Source: Macrostomum lignano
Taxonomy: Eukaryota
NCBI GenBank assembly: GCA_002269645.1
Contig: NIVC01003014.1
Coordinates: forward strand, 1 to 64,000
Length of the DNA stretch: 64,000 nucleotides
Direction: 5' to 3'
The position numbers and the translations under genes were made by a program. Under the pieces are notes generated by a model that made no database searches, had not been told where the DNA came from, and saw only the letters and a list, made by a program, of their open reading frames with translations. This document shows positions 1 to 64,000 of the stretch, one piece after another. How positions within the stretch are numbered: position 1 is the first letter of the stretch; each line of letters starts with the position of its first letter.

Positions 1-465
1 GCGAAGAGGAACGCCGGTATGAAAATCAACGCAACGCAGAGCGCGGAAGAGTAGCTCGAAGTCCTGGCCTCGGAGGGCTATATCGACGATTGCGGACTTA
101 AAAGCTCCCCGCAGGGGCGGCAGATGGAGGCCTTCGAGATGGAATAGCATATTGTCTATCTGCCCCGGGATGTGGCATTGGAGGCAGTCATAAATGTGGG
201 TCAGGTAGGAATCAGTAATGGTGAGGACAAACTTGGTTACGGACAGGGCGTCCATTACAACTGAAGAGATCGTGAAACAGGGAATCCGGGATTGCGGGCT
301 TGACGCGTACGAGGAAACGAAAGGGCGAGAGATAGGAGGGGTGATAGTAAATGAAACTGCGGCGATGTTGGCAATAATACGTCTGACACTGGCAATCAAA
401 TAGTGGACATCATCGGGGGCAGTAAGGGATGCGGCTTCAGCGTAGATACGTGCGAAAGTAGTCAT
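1..465 (-). CDS. Orphan intronless ORF (>=155 aa, MTTFARIYAEAAS...HTGVPLR), runs off the window start
   Basis: ATG at 465-463 after an AT-rich stretch; frame stays open to base 1 (manual translation). No family recognised. Confidence 0.35.
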   Translation of the reverse strand, partial: MTTFARIYAEAASLTAPDDVHYLIASVRRIIANIAAVSFTITPPISRPFVSSYASSPQSRIPCFTISSVVMDALSVTKFVLTITDSYLTHIYDCLQCHIPGQIDNMLFHLEGLHLPPLRGAFKSAIVDIALRGQDFELLFRALRCVDFHTGVPLR

Positions 466-853
466 GTTGAAATTATAATAAGTGAATTAAAGTACTTTAA
501 TTTAATTTACAGTGTTACCAAGTTGCTGGAACGGTAGAGACTGGATGTGAAGAGTGTCGTTCTTGCAGTTGGCTTCGGTAGTACTGGAGAGGAGATTAAC
601 TCAAGAGTGCAGGATTCTGTCAATCTATAGTGCTGCAAAAGTGCTAGTATAATAGTGCTGTTGATGGCGAATTCTGAAGGGAGTTGGGAACGGAGTTTGC
701 GGCGTCCTCATTGGTTGGTTAGGGGGATTCCAAGCCATGCCTGGGAGACGGGCGGTTATATTGGTGAAACTGAAGGGGACGGGTAAGGCTTGCTACTCCT
801 TCGCGACTCCGCTACTTCAAACACTCCCGACGACGATTGCTCGACTATTTATT

Positions 854-1129
854 ATGGCTATGCAAGCTCAACTCGAAAGGACGAGGAAGACGGCAGATCA
901 ATGGTGGTGGCTCTGTCGGCGGTTGTGGGAGCTCGAATTGCTGCTGGAGGACGGCTGGCCCCGCGACACGAAGCGGGGTGCTCGGCGGGGTTCGCGACTC
1001 CTGTCAGCGTTCAGGCGGCTAGTCACACCCGTCCGTAAGTGGTGTGAGCGCCGCCTCGAATGGTGGCAGGAGCTCCAGCACGTGGAAGAAGAGATTGTAG
1101 CGGGACGCCGATGGGTAATTTTATCCTAG
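854..1129 (+). CDS. Small Trp/Arg-rich orphan ORF (91 aa from MAMQAQLE...), divergent from the 465-1 ORF
   Basis: 3' part of track ORF 737..1129; ATG at 854 in an AT-rich context; no family recognised. Confidence 0.2.
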   Translation: MAMQAQLERTRKTADQWWWLCRRLWELELLLEDGWPRDTKRGARRGSRLLSAFRRLVTPVRKWCERRLEWWQELQHVEEEIVAGRRWVILS

Positions 1130-3549
1130 TTTAATGTAATGGAAGGGGCTAACCGACTGAAGGTAGGGGTAATCTTGAGTTTAATTTTTTTGTAATTTTG
1201 TATAGTTTTTGTAGATATGCTAACAACAATTGAATTACTTATTAGTGTACATATATTTATATTGTTATTGTTGCGATTACCCTTTTGTACGTGTGAATGT
1301 TTTTGTAAAAAAAATACATAACTAACCTGTTTAACTATTTGAATTGATAAAGGCTGCTCAGGTTAGAGGGGGGCTATGGTAGGGCTCAATCTTGACAAAG
1401 CAAAGGATGGATAGCGTAACAAGATGGTTAACAAAATAAGTAGGGCAAAAGCTGTATGGGGCACTAAGCATCTATTGCCTTTGGCAATAGGGAGATGAGA
1501 GAAAAGTAGAAGTTGTTTGGATCTTAATCCATCATACAAAAACGAGAAATGGCTAGGAAAAGAAAAAATTCCTGGGGAAATTGTTTATCAGAGATCGTGA
1601 AAAGGTCGCTGAACCGGAGGGTGAGTGGCAGGATGGAGCTGGCCTGGACAGTTTGATTAAGGAAAAGATTTTTTGTGGGAGATAAAGTTGAGTGATGGTT
1701 TTAATCAAGAAAAGAGGTCGCTCTGGGAGGTCGAGTAGGCACACAAAGTCTGATGTGGGCAGTTTGTTTAAGATTAATATTTATTGGAGGGAACTGGAGT
1801 TGATTAAACACGCAAGAAATTCCCAGCATCCCGAATGATCCATAGAAGGCAACTGCCAGAATCAGCAATCCGAAAAAAAAACTTGGGTCGATAAGGATTT
1901 GATGGATGGGGCTCGTGGGGTTTGCAAACAGTGAGTTTGGAGTGTTTAATCAAGAAAAATAATGAAAGGCTAGGCAAGCGGTCTACGAAAATCAGAAAAG
2001 TTTTCCGGATGAAGCACGCAGGTTCGGCAAACAATTGGTTGGGACTTTAATCAAGGAAAATGATGAATGGTCAGGCAAGCAGCCTGTCGGATAAGCGAAA
2101 AAATTTTTTTTTTTGTTGACAGCAAGAAATTGGTGGCTCCAGAGTTTGATTAATATTTGCTGAAGTGACTTTGTTTGAATAGCTCGTCAGGTTTTTTGCG
2201 TTTTCGTTCTTTCTTTCGGGCGCTTAACGGCGCAGAGAATCTGAGATAAGCCAGTTTTCTAGATGTGGCCACACACTGGGAAAAAACCGAGGAGGAAACG
2301 AATGGCTCAGTCACTTTGGAGAGTTTCAAGTTTACTTGAGGAAATCCAGAGTAGACTTTGCTATTCTATGGAAAAGCAGTGAAGAAAGAAGCGTCCAACA
2401 TTAAATAAACTTAAACAATTGATGATGCCGCGGTCTTTGAAAAATCGAAGCTTGGAAGCTTGAACAATTGAGGATCCGAATAACTGAATTGAATTTCTGC
2501 ATTGAAGCTCTGAGGCTTGAGAATAAGAACTCGATATCAGACGTTCGACGACGTTTCTTGAATTAGAGTGAAATTGAAATTGTTCCGGAACGATAATTTA
2601 TTGACTTTCATGGATCCTTTGAATCTGAAAAAACTTGAATCAGGTCTCAGTGCACTGGACAAAACTTAGAACCGATTTGAATTCTGAATTTGAATTTGAG
2701 GGCTCGTGATTTACGATTCATTCTTCGAATATGTATTACTGACAGTCTCGAATGCTCAAAGGGGAGGGGGGGGGGGAAGCCAGTCCAACCGTTCACACCC
2801 ATCAGCCACGCCTATAGCTGTCTACCCCATGCAGGGCATAGCGGCTATTGTGGTGAAAAGCATCGGAGGAAAAGTACGGTCAGGGAACCAGTGAAATATT
2901 TTAAAATATATGTTATTGTTCTTCTTCTGGTCTCTCACTTCTATGGCTCTTGTTCTACTTCAAATATCAATGTGAGAGCCAAATAACTGAGGCGCGCGGA
3001 TTCAACTGACTTTTCCTGATGATGCAAACACTTGATGGTAACTTACAGACCGTTGTATTTGATGGTCACAATCTCGAGATGTTTTCTCACAAAATATAAT
3101 GTCTAAGGTGGAATTCCAAATAAGAAGCTCGTTCGATTTAAGTCACAAGGTGTTTCTAGTTGTTCGGATGAACCGAAGGTTCAGTCTATTGTGAAACGTG
3201 GATTGGGTGTTGGTTTGGCTTTAGTAAGTCGACTTATAAGTTTTGGTGTTTGGGTTGAGACCCTAACTGTGTCAATCAAAATAGTCAAACGAGGTAAGCT
3301 AGGAGAATGGCGAAGGAGAGGCAAGGGCGTGGAGAGGCGGAGCGAGCAGAAAAAAGGGGAGCTTCTTGCTTGGTTAACATGAGCTTTTATAGTACTTTTC
3401 AGTCTTGATCGCATTGGATGGTACATAACTGCTTTTCATTGGTTGAGGTTGGGGTCGTGTCCTCAGCTTTTGCTATTTGGAGCGCATTCATTGGTTAAAA
3501 TACATTCAATCTGGATGGGAGCTTTCTAGAGCCAAAATGTATCACTTCA

Positions 3550-4348
3550 CAGGTAACACAAGTACTCTGGTGTACAATACTTCTACAGCAGATAATACTC
3601 ACCCAAAACAGATCGTCTCTTTCTCTTTAATCCTGTGCCAGACGGGTTTTCTTCAGATCCACCAGAAAATTCACAAATAGACTGACTGCCTGCACGGATA
3701 GCGGCTGCTGCTCCTGCTGCTGCTGCTGCTGCGGCTTGTGAGCAGCAAGTGAACCAAATGACGGATGCAGCGGCCAGCGGCGAGATCAGAATGCTCGCTG
3801 CTGATCGTTAAAGCGCATTCTTGTCTCTTAGGCATGTCGCTGGCGTTGCTGACTTCAGAAGCTGCGAGGAAAAGAAATCAATTAAGATAGGCTTGCTTTA
3901 GTAATCATTAATAGGCTATAAAGGAACCCTTTAATAGAACGTGTTCAACTAATGCTGGGTCTGTTTTGAAAAGTCAGAACTCAGAAGTAGTCGCGATTAG
4001 AATCAGTATTGTCCCAATAAGTGCGACCCAACAAATGCTGTTCAAAAAATAGGCCTGGCTGCAATGTCCCAATAAATGCCCAACAAATTACTAGCCTTGA
4101 GCTAGGCTGGGCTGTGTTTACTATTCATTGCGTTTGTAGCTTGTGTCCCAACAATGCCACTGAGATTGTTGCATTGCTTTTGAATTGTGCTCTATCAGGT
4201 AACACAAGTACTCTGGTGTACAATACTTCTACAGCAGATAATACTCACCCAAAACAGATCGTCTCTTTCTCTTTAATCCTGTGCCGGACGGGTTTTCTTC
4301 AGATCCACCAGAAAATTCACAAATAGACTGACTGCCTGCACGGATAGC

Positions 4349-4381
<33 letters not shown>

Positions 4382-4997
4382 GGCTTGTGAGCAGCAAGTG
4401 AACCAAATGACGGATGCAGCGGCCAGCGGCGAGATCAGAATGCTCGCTGCTGATCGTTAAAGCGCATTCTTGTCTCTTAGGCATGTCGCTGGCGTTGCTG
4501 ACTTCAGAAGCTGCGAGGAAAAGAAATCAATTAAGATAGGCTTGCTTTAGTAATCATTAATAGGCTATAAAGGAACCCTTTAATAGAACGTGTTCAACTA
4601 ATGCTGGGTCTGTTTTGAAAAGTCAGAACTCAGAAGTAGTCGCGATTAGAATCAGTATTGTCCCAATAAGTGCGACCCAACAAATGCTGTTCAAAAAATA
4701 GGCCTGGCTGCAATGTCCCAATAAATGCCCAACAAATTACTAGCCTTGAGCTAGGCTGGGCTGTGTTTACTATTCTTTGCGTTTGTAGCTTGTGTCCCAA
4801 CAATGCCACTGAGATTGTTGCATTGCTTTTGAATTGTGCTCTACCAGGTAACACAAGTACTCTGGTGTACAATACTTCTACAGCAGATAATACTCACCCA
4901 AAACAGATCGTCTCTTTCTCTTTAATCCTGTGCCGGACGGGTTATCTTCAGATCCACCAGAAAATTCACAAATAGACTGACTGCCTGCACGGATAGC

Positions 4998-5030
<33 letters not shown>

Positions 5031-5639
5031 GGCTTGTGAGCAGCAAGTGAACCAAATGACGGATGCAGCGGCGAGATCAGAATGCTCGCTGCTGATCGTT
5101 AAAGCGCATTCTTGTCTCTTAGGCATGTCGCTGGCGTTGCTGACTTCAGAAGCTGCGAGGAAAAGAAATCAATTAAGATAGGCTTGCTTTAGTAATCATT
5201 AATAGGCTATAAAGGAACCCTTTAATAGAACGTGTTCAACTAATGCTGGGTCTGTTTTGAAAAGTCAGAACTCAGAAGTAGTCGCGATTAGAATCAGTAT
5301 TGTCCCAATAAGTGCGACCCAACAAATGCTGTTCAAAAAATAGGCCTGGCTGCAATGTCCCAATAAATGCCCAACAAATTACTAGCCTTGAGCTAGGCTG
5401 GGCTGTGTTTACTATTCATTGCGTTTGTAGCTTGTGTCCCAACAATGCCACTGAGATTGTTGCATTGCTTTTGAATTGTGCTCTACCAGGTAACACAAGT
5501 ACTCTGGTGTACAATACTTCTACAGCAGATAATACTCACCCAAAACAGATCGTCTCTTTCTCTTTAATCCTGTGCCGGACGGGTTTTCTTCAGATCCACC
5601 AGAAAATTCACAAATAGACTGACTGCCTGCACGGATAGC

Positions 5640-5672
<33 letters not shown>

Positions 5673-6343
5673 GGTTTGTGAGCAGCAAGTGAACTAAATG
5701 ACGGATGCAGCGGCGAGATCAGAATGCTCGCTGCTGATCGTTAAAGCGCATTCTTGTCTCTTAGGCATGTCGCTGGCGTTGCTGACTTCAGAAGCTGCGA
5801 GGAAAAGAAATCAATTAAGATAGGCTTGCTTTAGTAATCATTAATAGGCTATAAAGGAACCCTTTAATAGAACGTGTTCAACTAATGCTGGGTCTGTTTT
5901 GAAAAGTCAGAACTCAGAAGTAGTCGCGATTAGAATCAGTATTGTCCCAATAAGTGCGACCCAACAAATGCTGTTCAAAAAATAGGCCTGGCTGCAATGT
6001 CCCAATAAATGCCCAACAAATTACTAGCCTTGAGCTAGGCTGGGCTGTGTTTACTATTCTTTGCGTTTGTATAGCTTGTGTCCCAACAATGCCACTGAGA
6101 TTGTTGCATTGCTTTTGAATTGTGCTCTATCAGGTAACACAAGTACTCTGGTGTACAATACTTCTACAGCAGATAATACTCACCCAAAACAGATCGTCTC
6201 TTTCTCTTTAATCCTGTGCCGGACGGGTTTTCTTCAGATCCACCAGAAAATTCACAAATAGACTGACTGCCTGCACGGATAGCGGCTGCTGCTGCTGCGG
6301 CTTGTGAGCAGCAAGTGAACCAAATGACGGATGCAGCGGCGAG
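3550..6343. repeat. Tandem array of ~645-bp units (about 4.3 copies) containing a variable (GCT)n tract
   Basis: CAGGTAACACAAGTACTCTGG recurs about every 642-649 bp from 3550; units are near-identical. Confidence 0.95.
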
Positions 6344-6360
6344 TTTGAATGCGGATGAAC
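3603..6360 (-). CDS. Putative repeated phase-1/phase-1 exon of an unknown gene (ASEVSNASDMPKRQEC...polyAla...GLKRKRRSVL); copies 6360-6184, 5794-5540, 5152-4898, 4510-4249, 3861-3603
   Basis: The four full units have a ttttcctcgcag acceptor, the 6360 copy has its own (ccacgcacag), and all have a G|gtgagt donor on the minus strand. Copies 5152-4898 (255 nt) and 6360-6184 (177 nt) are open; the others carry a TAG or a 7-nt insertion. Confidence 0.4.
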
Positions 6361-9234
6361 CTGTGCGTGGGCGCACAAAAGAAAAATAACTTATTGAGAA
6401 ATCGGTCTGATTTGTTTGAAAACAGATTTAAATGTCGCTGTTCTAATAAATGCTTCATTGTCAATGAAATTTTACTGTACAATTAAAATACTCGAGGTTT
6501 GTCCCAACGCTGCTGCTTGTGTGAGTCAGATGGAGTACAATTTTCACTTTCCCGATAGTGCCGCAACAACTTACTTTCTCACTAGCTGACTGCAGGCAGG
6601 CTTGCTTGTTTTAATAATGCCCTAGAGAACAAAACACTTATTGCAATTGAGTTTCAGTTACTAGGAGTTGCAATTTTCTGAGATCCTATCTCTTTGCTGA
6701 CCGCCCATTTTTCCATTCAGATGAGCTTCTTTTTTGCTGCTGACTCTGCCCTGCTTTTCTTTCGGCGTTTGCCTTTGCAGTAAGCTTTGTTTCTCGTTCT
6801 AGAATGCTGTCATTTTTATACTGTTCTTTAGTTATGCAATAGCACTGCTTTGGGTAAAAAATAATTCGACTATCGAATTATAACAGTAATATATTACATT
6901 AGTTGCCCAGAAAACTCACATAGTATTTCTCCAAGTCTCTAGTACTGTGGGCGATGTGTCGTGCGAGATTTCTTTCCAAATGTTTTGATTGAAACTTCTA
7001 GTAAAATTTGTTCTTCCTAGAAGTGTAAATTTTGCCTACTTATGATTGCTCAACTGGCTGTTGTAAATTAATTGATAAATAAGGTGATCGTTCCGCCTCT
7101 CTTATATTTCACTGAGCTCAGAGTATTACTAGGCTGCTTATTATTTTTTTCAACGTACAAAAATACGACATATACGAGTACGAGACAATACTTACTGGAC
7201 AATGAAGGCAAATCTGTTTGTTATAGAAGAAAACGGTAAGCTTATCGATATCAACGTATCTGGAATTTTAGAAAAGACATATGTAAATTCCAGTTAAGTT
7301 TTTATTTAATCATAAAATTTTAAAAAGAATTTTAAATTCTACTTACATATGTGTAATGGTTCCTAGCCAAGTCTTTTCATGCCAGGTCATGCATGGTAAC
7401 TCTTGTGACGTGGCACATTTTGTCTGTGTAGTGCAGGTCTCGTAAATGAATTATATTCGTTTGAACATATGCAGTACGCCGTTTGTCAAAGGGAACTTCT
7501 ACATGTACCTTTCCGTTAGAATTGGCTCTTCCTCTTGTAGACCTCAACTTCAGTGTAAACTTTATCCTGACTCCCTTGCGCCCGCCTCTCCTCCCCGCTC
7601 CCCCCCCCGCCGCGATAGGAATGTACACGTGGCCTGGGTAAGGGATTGCCTGGGTCTTGTACACGCTTGTCCTAACACTTCTGCACTGTACGTGGGTTTA
7701 TCTTTACGATCCAAGATAAGGCCTAGTAGTTTTTTCATGTTTTTCAGGAAGGCCTAGTAGTTAGTTTTGGGCCAACTAGTCATCGATTTCGACTTTACAG
7801 TGACAGTGACACGCAAACATGTGCTAGCAGTCCATGCAGTCATCTAAGTTTCTTGGTATCTCAGTACATTTCAGTATACCAGACGATAATTATCACAATT
7901 CTAGAAAACATTTTGCTGCATAGTATGGCTGCCAAAACCCAGGCCAATAAGGAAGTCATTTAAAGCCTTAGAGATTAAACGTTTCCCTTTAATACTCGTC
8001 CTTGGTTTTCTCGGGAAATGCAAAGTTTTTCTTTGCCCTTTATTTCTTTGCTCTAAAAGCGCTTCATAAGACTGAGAATTTCCACCGGAAAACTACCTCA
8101 CTCAAAGTGTCACTTTACGTTAATGGCCTCCAGTCACTAACTTGAGTCCGTGGCGTTAATCCCATTCACATATGACAAATAGATTAATGCAGCGGATTTA
8201 AAACGAGAATTTCAGTTAAAATGGCCGAGGGCACAGGCGGATGTAACCTTAATTTGCCATGTTTCGTGTATAAGTGAAATTGGAAGCTAATGAATTTAGA
8301 TGCTAGCTGTTTCTATGCAAAAATCTAAATATACTAAATCTATAAGGTTTGTATGCTTGATTGTAATATTCTAAATCTTTATTAAATTATTTCATATTTT
8401 ATAGTAAACACGATGCCAAATGTCAGGATCCTTTCAAGTGTCGATTGGCAGCCCTGTGGAGAACCTCTATCTGTTACTTGTAGTAGACTTTCTTGATATT
8501 GTAAGAAATATTGTAATAAAACGAGAATTCCGATTTGAGACCCAATTGTTCTGTTGGATCAGACCATCAGTTCGCATAATTTTTTAAACTTCTTAGGACA
8601 CTGCAAATCATTAGATTCCCCGTGTTTGATTAAAAATATGAAAAAATGACATTGATTTTTGAAAGGAGAATCGAAAGACGGTTCCAATGAATATTTTTTC
8701 ATTTCAATAGACTTCATTTTTGGAAGTGTCGGGACGCACTTATTGGGCCTGGCCCAACACATTTTTGGTCCTAATAGCACGGGTCAGTTTATACACGCTT
8801 GTCCCAAGAAATGCCTAATGCACAAACACACTGATACGCGCGCAGTCACACAAACACACAGGGTGCACAGTGGCCCTGACTTTCTTATGCCTCGGACATG
8901 GACACACTCTAAAGGGATGGCTGTCATGGGCGAGAATCTTGTTGGAATGGGTATATTTTGAAAAATCGCAATTAAAACTCGCAGCTTGCCTACTAACTGC
9001 CTCAAAAGAGTAGTATAAATTGCGCATGAACGCTAAATTACGAATTTCTACAATTATACGCTCGCAGATCATACATGGCTTGGGGCTACCAAAAGTTGAA
9101 GGTTGATCGAACCTGACAGCTCAATCTGGCCCAAAGATGTCGATTACGTCGTACCTGCAAGTGGCGTTTCTTTGTTGGTGATGAATCCTAATACATGCTT
9201 GCAGGTTTTTATTTTAGAACGAAGAACGACCGCG

Positions 9235-9450
9235 TAACAAGTTATCGCTCACGTTTGCACAGCCTAGCCACGCGATGACTGGTCTATTGAAGCTTGAGCC
9301 GGTCCTGCTTTGGACTCACTCGGGCAGAGAGCCGGACGATCTGGCTTGGAGGTTATCAGCCAGCTGGCAGTCCTGAGAGCCGGATGGCGGCTGCATGGTA
9401 CTGGGTCAGCTGCACCCTCACTGTGGACTACTCTCTCCGTGGGGCGACAA
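9235..9450 (+). pseudogene. Decayed C-type-lectin-like fragment related to the two lectin genes later in the window
   Basis: Track ORF 9294..9575 contains IWLGGYQPAGSPE...WYWVSC, resembling LGGVQAPGSVEPAGGWSWQPC of the paralogs. LSLTFAQ lies just upstream in another frame. Confidence 0.4.
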
Positions 9451-9818
9451 TGAACCGAATAATGCTGCTGGAGACGAAAGAATTCACTATTTTCATAATT
9501 ACATTAATCTACTTTCCCAAGGCTGAAGTAGCTTCGAATTTCAAGTGTTTGAAGAATTTTCATATTTCTATGTAGAATAACTTAAAGATTTAATTTCAAA
9601 GATAATTTGAAAAACAAACATTTTTCGGTCTGCTTAACTTGTATAATATTTCAGCTGATTATGATTCTGCATCTAAATGTATGTGGCTGCTGTAATAATT
9701 ACTTGAATCTCCGGCAATTGTTCCTTGAAAGTAGTGCATGGTGCGTAGGATCCTTGAACAGCTGAATATTAATTTACAAAGGCAACTCCATGGCATTTCA
9801 TTTCCATGCTTGCCGATC

Positions 9819-10050
9819 CAACAACAATAACAGCAAAATCAACAGCAACAACAACAACAACAACAACAACAACAAAATAACGACACTAAGAACAAGCAAG
9901 TAGAACAACAGTAGCAACTAAACATATAACCACTACTAGCAACAATAGAAATATACATGAAGCTACAACAAAATAACAGTTAAAATAACAATAAACACAA
10001 AAACAACAACGACACCAACAACAGAGACAACAACAATAATAATAATAAGA
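9819..10050. repeat. Degenerate (AAC)n microsatellite
   Basis: Visible caacaacaac runs. Confidence 0.9.
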
Positions 10051-10416
10051 CATTCACACTGTCATCAAGGTTTTTTGAAAGAAAATGACAACAGCGCCAC
10101 ACAGGGCACGCCTCAAAGCTTGAGCCTACTCAAACAACAGATCAGACAGTCAACAAAATGGCGAGTGCGCGCCTTGTCCTCTCCGGTAGTATGGGCTGTT
10201 TGCAGCCACGGCAGCAGGCTGCAGGTGCTTCAAGGTTTGAAGGTTTGAAGCTCTGACCTTGAAGGTGCTTCAACCTGCCGTTTTTTGCTCATATAGCGTC
10301 CAAGTCTTAGAACAACAGGCTCGCGGACTTCAGGTTGTAAAAAACAGTTTAATCCTAAACTTGAAAATCATATTATTCATTCAGTAGTATATTCTACAGA
10401 ATCGCTTTCTAACTTA

Positions 10417-10622
10417 GGGATGCCCTAGCCTAGTGGTTTAGTGCAACGCTCTGATGTCCCAGCGGCCCAGGCTCGATTCCAAGTGCAGTCACATTAATTT
10501 GAAGCTAAATTGGAATCTCTGCTTGGCTTTGGTCATGCAACTGACGCCCTTGAGGCCCAAACACCAAGGCACAGTGAAGTGTACATGCTGCGCCAGAGTC
10601 CCGTGACCCTAACTAACTAAAA
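10417..10622 (+). mobile_element. tRNA-derived SINE
   Basis: Pol III A-box TAGCCTAGTGG (10426), B-box-like GGCTCGATTCC (10470), non-tRNA body and a TAAC-repeat tail. Confidence 0.6.
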
Positions 10623-11137
10623 TTATCTAAATCATCGGGTAATGTTGCCACCTAAGAATAACAAATTTTGCAGTTTAGATTCTCACTTAAGTGCCAAGCA
10701 ATTATGTCAATTCAAATTCGCACAACTGTTTTAATAGAAAATATCGGTGCAACTGTGTGCCGAGTTCGGCCTAATAAACAGCCACGAAAAATTGATATTC
10801 AGAGACAAACGTAAAAAAAGTAAGCTCGCAATCTTAAATTAGCATTCGAAAGTAGCTATATAACAAAAAAATCGAGGCCAAATAGAATTTTCAGAACTTG
10901 AAAAATTTAAATGAGAAATTATAAATTAAAAAATTTAATAAAACACACCAGTTCTGAACTTTACTGCGTTTTTCGCGATGCAGATTTTCACGTTTTATAT
11001 CTTTGAATTTCTGCCAACTCCGAGGCCATTAGAGATGCTGTTTTAAATAATAAAAAAAGGGTTCAATGCTCATCTGGTATCTGCAGAACCACAGAATGTA
11101 CCTACTCGTAGAATGTATGAACAACTGCAGTAGAAGG

Positions 11138-11512
11138 ATATTTCTGTAGTCTATTACCGTGCCTGAGTCGGGAAGAAACATGTTTCTGTAGTTTATTTCC
11201 GTACCCAAGTGGGTAATAAAAACGTTTTTGTGGTTTATTTCCGTACCCAAGTGGGTAATAAAAACGTTTTTGTAGTTTATTTCCGTGCCCAAGGAAATAA
11301 AAACGTTTCTGTAGTTTATGGACCAGCGCAAGTGGAAAATAAATACGTTTCTGTAGTCTATGGCCCAGCCTAAGTGGGGAATGAATACGTTTCTGTAGTT
11401 TATGGCCCAGCCTAAGTGGATAATAAATACGTTTCTGTAGTCTATGGCTCAGCCTAAGTGGGGAATGAATACGTTTTTTTAGTTTTGTGTAGGTCGGGTC
11501 CAAGTGGGAAAT
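11138..11512. repeat. ~42-bp degenerate minisatellite (GTTTCTGTAGTCTATGGCCCAGCCTAAGTGGG...)
   Basis: Visible periodicity; 14-aa periodic ORF 11102..11503. Confidence 0.85.
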
Positions 11513-11928
11513 GAAGAAATGAAAAATACTAAAACACCAATACTTTTCATATCGTTGTTTTATTTACTCCATTCTAGTTTATTTGAATTTGAAGTTGAAG
11601 TTGAAAGGCGTCTAATTGAATAAACAAGACTTATTAAAATGTTGAAGTAAAGTTATTTAAAATGGCGCCAGGTTCCAGGGGTTATAAATAATAGCGTTAT
11701 CCATTAAAAGTCAAATTAATACGCATTTTATAGGTTGGCTTATTCGACTTATTAAATTTTGCGGGCAGCTAAGCTGAGAAGACAAGAGAAAGTTTTGAGT
11801 GTTTTAGAACTAACTCAAGTCAGAACTCTTTAGAGACATGCTAGCTGTAAAATAATGAAAAGTAATGTAAGTGGATTAAAAAGTATGTGTTCGATGGGTG
11901 TGTTTAAATGGGAAGCATTTTGACTCTT

Positions 11929-12066
11929 GGTAGGGTTATGGCTCAGGTTAGGGCTATGGTTTAGGTTAGGATTACGGTTTATAGGCTAGGGTTTTAGTTC
12001 AGGTTATGATTATGGTTTAGGTTATCGTTGTGATTTAGGCTAGAACTTAGATTTTAGGTTAGGTTC
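11929..12066. repeat. Degenerate TTAGG(G)-like tract
   Basis: ggttagggctatggtttaggttaggatt... repeats. Confidence 0.6.
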
Positions 12067-12306
12067 GATAGTTGATTTTTGGTCTGTCAAATTTATCTTT
12101 TAATGATGACGTAGCTTAAAGTTATATTTGAAAGGTAACCTTTCGAATAAATTTGTTATACATACATGCATAGGTATTTTTAAAGGTATGCTTTTTCGAG
12201 AAATACACGTGCCATTTTGCTAGATTTGCATAAATCTGATTGACATATCAATGGGACTAAAACGGTACGAAAACGGGACTTCGATGAAAAAAAATATAGA
12301 TTTTAA

Positions 12307-12955
12307 TACGAGGAGTGTCCAAAAAGTATTATGAGAATTTCCAACTTAACTCATAGTTGAATTCCTGAGATAGATGAATGGCGCTGACGTTAAATGAAAG
12401 CGGCTTCAGCTATCTATAACATAGTTTTTGAATTTTGTAAATATCTACGGGCATTCAGAAGTTCTGTCCAATCTAGTACTGTGACCCTGGGTATAGCTTA
12501 CAGAAAATGACTTTAATCAACCCGCCGATGCTCCACCAAGGACTACTAGACTAGACGAACTAGACTAGACTAGACTATAACGAAGTGTTTCTAGTGGTCC
12601 TTGTGCTCCACCATGACAACGCCCGACCACACACGGCTTCAAGGACACTGGAGGCAATTCGACGCATGAAGTTTGAACTCCTGCCTCACCCACCTTGCTC
12701 GCCTGACTTGGCGCCAGCTAATTTTGTCTTTACCGAGGCTGAAGGAGCTGCTAAGAGTCTACGCCAATCGTCACGCCAATCGCTGGGAGAAATGCGTCAA
12801 CTGCAACGGTGACTACGTGGAGAAGGTTTCCATCCTCAACGACAAGGATATTTGAGCGCGACTTTGACTATCATGTTTAGAACTTTTAACATTTAACGTC
12901 AGCGCCATTCATCTATCTGAATCCAACTATGAGATAGTTGGAAATTCCCGAGAAT
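12307..12955 (+). mobile_element. Internally deleted mariner element
   Basis: HHDNARPH...PHPPCSPDLAP transposase motifs (12585-12720); TA|CGAGGAGTGTCCAAAAAGT left end; ~65-bp inverted repeats at ~12330-12395 and ~12887-12955. Confidence 0.85.
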
Positions 12956-13008
12956 AACGAGAATATCAACATGTGCCTATGCGGGCACATGTTAAACTAT
13001 AGTATTAG

Positions 13009-15615
13009 TCATTCAGCATTCTGTTCATCAGCTAGCAGCATAGCGTACAGCTGTTTATCCGCCATGCAGCCCTTCATAAATTCCTCTCGAGACAGCACCC
13101 CGTCGCCATTGTCGTCCATTTTTTCGAAGATTTCGACGGTTCGATCTTCCGGCGACATGTCCACGTTGGACTCGTCGGCGCCAAGCATGCTGTAGATGGC
13201 CTGTTTGGTTGGGCAGGTTGCCGGGTGGAAACCACACTGAGGTTTTTTATTAGACTCAAGCAAGGTTTTTTCAGGTGCAAAATATGAGAACAAAGTTGAT
13301 GGCACCCAATTTCGGTTAAAAAAGTTTGTCAGAAGCTCGAAGATTGATGACGAAGATGTCAGGGGTGTGGTATCAAGATTGATGTCAGGGGTGTGGTATC
13401 AAGATTGATGTCAGGAGTGTACTAAGCTTGATGTCAGGAGTGTACCAAGATTAATGTCAGGAGTGTACCAAACTTGATGTCAGGAGTGTACCAAGATTAA
13501 TGTCAGGAGTGTACCAAGATTGATGTCAGGGGTGTACCAAGATTGATGTCAGGGGTGTACCAAGATTGATGTCAGGGGTGTACCAAGATTGATGTCAGGG
13601 GTGTACCAAGATTAATGTCAGGAGTGTACTAAGCTTGATGTCAGGAGTGTACCAAGATTGATGTCAGGGGTGTACCAAGATTGATGTCAGGGGTGTACCA
13701 AGATTGATGTCAGGGGTGTACCAAGATTGATGTCAGGAGTGTACCAAGAGTGATGTCAGGGGTGTACCAAGATTGATGTCAGGAGTGTACTAAGATTGAT
13801 GTCAGGGGTGTACCATGATTGATGTCAGGGGTGTACCAAGAGTGATGTCAGGGGTGTACCAAGATTGATCTCAGGAGTGTACCAAGATTGATGTCAGGAA
13901 CCCCCAAGACAGATATCAGGAGCACAAAGACAGACGTCAGAAACACAAAAACCTATCCTGACGCCAAAAAATTCCCACCTTGATAATCTCAACCATTTCA
14001 GACTTTTCAATCGTCCCATTTCCGTCGATGTCGTACATCTGGAAGGCCCACTCCAGCTTGTCCTGCGGCTTGCCACCTGAAGTGATGTTAATAGCTAGCA
14101 GGAACTCTTTAAAGTCAATTTTGCCCGAATTGTCCTTGTCGAATGTGCGAAACACGTGCGTGCAGAACTGTTCCGCGTCGCCGTCGGGAAAGAAGCCGGA
14201 GTAGACTTCGATAAACTTCCGCTTGCTCAGCTGGCCTGATGGACAGTCGCGCTGGAATGAGTTTCAGAGTTTCATGCTCAGCTGGGTTTAATGATGTACA
14301 GCTGACTCAAGTAGAAGTGGGCGCCCCACTCAAATGAAAATGGCACCCTGCACTCAAATGAAAATGGCACCCTGCACTCAAATGAAAATGGCACCCGCTT
14401 TCAAATGAAAATGGCACCCTGCACTCAAATGAAAATGGCACCCTACTCAAATCAAAATGGCACCCTGCACTCAAATGAAAATGGCACCCGCTTTCAAATG
14501 AAAATGGAACCCTGCACAGGCTGCACTCAAATGAAAATGGCACCCTACTCAAATCAAAATGGCACCCTACACTCAAATGAAAATGGCACCCGCTTTCAAA
14601 TGAAAATGGAACCCTGCACAGGCTGCACTCAAATGAAAATGGCACCCTACACTCAAATGAAAATGGCAACCTGCACTCAAATGAAAATGGCACCCTACTC
14701 AAATCAAAATGGCACCCTACACTCAAATCAAAATGGCACCCTACACTCAAATGAAAATGGCACCCTACTCAAATCAAAATGGCACCCTACACTCAAATGA
14801 AAATGGCAACCTGCACTCAAATGAAAATGGCACCCTACTCAAATCAAAATGACACCCTGCACTCAAATGAAAATGGCACCCTGCACTCAAATGAAAATGG
14901 CACCCTACTCAAATCAAAATGGCACCCTACACTCAAATGAAAATGGCAACCTGCACTCAAATGAAAATGGCACCCTACTCAAATCAAAATGACACCCTGC
15001 ACTCAAATGAAAATGGCACCCTGCACTCAAATGAAAATGGCACCCTACTCAAATCAAAATGGCACCCTACACTCAAATGAAAATGGCAACCTGCACTCAA
15101 ATGAAAATGGCACCCTACTCAAATCAAAATGACACCCTGCACTCAAATGAAAATGGGGCCACACTCAAACAAAGATGGCACCCTGCACTCAAATGAAAAT
15201 GGCACCCTGCACTCAAATGAAAATGGGGCCACACTCAAACAAAGATGGCACCCTGCACTCAAATGAAAATGGCACCCTGCACTCAAATGAAAATGGCACC
15301 CAGTCAAATAAAAATGGCACCCTACTCAAATGAAAATGCCACCCAGTCAAATCAAAATGACGTCACCCTACTTAAATCAAAATGGCACCCTACTCAAATA
15401 AAAATGGCACCACACTCGAATGAAAATGGCACCCCAGTCAAATAAAACAACAAGAGCCAGGGGTTCTCATAACTCGTAAGTTACATGTACACTATACTCA
15501 CAGTGAATCCGCGATACCATAGTTTAATCTGTTTCTTCGTAAATTTAGTATTGGACAAAAGAAACTGCATGTCCTCTTTTGGCAGCTTCCGACGTGGTCC
15601 AATGACGTTGCCCAT
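13009..15615 (-). CDS. ncs-2: Neuronal calcium sensor, NCS-2/neurocalcin-like EF-hand protein (192 aa); exons 15615-15502, 14251-13979, 13200-13009
   Basis: [31 protein letters not shown]|[30 protein letters not shown]..|[18 protein letters not shown]; GT-AG phase-0 introns; closely resembles nematode NCS-2. Confidence 0.95.
13355..13899. repeat. 23-bp minisatellite in NCS intron 2 (GATGTCAGGGGTGTACCAAGATT)
   Basis: Direct reading. Confidence 0.95.
14328..15446. repeat. 24-bp minisatellite in NCS intron 1 (CTCAAATGAAAATGGCACCCTGCA)
   Basis: Direct reading; 8-aa periodic spurious ORFs. Confidence 0.95.
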
Positions 15616-15812
15616 TGGTTTTCAAGCATTGGAGTCAGTGTTACTAATCAAGTAAATGGCGTCTACACCAGAGTTCACAGCAATAGTTATACAAATATCC
15701 GAGCTCGTACACGCTTTTCATTGGAACAAACTCAACGAATCAGATCAACTCAAATGGGAGAAATTTACTGAATCAGACGGAGGTTTAGTGCATGCACGAT
15801 CACTAGTCGTTT

Positions 15813-17062
15813 GAGGACCTCTGAGAGCACCTGGACTGTAGTTTAATGCAGTCTGATTAGCATAAGGACTTCTGAGAATACCTGCAAGGACTGGAGCTTA
15901 TTTAGCAGTCTGGTCTGCATAAGGACCTCTGAGAATAGCTACAAGGACTGGAGTTTAATACAGTCCGGTCTGCATAAGGACCTCTGAGAATAGCTACAAG
16001 GACTGGAGTTTAATACAGTCCGGTCTGCATAAGGACCTCTGAGAATAGCTACAAGGACTGGAGTTTAATACAGTCCGGTCTGCATAAGGACCTCTGAGAA
16101 TAGCTACAAGGACTGGAGTTTAAAACAGCCCGGTCTGCATAAGGACCTCTGAGAATAGCTACAAGGACTGGAGTTAAAAACAGCCCGGTCTGCATAAGGA
16201 CCTCTGAGAATAGCTACAAGGACTGGAGTTAAAAACAGCCCGGTCTGCATAAGGACCTCTGAGAATAGCTACAAGGACTGGAGTTTAATACAGTCCGGTC
16301 TGCATAAGGACCTCTGAGAACACCTGGACTGTATAGTTTAATACAGTCCGGTCTGCACAAGGACCTCTGAGAACACCTGGACTGGAGTTTAATACAGTCC
16401 GGTCTGCATAAGGACCTCTGAGAACACCTGGACTGGAGTTTAAAGCAGCCCGGTCTGCATAAGGACCTCTGAGAATAGCTACAAGGACTGAAGTTTAAAA
16501 CAGTCTGGTCTGCATAAGGACCTCTGAGAATAGCTACAAGGACTGAAGTTTAAAACAGTCTGGTCTGCATAAGGACCTCTGAGAATAGCTACAAGGACTG
16601 GAGTTTAATACAGTCCGGTCTGCATAAGGACCTCTGAGAATAGCTACAAGGACTGGAGTTTAATACAGTCCGGTCTGCATAAGGACCTCTGAGAATAGCT
16701 ACAAGGACTGGAGTTTAATACAGTCCGGTCTGCACAAGGACCTCTGAGAACACCTGGACTGGAGTTTAATACAGTCGGGTCTGCATAAGGACCTCGATCT
16801 GAGTATAATTGCAAGGACTGGAGCTTATTTAACAGTCTGGTCTGCATAAGGACCTCTGAGTATAACTGCAAGGACTGGAGCTTATTTAACAGTCTGGTCT
16901 GCATAAGGACCTCGATCTGAGTATAATTGCAAGGACTGGAGCTTATTTAACAGTCTGGTCTGCATAAGGACCTCTGAGTATAACTGCAAGGACTGGAGCT
17001 TATTTAACAATCTGGTCTGCATAAGGACCTCTGAGAACACCTGGACTGGAGTTTAAAACAGT
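15813..17062. repeat. 55-bp minisatellite upstream of the NCS ATG (probably in a 5'UTR intron)
   Basis: GGACTG recurs at 15945 and 16000 and onward; a candidate minus-strand donor lies near 17197. Confidence 0.95.
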
Positions 17063-17701
17063 ATACTGCTGTTCATTTCTTCACAACACTCCAGGCAATA
17101 TAAATATTGTAGAAACATTCTAACACAATGTGTACATGTAGTTTAATAAGAATTTATGTGGTGGCTCCGGGGCTAAAAGTCGACTGATTCCCTTACACCC
17201 CCCTAGCAGGCCTACTAGGAGCAGGAGAGCCGCAGAATCGAGGGCAAACTGCAGGGCTTGGGTTGCAGCAGGGCGTTATAGAATATCAGTTATAGCTAGC
17301 ATGGACTGCAAAGAGGGGGTGGGGAGCAGAGCAGAAAACGGAGGGAAAGCTATCGTTAAGCCGCGCTCACTCGCATCCATTTTCCTTTTTTGCATGGGCT
17401 CCATTTCTCGGCTTTCATTCCCAATGCCTTATCGACACCAGCTACGAGCTTCCTATAGTAGTAGTGTGTTCTGTGCGGGTGTGTATGTTTGCAAACCACA
17501 GCCTGCTGTTTCTCGGGCAGTTCCGGTTGGAAAGAACATTTTCGCTCAGGAATCCGTTTCCTGATCCCGATCCCAATCTTCTAAATCTCTTTCCTTTAGC
17601 AATGGTTTGTTCCGATTTTTTGTTTGCTCTTTGTAAAACATACAGCAGTGCAATGCGAATTTGGAGACGGATATAGAAGCATATGGGGCTGAATTATTGA
17701 T

Positions 17702-17757
17702 GAAGCCAAGCGGCAACACGTCTGACTGTCGTGCCAGAGTGCCCGGGTTCGATTCCT
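17702..17757 (+). mobile_element. tRNA-like SINE head truncated by a microsatellite
   Basis: AGCCAAGCGG...GTCTGACTGTC...GGGTTCGATTCC followed directly by (TATC)n. Confidence 0.4.
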
Positions 17758-17758
17758 G

Positions 17759-17843
17759 TCTATCTATCTACATGTATCTGAGTATTTATCTATCTATCTA
17801 TCTATCCATATATCTATGTATCTATCCATATATCTATCTATGA

Positions 17844-17918
<75 letters not shown>

Positions 17919-18240
17919 CATATATCTATCTATGAATCTATCTATTTATTTATCTATCTATCTATCTATCCATATATCTATGTATCTATCTATCTATCTA
18001 TCTATCCATATATCTATGTATCTATCTATGAATCTATCTATATATCTATCTATCTATCCATGAATCTATCTATATATCTATCTATCTATCTATGAATATA
18101 TCTATCTATCTATCTATCCATATATCTATGTATCTATCTATCTATCTTCTATCTATATATCTATCTATCTATATATCTATCTATCTATATATCTATCTAT
18201 CTATGTATCTATCTATCTATCTACCTATCTATCCATCTAT
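17759..18240. repeat. (TATC)n microsatellite
   Basis: Direct reading. Confidence 0.95.
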
Positions 18241-18928
18241 AATAAAAGTTCACTTTTAAGAACTAAATGTGCACGGAATCCAGCGTAAAAAGTGACCACT
18301 TTGTTTACAGTGAGTTGACACACATCTGGTGTTTTAAGGATCTGTGGTTTAAACCCAATCGGCCTTATTGGCAACTGTATACGAGTTACAGGTCAGTCTC
18401 CGCAGCAAGTGCGGAAGTTGAAGTACGCCATATATCGCAATAAACTAAAAAGAAAGATATTGCAACGTGGACAGCTACGGGGGCCATGGAACGCCGCCAA
18501 AATCCGATCAAGCTTATTAACAAAATGCCGGACGAAAAGAATAATAGGACAGAATTGGATTGAAGTTGATTAAATCTCCCCGTATATTGAGCTATTATTG
18601 AATTATAACAGCTATGCGGCGGTAACTTCCTGAGAAATCGGCAGCCCAGTCAACAGCATTGGCTCATAAATCCCTATTGAATAGCATATAAAGAGCTTAG
18701 TCAAGACTTATACATAATGTTATATTCCACTACGAGTATTTACGCATAAGCAAAGTTTTCAAAGAACTTGCTGATTAAGTTTTTTCCCCAGACTAGATAG
18801 AAGCGAAATATTATTCTATAGTTGAATTTGTAACGGTCACACACCTGGGATTCAATATGTATGGCTATAAAAAGGGTATAAAAATACTATTGTTATTACA
18901 ACTACTAATACTATAAATACCCCCCCCC

Positions 18929-19275
18929 CTGTAGCCTAGTGGTCAGAACGTCGGATCATGAATTAAAGGTCGGGGGTTCGAGTACCATCACACTCGGAAC
19001 AATTTGTGCCCTTGAGCAAGACACTGCATTGCTTCAGTTCACCCAGCTGTAAAATGGGTGCCAGCATTAGCTGGGGTAATTGAGGCTGTGTGGCGACCCC
19101 CCAGTCCTTGGACTGAACAGCCGTACGCAGCCTTCAGATGCGCCGCGCAATAGCTGCGGCTGAGCTGTCGGTTGCACATCTGGCCATTAGGGCAGATGTA
19201 CTCAATCGTTACATTATTACTAGTACTACTACTACTACTGCAACTACTAGTACTACTGCTAGTACTACTACGTGA
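18929..19275 (+). mobile_element. tRNA-derived SINE with a CORE-like central domain
   Basis: A-box TAGCCTAGTGG, B-box GGTTCGAGTACC, then GTGCCCTTGAGCAAGACACT...CTTCAGTT...CTGTAAAATGGG (MIR/CORE-like) and a (TAC)n tail. Confidence 0.7.
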
Positions 19276-20291
19276 GTTAAGTAGGCAGAAAAAACACCTT
19301 TCCTAATGCTTATAGACCAGTCGAAACGGGAACTTATCAGTGCATGTATAAATATATTATCTTTATGCATATATATTCTCGTATATCTCTAAATCAGAGC
19401 ATATTTTGTAATATTACAAAAAACAATATAATATTACAGAACGAGACAGTAGCAGGAAAAATAAAAAGAGATTAAGTTGATCAATTGTGGCAGAAGCAAT
19501 ACAAAATAAATATACACCCAAGCTAATGTTTTAAGTGTTTTAAGCTTTGCTTTTATTTAGACAGAAAATTTAATTGGATCAAAAAACAAAAACAAAAATT
19601 CAAATGACATTGAATATTGACTTATTTTACGTATTAAATAAAGAAAGAGAACAATAGAAAAAAATCTGAATAGACATTGAAAACAGGGGCAGCAGATCCT
19701 TCACTTTTTGTCAAGGATAAACTTGAATAAAAGACCGTCAATAATGTGTTTTCCATCAGTTTATCAAAGATACATGAACTCTACAATCAAGAAGCAAAAG
19801 TAAAAAACTGAGAAAAAAAGTAATGACGCATACTAATAGTAGATTATATAAGCATTTAATTATTTTTTAAACGATTTTGTTGAAATTTGAAATTTATATT
19901 TTTATTATAAGTTATATTTGATAGACAAATATCAGTGACATAGCAAAAATATACAAACTCCACACACTACTTACTCTTCACGTTTAGTAGTAGCCACGTC
20001 AGCTTTAAAGATTAAATTAAAAACTTCACGTGAAGACAAATACGCTCGTATATATTTTAAATTAACTTGTGATTATACAATCAAATAAACAAAAATATAA
20101 GAGTTTGAAACGTCAAAGACGTCAAAAAAAAACAAATATAATAGGCGCCTATAAAAACCTTTTTTGAAATATAGTTAATTACGAAACATATCGACAAAAA
20201 TCTAATATTAGTCCATTTGTCAATGTGCTTTATGCGGTATATAGACAGAATCTTTTCTCTTCAAGACAGTCTCGAGAATATTTTGATTGAT

Positions 20292-23200
20292 TTACGACAC
20301 CACGCATCCGCTAGAATTGTTGGGATCTTTCTCACTCTGATAGATGGGCTGCTCTTTGACTGGCTGAACCGGCGCTTTGTCTTCTTTCTCTTCTGCTTTT
20401 TTGCTCTCCTCACTCTCCGACTTGACGCCCATTTTTGTCAGATCAAAGCCTTTATAGGCTTCGGGCGTCCACAGCTTGTTAATCTCCGGCAGCTGGTAGT
20501 TCTCTGGAGCGGCTAAGCCGAATGTCGGCTTCAGCTCCAGCTCGGGAATCTCCGAGGGCACGTTCTGATGGTAGCTGGAGTATTGTGAGGAATAAAGAGC
20601 GGGGTTCTTAGTTCCGATGATAAAGTTTAGGGTGAAAGTGAAGCACAGGTAAAATAGGAAAGCAGCGACTCTAAACGACTCTAAAACGCACGAGATGTCG
20701 CGCGGTACAAGTCGCTAAAAAGTGGTCAAAGAGTCGCCTAAGAGTCAATTTGAGCCGTTTTATTGTCTGCCACTCTGAAACCACTCTGACGCCGTAGAGT
20801 CGTGCCTGAGGCGTGCTGGAGTCGCTGAAGAATCACTGACTTGCTTCTAAAGTGCATCTGCGCCACTTATCGTTAGAGTCACTACTGACTTGTTTGCAAT
20901 GACTCTAGCGATTCTTGTAACGGTAACGTTTTTAACGGATTAATGATAATGACATGTGGGTATAATGACTTGGGATTCTGGTCATAATGACTTGGGATAC
21001 TGGTCGTAATGACTTGGGATTCTGGTCATAATGACTTGGGATTCTGGTCATAATGACTTGGGATTCTAGTCATAATGACATGGGATTTTAGTCATAATGA
21101 TTTGGGATTCTAGTCAAAATGACATGGGATTCTAGTCTTAATGACTTGGGAATTGGGATTCAGGTTATAATGGCTTAGAATTATGGTCATAATGACATGT
21201 GATTCTGTTTATACTCGTAATTACATGGGATTCTGAGATGCTATAACTTGATTGGGATTATCAACAATATTTCGATCTGAAGCTTATCTAAAAAAACTCA
21301 CATGAATCCATTCTCTCGTTCACACTTTTCCAGCGTCATTCTAACGTGGGGCCCCAGTTTGCGAAAGAACAGATGCTGCTCCGGGCGCACGGTCATGCCT
21401 GGCCCAGTGGTCTTGTTGTACTCGGCCGCGGCCACCTCAGCCTTTTGATAGACTGCATGAATTGGTCATATAGAAAATCGTTTGCAAATATAAAATAAAA
21501 CCAATATTCATATCGCCTACTGTAAGTAGGCAACAATTACAAGAAAACTGCCATAAAAATACAAAAGATTGACTGAAGAGTTTTGAATCATGTGTAAATA
21601 AAAATTAAAGTAATACTCACGTCGCCTACTACTAGTAGAAACACTAGCAAACTGCCATAAAAATACAAAAGATTAACTGAAAAGTTTTGCATAAAGTGTA
21701 AATAAAAATTAAAGTAATATTCACGTCGCCTACTACTAGTAGAAATACAAGAAAACTGCCAGAAAAATACAATAGATCAACCCAAAAGTTTCGCATAAAC
21801 TCATAACGATAAACGATAAGACTCACATTTGACAGCTTCGCGCAGACAAGCGATAGCTTCGCCACACTTGTCCACTTTGAGAAGGCCTTCGCCGTGATAG
21901 CTATAAGCGTAGGCCTGGTAGCAACAGTATTTGAATGTTAGATATTTGCGCCATTTAAGAACCTTCCTGTCGTCCATGGTGGATAGGGCCAGCTCTAAAG
22001 GGAGGAAGGTTGAAGATTCCAACATAATACCATTAAGCATCAATATATCGGCCTAGTCTATCTACATTTATGCCTAATACATGGACAAATACTGATTTTA
22101 TCTAATATCTACCTAACCCTCTGCGTCTACCTCATCCACCCTGCAGTCTACCTTATCTACCCCTCAGTCTACTTTGACTACTTCTCAGTCTACCTTCTCG
22201 ACTTCAGTCTACCTTGTCTACTTCTCAGTCCACCTTGTCTACTTCTCAGTCTACCTTGTCTACTTCTCAGTCTACCCTATCTACCCCTCAGTCGATTCTA
22301 TCTAATTCTGCGTCTACCTTATCTACCCCTCGGTCTACATATTTAACCTTCAGCCTGCTTTATCTACTTTTTTACTTCCGTCCGCCTCTATGCATTATTC
22401 CCTTTGTCTCCTACTCCAACTCAATTCTAATCTCCCTTTTTTCTCTACCCAACCCTCCGCTACCCCATCAATATATCACACACACCAGCAGTTTTAAACA
22501 TCCTAGCCGTATCCGAAGCCAGCGAGGCCACAATACTATGCGAATGCTCCAACTCGATAGCTCTGGCCATGGTGACTTCCTGAGCCTCAGCTGAGCACTG
22601 ATTCACGTAGGCGTCAACAACTCGATCGTCGAAATCCGTGCCAATATTGTCTTTCTGTATGAGCTTCTGCAGCTGGTTCTCCTTCACCTCTTTGAATATG
22701 CCGGCCGCTATGCGCAGGCATTTGTGCACCTCTTTGGCGTCCTCCATGCCGACCTTCTCGCTGGCTGACAATTTTGCTGCATGCTTGGTGTACCAGAGAG
22801 CCAGGTTGGTGAGCATGCAGATTAGCTCGAACTGGGCGTCAGCTTGGAAACTGAAATTTTTATGCGCATGGTTTAAGAGAAATATTGTCTAGTGAAACAT
22901 TATTAGACGTGGTTAGTGACGAGTTCCGAAGGGATTTGAAAAAATATTAAAGGATTATGGGGAGGGATAAGCTGCTTTTTTTTCTGCAGAAATACGGCGA
23001 TGATTTCTGAGACATTGTTGCAAAAATTTCTGGCGATTTTGGAGGAATCATGCGGAAGGATAAGGGGCGATTTCTGGTAGATTAAGGCAAAGGATTAGGG
23101 GCGATTTCTGGTAGATTAAGGCAAAGGATAAGGGGCGATTTCTGGTAGATTAAGGCAAAGGATAAGGGGCGATTTCTGGTAGATTAAGGCAAAGGATTAG

Positions 23201-26200
23201 GGGCGATTTCTGACGGATTATGGCAAAGGATTAGGGGCGATTTCTGACGGATTATGGCAAAGGATTAGGGGTGATTTCTGAAGGATTATGGCAAAGGATT
23301 AGGGGTGATTTCTGAAGGATTATGGCAAAGGATTAGGGGTGATTTCTGAAGGATTATGGCAAAGGATTAGGGGTGATTTCTGAAGGATTATGGCAAAGGA
23401 TTAGGGGCAATTTCTGATGGATTATGGCAAAGGATTAGGGGCAATTTCTGATGGATTATGGCAAAGGATTAGGGGCAATTTCTGATGGATTATGGCAAAG
23501 GATTAGGGGTGATTTCTGAAGGATTATGGCAAAGGATTAGGGGCAATTTCTGATGGATTATGGCAAAGGATTAGGGGCAATTTCTGATGGATTATGGCAA
23601 AGATTTGGGGACGATTTCTGACGGATTATGGCAAAGGATTAGGGGTGATTTCTGAAGGATTATGGCAAAGGATTAGGGGCAATTTCTGATGGATTATGGC
23701 AAAGGATTAGGGGTGATTTCTGAAGGATTATGGCAAAGGATTAGGGGCAATTTCTGATGGATTATGGCAAAGGATTAGGGGCAATTTCTGATGGATTATG
23801 GCAAAGGATTAGGGGCAATTTCTGATGGATTATGGCAAAGGATTAGGGGCAATTTCTGATGGATTATGGCAAAGGATTAGGGGCAATTTCTGATGGATTA
23901 TGGCAAAGATTTGGGGACGATTTCTGACGGATTATGGCAAAGGATTAGGGACGACTTTTAAGGGATCATTGGAAAGGATTAGGGACGATTTCTGAGGGAT
24001 TATTGGGAAGGATTAGGAGCGATTTCTGATGGATTATGGCAAATGATTAGGAGCGATTTCTAAGGGATCATTGGAAAGGGTTAGAAGCAATTTCTGAGGG
24101 GTTATTGGGAAGGATTAGGGGCGATTTCTGAGTGAATAGTGATGATTTCAGAAGGTTTGTGGCTTTTTTAAGGAAAGAAAATAGAACAATATATTTTAGG
24201 ATGTTGAAGACTAGCAATGCATACTGAAGCATAGTGAAATAAAATGAACAGACCAATCTAATAAGATGAATAGAAACCTAGATAACACCATAAAAAGGTC
24301 TCTTACGCAGGTTGCTCGCCTTTCAACTGCAATGAGTCAGTCCATTTGAATTTCAAAGCGTGCCGAATTTTGCTACTGTCAGTGCCAGTCTCTGGGCCAT
24401 GGATGAAGCCAACTAGCAGGCTGAGGTACTGATTGGCCGCCTCTTCAACTATTGACACGCTTAGATTTGGGTCAGCCAGCATGTCCAGCAGCTTGTTGCG
24501 CTTGTTAGTGGCATCACTAAGAAAAAGTGCAAAGTTATTTTGAAAAAAAATTAATTAAAGCAAAGAATTCTGTTGCTGAAATGAAATCATAGTCTATAAG
24601 ATCTTATAAGCCTATTATGTCGGTTAAGCAGTGTTGATAAATAGTCCGTTAATAAACAATAATTGGTCCTTTCACAATAGGTTTTTGCTTGTTTCTTTAA
24701 GGAGTTTAAATTTGTCAAAAAATGATAAGATACTTGTAATTTAGATGGTATCTTGTCTAACAAGGTGGTGATTTATCTTTTTTATTTTTATTACTTTGTT
24801 CTTTTGTTCTAGGGCTATTAATTCCTGTAGCCAACACAAGAAGTTGTAATAGGGCTATCGACTATATCCTATAGTTACTATAGTCACTATTGGCTGAGTA
24901 GTCACATGACTACTATTTTGTACAATAGGGACTTACATGTGCATGGCCAATAGAAATGGCTGGGTGAATCCCTAGGTTACACCCAAACATGAGGAGCAAA
25001 CTAGAGTTAATTAAATCCTCTCCTAAACCAATGCACTCCTTTGTTAGCAAGTTGGAGAGCAAATTGAAGGCCCTTTCGATTGCTGCATTGCCACATGGCA
25101 CTGTTAAAGGACTGGCAGCAAGCTTTGCTAATAGTGCATATTGCTCAATGCTATAAATATAGTGCTCACCAGAACTTGGTGAGATCTGGCTCTTTAGAAT
25201 ACCACTGTTGAATGCTTTGATCAATCAGAAACAAGCACCATTCTAGCAGGAGGGCATCACAATTTGAGGAAGACCACAAGAGAACCTTTGCAACATCAGT
25301 TTGGTAGTCTTTGCTACCAGAATAATCCAGTTGCAGAAAGCCTATGTCTCTCAGAAGGGTCACTTTCATAAGACCAAAATTTCACAACACCAAAAAGCAC
25401 TACCCTTTACAAGACCGAAACTTCATAAGACCAAAATTTCACAATGCCAAAAACTCAAAATGCAGGGCCCTTCACAAGAACAAAATTTCATAGGACCGAA
25501 AACTCAAAATGCTTATGTACTATATGGCATTTTATTTTATGCGGCCTTACGAAATTTTGGTCTTGTGAAGGGCCCACTAAGTTTTTGGCATTGTGAAACT
25601 TTGGTCTTATGAAACCCCCCCTCTCAGAAATGTATTGCTCAATGGCAAGGTGTCTTGCAAACTGCTGGATAAGTAGGCAAAGAAGGCTTTTACTCTAATG
25701 AAAAATTCTTGCCTCCCTTTGTGTAGCTTACTATATATAACACAAGTTATGTTTTGTCACCTATGAATAGCTTGTCTTTGGGCAGCCAATCCTTGCAATC
25801 AAATGTCACTATGCTGCTATTGAGCATAGTCATTCATATAGGCTGAGTCAAGAAAGAGAAACAATACACTTGTATATTTGGAAGATGTCTAAGTATAATC
25901 AATGTACCATTGGTCCTTAATGGTATGACTTTTCAAACTTTTCCAAAATTGGTACAAAAACTTTTAGGAAGCACAAATCTAGTTCAATTGCTTTTTATCA
26001 CAGAGTAATATGCACTTCAACAAGTTTCTTACTTTGTAGATTGCCTGGTCTCTGCCTAGGTAGTACCTTTAAAAAATAAATCTTCAATGTCAATAGCTAT
26101 TTTAAAATCCAAAACACAGTTTATAACAAGCAAAATCTAGAGCCACCTTGTCTTAATATACCAAATAAGATGATGACTTTGGACCTCCAGAATAGACTAG

Positions 26201-27707
26201 GCTTAAACTTTTTATACAAAGTCTAGCACCAGCAGCAAGTAAAATAAAAAATGATATATAGCAAGTTGCAGAAATCCTTTGATTCTTAATAAAAATTAAT
26301 GCATATTTGACATGGCTAAAAATCTTAAGGGTTTTACTAAAAATGAAATATATTCTACAATTTCTGCATCCTGGGCAAATTTATGCAAATGCCAAATTTT
26401 TGCCATACTCTGGATCATGTACTATATGCCCAAAAATTTGGGCATGCATTGATTTTGCATATCAAAATTAGGTATACACAGTTGGCATGTACCACTCCTA
26501 AGAAAATAGTATGCCTGCACACTTGGCATGCACTTTATAGAATCAAGTGTAAAAGTTATTGTGAAGTTTGGGAACTTAAATTTATTGTGAATAAAAAATG
26601 AAAAAGTTAATTTTTAAGCATAAATTTCAAGCTTTCTAGTTTTTCAAGCTTGTAAAAACATTTTAAAAAACTTTGCATATATCAATTTTTCACTGTCAAT
26701 GGTATTGCAAAAAAGCATAAAAATCAATAAAATTATTTCTATTTGCTAATAAGGGTATTTTTGCAATTTTAAAAAAGTTATTTATTGTCACAACATAAAA
26801 AGGTCATTTATTGTTGCAATACTAGTATATTTTTTAGAATAGGCATGCTCTAATTTTTTCAATGTGCATTTGTAATTATTCAATTTTTGTTTGGGCATGT
26901 ACCCAGCATGATCTGGACTATGGAATTTCTATAGCAAGTGGCAACATTGCATAAAATTAACTAAAATTTTTATTTCAATTTTAGATGATTACTTGGCATA
27001 ACAACAGTATAATTCATAGTTTGGAAGGTGACATGTATGCTAGGATGTCTTGGCATATAAGGATACTTGCCTTATTTAATTTATATTAGCCATCAATATA
27101 TATCCTAATATATATAACATAGGCCCTAGTAAACATTGTGTCAGTGATACATTTTTTAGCCCTAGCATACAAACAAGGTCTTATACTTTTTTCTCAACTA
27201 GACCTGGTGTATACTAATATACAATCCAATTTTTGGGATAGACTAGAAATCCTAAGGCATAGGCCTAGTAAGAACCTAATAAAAATAATAAAAAAATTAT
27301 AATTCTATGACTATATAGTATAAAACTTGCATTATAAACTTTTGTTACTGCCAGGCTTAATGACATCAAAAATAAAACATTGACAATAGTAACTATCACA
27401 AAAGGTATGCATCTACTAATGTTATTTGTCAACAATAATAGGGCCTATTACTATATTATGCCTATGGCTATACCATATGCTATAGTCATTCATTTTTAAT
27501 GGGACTTCATTGGTATTACAGTATTTCAAATAAAATTGATTTTAATTTAGGATAAACAACATATAAAGGTTAAAATTAGGAAAAAAATAAACTAAAGTGT
27601 ACAAACCTTGTTAACTGTCGAGCTGCAGTGTTTGAAGCAACCATTTTTAAATCAAAAGAAACTTTAGCTGTAGCTTTTAGTGGATTTCGATGAAACCAGT
27701 GCGACAT
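20292..27707 (-). CDS. BROX: BRO1-domain and CAAX-motif protein (425 aa); exons 27707-27607, 24516-24307, 22850-22486, 21994-21827, 21452-21302, 20574-20292
   Basis: MSHWFHRNPLKAT start, ALWYTKHA, EAQEVTMARAIEL, HLFFRKLG..LEKCERENGFIY and C-terminal GCVVS; exon phases join in frame (1278 nt). Confidence 0.97.
20640..20870. repeat. Dispersed GACTC/GAGTC-rich repeat in BROX intron 5; inverted copy at 45779-46005
   Basis: Reverse complement aligns by eye (CAGTGATTCT..AGCACGCCTCAG..CTCAAATTGACTCTTAGGCGACTCT..CGTTTTAGAG). Confidence 0.75.
20947..21232. repeat. 22-bp minisatellite in BROX intron 5
   Basis: CATAATGACTTGGGATTCTGGT units. Confidence 0.9.
21513..21790. repeat. ~105-bp tandem duplication (about 2.6 copies) filling BROX intron 4
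   Basis: TCGCCTACT at 21513, 21622 and 21726 with aligned downstream sequence. Confidence 0.85.
22095..22335. repeat. 21-bp minisatellite in BROX intron 3
   Basis: GTCTACCTTGTCTACTTCTCA units. Confidence 0.85.
23040..24130. repeat. 34-bp minisatellite in BROX intron 2 (GGATTAGGGGCGATTTCTG...GGCAAA)
   Basis: Units start at 23058, 23092 and 23126. Confidence 0.95.
24990..25320 (-). pseudogene. Decayed hAT transposase C-terminal (dimerisation) fragment in BROX intron 1
   Basis: YALLAKLAASPLTVPCGNAAIERAFNLLSNLLTK...LGEDLINS resembles the hAT dimerisation motif; frameshifted. Confidence 0.6.
25357..25620. mobile_element. Mutator-like MITE (264 bp)
   Basis: 9-bp TSD CTCTCAGAA (25348-25356 and 25621-25629); ~40-bp TIRs (TTTCATAAGACCAAA.TTTCACAA); G/C termini. 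Confidence 0.8.
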
Positions 27708-30700
27708 AACTAAGCCTTTAATTTACTTTGTTCCAAAGTTTAGGTTCAATTAAAAATCAAGAATTCAATTCTTACAGTGAATACTGTTGAAGAATTTTAT
27801 TTAATTCTATAACGAGTGAATGAATGATTGAATTGTATTTACAAGTTAGCCGTCTTGGAAAACAAAAAATTAAACTTAGACTTTATAACCAGTAAAACGA
27901 ATTTTTTTAACAGTTACACTTTAATAAAAGTATTTTGGCACTAAAAATACATTTCTATTATGAAGTAAAAGAATTAGGTTTCGAAAGGCAAACAGTTACA
28001 GTTCTTTTTTACGTGTCAACAATATTTAAAACAGAGTTTTCCAAGCACCTTATAAAATCATATGACAGGACTGCATCAATGTGAGATTGTGTCAGTGATA
28101 CATGGGACATGGATTTCATTTCTTTTCCCTATGATTTAATGAATAATAATTGTTCTAAAGTGAACTAAGTTTCTGTAAATATTTTTTATATATCAATCAC
28201 TCCTGGATGGTTGCTAGCCTCAATTTTTAGTGTATAGTATAATTCTATAAAAATTAAAATATAAAAAAATTGAATTAGCTTTGCCTGGGCCCCAACAAAA
28301 TATTGTAAATATATTTAAAGGCCAGCTTTGCATTGGTTAGCTTTAGCTAATGGCAATAGTTTCTCTACTTGTTTATTTACAAGTTTTAATTATTTGTGAA
28401 GTTGTGATGATTAATGTAATGATTATGATTAGGAGTCAAGTCAAATACAAATTATAAATAATAAAATTGTTGACATTCATTAAGTTAGTATTTCTAGTCA
28501 TTATTAATTAGCAGTAAGATTAGTATTTTATTTTTTGTATTTAACTTTGTATCAAATTTAGCCTATTTTTATGTATTTTTTAGCTTTGTTACAATGTACT
28601 AATGTAGGGCCTATGTATTACTAGAGCCCCTATTCAACTTAAAGTAGCCTTAAGTAAGTTTTACTATTTTTTCTAATATTATTTACTAGGCCTAGTTCCC
28701 AGTGAGCGAACGCGCAAGGCACAAAGTGCCGAGCATGAGGAACAAACAGCCAGCCAATGCGCGAAGCGCATTGGGTGGTCTGGCTTGTGACGAATATAAT
28801 AATATGAGACGTGTGCATCGAAAAAATGACAAGAAAAATCTCACAAAAACTGCTGTAACTTCAAAACTACAAGTGCGAATTTCACAAGTGAGGTGTCATT
28901 TTAAAGAGAAGAATCTGATATATTTAACAAGTATAGTTTTGTATGGATTCACTGCGGAGAAAAGGAACAGGCTTCAGTTGAAATGTTTGTCTTAAGATTA
29001 TGTCTTTACAAAAGTGCATTTCCTCATGCACATTAAAACTCGAGCTAAAAATGTTCGAGGGTTATAGGTGCGCCTTACTAAGATGCATAACATTATTGGG
29101 TTGTTTTTTTCAATTGTATCAAAAAGTTGGCACTTTGGTTGCAAAAAATGCAAAAATTGAAAATGTACTTTTACAGTTTTTTTGCATTTTTTTCTATACT
29201 GCTAATAGTTAAGCATACATACTATGCACCAATTGATGCGCAATTCAAAGATACACAAGTGTGGAAGTTTTCAATTCTTAAACATTTGAAATCAGAAAGT
29301 TATCGACGAAAGACTAAAAATCATGATCTCAAACTGATTTGAGGAAAAGTGCTCATTATAATTTTTGGAATATGGAAGAAACAATTCAACGCCGTCATCT
29401 AATTCCAAACTAACTGTACTTTAAGGTACTGCGATGATTTTTTTATTGAAAGAGCGAAACCTGTTTAAATATTTGAAAAAATGGAAAAAAAGTACCTTTT
29501 TTCATAGAAATACACTCTTTTGACTGCTTAATCCGATTTCCAACAACAAAATAGTTGCTTTCCTGCTGGTGCAAACCGTTATTAGGGTGAATTTTCAAAA
29601 TTGCATACTGTGCCAAAAGTAAACTGAAGCTTAATATTTATAAACATTAGAAACGGGACCACTAATGGGTATTTTACTTTGGTTACTTACTATGGACTAA
29701 ACTGGCACTGGCAGAGACAGATTTGAGAGAAACTAATTGCTCCATTGTATTTGTATTTGGCTCCAGCGTTACAAATTACAATAGCTATTTCGGGGTCTAA
29801 CCGGCTAAGTTATCAAAAAAGCTAGATACCAATCACCAGTTTCATTATCAGCTATACCTACCACGATTTTATAGTCACATGCAACAGTAATACCCTCCTT
29901 TAAAAGTTTTCAATATCTAAAATGATGTGTTAAATTTTATAAAATTTCATAAACAGTGAAATTTTAGCTGTTTACGTGCTGGTGGTTTGAACGTAGCTAC
30001 TTTGTGCGAAAATACACTGTCATTAATACCGTACCTATTATTGTATTTATTGTATTGAAAGTTGATGTGTAAATTGTACTTTTCTATTTTTTTGTCATTC
30101 GTTATCGCACTCGGGCCGGCCTGCCTGCCTTGTGGGGTGTGGTGGCCTTGGCCACTTTCTCCCCCTTCTGCTAGGATCCAAAGCAAGCTTTCAAGTGTAC
30201 ATTTAATATTATCGATCGAATATTTAAAACAAGCCTCTAGTGGCTGGTGTTGAGAGTGAGTGGCCTTGAGTGTACGCGAAAGCAAGAGGAAGCCCATGGG
30301 TGGACTATATGAACCTTCCTTTAGTGGAAAGTTGGGCCTTGTGCATTGGATAGTGTACGCTACACAAGACAGAAGGTAAAGAGAAAGAGAACGACAGGCT
30401 AGCCAATAGCGATAGCATGTGCTTCTTTCTCTCCAGTCCACTATGGTAGAAGGGGGGGGGTGTCAGACGGCCCAACTCTAACCCCCATACCCAAAACAGC
30501 GTACATGTAGAATAAGAAGGGATTGGGTCCAGATAAGTCTTCCCAAATGTACATGTATGTACAAAGACAAACACAGACAAGAAAAATGGCTCTAAAAACC
30601 ATTGTTATTGTTACACTGTGTGTCTATTTTTATTAACTTGACTTTGACTTGTCTTTACTCTAACATGGTCAAGGATAATTACTGTTACTTCATACCTAAT

Positions 30701-30954
30701 TTACAATTAATTGCATAAGATTAAGAAGGAATAATACAATCGAGGTCGAACCCATGATCACTTGACCCACCCACCCATGATCACTTCTGATTCTGACCTA
30801 CATGTATCTACTATATCCTGCCAGTTTCTCCAGTTTTATGGGTCTTGGTGTCGGTGATTCGAGCAATTCCATTACATTTTATCGGTGCAGTGCGTCTATT
30901 AATGCTTAGCTACTTGTATATGTGTTGCAGAACTTATGCTCGTAGTTTCCCTTC

Positions 30955-31734
30955 TAGGGATGTTGACCCCGGGAGTGCTCCCCGGGGAGCTTGTCGGGAA
31001 ATACTCTCCGGGGAATTTAACCGGGGACCCTGGGGAGAAAAAATATGAAAAAATGCATTTGTAACTTAATTTTTGCCATTGAAATAAGAAACTGATTCAC
31101 AGAAAGCTGATTGAAACTCTGTCTATGCTCTTTTACCGCATAATTGCTTATTTCAATGCATTACATGTATTTGAAACACAACACACGTTTGATTGTTTTT
31201 TTACTAATAAGTCATTCAATCAAGCAAATTGCACGTAGAAAAGAAACCCGTCAGGAAAAAGAAGCCTTACTGACTAGTGACTGCTGTGTTGGTCTGCGTT
31301 GACGGCTTGACGCAGGCGCAGCGCTGCGTCATGCGTCAGGCACTGACGCATAGGGGGGTGTCATACATATACTCCCTATTAGACAAGGACAAAATGGTGA
31401 TTTACATATATATGCAAGAAATAAAATTCCGATTATAAAAACAGTCTCATTCATTAATTATCCTCTCACGAGCGTAGCTGTTTAGCATGCATTCCAACAA
31501 ATGCACTTTTCCGATAAAGGTGCGCGCATGATTTCGTGATGCCACATTGTCAAATACAGTTTAAAAAAACATTGTTTAAAATTTTTACCCCTGCGCCTTG
31601 AACATGTAGTACAAAGCTTAAATCAAAGTTTAAAAAATTCCACTTACAATCTAAGTGATCCGCCATTTTTACTTATTTTTTCTTTTCACCGGGGTCCCCG
31701 ATAAGATAATTCCCTGGGGAATCGACATCCCTAA
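30955..31734. mobile_element. hAT-like non-autonomous element (~780 bp)
   Basis: TAGGGATG...CATCCCTA ends; 8-bp flank TTCCCTTC on both sides (one extra A at the right end); subterminal GGGGACCC/GGGGTCCCC motifs. Confidence 0.7.
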
Positions 31735-33407
31735 TTCCCTTCCTATAAATCATTTGACGTTAGAGACATTTTACAACTCTCGCCCTACTTTATCTATTAG
31801 GCTAACTTTATGTATGACACGACGCAAAATATTAGGAGCATCAGCGTTAATAATGCCTTGAAAGTCTTTAAATAATCGATACAACACTAGGTATTATAAA
31901 ATTCCAACCCCAAAGCTCACTGGGGCGAAAAGACTTTGTCTTCATTAACTAGTTATAAATTCATAGTTTTTTAGGTAGAGCTAGGCTTCATTTTAGGTTT
32001 AGTTTAAATATTATAACTATTTTTTGTTTTTGTAGGCCTAACTTAATTTCAATATTACTATTAGTATTATCAGGGCTATCTTATGGCAATGTATATGCTT
32101 AATATAAATAGTATTGGTAGGATCAATAGTAAATAGTATATTTACTATAAATTGTATTATAATTTATTATTATATTTTAAAGTTTAATTTTAGATCTATA
32201 TACAAAATAACAATATAATATAATATAATATATAATAATATAGTCTTGACTTTAGTATTCTAGAAATCTTGGAACTAATTTAGTTTTTTTGTTGCAATAT
32301 AAAAAATAAATAATGAATTAAGTTCATTAAAATACTTTTTAATAAAAAATATAAATAGCCTAATAGTAAAACAAAAGGTTATAGATTATAAGAATAGAAT
32401 ATATATTAATAGCTTTATATTAATAGCCTTAGCTTAAATTGGCTCTAAAATGAAAATTTAGAACTTGTATATATATATAATAATAATTCTAGGCCTATAT
32501 ATAATTTTATCAACTTTTTTACTTTTTTTATTTTTGGTTTTTATTTTAAGATAGTCCAAAATTTTAAAATAGGTTTTCCAAAGATTATGAAATTCTTTCT
32601 TATTAATTTTAGGCATAAAATTGAATGTAGTTAATTTTATAGATTCAATATATATCTATATATGTTTTGCTATTATGTATTTAATACACTTTTGACTAAA
32701 AGTTATAAGCTTTGTATTGATAGAATATATTAAGTTCAATTGTGATCATGGTCATAATCACAAAAACTGTTATCACAGGGAAAAAACATAGCCTTTTGCC
32801 AATCATGATTTATGAATTTTATGAATTAAACCTTACTTTTTTAAATCATAGCACAACCAAAGCAAACCAAAATTGTAATAAATCAGTGCAGATATAACAA
32901 AGCCACATAATTTATATGGTGAAACAATAAATATGATAAATCAGAGCTTAAAAATCAATAACAATTAATAGATTTGCTACACAATTGCTAGTAATAATAC
33001 TAATTGTTCTATATTTAAATTAAAATATTATTAAAAAAGCACCATAATGCACAGTTTTGCATAGTCTAGTTCCAATCATGCACTAAAAAATAAGTCATTT
33101 GATCCATATAGTATATAGATACACCTTGTATAATTTATATAAATTTGTATATATAAAAAAACTTTAAAGCTAAACTTTTATTTTTGCAGATTATTATAAT
33201 ATTACTTTAAGTAGCAAGTAACAAAAACATTACACTAATTGTTTACATTTCCTTGAAATACTCTTTGACAAAATGACTCATCAGATAAAATGTCTATATA
33301 ATTTTTTAAGCAGACAAAGTGATCTAGACAAAAGGTTTTGTATCCTATATGTGCTTCATTTTCTCATTCTATGCTCTTTACTAATTTGTTAAGAAATCCA
33401 ATTTCAG

Positions 33408-36400
33408 CTTGCCCAGTCTACAAAGAGAGGAGCAGTGGCACTGTCAAGCAGTGTTGCTGACAATGATACCAATAGTCAGTCTTTGTCTTCAGCTGCTACA
33501 TTTGTTGAACTTCGCAATGCCTGTCGAGAGGTCATTGTCAAACCAGATAGTCTACAAAATCTTCAGCGTCTTCATCAATTAGTTGAAAAATTAACACCAG
33601 AGCAATGTCGCACCTACATAGATCTGGTATTGTTACCATTGATTCGCTGCCTCAGACAGGCTTCAGATAGATTGACTTCAACTGAACTAGCAGAGTTGCT
33701 AGCAACTCTTGCCATCTTGTTTAGCCGCCAATTACCCTTGTCCGCTGAGCATCAACAGAAATGTCCTCCAGTTCCTCAGCTTCTGCTCATACTTAGTGAA
33801 CTATCCAGCCTAATTCAACGCCAACAGATTGCCCTAACAACAGATGAGCATCTTCGTCGACCAGTCCTTTCTGCAATATCCAGTACAGTTGAACTTTGTC
33901 CACTATCAAAAATTCCTACGCTAATGTCGAGCCAACAATTGCCATTGTTTGCGCATTTAGTCACATTTGCATTTGATGCAGGTATTGCTGTAGATCCTGG
34001 TGATGCCGACGATCGTTGTGCTGGCGCTGCCTGTTTGAACAGTCTTCTTCGGCTACGATTGTGCGACATTGGCGAGCGTGAAGATAATGATAGTGATGAC
34101 TTCTGTGACACGGAAGCTACAGATGCTAGTATTGTAACGTCAGGCAAGAAAGCCGTCTCAGAATTTCTGCGACCACTACTGCCTGGATTGGTTAGTCGTC
34201 TAGGCGGCGTTCTGTCTGGCAGTATCCGTTTAAACACCCAATCTCGTTGCGCTATTATCCGGGTATTACGCCGAGTTCTTATTCTTGGCATGGCGTCTAA
34301 CGATAGTATTGTAGTTGCCACGGCTAAACGCGTAGACTCCTGGCTTGAAGGCGCTATTCGACCCGACAGTGAAGCTAATTGGCGCGTCCGACTCGAAATT
34401 TGTCGGCTATGTGGTCGACTTCTTTGTCACCTGTTGCCGTCGCTCTCATCGACTGAGGCTGCCGATATTATGCGACCAAGACTGCTCAACAGACTGCTCA
34501 GGCTGTGCGCCGATCAGCAGCCTCGGGTCAGCTCGGTTGCGATGAGTTTTCTCAATAGCGAATGCAATGAGGAGGCGGGCTGCAAGATTGATCAGGTGGC
34601 TTTGAGTATGTGCGATAGTCTCGAACAGCTTTCTTCCAGTTGTCATGGCAACAGAGACGAACTACTAGCCTGTCTTAATGGTCTGGCTGGCTGTTGCAAT
34701 GTGCGTCCAAGTAGCGGCCGTCTCTGTCTTCGATCTAGTCGTCACCGGGAGCAGTTGATTCGTGGTCTCGCATATTGCCTTGCGCCCGATTCTTCTCGTC
34801 TATCTCTAGTTGAAGATGCCGACGCTTTAGACGATGATGACGCCGAAATGGACGACGGTCTTGATGCGGATGTGACTGAGACTATACGCTTGCTGTTGAC
34901 GCGTCTCTCCGGTGAGCCGTCCGATGTTGACTCTGGCGATCTGCTTGTCGACGCCACCCTGGATTGTTTAGCATCGATTTCTCAGAATTCGACTACATCC
35001 AACTCTGAGCGACGTCTTCGTTTGGGCTATCTCGCCCTTCTAGCCTCCATTGCTAGTCGGTGCACTGGAATCGAAGCTACAAAACAGCGTCTTCTAGATT
35101 CCGCGCTGTCTATCTTGAACACTGCCGAATCCAGCGATTTTCCAGCGACAATGTCTCTAGCTGTTGTCTCCTTGTCTGCCGGTCAACTAGGCACAGCAAA
35201 CGCTCGCGATCGACGCGATTCCGCAGCTTCGCGTCGACTTGCTCTTCGTCTTGTCGGTCGACTAGGTCGGCACTTTTCCGACGATCAGACACTTCCAATG
35301 CACTGTCTCTATGCTTGTCTAGCCGCCTGTTCTCACCCGCTTACCACAGTTCGATCAGCCGCACTGCGTTGTCTTACTTTATTGGCTCAATCGACTCAAA
35401 ATAATAGCATTGGCGATTTAATCGGTGCCAATGCTGACTATGTGTTTAATCAGTGTTTAGTAAAACTGCTGGGTCCTCCGACGCCGGAGCCATTTGCTGT
35501 GCTGCACAGCGCTCTGGCGCACTGCAACGCGGACGTGTTGCCGGCTCTTGAGCCTCTAGTTGTTCGCCTATGCGATCGCGTTGATCGGCACTACGAAAGG
35601 CTGCATCGAATGTTAGTACCACTGTTGGCTTTCCTGCTGCGATCGTTGTGTCGGTTGTTTGGCATCGATACGGAAAGGCATCTGCTAGACAATGCATTGA
35701 CTATGCCTTGTAAATCGGCCGAAGACTGTCAGCCGCGGGAAACGGCAGCAGCTGTCGCTGTCCGAGAGTTGCTCGCTGGATGGCGACGTCGACACGGCGA
35801 CTCTGAGTCTTCCTCCAACGACATCAACAATAGTAATAGCAATGATGATGACGATCCTCGACAGCCAAAACCGCCACCGCCATTGCACGCTCGCCTTTGT
35901 CAACAAGTGATTGATCGACTAATTCATCTCACGCATTTCGATGACGATGCTAACGTTCGTCGTTGCGCTCTAACCGGACTTACTTACGCCGCCTACGCAA
36001 TGGCCTACAACGATGGACCAGCACAGGAACGATTATTGCCAACAGTGCACAGCTTGTGGCCTGTGACAGTTAGCCGACTAACAGATATTGATAGTTCGGT
36101 ATCTTTAGAAGCGGTTAACACTGTGCTAGCTGTTGCCACCCTATCTGGCGAGTTTGTACGCTCCAGAGTGGCCGACGATGTGATTGGACCGCTGTGCCGG
36201 CGTTTACTGCCTGCGGCGTTGGCCAGGGCTCCCACTTGGATGCCCGCAGTTTGTCGACGTAGTCAAGAATTTCGTCGACTATGTAGTGTACTACGCAGTC
36301 TGGGACCGCTTGCTGTCAGGTGATTAGTCTTATTCGTCTTTTTAAGTTGTCGTTTTTAATCTCTTACTTCTCCTTTCCACAGCCCTTCAATGGCTTCTCT

Positions 36401-37571
36401 CCCATACCCTAGACCTCCGGTAGCTTCTCTCCCATACCCTAGACCTTCAGTAGCTTCTCTCCCATACCCTAGACCTCCGGTAGCTTCTCTCCCATACCCT
36501 AGACCTTCAGTAGCTTCTCTCCCATACACTAGACCTTCAGTAGCTTCTCTCCCATACCCTAGACCTTCAGTAGGTTCTCTCCCATACCCTAGACCTTCAG
36601 TAGCTTCTCTCCCATACCCTAGACCTTCAGTAGCTTCTCTCCCATACCCTAGACCTTCAGTAGCTTCTCTCCCATACCCTAGACCTTCAGTAGCTTCTCT
36701 CCCATACCCTAGACCTCCGGTAGCTTCTCTCCCATACCCTAGACCTTCAGTAGCTTCTCTCCCATACCCTAGACCTTCAGTAGCTTCTCTCCCATACCCT
36801 AGACCTTCAGTAGCTTCTCTCCCATACCCTAGACCTTCAGTAGCTTCTCTCCCATACCCTAGACCTTCAGTAGCTTCTCTCCCATACCCTAGACCTTCAG
36901 CAGTAGCGCAACCAGAATTTTTTCAAGGGGGATTCTGAGGGTAAAGTCCCGGGAGGGGGGGGCGGCGGAGGGGTGGCTCTGTTTTTGGCGAAAATTCGCT
37001 TGGTCCCCCCTTTGGTTTTTTTTCGGTCCCCCGCCCCCCCCCTGGTTGCGCCACTGACCTTCAGTAGCTTCTCTCCCATACCCTAGACCTTCAGTAGCTT
37101 CTCTCCCATACCCTAGACCTTCGGGAGTGCGTACTCCAATACCCAGCCTTAAAACATTTATGCTTCTAAAAAGCCAGTCTCTCAGACCCCAGGATTTATA
37201 CTAGAGTTCTAATTATGATTATAAATTGAACTTTTAGATCTCGTTTGCAGCTAAGCAGCTTAGACCTGTTGCTATCGAACGGATTGGCGCCTTTTTTATC
37301 AAATAAACTTCCTGCCGAATTGAGACTATCAGCTGTGGAGTCTGTACGCTGCATCTATTCAGTTGAACCGTCGCTGGTGTGGTATCGACTGTACAAATTG
37401 TGTCCGAGAATTGCTCACCTATCGCCGAGTAGTATGGTTGCTGCTTATGATTTTACTGTGCCAGCTAATCTGATTGAGCTCAGATCAAGTTTGTTAAAGT
37501 CGGCAGATCATACTCGCTACTCTAATGGACACGAGTTTTGGGATTCTGCTGTGGCTATTTTTGAGTTTTAG
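33408..37571 (+). CDS. TTI1: TELO2-interacting protein 1 (TTT complex, HEAT repeats); exons 33408-36319 and 37238-37571, upstream start exon unresolved
   Basis: TFVELRNAC..LVLLPL at the N-terminus; LIGANADYVFN; LLPTVHSLWP..SGEFVRSRV..LGPL; last exon ends ..EPSLVWYRLYKLCP..; phase-2 AG|gt...ag|A join. Confidence 0.88.
36390..37122. repeat. 30-bp minisatellite in the TTI1 intron (GTAGCTTCTCTCCCATACCCTAGACCTTCA)
   Basis: Direct reading. Confidence 0.95.
36901..37056. mobile_element. 156-bp hAT-type MITE inserted in the minisatellite
   Basis: TIR CAGTAGCGCAACCAG / CTGGTTGCGCCACTG (1 mismatch); perfect 8-bp TSD ACCTTCAG. Confidence 0.9.
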
Positions 37572-37644
37572 ACTTAAGACTGAATTTAGACTCATTCTTT
37601 ATCATTGTTGCTAGGGGGGGGTGTCTCGAAATTCGATTTAACCT

Positions 37645-38325
37645 ATAGGACTGATGCCATTTATCCTTTAGGACTGATGCCATTTATCCTTTAGGGCTGA
37701 TGCCATTTATCCTTTAGGACTGATGGCCTGATGCCATTTATCCTATTGGACTGATGCCATTTATCCTTTAGGACTGATGGCCTGAATCCTGATGCCATTT
37801 ATCCTATTGGACTGATGCCATTTATCCTTTAGGACTGATGCCATTTATCCTATAGGACTGATGCCATTTATCCTATAGGACTGATGCCATTTATCCTATA
37901 GCACTCATGCCATTTATCCTATAGGACTGATGCCATTTATCCTATAGCACTCATGCCATTTATCCTATAGGACTGATGCCATTTATCCTATAGGACTGAT
38001 GCCATTTATCCTATAGGACTGATGCCATTTATCCTATAGGACTGATGCCATTTATCCTATAGGACTGATGCCATTTATCCTATAGGACTGATGCCATTTA
38101 TCCTATAGGACTGATGCCATTTATCCTATAGGACTGATGCCATTTATCCTATAGGACTGATGCCATTTATCCTATAGCACTCATGCCATTTATCCTATAG
38201 GACTGATGCCATTTATCCTATAGCACTCATGCCATTTATCCTATAGGACTGATGCCATTTATCCTATAGGACTGATGCCATTTATCATTTAGGACTGATG
38301 CCACTTGTCCTCCTATAGCACTCAT
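37645..38325. repeat. 23-bp minisatellite between TTI1 and the USP gene
   Basis: GGACTGATGCCATTTATCCTATA units. Confidence 0.95.
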
Positions 38326-38535
38326 GCCATATGTTTAAGTCTTTCCTTGATTCAGTAATGCCAATACCTTCCTCTGCTTGTACAACGCATGTATTTTGTT
38401 AATAAACCTATTGAAAATAACTCCTGCCTTTTGACTTTATGATTTTCTTAACAATAAACTTCTGCACTACTTTCAGTAGTTTAAACCGACGGATTTTAAA
38501 TCAGGTTAATTAAATAAAAAACCGATCCCAAAAAT

Positions 38536-41500
38536 ATGCATGCAGCCGATCACATGGTAGACAACTGCAAGCACGTCAGTCGAATTAAAGGCTGCGTGGA
38601 TTTGGGCCTATTGCAGCCAGAAAGGTGGAATTGTGCCGTGTGCTCAACTACAGAATCAGTTTGGGCCTGTCTGCACTGCCCCAATATTGCCTGCGGTCGC
38701 TATAATGAAGAGCACGCTTTGAAGCATCACCGGGATACTAAACATCCCTTGTCTATTGAGGTTAATGAGAAGTTCGTCTTCTGGTGAGTGCGATTCACTA
38801 ATTTGGCTATTATTGAATCTACCAACTCTACCATTGAATCTACCATCTCTACCATTGAATCTACCAACTCTACCATTGAATCTACCAACTCTACCATTAA
38901 ATCTACCAACTCTACCATTGAATCTACCAACTCTACCATTAAATCTACCAACTCTACCATTGAATCTACCAACTCTACCATTAAATCTACCATCAGTACC
39001 ATTGAATCTACCAACTTTACAGTTGAATCTACCAACTCTACCATTAAATCTACTAACTCTACCATTGAATCTACCAACTCTACCATTAAATCTACCAACT
39101 CTACCATTGAATCTACCAACTCTACCATTAAATCTACCATCAGTACCATTGAATCTACCAACTTTACAGTTGAATCTACCAACTCTACCATTAAATCTAC
39201 TAACTCTACCATTGAATCTACCAACTCTACCATTAAATCTACCAACTCTACCATTGAATCTACCAACTCTACCATTAAATCTACCATCAGTACCATTGAA
39301 TCTACCAACTTTACAGTTGAATCTACCAAATCTACCATTAAATCTACTAACTCTACCATTGAATCTACCAAATCTACCATTGAATCTACCAAATCTACCA
39401 TTGAATCTACCAACTCTACCATTGAATCTACCAACTGTACCATTGAAGCTACCGAATCTGCCTATTGAATCTACCAAATCTGTCATTGAATCTACTAAAT
39501 CTGTCATTGAATCTACCAAATCTGCCATTGAATCTACTAGATCTGCCATTGAATCTACCAAATCTGTCATTGAATCTACCAACTCTACCATTGAATCTGC
39601 CGCATATACTACTCTTTCCCAACAATTTTAGCTACGTCTGCGACGACTACATTCTCAACGACAACGCAGCTGGCGATATAAAAATCTTACGCATGGCGTT
39701 AGACGCAGTCGCAGCACAGAATTTATCTATACTGACTAATTGCAGTTTGCGCTCCCGGCTGCTCAGATCTCAGGCCGCCAATCCTAAGCAGTGAGTCGAT
39801 TTAATACGCTCTATATTCTGTTTTAAGTTTTCTTATGCCCCTATGTTCTTGTGACATTCAATCAGGCCTATAGTATGAAAAAAATCGACCCTACACTTCT
39901 CATACCTCAGAATCGCCCATATGATTCTCATATCTGAGAATCGCCTCTACAGTTCTAATGCGTTAGAATCGCCCCAATAATTCTCATGCGTGAGAATCGC
40001 CTCTACAATTTTCATGCTTTAGACTCGTCCCAATAATTCTCATGCGTGAGAATCGCCTCTACAATTTTCCTGCTTTAGACTCGTCCCAATAATTCTCATA
40101 CCTGAGAATTGCCCCTACAATTCTCATACGTGAGAATCGTCCCTATAATTCTCATGCGTGAGAATCGCCCCTACAATTCTCATGCGTGAGAATCGCCCTT
40201 ACAATTCTCATATCGAAGAATCGCCCCTACAATTCTCATGCGTGAGAATCGCCCTTACAATTCTCATATCGAAGAATCGCCCCTACAATTCTCATGCGTG
40301 AGAATCGCCCCTACAATTCTCATACCGAAGAATCGTCCCTATGATTCTCATGCGTGAGAATCGCCCCGATAATTCCCCTATTGCGCCATTGTGCGCAAGA
40401 CCTAGTGACTTATTTCTATTTTTAGAACTGACGTCACTCCCCGCCTTAGAGAAGGCAGGGGTTCGGAGACACGTGATTCCCTTGTAAACACGGGCCAGCG
40501 AGTGCTGTAAATATGTTTACTGCACTTTTGGGCTCCAAAAAAGCAAGGCCACCGACCGTGACCTCAAAAATGAAGCGAAGCGAACCAAAGAGCAGACCAG
40601 CAGCAGAGATGCCCTTGGCTGCAAACAAGAGCACAGAGGAAACGCGGAGACAGCAACCGAGGGCGAGGGAAACTGCTGACAGTAGGGCGACGCCTAACAC
40701 TAAACTAGCGGCTGACTACAGATAGTATATATAAACAATTAAATAGGACAAACCACTGTCATCTTGAAGCTTGAAGCGTGCAAATATTTCTATTGTCCCT
40801 GTGTTGTGCGTTCTATTTTTAGATTATGCTTTTTATGTAGCCTTAGCAACAAAAAGACACATTATAAAGTAAGTAAAAAAGTAATTATTTATAGTGTACT
40901 TAGTGTACTTTAGCTGCTGTTTCTATTTTTATATTTGCATCAATGTACAAATATGAATTCGTCATAAGATTGCGACATACTGTATATCATAACTTGGATT
41001 GAAAATGATTATAAGACATGGCAGAGCGTTTAGCAATAAAGAGGTTTGTTCTTCTCAATTATGGAACGATAATTTTCGAATTCATTTTCTAAATATTTTT
41101 TTAAACTGGCACAAACCAAACAGGAAAGCGCAGAACCTGATGCAAGCGGACCTGACCTATACAGCCCTGATGCTGCACAGGCGCTCTCGTCTATCCTGGT
41201 CTCTCAGACTCTGGCACAGCGCTATGCTCAGGCGTCGACCAGAAACCGTTGTTAAATTGGCGTCTGCTTTAACTGCCGCTTCTTCTACTAGTAGTAGTAG
41301 TCGTAGCAGTAGCGGCGCAGTTCAGACCGGCAGATTTGGCAGAGCCAGCAGCGCAAACGCCAGAGACCCGGCAAAGACAGAAAAATCGGCCATTTTAATC
41401 CTGCCGGGCACTACCGGCCTGCGCAATCTTGGCAACACCTGCTACATGAATTCGGTTGTGCAGATATTGAGCCACACGGACTCTTTAGCCGCTTATTTTA

Positions 41501-43386
41501 TCGATCATTTAACTCTGAATGGAGACGCGGGCACTGGTCGGGGCTCAGCAGTTGCTAGCCAGACGATTTGTAAATCGCCATCCTGCCCGGCTCATTTGGC
41601 CCGCCAATTTGGCAGCGGCAATGGTAGGAAATCTTTGAGGCGTCTCACTTCGGTAGAGTGCTTAGAATCTGTTGAGCAACAGCAGAGGCAGAAGGCATCG
41701 AAGCAGCAACAAGCGGCATCTTCTAGTAATAGCGGCGGTCTCAGCGGAGGCAGTCATCAGGCTAATAGTGTCAGAAATTCCGAAGCCATCGCCTATGCGG
41801 CTGAAGACGGTCCAACTGGCACGCTGGCTGAGGAGCTGCACGCTCTGTTCCGTGTGCTCTGGTCCGGCCGGCGGGCGGTTGTCTCGCCGCAGGGCCTTCT
41901 CACCTGCGTCTGGCGCCATGTGCCATTCTTTCGCGGCTATAAACAGCAGGATGCTCAAGAGTTCCTGTGCGAATTGTTGGACAGATTGCAGAAAGAGCTT
42001 AGCCAGGCTCAGAACATTGTGTCCAGTACATTCCAAGGCTCTTATTTGTCAACTGTTCGCTGTCTGCAATGCGGCAGATGCTCCCAGACTGAGGACATCT
42101 TCATGGACATATCGTTGGCTTTTCCCGAGAGCTGTCACACAGGTGAGCAGACCGAGTGTCAGCTAGCCGAGCTATTGAAACTATTCGCCAGAGAAACTGA
42201 GATTGAAGATCGAAGCTACCTATGCGAGACTTGCAACAGGTCGCCAATGTCGCAGCGAGCCAAGCGAGTGCCGCAATATTCCAAAGCTAGGCAACAGTTG
42301 CGAATTAAACGCTTGCCAAGGGTGCTCAGGCTGCATCTGAAACGATTCCGTTGGATTGGTAGGGCCCGAGAGAAAATCTGTGCCAGGGTGTGCTTTACTA
42401 GCCAGCTGGATGTGTCCTGCCTGCTGCCCGATGGCGAGTCCGCAGGAGAAGCAGGAGGCGGCAGCAACATCTATCACCTTACAGGTGTGGTTGTGCACCA
42501 CGGCAGAGGCTTTCAGTCTGGCCACTACACGTCATTCTGCTTCAATAAGGCTACTGGTGAGAGGAGCTGTATTTGATGTACGTCTGTAATTCTCAATAGA
42601 GTCGCCCCTTTAAGAATCGCCCCCTTAAGGAATCGCCCCCCCTTAGAAATCGCCCCCTTAGAAATCGCCCCCCTAAGCAATCGCCCCCCCCCCTGAGGAA
42701 TCGCCCCCCCCCCCTAAGGAATCGCCCCCTTAAGAATCGCCTCCCTAAGGAATCGCCCCCTTAAGAATCGCCTCCCTAAGGAATCGCCCCCCTTAGAAAT
42801 CGCCCCCCTAAGCAATCGCCCCCCCCCTGGGGAATCGCCCCCCCTAAGGAATCGCCCCCTTAAGAATCGCCTCCCTAAGGAATCGCCCCTTAAGACTCGC
42901 CCCCTTCGAAATCGCCCTCTAAGGAATCGCCCCCTTAAGGAATCGCCCCCTTTAGAATCGCCACTCCTTAGAATGATCATCGGCTACCTTAGCAAGTTCC
43001 AAGTTCACCTGCCAAGAATTGCCCAGCATCTCCCAAAACCCCTGCCTGTCGCTCCAACACCCGAAGGCTCTTGGCTTCACTGCAACGACGCGTTCGTCCA
43101 GCCGAGCAACCTTGACGAAGTACTGGCGTCACAGGCTTACATTCTGTTTTATACTCAAGATGAACAGCATGACCTGCCGTCGACTCCAGCATCCACTAGT
43201 AGCGGAGCCTCATCAAGCGTCGATCGACCACCTAAGCGAGCGTCGACGGCAGCGAGGCCGGCATCGCCGCCTCATGCAGTCGCTACCCTGAACAGCGGCA
43301 GCAACGGTCCCAAGATTACAACGCTGACTGTTAAACGGAGGCGAACTGGCAGTTCAACTGGCGGTTCTTCTATTGGTCGATCTTAA
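38536..43386 (+). CDS. USP44: USP44/USP49-like deubiquitinase, zf-UBP + USP catalytic domain (719 aa); exons 38536-38783, 39632-39790, 41124-42556, 43067-43386
   Basis: CKHV..W.C.VCSTTESVWACLHC..ACGRY.EEHALKH..VFC|YVCDDYILND; GLRNLGNTCYMNS; QQDAQEFL; VVHHGRGFQSGHY; WLHCND; exons sum to 2160 nt in frame. USP44 versus USP49 cannot be separated. Confidence 0.92.
38809..39598. repeat. 21-bp minisatellite in USP intron 1 (ATTGAATCTACCAACTCTACC)
   Basis: Direct reading; shows higher-order structure. Confidence 0.95.
39885..40372. repeat. 28-bp minisatellite in USP intron 2 (GAGAATCGCCCCTACAATTCTCATGCGT)
   Basis: Direct reading. Confidence 0.9.
42596..42972. repeat. ~17-21-bp minisatellite in USP intron 3 (AGGAATCGCCCCCTTA)
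   Basis: Direct reading. Confidence 0.9.
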
Positions 43387-43653
43387 TCAAATCAATTATA
43401 CAATTGATTGGCTTTTATTTATTCAGCAACTCTTTAATATTCATATATCTGTGTCTGTTCAAAAATAGAATATAACACCGCGCCGATGCCAGTTTCTCCT
43501 TTTTTCAAATGCTTCTTTTGCTACTATTTTGTGCATGAAAATCTTGAATAAATTTGTATCTAAATTTATATTTGGGAAGGTTTCGCCATAGATACTTGCT
43601 GTGTCTCAGAGTTGAAGCCTAAGAGAAGTCAAACTATTGAAGACTGTCTTGTC

Positions 43654-43788
43654 ATTGTCTATGGCGCAAATGTGTGTCTGTAGAGCAACTTATACTTATA
43701 AGTTAAGGTTTTGCCTTGTGTTCTTTGTTTGTTTTCATTGGATTTAAAATTGTGCGCTCAAATTCCCCAATCTGGGCCATAGACAATT
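43654..43788. mobile_element. Small inverted-repeat element (possible MITE)
   Basis: TTGTCTATGGCGCAAAT ... ATCTGGGCCATAGACAA inverted ends; no clear TSD. Confidence 0.35.
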
Positions 43789-43868
43789 CAAAGCAAATCT
43801 TCAATAGCCTGATTCTTTTATTGCATTTTGTCAGCCCAAGTTGATAATTAAAATAGATGTTTAAGCGT

Positions 43869-43869
<1 letters not shown>

Positions 43870-43895
<26 letters not shown>
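43870..43895. repeat. (GA)n microsatellite
   Basis: Direct reading. Confidence 0.9.
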
Positions 43896-43899
<4 letters not shown>

Positions 43900-44736
43900 T
43901 ACTGCTGGTTCCCTTTGTGTGCAGATGTCTATGGCCAAATCATCAACTTACTTTGCCTTTTTGACTGACGAACTTGGCTGGCAAAAGCACTACAGAGGAT
44001 TAATTTAGATATGGAATTAGTGGAATAGATTAACTATTATTAACTATAGTGGTATATCATATCTTGCTAAAAATTTGACTGATTAAACTTTGCTGATGCT
44101 TTGCTCTTTCCCCCTAATCCTCTCGATCGTCTGCACAGTGTAATATCCATGTAAATATTCGAATACATCTACATGCAGTGCTGTTTGAGTATTGAGTGAA
44201 CTGTAGTGACCCATCTGTGCATAATTCTATATTTTCATCCTATTTTTGCTTGTTGCCCCACCCACCAAAACTGTCCCATTATATAATTTGTTTGTTTTTT
44301 TGTTTTCATTTTGTATAAATGGGATTTTATTTTCATATTGATTGGGTCTGTCGATTCTATATTTTTGTGTCTCTGAATGCTCTCTTTTTTCTGTTTGTTT
44401 TATTATCCATTCTTTAAATTGATCTTTTTGGTGAGAAAATATAATGCCGTGTGGGTCTTCGCATTGACTTTCAAATGTTCTTTCTCCCATTTTTATATAC
44501 ACCAGTTTTCTCTGTCTTGCTGCAGCGCACATGCATGCTTTGTTAATAAATTTAAATATGAATGTTCCAAAATTGCACACTGACCGCTTCTCCCTCTGTG
44601 CAGACCCGTGTTTTCTTGGTTATTTGAAAACCTGCTAAAGATTTTCTGGTAGCCGCTTGTTCCTCCGAGCTTCAATTGGTCTGCTGATCTTAGTTCGGGA
44701 TTTTCTGTCCTCTCTGCCAATTACTGTAGCTGTTTG

Positions 44737-44871
44737 CCTGTGTCTGTCTGTCTGCCTGTCTGTCTGTCTGTTTGTCTGTCTGTCCGTCTGCCTGTCTGTC
44801 TGACTGTTTGTCTGTCTATCTTTCTGTCTGTCTGTTTGTCTGTCTGTCTATCTTAGTGTCTCTCTGTCTGC

Positions 44872-44907
<36 letters not shown>

Positions 44908-44950
44908 TTGTCTTAGTGTCTATCTGTGTCTGTCTTTTTTATTTGTCTGA
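44737..44950. repeat. (TGTC)n microsatellite
   Basis: Direct reading. Confidence 0.9.
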
Positions 44951-45563
44951 CTTTAACTCAATCTCTGTCCCTCCTCATCTCATATCTTAGTTGTCCGGGG
45001 CATTAAAGATGGATTCATCCTGCTTACATGCACAATTTGCTTTCGATATTTATGCATTACAATTAGTTTGTTTGTTGGAAGTGCACCGCCAGCCCACATC
45101 TTGCTAAATTAAGGATAGCTACAAAACAGTTAGCACCTGCATGGCCCCATTTTGATTTAATTCCCGTGTCTACTACTTTACGCAAACATGAAAACCTTTC
45201 CTGGACACTAGCTCTGTTGCCTATTTCTCTGAACCAAATTTTTTTTTGTCAAATAAGTCTTTATTTTGTGCGCAAAAAATCAACTAAATGATGATTAAAA
45301 ATGAAATCATTACTTTATGTCGATGTGTTCATATATAAATAAAACTTCGTTTCGGGCTAACAGGACAGTAATAACTCATTGCTGCTGTTACTCTATGGCC
45401 CGACTGCCGTGAAAGGGAATTGTGAAAGTTATAAAAATGTTCAAGTTATAGTTACTGCTTTTCTTTGTCTTCACTTGATACACTGCGTATAACTATTGCT
45501 TTTGTCAGCCTAACTGAGAATAAAGCCACCCAAAATGAGAATCCTGCCTACGCTGACTGCGAA

Positions 45564-45776
45564 GGGCCTGGCTGCGTGCAGCCTAAGTCTATGGGCCATA
45601 GACAATAAAGGACAAGCAAAGTGATAAAAAGCCATCCAATGTGAGAATCGATTGGTCTATGCGTCGTATTCTTTTATTTTTATACCTTCTGAGCTTCTGA
45701 GCCATATGACTAGCCAATCCTAGCTTATCCTTTATAGTCTATGGCCCATAGACTAAGGCTGCACGCAGCCAGGCCC
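45564..45776. mobile_element. 213-bp MITE with ~55-bp TIRs (GGGCCTGGCTGCGTGCAGCC...)
   Basis: Ends are reverse complements by eye; each TIR holds the near-palindrome GTCTATGG(G)CCATAGAC; flanks are AA on both sides. Confidence 0.8.
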
Positions 45777-45778
45777 AA

Positions 45779-46005
45779 GTGACGCAGATGCATTATAAAC
45801 TCAACTCAGTGATTCTACAGCGACTGTAGCACGCCTCAGATACGACTCAACGGCCCATGCAGAGCTATTATAGAAATGCCTCAGAGTAAAACGCCTCAAA
45901 TTGACTCTTAGGCGACTCTGACGACTTGTATCGTGAAATCTCGTCGTTTTAGAGCCGTCTTGAGTCACCTCTCCTATTTGACCTGTGTTACCTGCAACGA
46001 CTCTG
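45779..46005. repeat. Dispersed GACTC-rich repeat, homologous to 20640-20870 (inverted)
   Basis: By-eye alignment. Confidence 0.75.
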
Positions 46006-46611
46006 ATAACTACTCTGTTGCGATGAAGTGACTTCGGGACCCTTCTTGGGGCTTTGTACCATTTTATCGGGCTCTGTAGTGTACGTACGACTCGGCGCAG
46101 ATGATGCCGCCTTCCGACTGCAGGACTGTCCTCGAAGAATGAAAAACGGTTTTCATAGATCTTTGCTGATGTCGGGAACGAGACCGCCAAAGGTAGACAA
46201 ACTGCATTGGCATGGCAATAAGCCCAAACGGGTTGCTTCCACAAACGCGAAATTTCACAACCGCTAAATCGCCTACTTTCATTTCACCCATAGAATGTGT
46301 TAAAATGGAAAATTAGTCATTTTGTTTCATAAAATGTGTTGTTAACGGCTTCTGTTTTATTTAAACATAATTTTTTTAGTAGTCTTAATTTCTTCAAGAA
46401 AAAAAATGTACCGGGCTGCGTTTGTAAGTAATAATATAACGGATTTAGTTGCACAAATACAATCGTAACGAAACAGCGCAATCATTTTTTGAACGTTGAA
46501 ATCTATAAAGTGGCTTTGGTTTGGTTTGTAAAAAAATCTACCTTTTTTGTTGGGAATAAGCAAACAAGTCGTTAATTTTAAGTGACAATTTTCAAGCTAA
46601 GCTGGGCCTAC

Positions 46612-46726
46612 AGCGGCACAAGTTCAGTACGGCACAAGTTCAGTACGGCACAAGTTCAGTACGGCACAAGTTCAGTAGTACGGCACAAGTTCAGTACGGC
46701 ACAAGTTCAGTACGGCACAAGTTCAG
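46612..46726. repeat. 16-bp minisatellite (CGGCACAAGTTCAGTA) starting at the lectin-1 stop codon
   Basis: About 7 copies. Confidence 0.9.
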
Positions 46727-47833
46727 TCGAACGGCGACAGGCACTCGCACAGCATGCCACGAGTAGAGAGATGACATCGGGAGCGAAGTCCCCGATTCCG
46801 GTGCCCCACATGCCGGCAAAGTTCTCAATATGGGGCATGTTGTCTCCAGGCTGACCGGCAGTCCACAGGGAGGCATTGATGGCGATGCCGCAGGGCTGCC
46901 AGCTCCAGCCTCCGGCCGGTTCCACACTGCCAGGCGCCTGAACTCCGCCAAGGAGCATGTCTCCTATGCCGGCCATGTACGTGTTGTACAGCTGCAGCAT
47001 GTGCAGCTTCTCAGCCTCACTGGTCACGTCCGACATCATCGCCAGGCCGCCATCCGTCTCGCATTTCTCTTTTCCTTGGTTCCAAGTCATGTAGGCTGGG
47101 GAGACAACGTTGTGCACCTTGTACTTCACTCCGCACAGGTCGTCTCCGTAGCCAGATGGACACAGCGCGCCCGCCTCGAGTCCCGGCTGCTGCTTCACAA
47201 ACACCCGGCCTCTCCTGGAGCAGCCGCAGTCCCTCACCGAATTGCTGCACCTGTCGAACACGAACAGCTGGCACGGACCGTCAGCCAGGCTGAAGGCCTG
47301 ACAGCGAGCGTTGTCATCACAAGCCAAGGCGCATCCGGTAGTGGGATTTCGAGTCACCAAGTTAGGAACCGTCTCCGTGAAGTCGGCCGTGATGCACAAG
47401 TAGCCGGTGATCAGGCTGTAGGTTTCCAGCGTTGCGCCTGAAAATCGATGGTAGTAAATTTTGAAATTCGGTCGCCGATGCCAATTCTGCACATTCCGCT
47501 GACCGCTGAGCATGTACATGTGCGCCAATATTGTAACGTACGGCACACACTCATGCACACACTCTCACAGGATGTACAGCGGGCCCTGACCGTCTAATCG
47601 TCAGACATGTACACTCCCTGTGCCTTGGAGTTCGGCATTCATGGCTGTGAATCGCACGGCAACCCCAAGTCGCAGCGCAAGAGTCAGACGCTGAGCTGCT
47701 CTGCCCCTGATACTCGTAGGCTAGATCGAGTTTTTTAATAATACCAGTATTTATGGTTCTTAAGGACCCTACCTGGAATCCGCAGAGCCAGAACGATAAT
47801 CGATAGCTTAGCCTGCACTTCGACTTTGGTCAT
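46723..47833 (-). CDS. Secreted PAN/apple-like + C-type-lectin-like protein, copy 1; exons 47833-47773 and 47437-46723; apparent frameshift at ~46765-46771
   Basis: Exon 1 MTKVEVQAKLSIIVLALRIP G|gtagg joins ttttcag|GC; GCALAC..CQAF..C (PAN-like); TWNQGKEKC..LLGG..WSW..WTAGQPGD. The conserved LCEC end is reached only after correcting a 2-nt CT gain. Confidence 0.75.
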
Positions 47834-48058
47834 TGTGCTTGTGTTTGATCAGAGCAAGATAGTTTTGAATTTTTTTGCAAACGGATTGTTTTACTCGTAG
47901 CTGCTTTGCGCACCTGCTTTTATAATAATTTTTCCATTGGCAAGCCACCTCCTTTGTTGCCATAACAGACGTGTGTTGTACAGCCAGTATTAAGAAAAAA
48001 TTGAGTAGCTGTACATCTATCCGACCTGCATTGACGTACGATGCAGCGTGAAGCTGGC

Positions 48059-48887
48059 TGTCACGTTATTGGCGTAGCGGCCAGCTATGCGGTGACCCTT
48101 AAAAGGGCCGTTTTAGTCCCGAAATAAGTTGAAGTCAATTCTTGTAAAGCGGATTTTGTAGCGGAGCACTTGGCGATAAAGGCAGGAACTGCCGTAGTTG
48201 TCTTTATTGTTAATATCAGTATTAAGTTTGGTTGTTACTGGCAATAAACAGACTATAGCTTTCTGGGCACTGGCGGCTGCAGCAATGGGTTGAATATAAT
48301 TTGGATATGAAGTCAAGTGGCAGGCGAATGACACAATGGCGACGTGACGTGAGCAGTGGCTATGAGCACCGTGAAGGCAGTGAAACGTAGTGGTGAGTAG
48401 GCGTCGGTCGTGGCGTGAAACAGTCAAGTAAGTGTGTGAGCAGGCTGGCCCAGACAGAAGGGCCGTGGTGAGAAATAAGGAGGCTCGAGGCAGCCAGACA
48501 AACAGATAAGACAGCTAAGAGGCCGCAGGGAAGGAAACAAGGGACAAGCGGGGAGAGACGAAAAAGGGGGTAGGGGTGCCCGCCGCCAGGCGGGGGGTTT
48601 AATAAAAGAGCGCAGAGGGGGGTAGCGCGAGCACGAGTGATTTCATTGGCTGGCGAGAGAACTTAAAATTATCGATCGTGCCAATTTTATACGGTCGCGA
48701 GAGAGGATAGCAAAATATACAGTGAATTAGAAATTGCCACAAAATCGTTGGGCACTACTACAAGTAAACGTCGCAATAAACGAATGGAAAAGTTTAGTTG
48801 AAACGGTGAAACTGAAGGGTTGAATGACTATGGAGAACAGCAGTCCAACGGCCCTTTTCGGGACCACCTTAAACTGACAACGTCACA
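48059..48887 (-). repeat. 3' LTR (829 bp)
   Basis: TGTCACGTT...AACGTCACA; differs from the 5' LTR only by small indels seen by eye. Confidence 0.97.
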
Positions 48888-48901
48888 CCCGCCTCCCTTC
48901 C
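48888..48901 (-). other. Polypurine tract GGAAGGGAGGCGGG
   Basis: Directly abuts the 3' LTR on the minus strand. Confidence 0.85.
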
Positions 48902-49132
48902 GAAAAAGGATAGGGTCGCGCAAAAAGAAAACCAACACGCGGGGTGACGGCAAGAAAAACACAACGTGACCGCAGTTTATGAAATTATAGCAGAGTGAAT
49001 TACAGTGGGGCTGAGTCAGTTTGTATGAGCATATGATTACCGGACAAAATTACAAAGTTCCAAAGGCTACAGACTATTACGAGAGCAGAACATTACAGGG
49101 CAGTAGAACACGGTGAGCACGAGCAATACAAC

Positions 49133-49804
49133 ATGGTGGTGTTACAAAAACATTACAAAATACAACAATGGTTACGGAAAGTAGTGCACGACGGAGCGCG
49201 CGGCGCGCGCGAACACAAAAACGACAAAGGACGCGCAGAAGTGATACGATGGATGAGGCAAACACAGAACAAGGATGACAAGGTGGATGAGGCAAAGGAT
49301 GCAGAGCAGAGGCACGGAACAGAGGCACAGTCCGGACAACTGCGGGCAAACGACGCCAAGCGTCAAGGGCGGCGGGACGCGGCGCGGCGCGCCAAGGCGG
49401 AAGGGAGAAACCGGCGCAAGAGCGCCCAAGGCGGAGACACGGCGCAGCGCGCCAAGGCAGAGACGGCGCAATGCGCCAGGCGGAGAACGGCGCAGCGCGC
49501 CAAGGCAAAGACGGCGCAGCGCGCCAGGCAGGAACGGCGCCACGCGCCAAGGCAGGAAACGGCGCAAGGGCGCCACGCGGGAACGGCGCCACGCGCCAAA
49601 CAGAGAACGGCGCCACGCGCCAGGCAGAGGATGGCGCCACGCGCCAGAGGCAGAGGATGGCGCTACGCGCCAAGGCAGAGGATGGCGCTACGCGCCAAAG
49701 GCAGAGGACGGCGCTGCGCGCCAAAGGCAGAGAGAGCGTGCGTGCGGTGCGGTGTGTGTGTGTGTAGTGCTTACTTTTACCCCACAAGAATTATATATAT
49801 CTAG
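49133..49804 (+). CDS. Antisense Arg/Ala-rich ORF (223 aa) inside the element, built partly on a GC-rich ~21-24-bp degenerate repeat
   Basis: ATG in an aacATGg context; track ORF; CGCGCCAAGGC repeats at 49380-49740. May be non-coding. Confidence 0.25.
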   Translation: MVVLQKHYKIQQWLRKVVHDGARGAREHKNDKGRAEVIRWMRQTQNKDDKVDEAKDAEQRHGTEAQSGQLRANDAKRQGRRDAARRAKAEGRNRRKSAQGGDTAQRAKAETAQCARRRTAQRAKAKTAQRARQERRHAPRQETAQGRHAGTAPRAKQRTAPRARQRMAPRARGRGWRYAPRQRMALRAKGRGRRCAPKAERACVRCGVCVCSAYFYPTRIIYI

Positions 49805-50052
49805 CTACATTATGAAATTTGCGAAATTTAATGACGAGCTACAGCTCATTTCCGACAACAGCGAAAGCGATGCTGCACTCGTCAATGGGCTGAGCAGCGA
49901 ACTAAGCTAGCTATATTCTTATAGGCAGAATATTTTTCTCGAGTTTTCAATGGTTGTTTTTTCAGTTTTTATTTTCCTTTTTGAGTTATTTATGCGTTTC
50001 ACTAGTCGCCAGTAGTTATGCTTTAATTACTAACCGTATATTGCACATTACA

Positions 50053-50436
50053 TGGTTTCGGGGTATTACTATTAGCGTCAGAGATGACGCACTTATTCAT
50101 TTCATCGACTTTGGCAACACCGAACGGGTGCCATTGCTATCAATTATTTTAATCATTTTTGCCATTGCTATAATGTTTATACGTGCCCTAGTGTATTTTA
50201 TCGATTATGGCAACGCCGATGCAGGCAGAGGACGTCTACAGAATATTTTGACAACTATTATATTTATAGTATTCATCTCGTAATCATTTTTCGACCAATA
50301 TATGCATTATTTTATGCCATATTTATGCATTAATTTTTTAGTTTACTTTTGAATATTTGAGCTAAGGCTAATGTCTTATCTACTATTTGTTTCTAGCGCC
50401 GTAGTGTATTCTATAGACTACGGCAACGCCGACCAG
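50053..50436 (+). pseudogene. Three Tudor-domain-like segments antisense to gag-pol
   Basis: WFRGITISVRDDALIHFIDFGNTERVPL (50053-50136), ALVYFIDYGNAD (50185-50220) and AVVYSIDYGNADQV (50398-) match the Tudor W.R....V.F.DYGN.E.V pattern. Confidence 0.6.
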
Positions 50437-50718
50437 GTGCAGTCGGAGTTGGGTGCTGCGATATTATATATATTCTTGCGTTAGAACAATATAGTATTTA
50501 TACTGTCGGCATATTATGCTAATTCTGCTAGTGTTTTATTTTTATTTTATTTATTTTAGTTAGCTATATAAATTATCAAATTGCAATGTCGCCGCAGTTT
50601 ATCCCCTTGACTACGGTGGTTGGCTGTTGGCTGGTACAGCTGTGGAAGTTGTGCACACTAGTATCTGGCAGTGAGTAACAGCTGTGGCTTGTGTTTTGTG
50701 GCTTGCGGCTGGCAGATG

Positions 50719-51023
50719 CCGCAGGGACCTGTGACCAACAGGTGCCACAGGAGGTAGTTTAACGCCTTGCCCGGGGCGTGAGCTTGCGGTCTACAGGTGC
50801 CGCAGAGACCTGTGGCTGACAGGTGCCACAGGAGGTAGTTTTACGCCTTGCCCGGGGCGTGAACTTGCGGTCTACAGGTGCCGCAGAGACCTGTGGCTGA
50901 CAGGTGCCACAGGAGGTAGTTTTACGCCTTGCCCGGGGCGTGAACTTGCGGTCTACAGGTGCCGCAGAGACCTGTGGCTGACAGGTGCCACAGGAGGTAG
51001 TTTTACGCCTTGCCCGGGGCGTG
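50719..51023. repeat. 81-bp tandem repeat (about 3.7 copies) just downstream of the pol stop
   Basis: GCCGCAGAGACC at 50799, 50880 and 50961. Confidence 0.95.
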
Positions 51024-51035
51024 AAAAACTGGCGG

Positions 51036-54000
51036 TTAGTGTCTGCTTCCCCACTGCTGGAGCAGGTCGGACACTTGACAGGTCCGGTACCTGACAGGCG
51101 GGCGGATGGGGCGTCCGTACCTGGATCTGGGTACGTCAGCCGGGGCTGGTGGCTCAGCTGCTTGCGCAGCGACTGGATTCGCAGCAATCTCAGGTGGTTC
51201 TAATTGCTCGGAGGAAGGGTCCCCCAAGGAAGCCGTGTACAGCGACTCTGAGCTGTCTTGGCTGTGGCTGGTGTCAGTGTCTGTGCTGTCAGTGTCAGTG
51301 TCTGGTTGTGGCTGTCCCTCAATAGCTACAGCATCGCCAGCTTCGGCGAATGGTTGGCCTTCTCCCGCTTCAGCTCCCGCCCCCTCCTCAAAGGCGCCTG
51401 AAGCTGGCGGTGGTGGATTTGGCCCTGGCGCTCTGCGTGGGCTCTCTGGCCGGGCAGAGGAAGGCTGGGGAATGGTGACGAGGCTAAGCTCGCTCGCGGG
51501 TCCGCTGGGCGGGTTCACACTAGGCGCTGGAGACCTGGCATGGGTGGCCTCACCATACCGGTCAACTACGTCTTGGTAAGTGGGCTGTCTGATGCACGGT
51601 TTGAGGCGGTCAATGTTGTAAATGTTATGGCGCGGATTTGGCACCCGATCTGCTGGGTTTAGGAGACCATACTCGGGGACTAAACGGTAAGTCCGCTCGG
51701 AGCAGCGCTGCACTACTCGGTATGGCCCCAACCACACAGCGGGTTCTATGCCCTTGTGGTTCGGGTTCAAGACCCAGACTAACTCTCCCTCGTGGAACTC
51801 AGCGCGGAGGGCGCGGCGGTCGTAATACCTTTTCTGCCTCTCCTGGGCTTTACCCCTAGTGCGGCGGGCTAGGGCAGAGGTTTCGACTAGCGTGCGGTGC
51901 AACTGGTGGGCGTACCTCTCCGGCTGGTAGTGTTCATTTGGCGGTGGATTGTGACAGAGGTCGAGCGGTAGTTCGAACTCACGCCCGAAGAAAAGTTTGG
52001 CTGGAGTAAATCCGGTGGATTCGGCGACTGTGGCACGGATTGACAGGGCGGCCAGGCGGCTGGCAAGGGGCCAGTCGCATTGTCTCTCAAGACAGATGGC
52101 TCTAATCTGGGCTTTCACCGTCTGGATCATCCTCTCAGCTTTACCGTTAGCCTGAGGGCGACGGGCTGTGATCCGACCCATGTCAATCTGTAGGAGCCTA
52201 GTTAATTCTATCATGGTACTATTGATGAAGGCAGTTCCGTTATCAGACACCAGCTGCTCCATCACCCCATACCTGGCAACCCATTCAGTCAGGATGGTTG
52301 TGGCAGTGGTCTCTGCGCTGACGTCGGGAACAGGGACTACTTCAACAAACCCGGTGAACCTGTCGATCATAACCAGCAGGTACTTGTACCCGTCACACTC
52401 TTCGAACGGGCCTGCGTGGTCCACGTGGACAACCTGGTTCGGGTAGCCGGACAGTTCTGGTTGCATAGGGGCCTTGAGCTTACGCTTTGACTTCTTAGTC
52501 TTAGCGCAAACGGTGCATTCGGCCAGGACCCCCTTGACTATAGTATCTAAGTCGGAAATAACGAAGCGCGCCTTCAGGGCGGCCATCGTCTTGGTGATAC
52601 CGCAATGGTTCAACTGGCCATGATACTGAAGGACCAGATGACCGACGTCTGCGGTCTCAGGCACCACCAGGCGCCTGTTGGCAGTCTTGGCTTTGGAGGA
52701 TTTGGCTAAGTACAATAGACCCTCGACTACTTCAAGGTCATTGAATTGAGCCCAGAGTGAGCGCATTTCCCGGCTACAACCCTGCAGTTCGGCCTTGGAC
52801 AATGGCTCAGTCTTACACTGGACACTGGCGATTAGGCGCGCCATGTCAACACAGGAGTCCTGGGCATTCTGGGCCCAGATGAGCTCAGGTGGCACTTGGG
52901 ATTCGGTTTCAGGTTGACGGGATTCAGTCTCTGGGCTAGGAACAGCACCGCTAGCAGTAGCGCGGACATTCGGCGTTGGTTCAGCCGGGGCATCTGTGTC
53001 AGTCTGACACGCTACGCTAATGCCTATGGTCTGGACGCACACCTGACGCAGTTCTCTAGAGGGGGGCGTACGCCGGTGCTTTGGGTCTTGGTCCAGGAAT
53101 TTCCCTTTAAATTCCGGAATCTGGCTGCACGTCGGGCAGTCAAAGTGATCGGCTCTGAATTTTGGCAGTCTACTAAGAGCGTCAGCAGGCACGTGGTCAA
53201 CGCCTGGACGGTACTGGACTGTGAAATCGTATTCGGCTATTCGTTCTAGAGTGGACTGCTGGACCTTCAGCGGGTACAGTTCAATGGTGGCAAGCCATTG
53301 GGCCAGCATACCAGTGGCATGCTTCTTAGAATGCAGCCATTTGAGCGCGGCCGCGTCCACCCGGACAGTGAAAGGCTTGTCTAATAGATAAGGACGGAAA
53401 TGCTCGAGCATCAGAACGAGCCCTAGCAACTCCCTCATGGTGGCGCAGTAGTTTCTCTGGCTACTGTTGAATTTTTTGGATGCGTAAGCTATAACTTGCT
53501 CTTGGCCATCTGGCCCGAGCTGGTACAGCACACCCCCAGTGCCGTCAAGCGAGCTATCGCAGTCCAAAATAAATTCGCGCCCTTTGGCAGAGAGGTCTGG
53601 ATACGCCAGAATCGGTGGTGAACAGAGGCTATGTTTGAGTTCTTGGAAAGCCCGTTCATGATGCGGTTGCCATAGAAACGGAGCATCCTTTTTGGCTAAG
53701 GCATACAAAGGCGTGGCGATGATTGAGAATCGCGGCACGAATTTCCGGTAATAATTCGCAAATCCCAAGAATGATAGAAGCTGTTTCTTAGAAAGCGGTT
53801 TAGGCCAGTCTTGGACAGCCTGAGTCTTCGCTGGGTCAGCCTCAATGCCCCGGCTAGACACAACGAACCCCAGGAATGCGACCTTGTCCTTAAACAGCTC
53901 ACACTTAGACGGCTTAATTTTGAGACCGGCTTTTCTAAGCTGCCAGAGGACCAGCGCGAGATGCGCGATCATTTGGTCGTTGTTGACAGCCTTAATGATA

Positions 54001-56801
54001 ATGTCGTCTAAATAGATGAGGCTGACCTTCATCAGGAGAGGTCTAAACACCTTGTGCATCAGTTTCGCGAAATTGGCAGGTGCCGTCTTGATCCCGAATG
54101 GTACTACCTTCCAGCGGAAGGTGCCTTGGGGGCAGGCAAAGGCGGTGTAATCTCTAGCCTCCTCTTTGATCCCTACCTGCCAGTACGCGGAGGTCAGGTC
54201 AAGGCTAGAGAATACAGTGGCCCCGGCAAGGCTGTCAAAAGATTCTTCTATGAGTGGCAGAGGGAAGCTACACGGCTTGATGAGCTTATTGACGGCCCTA
54301 TAGTCTATGCAAAGGCGTTGAGTGCCGTCCTTCTTCTTGACCAGAACGATAGGCGACACCCAGTCAGAGTCACACTCCTCAATGACCCCCTGTTCGAGCA
54401 TCTGCGCTATGTTCTGGTCTAAGAATTCTTTTTGTGCTGGCGTGGTGCGCCTGTATGGTTGCGCAACAGGCTTGGCCTTAGGATCTATTAACTCTATGCC
54501 CATCTCGTGTAAATTGGTGTGGCCTAAATCTGCGTTTGATCTAGAAATTTGGCTATTGAAGTAGTTGAGCAGTTTCAAAACGGTGGCGAGTTGGCCCCTA
54601 GACAATTTGGCTTGGTCTAGTTGGAACTGCGTTGTCAGCCATTTGGCTAACTCCCTACTAGGCGGCGGCAGCTTACTGAGTTGGCTGGTGAGGTTAGCTA
54701 CATTGTCCAGGCTAAAGTCAGACTCCTTCAGGGTCGTCTGAGCTATGACCTCATGACTATCTAATTCCTGGAATGAGGCAATTTCTTGCCCCCTAGTTAT
54801 CTGAATAGGCTGTTCCCCACTGTTGAGCACGCGCACTAGTATGTGGTTAGTATCGCTAACTGAGTCTAGAGTCTTGGCTACCAACTGTTCGGTCTCTGGT
54901 CCGAGGATCCGGGACATGACTATACCGGAGGTGTACGGCGAAGAGTCGAGGACACGACTGGGGATCAAGGTTTCCGAGTGCGGGGGCAATTCTACGGTGC
55001 CGGCGGCCATCACTCGTCGGAGTTGGAAAATCCCCTTGTCCCCCTCAATGACTGGTACCGACACCCCTGCTACTAAAGCTCGGCCAGAGTTGAAGTCTAG
55101 CAGCATCTCGAAGCTGCGCAGGAAATCCATGCCTAACAGGGCTTCCGTGGTACAGTAAGCAGTGACTAGGAATACATGTTGTTTAGTCGTATTACCTAAG
55201 TTGATTTCGCAGCGTAGCGACCCTAGGATGTCTACCTGAGAGCCGCCGAAGGCGGTGGCACGCTGCTTATTGGCACTAGGCGTGAATATGTTATTGACGG
55301 GGTCAGCTGCGACCAGTTTGGCTTTCACGTCAGCACCCATGATGCTGGCATTGGCGCCTGAGTCTAGACAGGCCAGAACTTTAGAGTCTCCTACTCCTAG
55401 CTGCACGAAATAGCTAGACTCAAAGGTGTCAGCTGTGTACCCCCCTTGTCGGCATTGTGGATCACTGTCCCCTGGCTGAGGTTGCACATTACAGGCCTTG
55501 TCGTGCTGGCGCCCGGGGTCGACCTGGCGCTGGAATTTCACCCTAGTCCCCCTAAGGCGGTGCTGCTCGACTAGGCTACGCAGGCTGGGAGACAGTTGGC
55601 TAATGTGAACGAACAATTTCTCTGGCAGGTGCTCAGATTGGATGAACCCGTAATTCTGAGACCATGTGGCAATGGTTCCTAGTTCAGTCGTGACTTTTCC
55701 ACGGCTGGGCTGCTGATTTTGGCTCCCCCGGGGCTGCTTTGGCGACTGTGGCCTCGGCGAGGGCGATGGACAGTCAGCGATCAGGTGATCGGTCTGGCCG
55801 CATCGATGGCAAGCCCGCGGAGGGCGAGGAGCTGGCCTAGGTTGTCTATAGGTTTGGCTAACTTGTGGTGGGCCCCCAGTGGGCTCTGTGCGAGCGGGCC
55901 CCTGATTGGTAGTGACAGGCGGAGTGGTCTGGCTTAATCTATTGGCTTGGTCGGTCACCATCTTCTCAAGCTCAGCGACCCTCTGTTCTAACGCTTTCTT
56001 CTCAGCGTCAGGTTCTATGGCACGAACCTTGGCTATAGTAGAAGGCACGTTCAGAAGCTGGCGGACCCCGACAAGATCTTTGGCCTTCTGCATCAGCTCT
56101 TCTGCAGAGGTGGCACTGTCGGTTTCCTGATCCCATAAGAGGAGCTTTTCGGCGAGGTCCTTATCCCTCAGCCCATGGCAGAATCTGGCCTTGAGTAGGG
56201 GCTTCGCTTCAGCGAGCGAGAGACCCGCTAGTCTAGAATAGGAGACCAGTCTGTCGAAGAAATCAGACATCTGCTCATTATGAGATTGGGCGGCAGCAAC
56301 TAATTCTACGTAGGCCTTGTCCTTCTTCTTGGCATCGGTGTACCTTTCCCTGAGCAGCCGAAGCGCAGATTCGAAAGGCAACTGGTCACACCGGTAATTA
56401 AGATATACCTCTTGGCATTCGGCTGACAGCAAAGATACGAGAATGGCGGACTTCTGGTCCTCAGGAACGCGGCAAGTGGCTAGATACGAAGTAAGCTGAG
56501 CTTCCCACGTATCAAAGTTCATCTTCGGCTGATAAGCGATTGGAGGGCGAAGGCGTATGTCTGGCTTCGCAGGCGGCGAGGAATTTGGCGCTAATGGCGA
56601 GGAAACAGCGAGACGCTCTTCGAGCATCCGGTGAAGAGAGGCTAAGGTTTGAGTCAACAAGAGTTGCTCACTAGGAGCTGGCGCGGCGGCAGCAGCTGCG
56701 CCTGCTGGCTGCTCGCCGGCATCGACTGCGTCCTGATCTGGCACGGCGGCATCTCCGTCAGCCAATGACGCTGCGGCATGGTTGTCCCCGTTGTCGGACA
56801 T
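51036..56801 (-). CDS. Gag-Pol polyprotein (1921 aa): capsid-like region, CCHC knuckle, cold-shock-like domain, aspartic protease, RT, RNase H, integrase with GPY/F
   Basis: CHRCGQTDHLIADC (55770-55811); LDSGA (~55360); YLDD (54003-54014); DCDSS..YASK..RELL; HGQLNH..CTVC; VHVDHAGP; LGPYRV. Confidence 0.98.
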   Translation of the reverse strand: MSDNGDNHAAASLADGDAAVPDQDAVDAGEQPAGAAAAAAPAPSEQLLLTQTLASLHRMLEERLAVSSPLAPNSSPPAKPDIRLRPPIAYQPKMNFDTWEAQLTSYLATCRVPEDQKSAILVSLLSAECQEVYLNYRCDQLPFESALRLLRERYTDAKKKDKAYVELVAAAQSHNEQMSDFFDRLVSYSRLAGLSLAEAKPLLKARFCHGLRDKDLAEKLLLWDQETDSATSAEELMQKAKDLVGVRQLLNVPSTIAKVRAIEPDAEKKALEQRVAELEKMVTDQANRLSQTTPPVTTNQGPARTEPTGGPPQVSQTYRQPRPAPRPPRACHRCGQTDHLIADCPSPSPRPQSPKQPRGSQNQQPSRGKVTTELGTIATWSQNYGFIQSEHLPEKLFVHISQLSPSLRSLVEQHRLRGTRVKFQRQVDPGRQHDKACNVQPQPGDSDPQCRQGGYTADTFESSYFVQLGVGDSKVLACLDSGANASIMGADVKAKLVAADPVNNIFTPSANKQRATAFGGSQVDILGSLRCEINLGNTTKQHVFLVTAYCTTEALLGMDFLRSFEMLLDFNSGRALVAGVSVPVIEGDKGIFQLRRVMAAGTVELPPHSETLIPSRVLDSSPYTSGIVMSRILGPETEQLVAKTLDSVSDTNHILVRVLNSGEQPIQITRGQEIASFQELDSHEVIAQTTLKESDFSLDNVANLTSQLSKLPPPSRELAKWLTTQFQLDQAKLSRGQLATVLKLLNYFNSQISRSNADLGHTNLHEMGIELIDPKAKPVAQPYRRTTPAQKEFLDQNIAQMLEQGVIEECDSDWVSPIVLVKKKDGTQRLCIDYRAVNKLIKPCSFPLPLIEESFDSLAGATVFSSLDLTSAYWQVGIKEEARDYTAFACPQGTFRWKVVPFGIKTAPANFAKLMHKVFRPLLMKVSLIYLDDIIIKAVNNDQMIAHLALVLWQLRKAGLKIKPSKCELFKDKVAFLGFVVSSRGIEADPAKTQAVQDWPKPLSKKQLLSFLGFANYYRKFVPRFSIIATPLYALAKKDAPFLWQPHHERAFQELKHSLCSPPILAYPDLSAKGREFILDCDSSLDGTGGVLYQLGPDGQEQVIAYASKKFNSSQRNYCATMRELLGLVLMLEHFRPYLLDKPFTVRVDAAALKWLHSKKHATGMLAQWLATIELYPLKVQQSTLERIAEYDFTVQYRPGVDHVPADALSRLPKFRADHFDCPTCSQIPEFKGKFLDQDPKHRRTPPSRELRQVCVQTIGISVACQTDTDAPAEPTPNVRATASGAVPSPETESRQPETESQVPPELIWAQNAQDSCVDMARLIASVQCKTEPLSKAELQGCSREMRSLWAQFNDLEVVEGLLYLAKSSKAKTANRRLVVPETADVGHLVLQYHGQLNHCGITKTMAALKARFVISDLDTIVKGVLAECTVCAKTKKSKRKLKAPMQPELSGYPNQVVHVDHAGPFEECDGYKYLLVMIDRFTGFVEVVPVPDVSAETTATTILTEWVARYGVMEQLVSDNGTAFINSTMIELTRLLQIDMGRITARRPQANGKAERMIQTVKAQIRAICLERQCDWPLASRLAALSIRATVAESTGFTPAKLFFGREFELPLDLCHNPPPNEHYQPERYAHQLHRTLVETSALARRTRGKAQERQKRYYDRRALRAEFHEGELVWVLNPNHKGIEPAVWLGPYRVVQRCSERTYRLVPEYGLLNPADRVPNPRHNIYNIDRLKPCIRQPTYQDVVDRYGEATHARSPAPSVNPPSGPASELSLVTIPQPSSARPESPRRAPGPNPPPPASGAFEEGAGAEAGEGQPFAEAGDAVAIEGQPQPDTDTDSTDTDTSHSQDSSESLYTASLGDPSSEQLEPPEIAANPVAAQAAEPPAPADVPRSRYGRPIRPPVRYRTCQVSDLLQQWGSRH

Positions 56802-57191
56802 TGTGTAAGGTTGAGTGAGACAAATGAATCAAGCGTGAACGAAAATAAGGCTCCAGAGAAAACGAATTGAGGTTGATGACGCGAGAGAGACGAGAGAGAT
56901 TGCGTCCTACTAACAAAATACGTGCCTGACAGGGGCAAACCGCAAAAAGCCTATAATAGGGGAGAGTCCTATCACGCAAACCACCCAGACTAACTGTCAG
57001 GCAATAGTCCCTACAAACAATCAGCGCACAGCGTAACCTGGCGTGGCTTGGCACACGCAGCGGAGCTATCTTGGCAGAGCGTAAGCTCGAGCTCAACGCA
57101 GTTGACAGCGCGCGTTGCTCAGGGCGACGACCAGCGACGACTCGCGGCGACGAGCGAAGACCGGCCGAGCAGTCAGGACCCCTGGGCCTGA

Positions 57192-57305
57192 CGTGGCACA
57201 GGCTCTCGTAGCCTTGCGGACCGAACCTCAGGCGTGGCACAGGCTCTCGTAGCCTTGCGGACCGAACCTCAGGCGTGGCACAGGCTCTCGCAGCCTTGCG
57301 GACCG
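57192..57305. repeat. 41-bp tandem repeat in the element 5' leader
   Basis: CGTGGCACAGGCTCTCG at 57192, 57233 and 57274. Confidence 0.9.
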
Positions 57306-57419
57306 TCAGGCAGAAACGTGGCAGGCCGGCACTCAGTCACGAGCCGGCAGAGCTGAGCAGAATCTTGCTGACGCTTGGTTGCGAGCTGGCAGGGCTGAGC
57401 AGAAGTCTTGATGGCACTG

Positions 57420-57556
57420 ACTTAGTTGCGAGCCGGCAGTGCTGAGTAGGAGTCTCGGTGGTGCTGACTTAGTTGCGAGCCGGCAGTGCTGAGTAGGAGT
57501 CTCGGTGGTGCTGACTTAGTTGCGAGCCGGCAGTGCTGAGTAGGAGTCTCGGTGGG
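57420..57556. repeat. 47-bp tandem repeat x3 overlapping the PBS
   Basis: TCTCGGTGG at 57453, 57500 and 57547. Confidence 0.9.
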
Positions 57557-57563
57557 ACCTCCA
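57547..57563 (-). other. Primer-binding site complementary to the tRNA-Gln 3' end (TGGAGGTCCCACCGAGA)
   Basis: Plus strand TCTCGGTGGGACCTCCA equals the 3' end of eukaryotic tRNA-Gln plus CCA; it lies 6 nt from the LTR. Confidence 0.85.
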
Positions 57564-57569
57564 AAATTA

Positions 57570-58400
57570 TGTCACGTTATTGGCGTAGCGGCCAGCTATG
57601 CGGTGACCCTTAAAAGGGCCGTTTTAGTCCCGAAATAAGTTGAAGTCAATTCTTGTAAAGCGGATTTTGTAGCGGAGCACTTGGCGATAAAGGCAGGAAC
57701 TGCCGTAGTTGTCTTTATTGTTAATATCAGTATTAAGTTTGGTTGTTACTGGCAATAAACAGACTATAGCTTTCTGGGCACTGGCGGCTGCAGCAATGGG
57801 TTGAATATAATTTGGATATGAAGTCAAGTGGCAGGCGAATGACACAATGGCGACGTGACGTGAGCAGTGGCTATGAGCACCGTGAAGGCAGTGAAACGTA
57901 GTGGTGAGTAGGCGTCGGTCGTGGCGTGAAACAGTCAAGTAAGTGTGTGAGCAGGCTGGCCCAGACAGAAGGGCCGTGGTGAGAAATAAGGAGGCTCGAG
58001 GCAGCCAGACAAACAGATAAGACAGCAAGAGGCCGCAGGGAAGGAAACAAGGGACAAGCGGGGAGAGACGAAAAAGGGGGGGTAGGGGTGCCCGCCGCCA
58101 GGCGGGGGGGTTTAATAAAAGAGCGCAGAGGGGGGTAGCGCGAGCACGAGTGATTTCATTGGCTGGCGAGAGAACTTAAAATTATCGATCGTGCCAATTT
58201 TATACGGTCGCGAGAGAGGATAGCAAAATATACAGTGAATTAGAAATTGCCACAAAATCGTTGGGCACTACTACAAGTAAACGTCGCAATAAACGAATGG
58301 AAAAGTTTAGTTGAAACGGTGAAACTGAAGGGTTGAATGACTATGGAGAACAGCAGTCCAACGGCCCTTTTCGGGACCACCTTAAACTGACAACGTCACA
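57570..58400 (-). repeat. 5' LTR (831 bp)
   Basis: As for the 3' LTR. Confidence 0.97.
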
Positions 58401-58885
58401 TGGCGGTTGCTATGGCAATACGAGGCCTGTGTTAACCCACCTACCCACGCATTTTCTCTTGCTGCCTTCCCACCCCCAACCCTACGACTCCACGACCCCC
58501 ATTTGTTTTAGCGATTGACGCGTCCTGATCAAGCTTTGACGTTTGTTATAATTTTATGATTCAGCGCAGGCTATTAAGGCCTCCAGTCCATATTTCATTT
58601 AGTCCCTGCCGGAGTCCCTGTAGCGTCCCAGTCGCCTCACATGATGCCCTAGCATCTATTATAATTTCGTAATATTTTTAAACCCAGACGGCACGAAAGA
58701 ATTTAAAATTTTTGGCTTCATTTTTTTATTTTAATGCGTTGCCTCTTCCAAAGCGGAATCAATTATTCCGGCACTCAATGTAGGAGCTTTCAATGCCTCT
58801 CATTTAAATTGGGAATAAAACCATGGAATAAAATTTATCAGCTAGCTCTGGGCAATTTAGAGGACTGTAGTGAGTGTTGGATATA

Positions 58886-59608
58886 CCAAGGCTGAAGTGG
58901 GGAGTTGCTGAGATGCCATGGCTCAAGTGGGGAGTTGCTGAGATGCCATGGCTCAAGTGGGGAGTTGCTGAGATGCCATGGCTCAAGTGGGGATTTGCTG
59001 AGATGCTAATGCTCAAGTGGGGAGTTGCTGAGATGCCATGGCTCAAGTGGGGAGTTGCTGAGATGCCATGGCTCAAGTGGGGATTTGCTGAGATGCTAAT
59101 GCTCAAGTGGGGAGTTGCTGAGATGCCATGGGACAAGTGGGGAGTTGCTGAGATGCCATGGCTCAAGTGGGGAGTTGCTGAGATGCCATGGCTCAAGTGG
59201 GGAGTTGCTGAGATGCCATGGCTCAAGTGGGGAGTTGCTGAGATGCTAATGCTCAAGTGGGGAGTTTCTGAGATGCTAATGCTCCAGTGGGGAGTTGCTG
59301 AGATGCCATGGCTCAAGTGGGGAGTTGCTGAGATGCTAATGCTCAAGTGGGGAGTTGCTGAGATGCCATGGCTCAAGTGGGGAGTTGCTGAGATGCCATG
59401 GCTCAAGTGGGGAGTTGCTGAGATGCCATGGCTCAAGTGGGGAGCTTCTGAGATGCCATGGCTCAAGTGAGGAGTTTCTGAGATGCCATGGCTCAAGTGG
59501 GGAGTTGCTGAGATGCCATGGCTCAAGTGGGGAGTTGCTGAGATGCCATGGCTCAAGTGGGGAGCTGCTGAGATGCCATGGCTCAAGTGGGGAGTTGCTG
59601 AGATGCTA
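58886..59608. repeat. 30-bp minisatellite (GCTCAAGTGGGGAGTTGCTGAGATGCCATG)
   Basis: Direct reading. Confidence 0.97.
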
Positions 59609-60062
59609 TGTCTAGAGTATGGCTACAACACAGCACAGATACCGAGTGGCCTGCCAAGGAAAAAGACCATGTTCCAATATTATAAATTTCCTTAATCTAC
59701 TAATCAACAAATCAGACTACTATAATTAGTAGTATCGCAGATTTATTGCTAGGAAAGAATTAATAACGACAGACAAGCCGATCTGGGAGCAGTTGTGGTC
59801 ATGAGGACTGACTAGATTAGTCAACTGGAGCATTAATTTGACTTCGATGCCAGCCTTGATGCAGATGTGGAAACTGTGCGAGCGGTCAAGAGATCAGATC
59901 GAGATTTTTTTAAAGAAAATTCAATGGTTGCTATGAACTGTAGAAGTAGTAGCTATTGTAAATAACAAAAGCTTGCTCTGTTACGACAGGAGCACTTGAT
60001 ATAATAAGCAAATAATGGTTACTATGGTTGGTAGAAGTGGTTGCTATGTTCGGTAGGACAGG

Positions 60063-60437
60063 TAGCTAGAGCACGAACACTAGCTACTACAGCACGGACA
60101 CTAGCTACTACAGCACAGACACTAGCTACTACAGCACGGACACTAGCTACTACAGCACGGACATTAGCTACTACAGCACGGACACTAGCTACTACAGCAC
60201 GGACACTAGATATACTAGAGCACGGACACTAGCTACTACAGCACGGACACTAGCTACTACAGCACGGACACTAGCTACTACAGCACGGACACTAGCTACT
60301 ACAGCACGGACACTAGCTACTACAGCACGGACACTAGCTACTACAGCACGGACACTAGATATACTACAGCACGGACACTAGATATACTAGAGCACGGACA
60401 CTAGCTACTACAGCACGGACACTAGCTACTAGAGCAC
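60063..60437. repeat. 21-bp minisatellite (CTAGCTACTACAGCACGGACA)
   Basis: Direct reading. Confidence 0.95.
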
Positions 60438-60534
60438 GTGTTACTCGTCATTGTCGTAGCGACATATTCTTTCATACTGCACTTTGAATGCATCGTAAAC
60501 TCAAAAAATTGTTTTAGCCATCTCTATCCGTGCA

Positions 60535-60535
<1 letters not shown>

Positions 60536-60595
<60 letters not shown>

Positions 60596-60596
60596 T
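60536..60596. repeat. (CT)n microsatellite
   Basis: Direct reading. Confidence 0.95.
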
Positions 60597-61689
60597 TTCG
60601 TCTTCTTAATTGATCAGGACATCGATGGGGCGAAAAGTATCTTCATCCAACCATGCTGAGAGGCTCCCGCTGAGCGCGTCTGAGAGAGAGGGAGGGAGAG
60701 ATAGAAGGGGAGAGAGTAGTCAGTCGGTGCATCGAGTTTGGTTGCTGAACCAACTCCAGAAAGTTTATATTTAGGCTCTGGTTTTGGCCAGAGCTATTTG
60801 ATAAAAAAACCTGGCACGCTCCGTCAACCATGACTCGCTTCCAGCTTCTCTGACTTTTCTTCATCCCATCTCTCCATACGCCTTGCTGCTGCATGCCAAA
60901 TATACGAGCTCACTTGGGGGGCAAATTTCATCATAGCATTTATCCATATTGAGTATATCTATCCTTCTAAGCCCGCTTGTGATCACTGGGCAGATCAGTT
61001 TATCATTTTCAAAGTAGATATAGCTACATGCTATAGGGGACTGTGGAGGGCCATGAAGAGATTGAGTCCTGCTTCTGATGTCGTAACGTTGCTTACTTAG
61101 CACTCTATATTTGACAAAGGTTGCTGACTGTGCTCAAACTCGATTTGGCAGGCGGCTACATCGAATATATATATAGGATCAATAGTAGTATAGCGATAGG
61201 AGTGACCTTGACTTTTCGATAGTGTTTGTTATGCTCTTGCAACTTTGTCTCTGTACACGAAGGCCCGACTACTAAACTAGCTCTTGTGGCATTAACAATT
61301 TTCAGAACTTGCTAATGCTGGAAAACGACAGGCATAATGCTCGTATTATTTCAGCCTGTTCTTTACTACTGAAATGGCTAAAATATCCAACCAAAACTTT
61401 CTATCTTTTCTAAAAGTTCAGAGGCAATGCGAGTTCTTGGACAGTTAAAAAACAAAAGCCTCTAAAAGCCTTGTCAATTTCCTTCTCTGCTCGGCACGGA
61501 AAAAATGATCTGCGATTGTTTTGTTCTGCTTTGAAAATTTAAGGAATGCATTCGTAGAAAAATATTTTAACAGTACTCAAAAGGATGGGAGGAATCCTTT
61601 CTATAACTGTAGTCGCAAAATTATAAAGAATTTCAGTATAATGACCAATGAATTTAGTGTTTAGTGGGAGAGGACAGTCGATAGTAAAA

Positions 61690-62325
61690 GAGCGAGAGGA
61701 AAATCGATAAAACAGCAAGAGAGGAAATCGATAATAAAACAGCGAGAGAGGAAAATCGATAATAAAACAGCAAGAGAGGAAAATCGATAAAACAGCAAGA
61801 GAGGAGAGTCGATAATAAAAAAGCAAGAGAGGAAATCGATAATAAAACAGCAAGAGAGGAAATCGATAATAAAACAGCAAGAGAGGAAATTCGATAATAA
61901 AACAGCAAGAGAGGAAAATCGATAAAACAGCAAGAGAGGAAATCGATAATAAAACAGCAAGAGAGGAAATCGATAATAAAACAGCAAGAGAGGAAATTCG
62001 ATAATAAAACAGCAAGAGAGGAAAATCGATAAAACAGCAAGAGAGGAAATCGATAATAAAACAGCAAGAGAGGAAAATCGATAAAACAGCAAGAGAGGAA
62101 ATCGATAATAAAACAGCAAGAGAGGAAATCGATAATAAAACAGCAAGAGAGGAAATCGATAATAAAACAGCAAGAGAGGAAATCGATAATAAAACAGCAA
62201 GAGAGGAAAATCGATAATAAAACAACAAGACGGGAAATCGATAATAAAACAACAAGACGGGAAATCGATAATAAAACAACAAGACGGGAAATCGATAATA
62301 AAACAGAGAGAGAAGAAAATCGATA
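61690..62325. repeat. ~27-bp minisatellite (AAATCGATAATAAAACAGCAAGAGAGG)
   Basis: Direct reading. Confidence 0.95.
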
Positions 62326-62469
62326 ATGCAAGTATATCAGATCTAGGCAACTTAACACAAACTCAGAAACTTTTACACTGTATAATTCTGAACCAGTTGG
62401 CTCTATAAAATACTAAGTTAATTGGTGCCTCAAAATAGGTGAGGCGTTCAACTCATCTGCAGTGGCAGC

Positions 62470-63237
62470 TCAGTGGAATGGCGACAAGCACTCGCACAGC
62501 ATGCCACGAGCATTGCCTGCGGCAGGATCAAAGTCCCCGATTCCGGTGCCCCACTTGCCGGCCACATTCTCAATATGGGGCATGTTGTTTCCAGGCTCTC
62601 CGGCAGTCCACTGGGAGGCATTGATGGCGATGCCGCAGGGCTGCCAGCTCCAGCCTCCGGCCGGTTCCACACTGCCAGGCGCCTGAACTCCGCCAAGGAA
62701 CATGTCTCCTATGCCGGCCATGTACGTGTTGTACAGCTGCAGCATGTGCAGCTTCTCAGCCTCACTGGTCACGTCCGACATCATCACCAGGCCGCCATCC
62801 GTCTCGCATTTCTCTTTGCCTTGGTTCCACGTTATTGTGTCTGGCCATAGGACGTTGTGCACCTTGTACTTCACTCCGCACAGGTCGTCTCCGTAGCCAG
62901 ACGGACACAGCGCGCCCGCCTCGAGTCCCGGCTGCTGCTTCACAAACACGCGGCCTCTCCTGGAGCAGCCGCAGTCCCTCACCGACTTGCTGCACCTGTC
63001 GAACACGAACAGCTGGCACGGACCGTCAGCCAGGCTGAACGCCTGACAGCGCAGCCTGCGGCCGCACTGAGCAGCGCAAGTGGTGGCAGTCTTGGCACCT
63101 GGAGCAGTTTCAATAAACTCACTGTTGATGCACAGAAAGCCCTCGATCCGATGGAATTCGTCCTTGGTAAACCCGTGCCGCGAAGGAACGATTGCAGCCA
63201 GCACAATAAGCAGTTTTGAAAATTTTATCCAAAGCAT
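62470..63237 (-). CDS. Secreted PAN/apple-like + C-type-lectin-like protein, copy 2 (255 aa, intronless)
   Basis: Signal peptide MLWIKFSKLLIVLAAIVP; TCAAQC..CQAF; TWNQGKEKC..FLGG..WSW..WTAGEPGNN..GIGD..LCEC. Confidence 0.85.
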   Translation of the reverse strand: MLWIKFSKLLIVLAAIVPSRHGFTKDEFHRIEGFLCINSEFIETAPGAKTATTCAAQCGRRLRCQAFSLADGPCQLFVFDRCSKSVRDCGCSRRGRVFVKQQPGLEAGALCPSGYGDDLCGVKYKVHNVLWPDTITWNQGKEKCETDGGLVMMSDVTSEAEKLHMLQLYNTYMAGIGDMFLGGVQAPGSVEPAGGWSWQPCGIAINASQWTAGEPGNNMPHIENVAGKWGTGIGDFDPAAGNARGMLCECLSPFH

Positions 63238-63656
63238 GTCGCCTTCACGGAACTGCACTGCAGCAAGCGATTTTTGTCTCAATAATTTCAGCGGCGATTA
63301 AATCCGAGAGCGGCTTCTCGCTTTCGCTTTTACCTTCCAATGATATTTCTGCTCTGTTGTAGCTGCGTTGCTATGCAGCGCGAGACGCAGTGCGCAATTT
63401 TCATTTCAGTTCCCTTCCATTATCGCACTTTTTTAGTTGATTCAAATTGAAAGGATCAATTACGTCGTAGCTTTTCATTTTACTTAAGAGAGTTTATATG
63501 GCAGTTCGCGTTATGGCTTTTTGCATTTGTTGAACATTTATAGATTGATCTGAATTTTGATTTTCAGTTAAGTGCTAGATTAGATTGAAGAGAACTTTAC
63601 GAAGCAGAACTAGCAGGTGCTACGTAAGCGCAATTTATCTAAAAGGGATTTGCGAA

Positions 63657-64000
63657 TCGGTACTCGTCTATCGGTACTCATCTATCGGTACTCATCTATC
63701 GGTACTCATCTATCAGTACTCATCTATCGGTACTCATCTATCGGTACTCATCTATCGGTACTCATCTATCGGTACTCATCTATCGGTACTCATCTATCGG
63801 TACTCATCTATCAGTACTCATCTATCGGTACTCATCTATCGGTACTCATCTATCGGTACTCATCTATCGGTACTCATCTATCGGTACTCATCTATCGGTA
63901 CTCATCTATCGTACTCATCTATCGGTACTCATCTATCGGTACTCATCTATCGGTACTCATCTATCGTACTCATCTATCGGTACTCATCTATCGGTACTCA
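63657..64000. repeat. 14-bp minisatellite (TATCGGTACTCATC), runs off the window end
   Basis: Direct reading. Confidence 0.97.

Follow-up and report, generated by a model that had tools for sequence, protein, structure and literature searches.

In the flatworm Macrostomum lignano, a young, complete Ty3/gypsy-type LTR retrotransposon carries, in the 3′ tail that follows its pol gene, an AT-rich block with four short Tudor-like segments that lie antisense to gag-pol. We lean towards reading this block as a non-coding relic of Tudor coding DNA, of the germline, extended-Tudor type, which would have been captured by an ancestor of the element family and is now carried in its 3′ tail. The element lies in a stretch of 64,000 nucleotides (contig NIVC01003014.1 of assembly GCA_002269645.1, positions 1 to 64,000), which is called the window throughout. 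The anatomy of the element, the Tudor likeness of the segments, the comparison with other copies of the family and the coding capacity of the block are described first, and the possible origins of the block are then weighed.

Structure of the element and of its 3′ tail

The coordinates of the element and its parts are given in Table 1. On the minus strand, its LTRs start with TGTGAC and finish with GTGACA, and the two are 99.5% identical to each other. Thus, the structural marks of a Ty3/gypsy-type (Metaviridae-like) element are all found, namely TG..CA ends, a target-site duplication of 4-5 bp, a primer-binding site and a polypurine tract. The gag-pol frame encodes, in this order, a PNMA-like capsid (gag), a CCHC knuckle, a cold-shock domain, protease (PR), reverse transcriptase (RT), RNaseH and integrase (IN), and the gag-PR-RT-RNaseH-IN order of this type of element is therefore also present. 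The element is env-less, its host is a free-living flatworm, and the family to which it belongs is transposition-competent. The first-pass annotation of the window had described a retrotransposon carrying antisense Tudor-domain-like sequence in its 3′ region, and this setting is borne out by the LTRs, the target-site duplication, the primer-binding site, the polypurine tract and the intact gag-pol. As a side observation, sub-threshold look-alikes of the histone stem-loop were seen in the LTRs in a search against Rfam; the same search gave no match in the AT-rich block.

A non-coding tail of 2.1 kb separates the pol stop (51036) from the 3′ LTR (48887). Read from pol, it consists of the 81-bp repeats, the AT-rich block, (GT)n, the GC-rich repeats and a purine-rich stretch. 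The GC content of the block is 35%, compared with 55% in the ORF, 49% in the LTRs and 62-73% in the flanking repeats. The block is itself a mosaic, in which GC-richer islands (44-56%) alternate with AT-rich spacers (20-30%). This pattern resembles that of exons and introns, or that of AT-rich non-coding DNA found elsewhere in the window. Two short motifs, AGCTAGCTATAT and CAGAATATTTT, recur within the block. Terminal inverted repeats and target-site duplications were looked for at the block borders, and none were found.

Table 1. Features of the retrotransposon and of the AT-rich block in its 3′ tail (positions in the window)
Feature	Position	Strand	Remarks
Complete Ty3/gypsy-type LTR retrotransposon, 10.3 kb	48060..58400	-	LTR pair, TG..CA ends, target-site duplication, domain order
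Target-site duplication TGGC, 4 bp	48056-48059 and 58401-58404		Flanks the LTR element
5′ LTR, 831 bp	57570..58400	-	
Primer-binding-site-like TGGAGGTCCCACCGAGA	57547..57563	-	6 nt past the 5′ LTR; read from sequence
gag-pol ORF, 1921 aa	51036..56801	-	Intact, uninterrupted
81-bp tandem repeats, ~4 units	50702..51106	.	Directly past the pol stop
AT-rich block, ~850 bp, 35% GC	49767..50620	+	Composition; carries all Tudor-like segments; present in 8/8 copies
Island 0, short ATG-started frame (MKFAKFNDELQLI..., MKFAKFND...)	49812..49910	+	Downstream of a TATATATA stretch
Segment 1, ITWFRGITISVRDDALIHFIDFGNTERVPL	50047-50136	+	30 codons (33 including the following LSI)
Segment 2, partial copy ALVYFIDYGNAD	50185-50220	+	Frame of segment 1; DNA repeat family D1
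Segment 3, partial copy AVVYSIDYGNADQV	50398-50439	+	Frame of segment 1; inverted repeat I2
Segment 4, weakest partial copy, AAVYPLDYGG	50591-50620	+	Frame other than that of segments 1-3
GC-rich 24/26-bp tandem repeats (73% GC), then (GT)n	49412..49735	.	Border the AT-rich block on the 3′-LTR side
Polypurine tract GGAAGGGAGGCGGG	48888..48901	-	Adjoins the 3′ LTR
3′ LTR, about 828-830 bp	about 48060..48887	-	

Tudor likeness of the segments

Segment 1 is equivalent to strands beta1-beta3 of the Tudor fold (W-F-R ... HFIDFGNTERVPL), and segments 2, 3 and 4 are partial copies of it. Translation of the 64 kb in six frames yields the motif [VILA]x[YFH]x[IVL]D[YF]G at four sites, each of them inside the block. 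Aligned as DNA, the four segments resemble one another over a core of 27-46 nt only, in which they differ by 14-26%, and their flanks are unalignable.

Several searches agree on the nature of segment 1. With the Pfam model TUDOR (PF00567), it scored 17.6 bits alone, and an artificial concatenate of the segments scored 30.6 bits. The HMMER check with this model that the first-pass annotation had proposed gave a significant result when segments 1 and 2 were read through (its 23.8 bits exceed the gathering threshold of 23), although the Pfam evidence is marginal when taken alone, as an E of 1.3e-4 for a 125-aa fragment has to be multiplied by the ~2000 fragments of the window, and all families have to be allowed for as well. 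In addition, a search of the 177,635 sequences of the PDB with segment 1 returned four matches at E<10, and all four were Tudor proteins (TDRD1 twice, maternal tudor and a fly Tudor protein).

A phmmer search, which needs no word index, with a 35-residue stretch against 1.84 billion representative proteins returned 361 multi-Tudor proteins at E<=1e-3. The best 150 of these 361 are mostly 1400-4500 residues long and have up to 14 matching stretches each. When 20 of the proteins were checked together with their clusters, they proved to be tudor, TDRD1, TDRD6 or TDRD15, or to be unnamed; they came from Hydra, a sponge, a brachiopod, a nemertean, abalone, a crinoid, amphioxus, arthropods and others. 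Among these top 20, the 13 named proteins are all from non-flatworm phyla, and the remaining 7 are unnamed ENA predictions. Against single Tudor domains of distant animals, segment 1 shows 50-65% identity over 26-32 residues, with the highest value (up to 65%) for a nemertean domain.

The summed phmmer scores overstate the evidence because repeats within one protein are non-independent. Consequently, a Tudor-core profile was built from 400 domains excised around a generic D[YF]GN anchor, and was run against a background of 7277 stop-to-stop fragments (347,000 residues) from the window and nine loci of the same genome (~220 kb). This profile is partly circular, as its source proteins were retrieved with segment 1, yet these are simply the proteins richest in Tudor repeats; with it, segment 1 scored 26.7 bits (E = 1.4e-6 over the 7277 fragments), segment 2 scored 12.1 and segment 3 scored 13.0. 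The best background fragment reached only 5.9 bits, which leaves a margin of ~20 bits to segment 1. Similarly, the best of 3000 shuffles of segment 1 scored 5.1 bits, compared with 29.5 for the real sequence. Judged by these comparisons, segment 1 is specifically Tudor-core-like, far above chance. The first-pass annotation had matched three segments on the plus strand to the Tudor core, and its reading of segments 1-3 as Tudor-core-like, at those places and in one frame, is upheld by the agreement of Pfam, PDB, phmmer and our own profile.

Copies of the element and its sister families

Seven further copies of the element were fetched from other contigs of GCA_002269645.1 by means of their gag-pol proteins, giving eight with the one described here. 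The block is present in 8/8 copies at 99.3-99.9% identity, except for one diverged tract in copy L002. This tract of ~120 bp (49835-49957) is ~25% different and has two indels, amid sequence that is ~99% identical, and island 0 is strongly diverged in this copy. Thus, a second, diverged lineage of the block must exist in the genome and recombine with this one. No independent copy of the block was found in ~220 kb of the same genome.

The two nearest sister families (L005 and L006), whose gag-pol is 57-59% identical, have tails of <=1.5 kb with tandem repeats and AT-rich stretches of their own. No similarity to the block and no D[YF]GN motif was found in these tails. The block, being present in 8/8 copies and missing from two sister families, is therefore a fixed, family-specific component. 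The first-pass annotation had named absence of the segments from other family copies, together with the lack of a significant Tudor HMM hit, as what would speak against it, and the opposite is seen on both counts.

Among the copies, gag-pol is 99.86% identical (0.14% of cells differ), and its variable sites are distributed 6:8:29 over the three codon positions, which is a clear coding signature. In the block, 0.66% of cells and 2.3% of sites differ, compared with 1.5% of sites at third positions of the ORF. Divergence is ~3% in the LTRs, in the 5′ UTR and in the GC repeats, partly owing to misalignment of repeats and to variant LTRs. In or beside the segments, the copies show three replacements, T to I, Y to N and V to A, along with a single synonymous change; the Y to N change, in copy L007, turns the DYGN of segment 2 into DNGN. 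These between-copy changes look neutral, but their numbers are small, and selection tests have no power among copies that are <=1% different, so that weak selection is compatible with them.

Differences between the segments

The first-pass annotation had read the four synonymous third-position differences between segments 2 and 3 as implying past coding constraint. These differences do exist: the two segments differ at 6/36 bases, of which four are synonymous third positions and two are non-synonymous. The inference of constraint is, on the other hand, weak, since four of six differences at third positions corresponds to a binomial p of about 0.1 and since a palindrome confounds the count. The DNA of segment 3 (50398-50424) forms an 11/12-bp palindrome (GCCGTAGTGTAT TCT ATAGACTACGGC), and the bases that perfect it account for three of the four synonymous differences and for one of the two non-synonymous ones. 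When the three segments are considered together, their variable sites are distributed 4:2:8 over the codon positions (p = 0.058). As a sequence pattern, these differences are no more than suggestive of past coding constraint on the segments. Nevertheless, the third-position bias, if real, could equally have arisen in the host; different host Tudor domains differ mostly at synonymous sites, and separate captures would therefore look alike.

The possibility of a conserved hairpin was also considered. Segment 3 folds better than all 200 of its shuffles (z = -3.3). In segments 1, 2 and 4 the fold is no stronger than in shuffled sequence, and the differences there disrupt base pairs, with none that compensate. 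A conserved hairpin was accordingly rejected as a candidate, as segment 3 alone folds and no compensatory changes occur among the four segments.

Coding capacity of the block

The part of the Tudor domain that is encoded corresponds to positions 36-68 of 102 in our own profile (67-97 of 121 in Pfam), which is about a third of the core. For the missing parts of the core, no fragment within 2.5 kb, in any frame, scored above 2 bits. A complete barrel, that is, a core of ~60 aa and its SN-like flanks in one ORF, is not encoded, and there are stops on both sides. Moreover, segments 1-4 repeat identical strands, and thus splicing them together cannot form a barrel. The stop codons in the block are common to all copies.

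The first-pass annotation had considered a spliced antisense gene possible because a branch point and an acceptor-like tract precede segment 3. Such signals are indeed found there (ctaat at 50368-50372 and tttgtttctag at 50386-50396), and a TACTAAC box (50028-50034) lies upstream of segment 1. Against a gene stand the partial core, the shared stops and the lack of a coherent splice model: segment 1 has no AG acceptor, and the equivalent position has lost its acceptor at segment 2. Past island 0, the frame that follows the ATG at 49812 is shifted in L002 relative to the other copies. Island 0 was also considered as a candidate N-terminus of an extended Tudor domain, and was rejected because Pfam gave no signal for it, either on its own or when joined to segment 1. 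In the same island, swaps of Leu codons in L002 are equally readable as compensatory changes in a 4-bp stem.

The databases give a similar picture. In the submitters' annotation, no gene is annotated at the block in any of the eight copies; the 109-codon (109-aa) ORF, looked up as an exact sequence, is unrecorded anywhere; and among 5.8 billion predicted proteins there was no match to the 86-aa read-through, nor to all the islands joined. This last result rules out a near-identical annotated parent and leaves room for unannotated genes. For the same reason, an annotated Tudor mRNA of the host is unlikely to share long nucleotide identity with the block. The block likewise differs from an antisense gene of a retroelement, as it has no intact ORF, is missing from the sister families and has no gene call or product. 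The suggestion that the element may make a protein decoy is not supported by these results: what is encoded is a third of one Tudor core, in repeated strands, with no annotated gene or matching protein.

Origin of the block

The reading that we prefer is that of a relic. Foreign, probably host genomic, DNA would have entered an ancestor of the element family, and the likely route of entry would be read-through transcription and template switching, as in retroviral transduction, or else insertion or recombination. A foreign origin of the block is suggested by its composition, which is unlike that of the rest of the element. The antisense orientation may have let the intron-like AT-rich spacers survive passage through the spliceable RNA of the element. 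The segments differ by 14-26%, but the copies of the element differ by <1%; the acquisition of the core motif, in one or several events, and its multiplication would thus long predate the recent burst. At present, the block would be copied passively along with the element. There are counterpoints to this reading. For a relic that is old and free of constraint, segment 1 lies unusually near to the Tudor consensus. The GC-rich islands persist among AT-rich spacers, which could signal some constraint. So could the fact that the most conserved motif alone has been kept, in four versions, and that the variable sites of the segments show the split by codon position given above.

The first-pass annotation had raised a use of the block against the host, as a source of small RNAs against host Tudor mRNAs. 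Small RNAs derived from the element and antisense to these mRNAs would then dampen the piRNA pathway, in the manner of TART and nxf2. We regard this as unlikely. Precedents for it do exist, as Drosophilid telomeric elements have repeatedly captured fragments of piRNA-pathway genes (PMC7785250; PMC13534243), and germline Tudor and PIWI genes have expanded very strongly in M. lignano, whose LTR elements underwent a recent burst (PMC12147562). It would also agree with the presence of four copies of one core in 8/8 copies of the element, antisense to its mRNA, and with differences between segments that lean to third positions. However, the cores are just 27-46 nt long, and annotated proteins of all organisms, those of M. 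lignano among them, have too few exact 5-residue words in common with the block for any to score. In flies, furthermore, piRNAs map to the host gene at high identity, and fragments at about 80% identity cease to direct piRNAs to it (PMC7785250; PMC13534243). A more specific version, in which the four islands would act as a degenerate set of antisense probes against many expanded host Tudor genes, as an LTR counterpart of TART/nxf2, appears very unlikely. The target of such probes would be V-x-F-I-D-Y-G-N, the most conserved stretch of germline Tudor domains, whose reverse complement is present in the element mRNA in four versions. It is also improbable that the block was never Tudor coding and that its likeness is due to a chance or structural motif, namely a palindromic tail unit, GCCGTAGTGTAT-TCT-ATAGACTACGGC, that happens to read V-x-Y-x-I-D-Y-G. 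Segment 3 fits this description, as its palindrome folds better than 200/200 shuffles, it reads AVVY.I.YG on both strands and 3/4 of its synonymous differences from segment 2 perfect the palindrome; the Pfam evidence, too, is marginal alone once families and fragments are allowed for. By contrast, the other three segments fold like shuffles, with differences that break pairs. Segment 1, which is the least palindromic, has W-F-R upstream and GNTERVPL downstream at the correct spacing, and its score (26.7-29.5 bits) stands far above those of the background and of its shuffles. The palindrome is thus not kept across the segments, and a structural motif is rejected as an explanation of the whole.

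Two further origins start from Tudor coding DNA. The block may have been acquired at second hand, nested from another mobile element or from a pseudogene that already bore decayed Tudor exons, which we consider quite unlikely. Its sharp borders of composition, one against (GT)n and the other against tandem repeats, would suit such an origin, as would the recurrence of AGCTAGCTATAT and CAGAATATTTT and the second, diverged lineage implied by the L002 tract; the lack of terminal inverted repeats or of a target duplication at its edges, and of an independent copy in the ~220 kb searched, argues against it. Finally, the block might be a functional, spliced antisense gene whose Tudor-like peptide would serve as a decoy for PIWI or for sDMA-binding partners. 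This is extremely unlikely, given the missing acceptors, the duplication of identical strands with a third of a Tudor core within 2.5 kb, the differing frame of L002, the null results for an annotated gene, a recorded ORF or a matching protein, and the non-synonymous changes that the motif shows between copies. What might be said for it is that segments 1-3 share one frame, that the acceptor-like tract and the TACTAAC box precede segments 3 and 1, and that a TATA-like stretch and an ATG (at 49812) are found. In addition, segment 1, when inspected by eye, appears to keep what would be three of the four aromatic positions of the cage that binds methyl-arginine, and its Asn (the F of WFR, both F of HFIDFGN, and the N), an assignment that follows the structures of SND1 and Tudor domains; the first cage residue would presumably lie in the upstream strand, which is missing from segment 1.

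Relation to known systems

If the block is a relic, it is most likely a fresh instance of a known event, the capture of a gene fragment by a retrotransposon. As in transduction by retroviruses and LTR elements (of the maize Bs1 type), foreign DNA of odd composition lies between pol and the 3′ LTR and is found in every descendant copy. Unlike in classical transduction, the block is antisense, has kept intron-like spacers and has no open frame; classical captures by retroviruses and LTR elements are in sense orientation, spliced and often expressed. The block also resembles the antisense genes of retroelements, as found in plant Ty3/gypsy elements and in deltaretroviruses, in that it lies near the 3′ end on the strand opposite to gag-pol. 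These antisense genes are intact, conserved ORFs with promoters of their own, whereas the block has no intact ORF. With respect to extended Tudor domains (tudor and TDRD1/6/15; PF00567), segment 1 is 50-65% identical to individual domains over the beta1-beta3 core (WYRA...V.FVDYGN.E.V..L), but it covers ~33 of roughly 180 residues, and both the remaining barrel and the SN-like flanks are missing.

The other point of comparison is found in flies. It has been reported that TART-A captured part of nxf2, and that fragments of aub and piwi were taken up by telomeric elements of Zaprionus and of the D. auraria group (PMC7785250; PMC13534243). These captured Drosophilid fragments lie in untranslated regions, have been amplified up to 8-fold within an element and are carried by all copies (PMC7785250; PMC13534243). 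The block described here is like TART-A with nxf2 in that a fragment from a gene family of piRNA silencing would be present in an untranslated region, in all copies, and multiplied within the element. Nevertheless, elements of the TART-A type are non-LTR and telomeric, and their fragments are hundreds of bases long; the host gene is identified and shares 79-100% identity with the fragment, and piRNAs have been mapped. The present case concerns a flatworm LTR retrotransposon, with cores that are 27-100 nt long and segments that are mutually diverged. There is a minority chance that the block would belong among the captured piRNA-pathway fragments that are used against the host.

Significance

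If the block is a dead relic, which is judged most likely, it would represent an ordinary transduction of a gene fragment, and its main use would be as a diagnostic marker for the family. If it does derive from a Tudor gene by capture, this would be the first case known to us outside flies and in an LTR element. A transposon would then bear sequence from the piRNA machinery that polices transposons. Given the expansion of Tudor and PIWI genes in the host and the recent burst of its LTR elements, the idea of an arms race would, if the capture is real, be testable in M. lignano, which is a transgenic, regenerating flatworm model.

Sequence context of the element

The TTI1 and deubiquitinase genes of the host both lie upstream of the element (see table). 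The element itself, together with several satellite-like arrays, is enclosed by a second pair of direct repeats. This outer pair may represent a non-autonomous LTR element of greater age, which would have been the insertion site of the present one. In addition, Rfam histone 3′ stem-loop matches are observed at both ends of each LTR; they score 18-21 bits, where the cut-off is 34, and are probably chance hairpins.

Features in and around the retrotransposon
Feature	Position	Strand	Description
TTI1 (TELO2-interacting protein 1) homologue	33435-36323	+	host gene; single 962-codon frame
USP/UCH deubiquitinase	40999-42576	+	host gene
Second direct-repeat pair	46720-47309 and 62467-63055		93% identical, 15.7 kb apart
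Histone 3′ stem-loop-like matches	48085-48114, 57596-57625	minus	Rfam, sub-threshold
Histone 3′ stem-loop-like matches	48845-48891, 58358-58403	plus	Rfam, sub-threshold
ATG-started frame	49275-49910	+ (antisense to element)	211 codons
Diverged tract of AT-rich block	49835-49957 (L002:12751-12833)		alignment of copies
Cold-shock domain (CSD) in Gag	55479-55679	minus	Pfam; gag-pol residues 375-441
Satellite-like array	58.7-59.7 kb		30-bp units
Satellite-like array	60.0-60.4 kb		21-bp units
Satellite-like array	61.7-62.3 kb		27-bp units
Satellite-like array	63.6-63.9 kb		14-bp units

Within the element, the short peptide MKFAKFND... from the AT-rich block is the end of a longer antisense frame, which remains open across GC-rich 24/26-bp repeats and would yield an Arg-rich repeat peptide there. 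This longer frame is probably artefactual and due to the repeats.

Variation among copies

When the whole element (48060-58400) is compared with six further copies of its family (L002-L004 and L007-L009), the gag-pol ORF is 99.86% identical between copies, whereas the LTRs and UTRs diverge by about 3%, and the LTRs of L004 are partly unlike those of the other copies. This pattern suggests that a nearly invariant coding core is accompanied by shuffling of LTRs and UTRs among subfamilies.

The block shows a more local form of variation. In L002, a tract of about 120 bp is approximately 25% different and carries insertions of 26 and 8 nt within surroundings that are 99% identical, a pattern that implies recombination with an unseen, diverged lineage of the block. 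In the first 13 codons of this tract, the changes are almost all synonymous (Leu CTA and CTC to TTG), but the same changes also keep a 4-bp stem.

A cold-shock domain in Gag

The Gag of the element comprises, in order, a PNMA-like capsid, a CCHC knuckle and a CSD, the last matching the Pfam model at 28.7 bits (cut-off 27). A full-text literature search found no published description of an LTR-retrotransposon Gag with a CSD. Since the domain was not seen in the Gag of either of the two sister families compared, the element family seems also to have acquired, in frame, a host-type nucleic-acid-binding domain.
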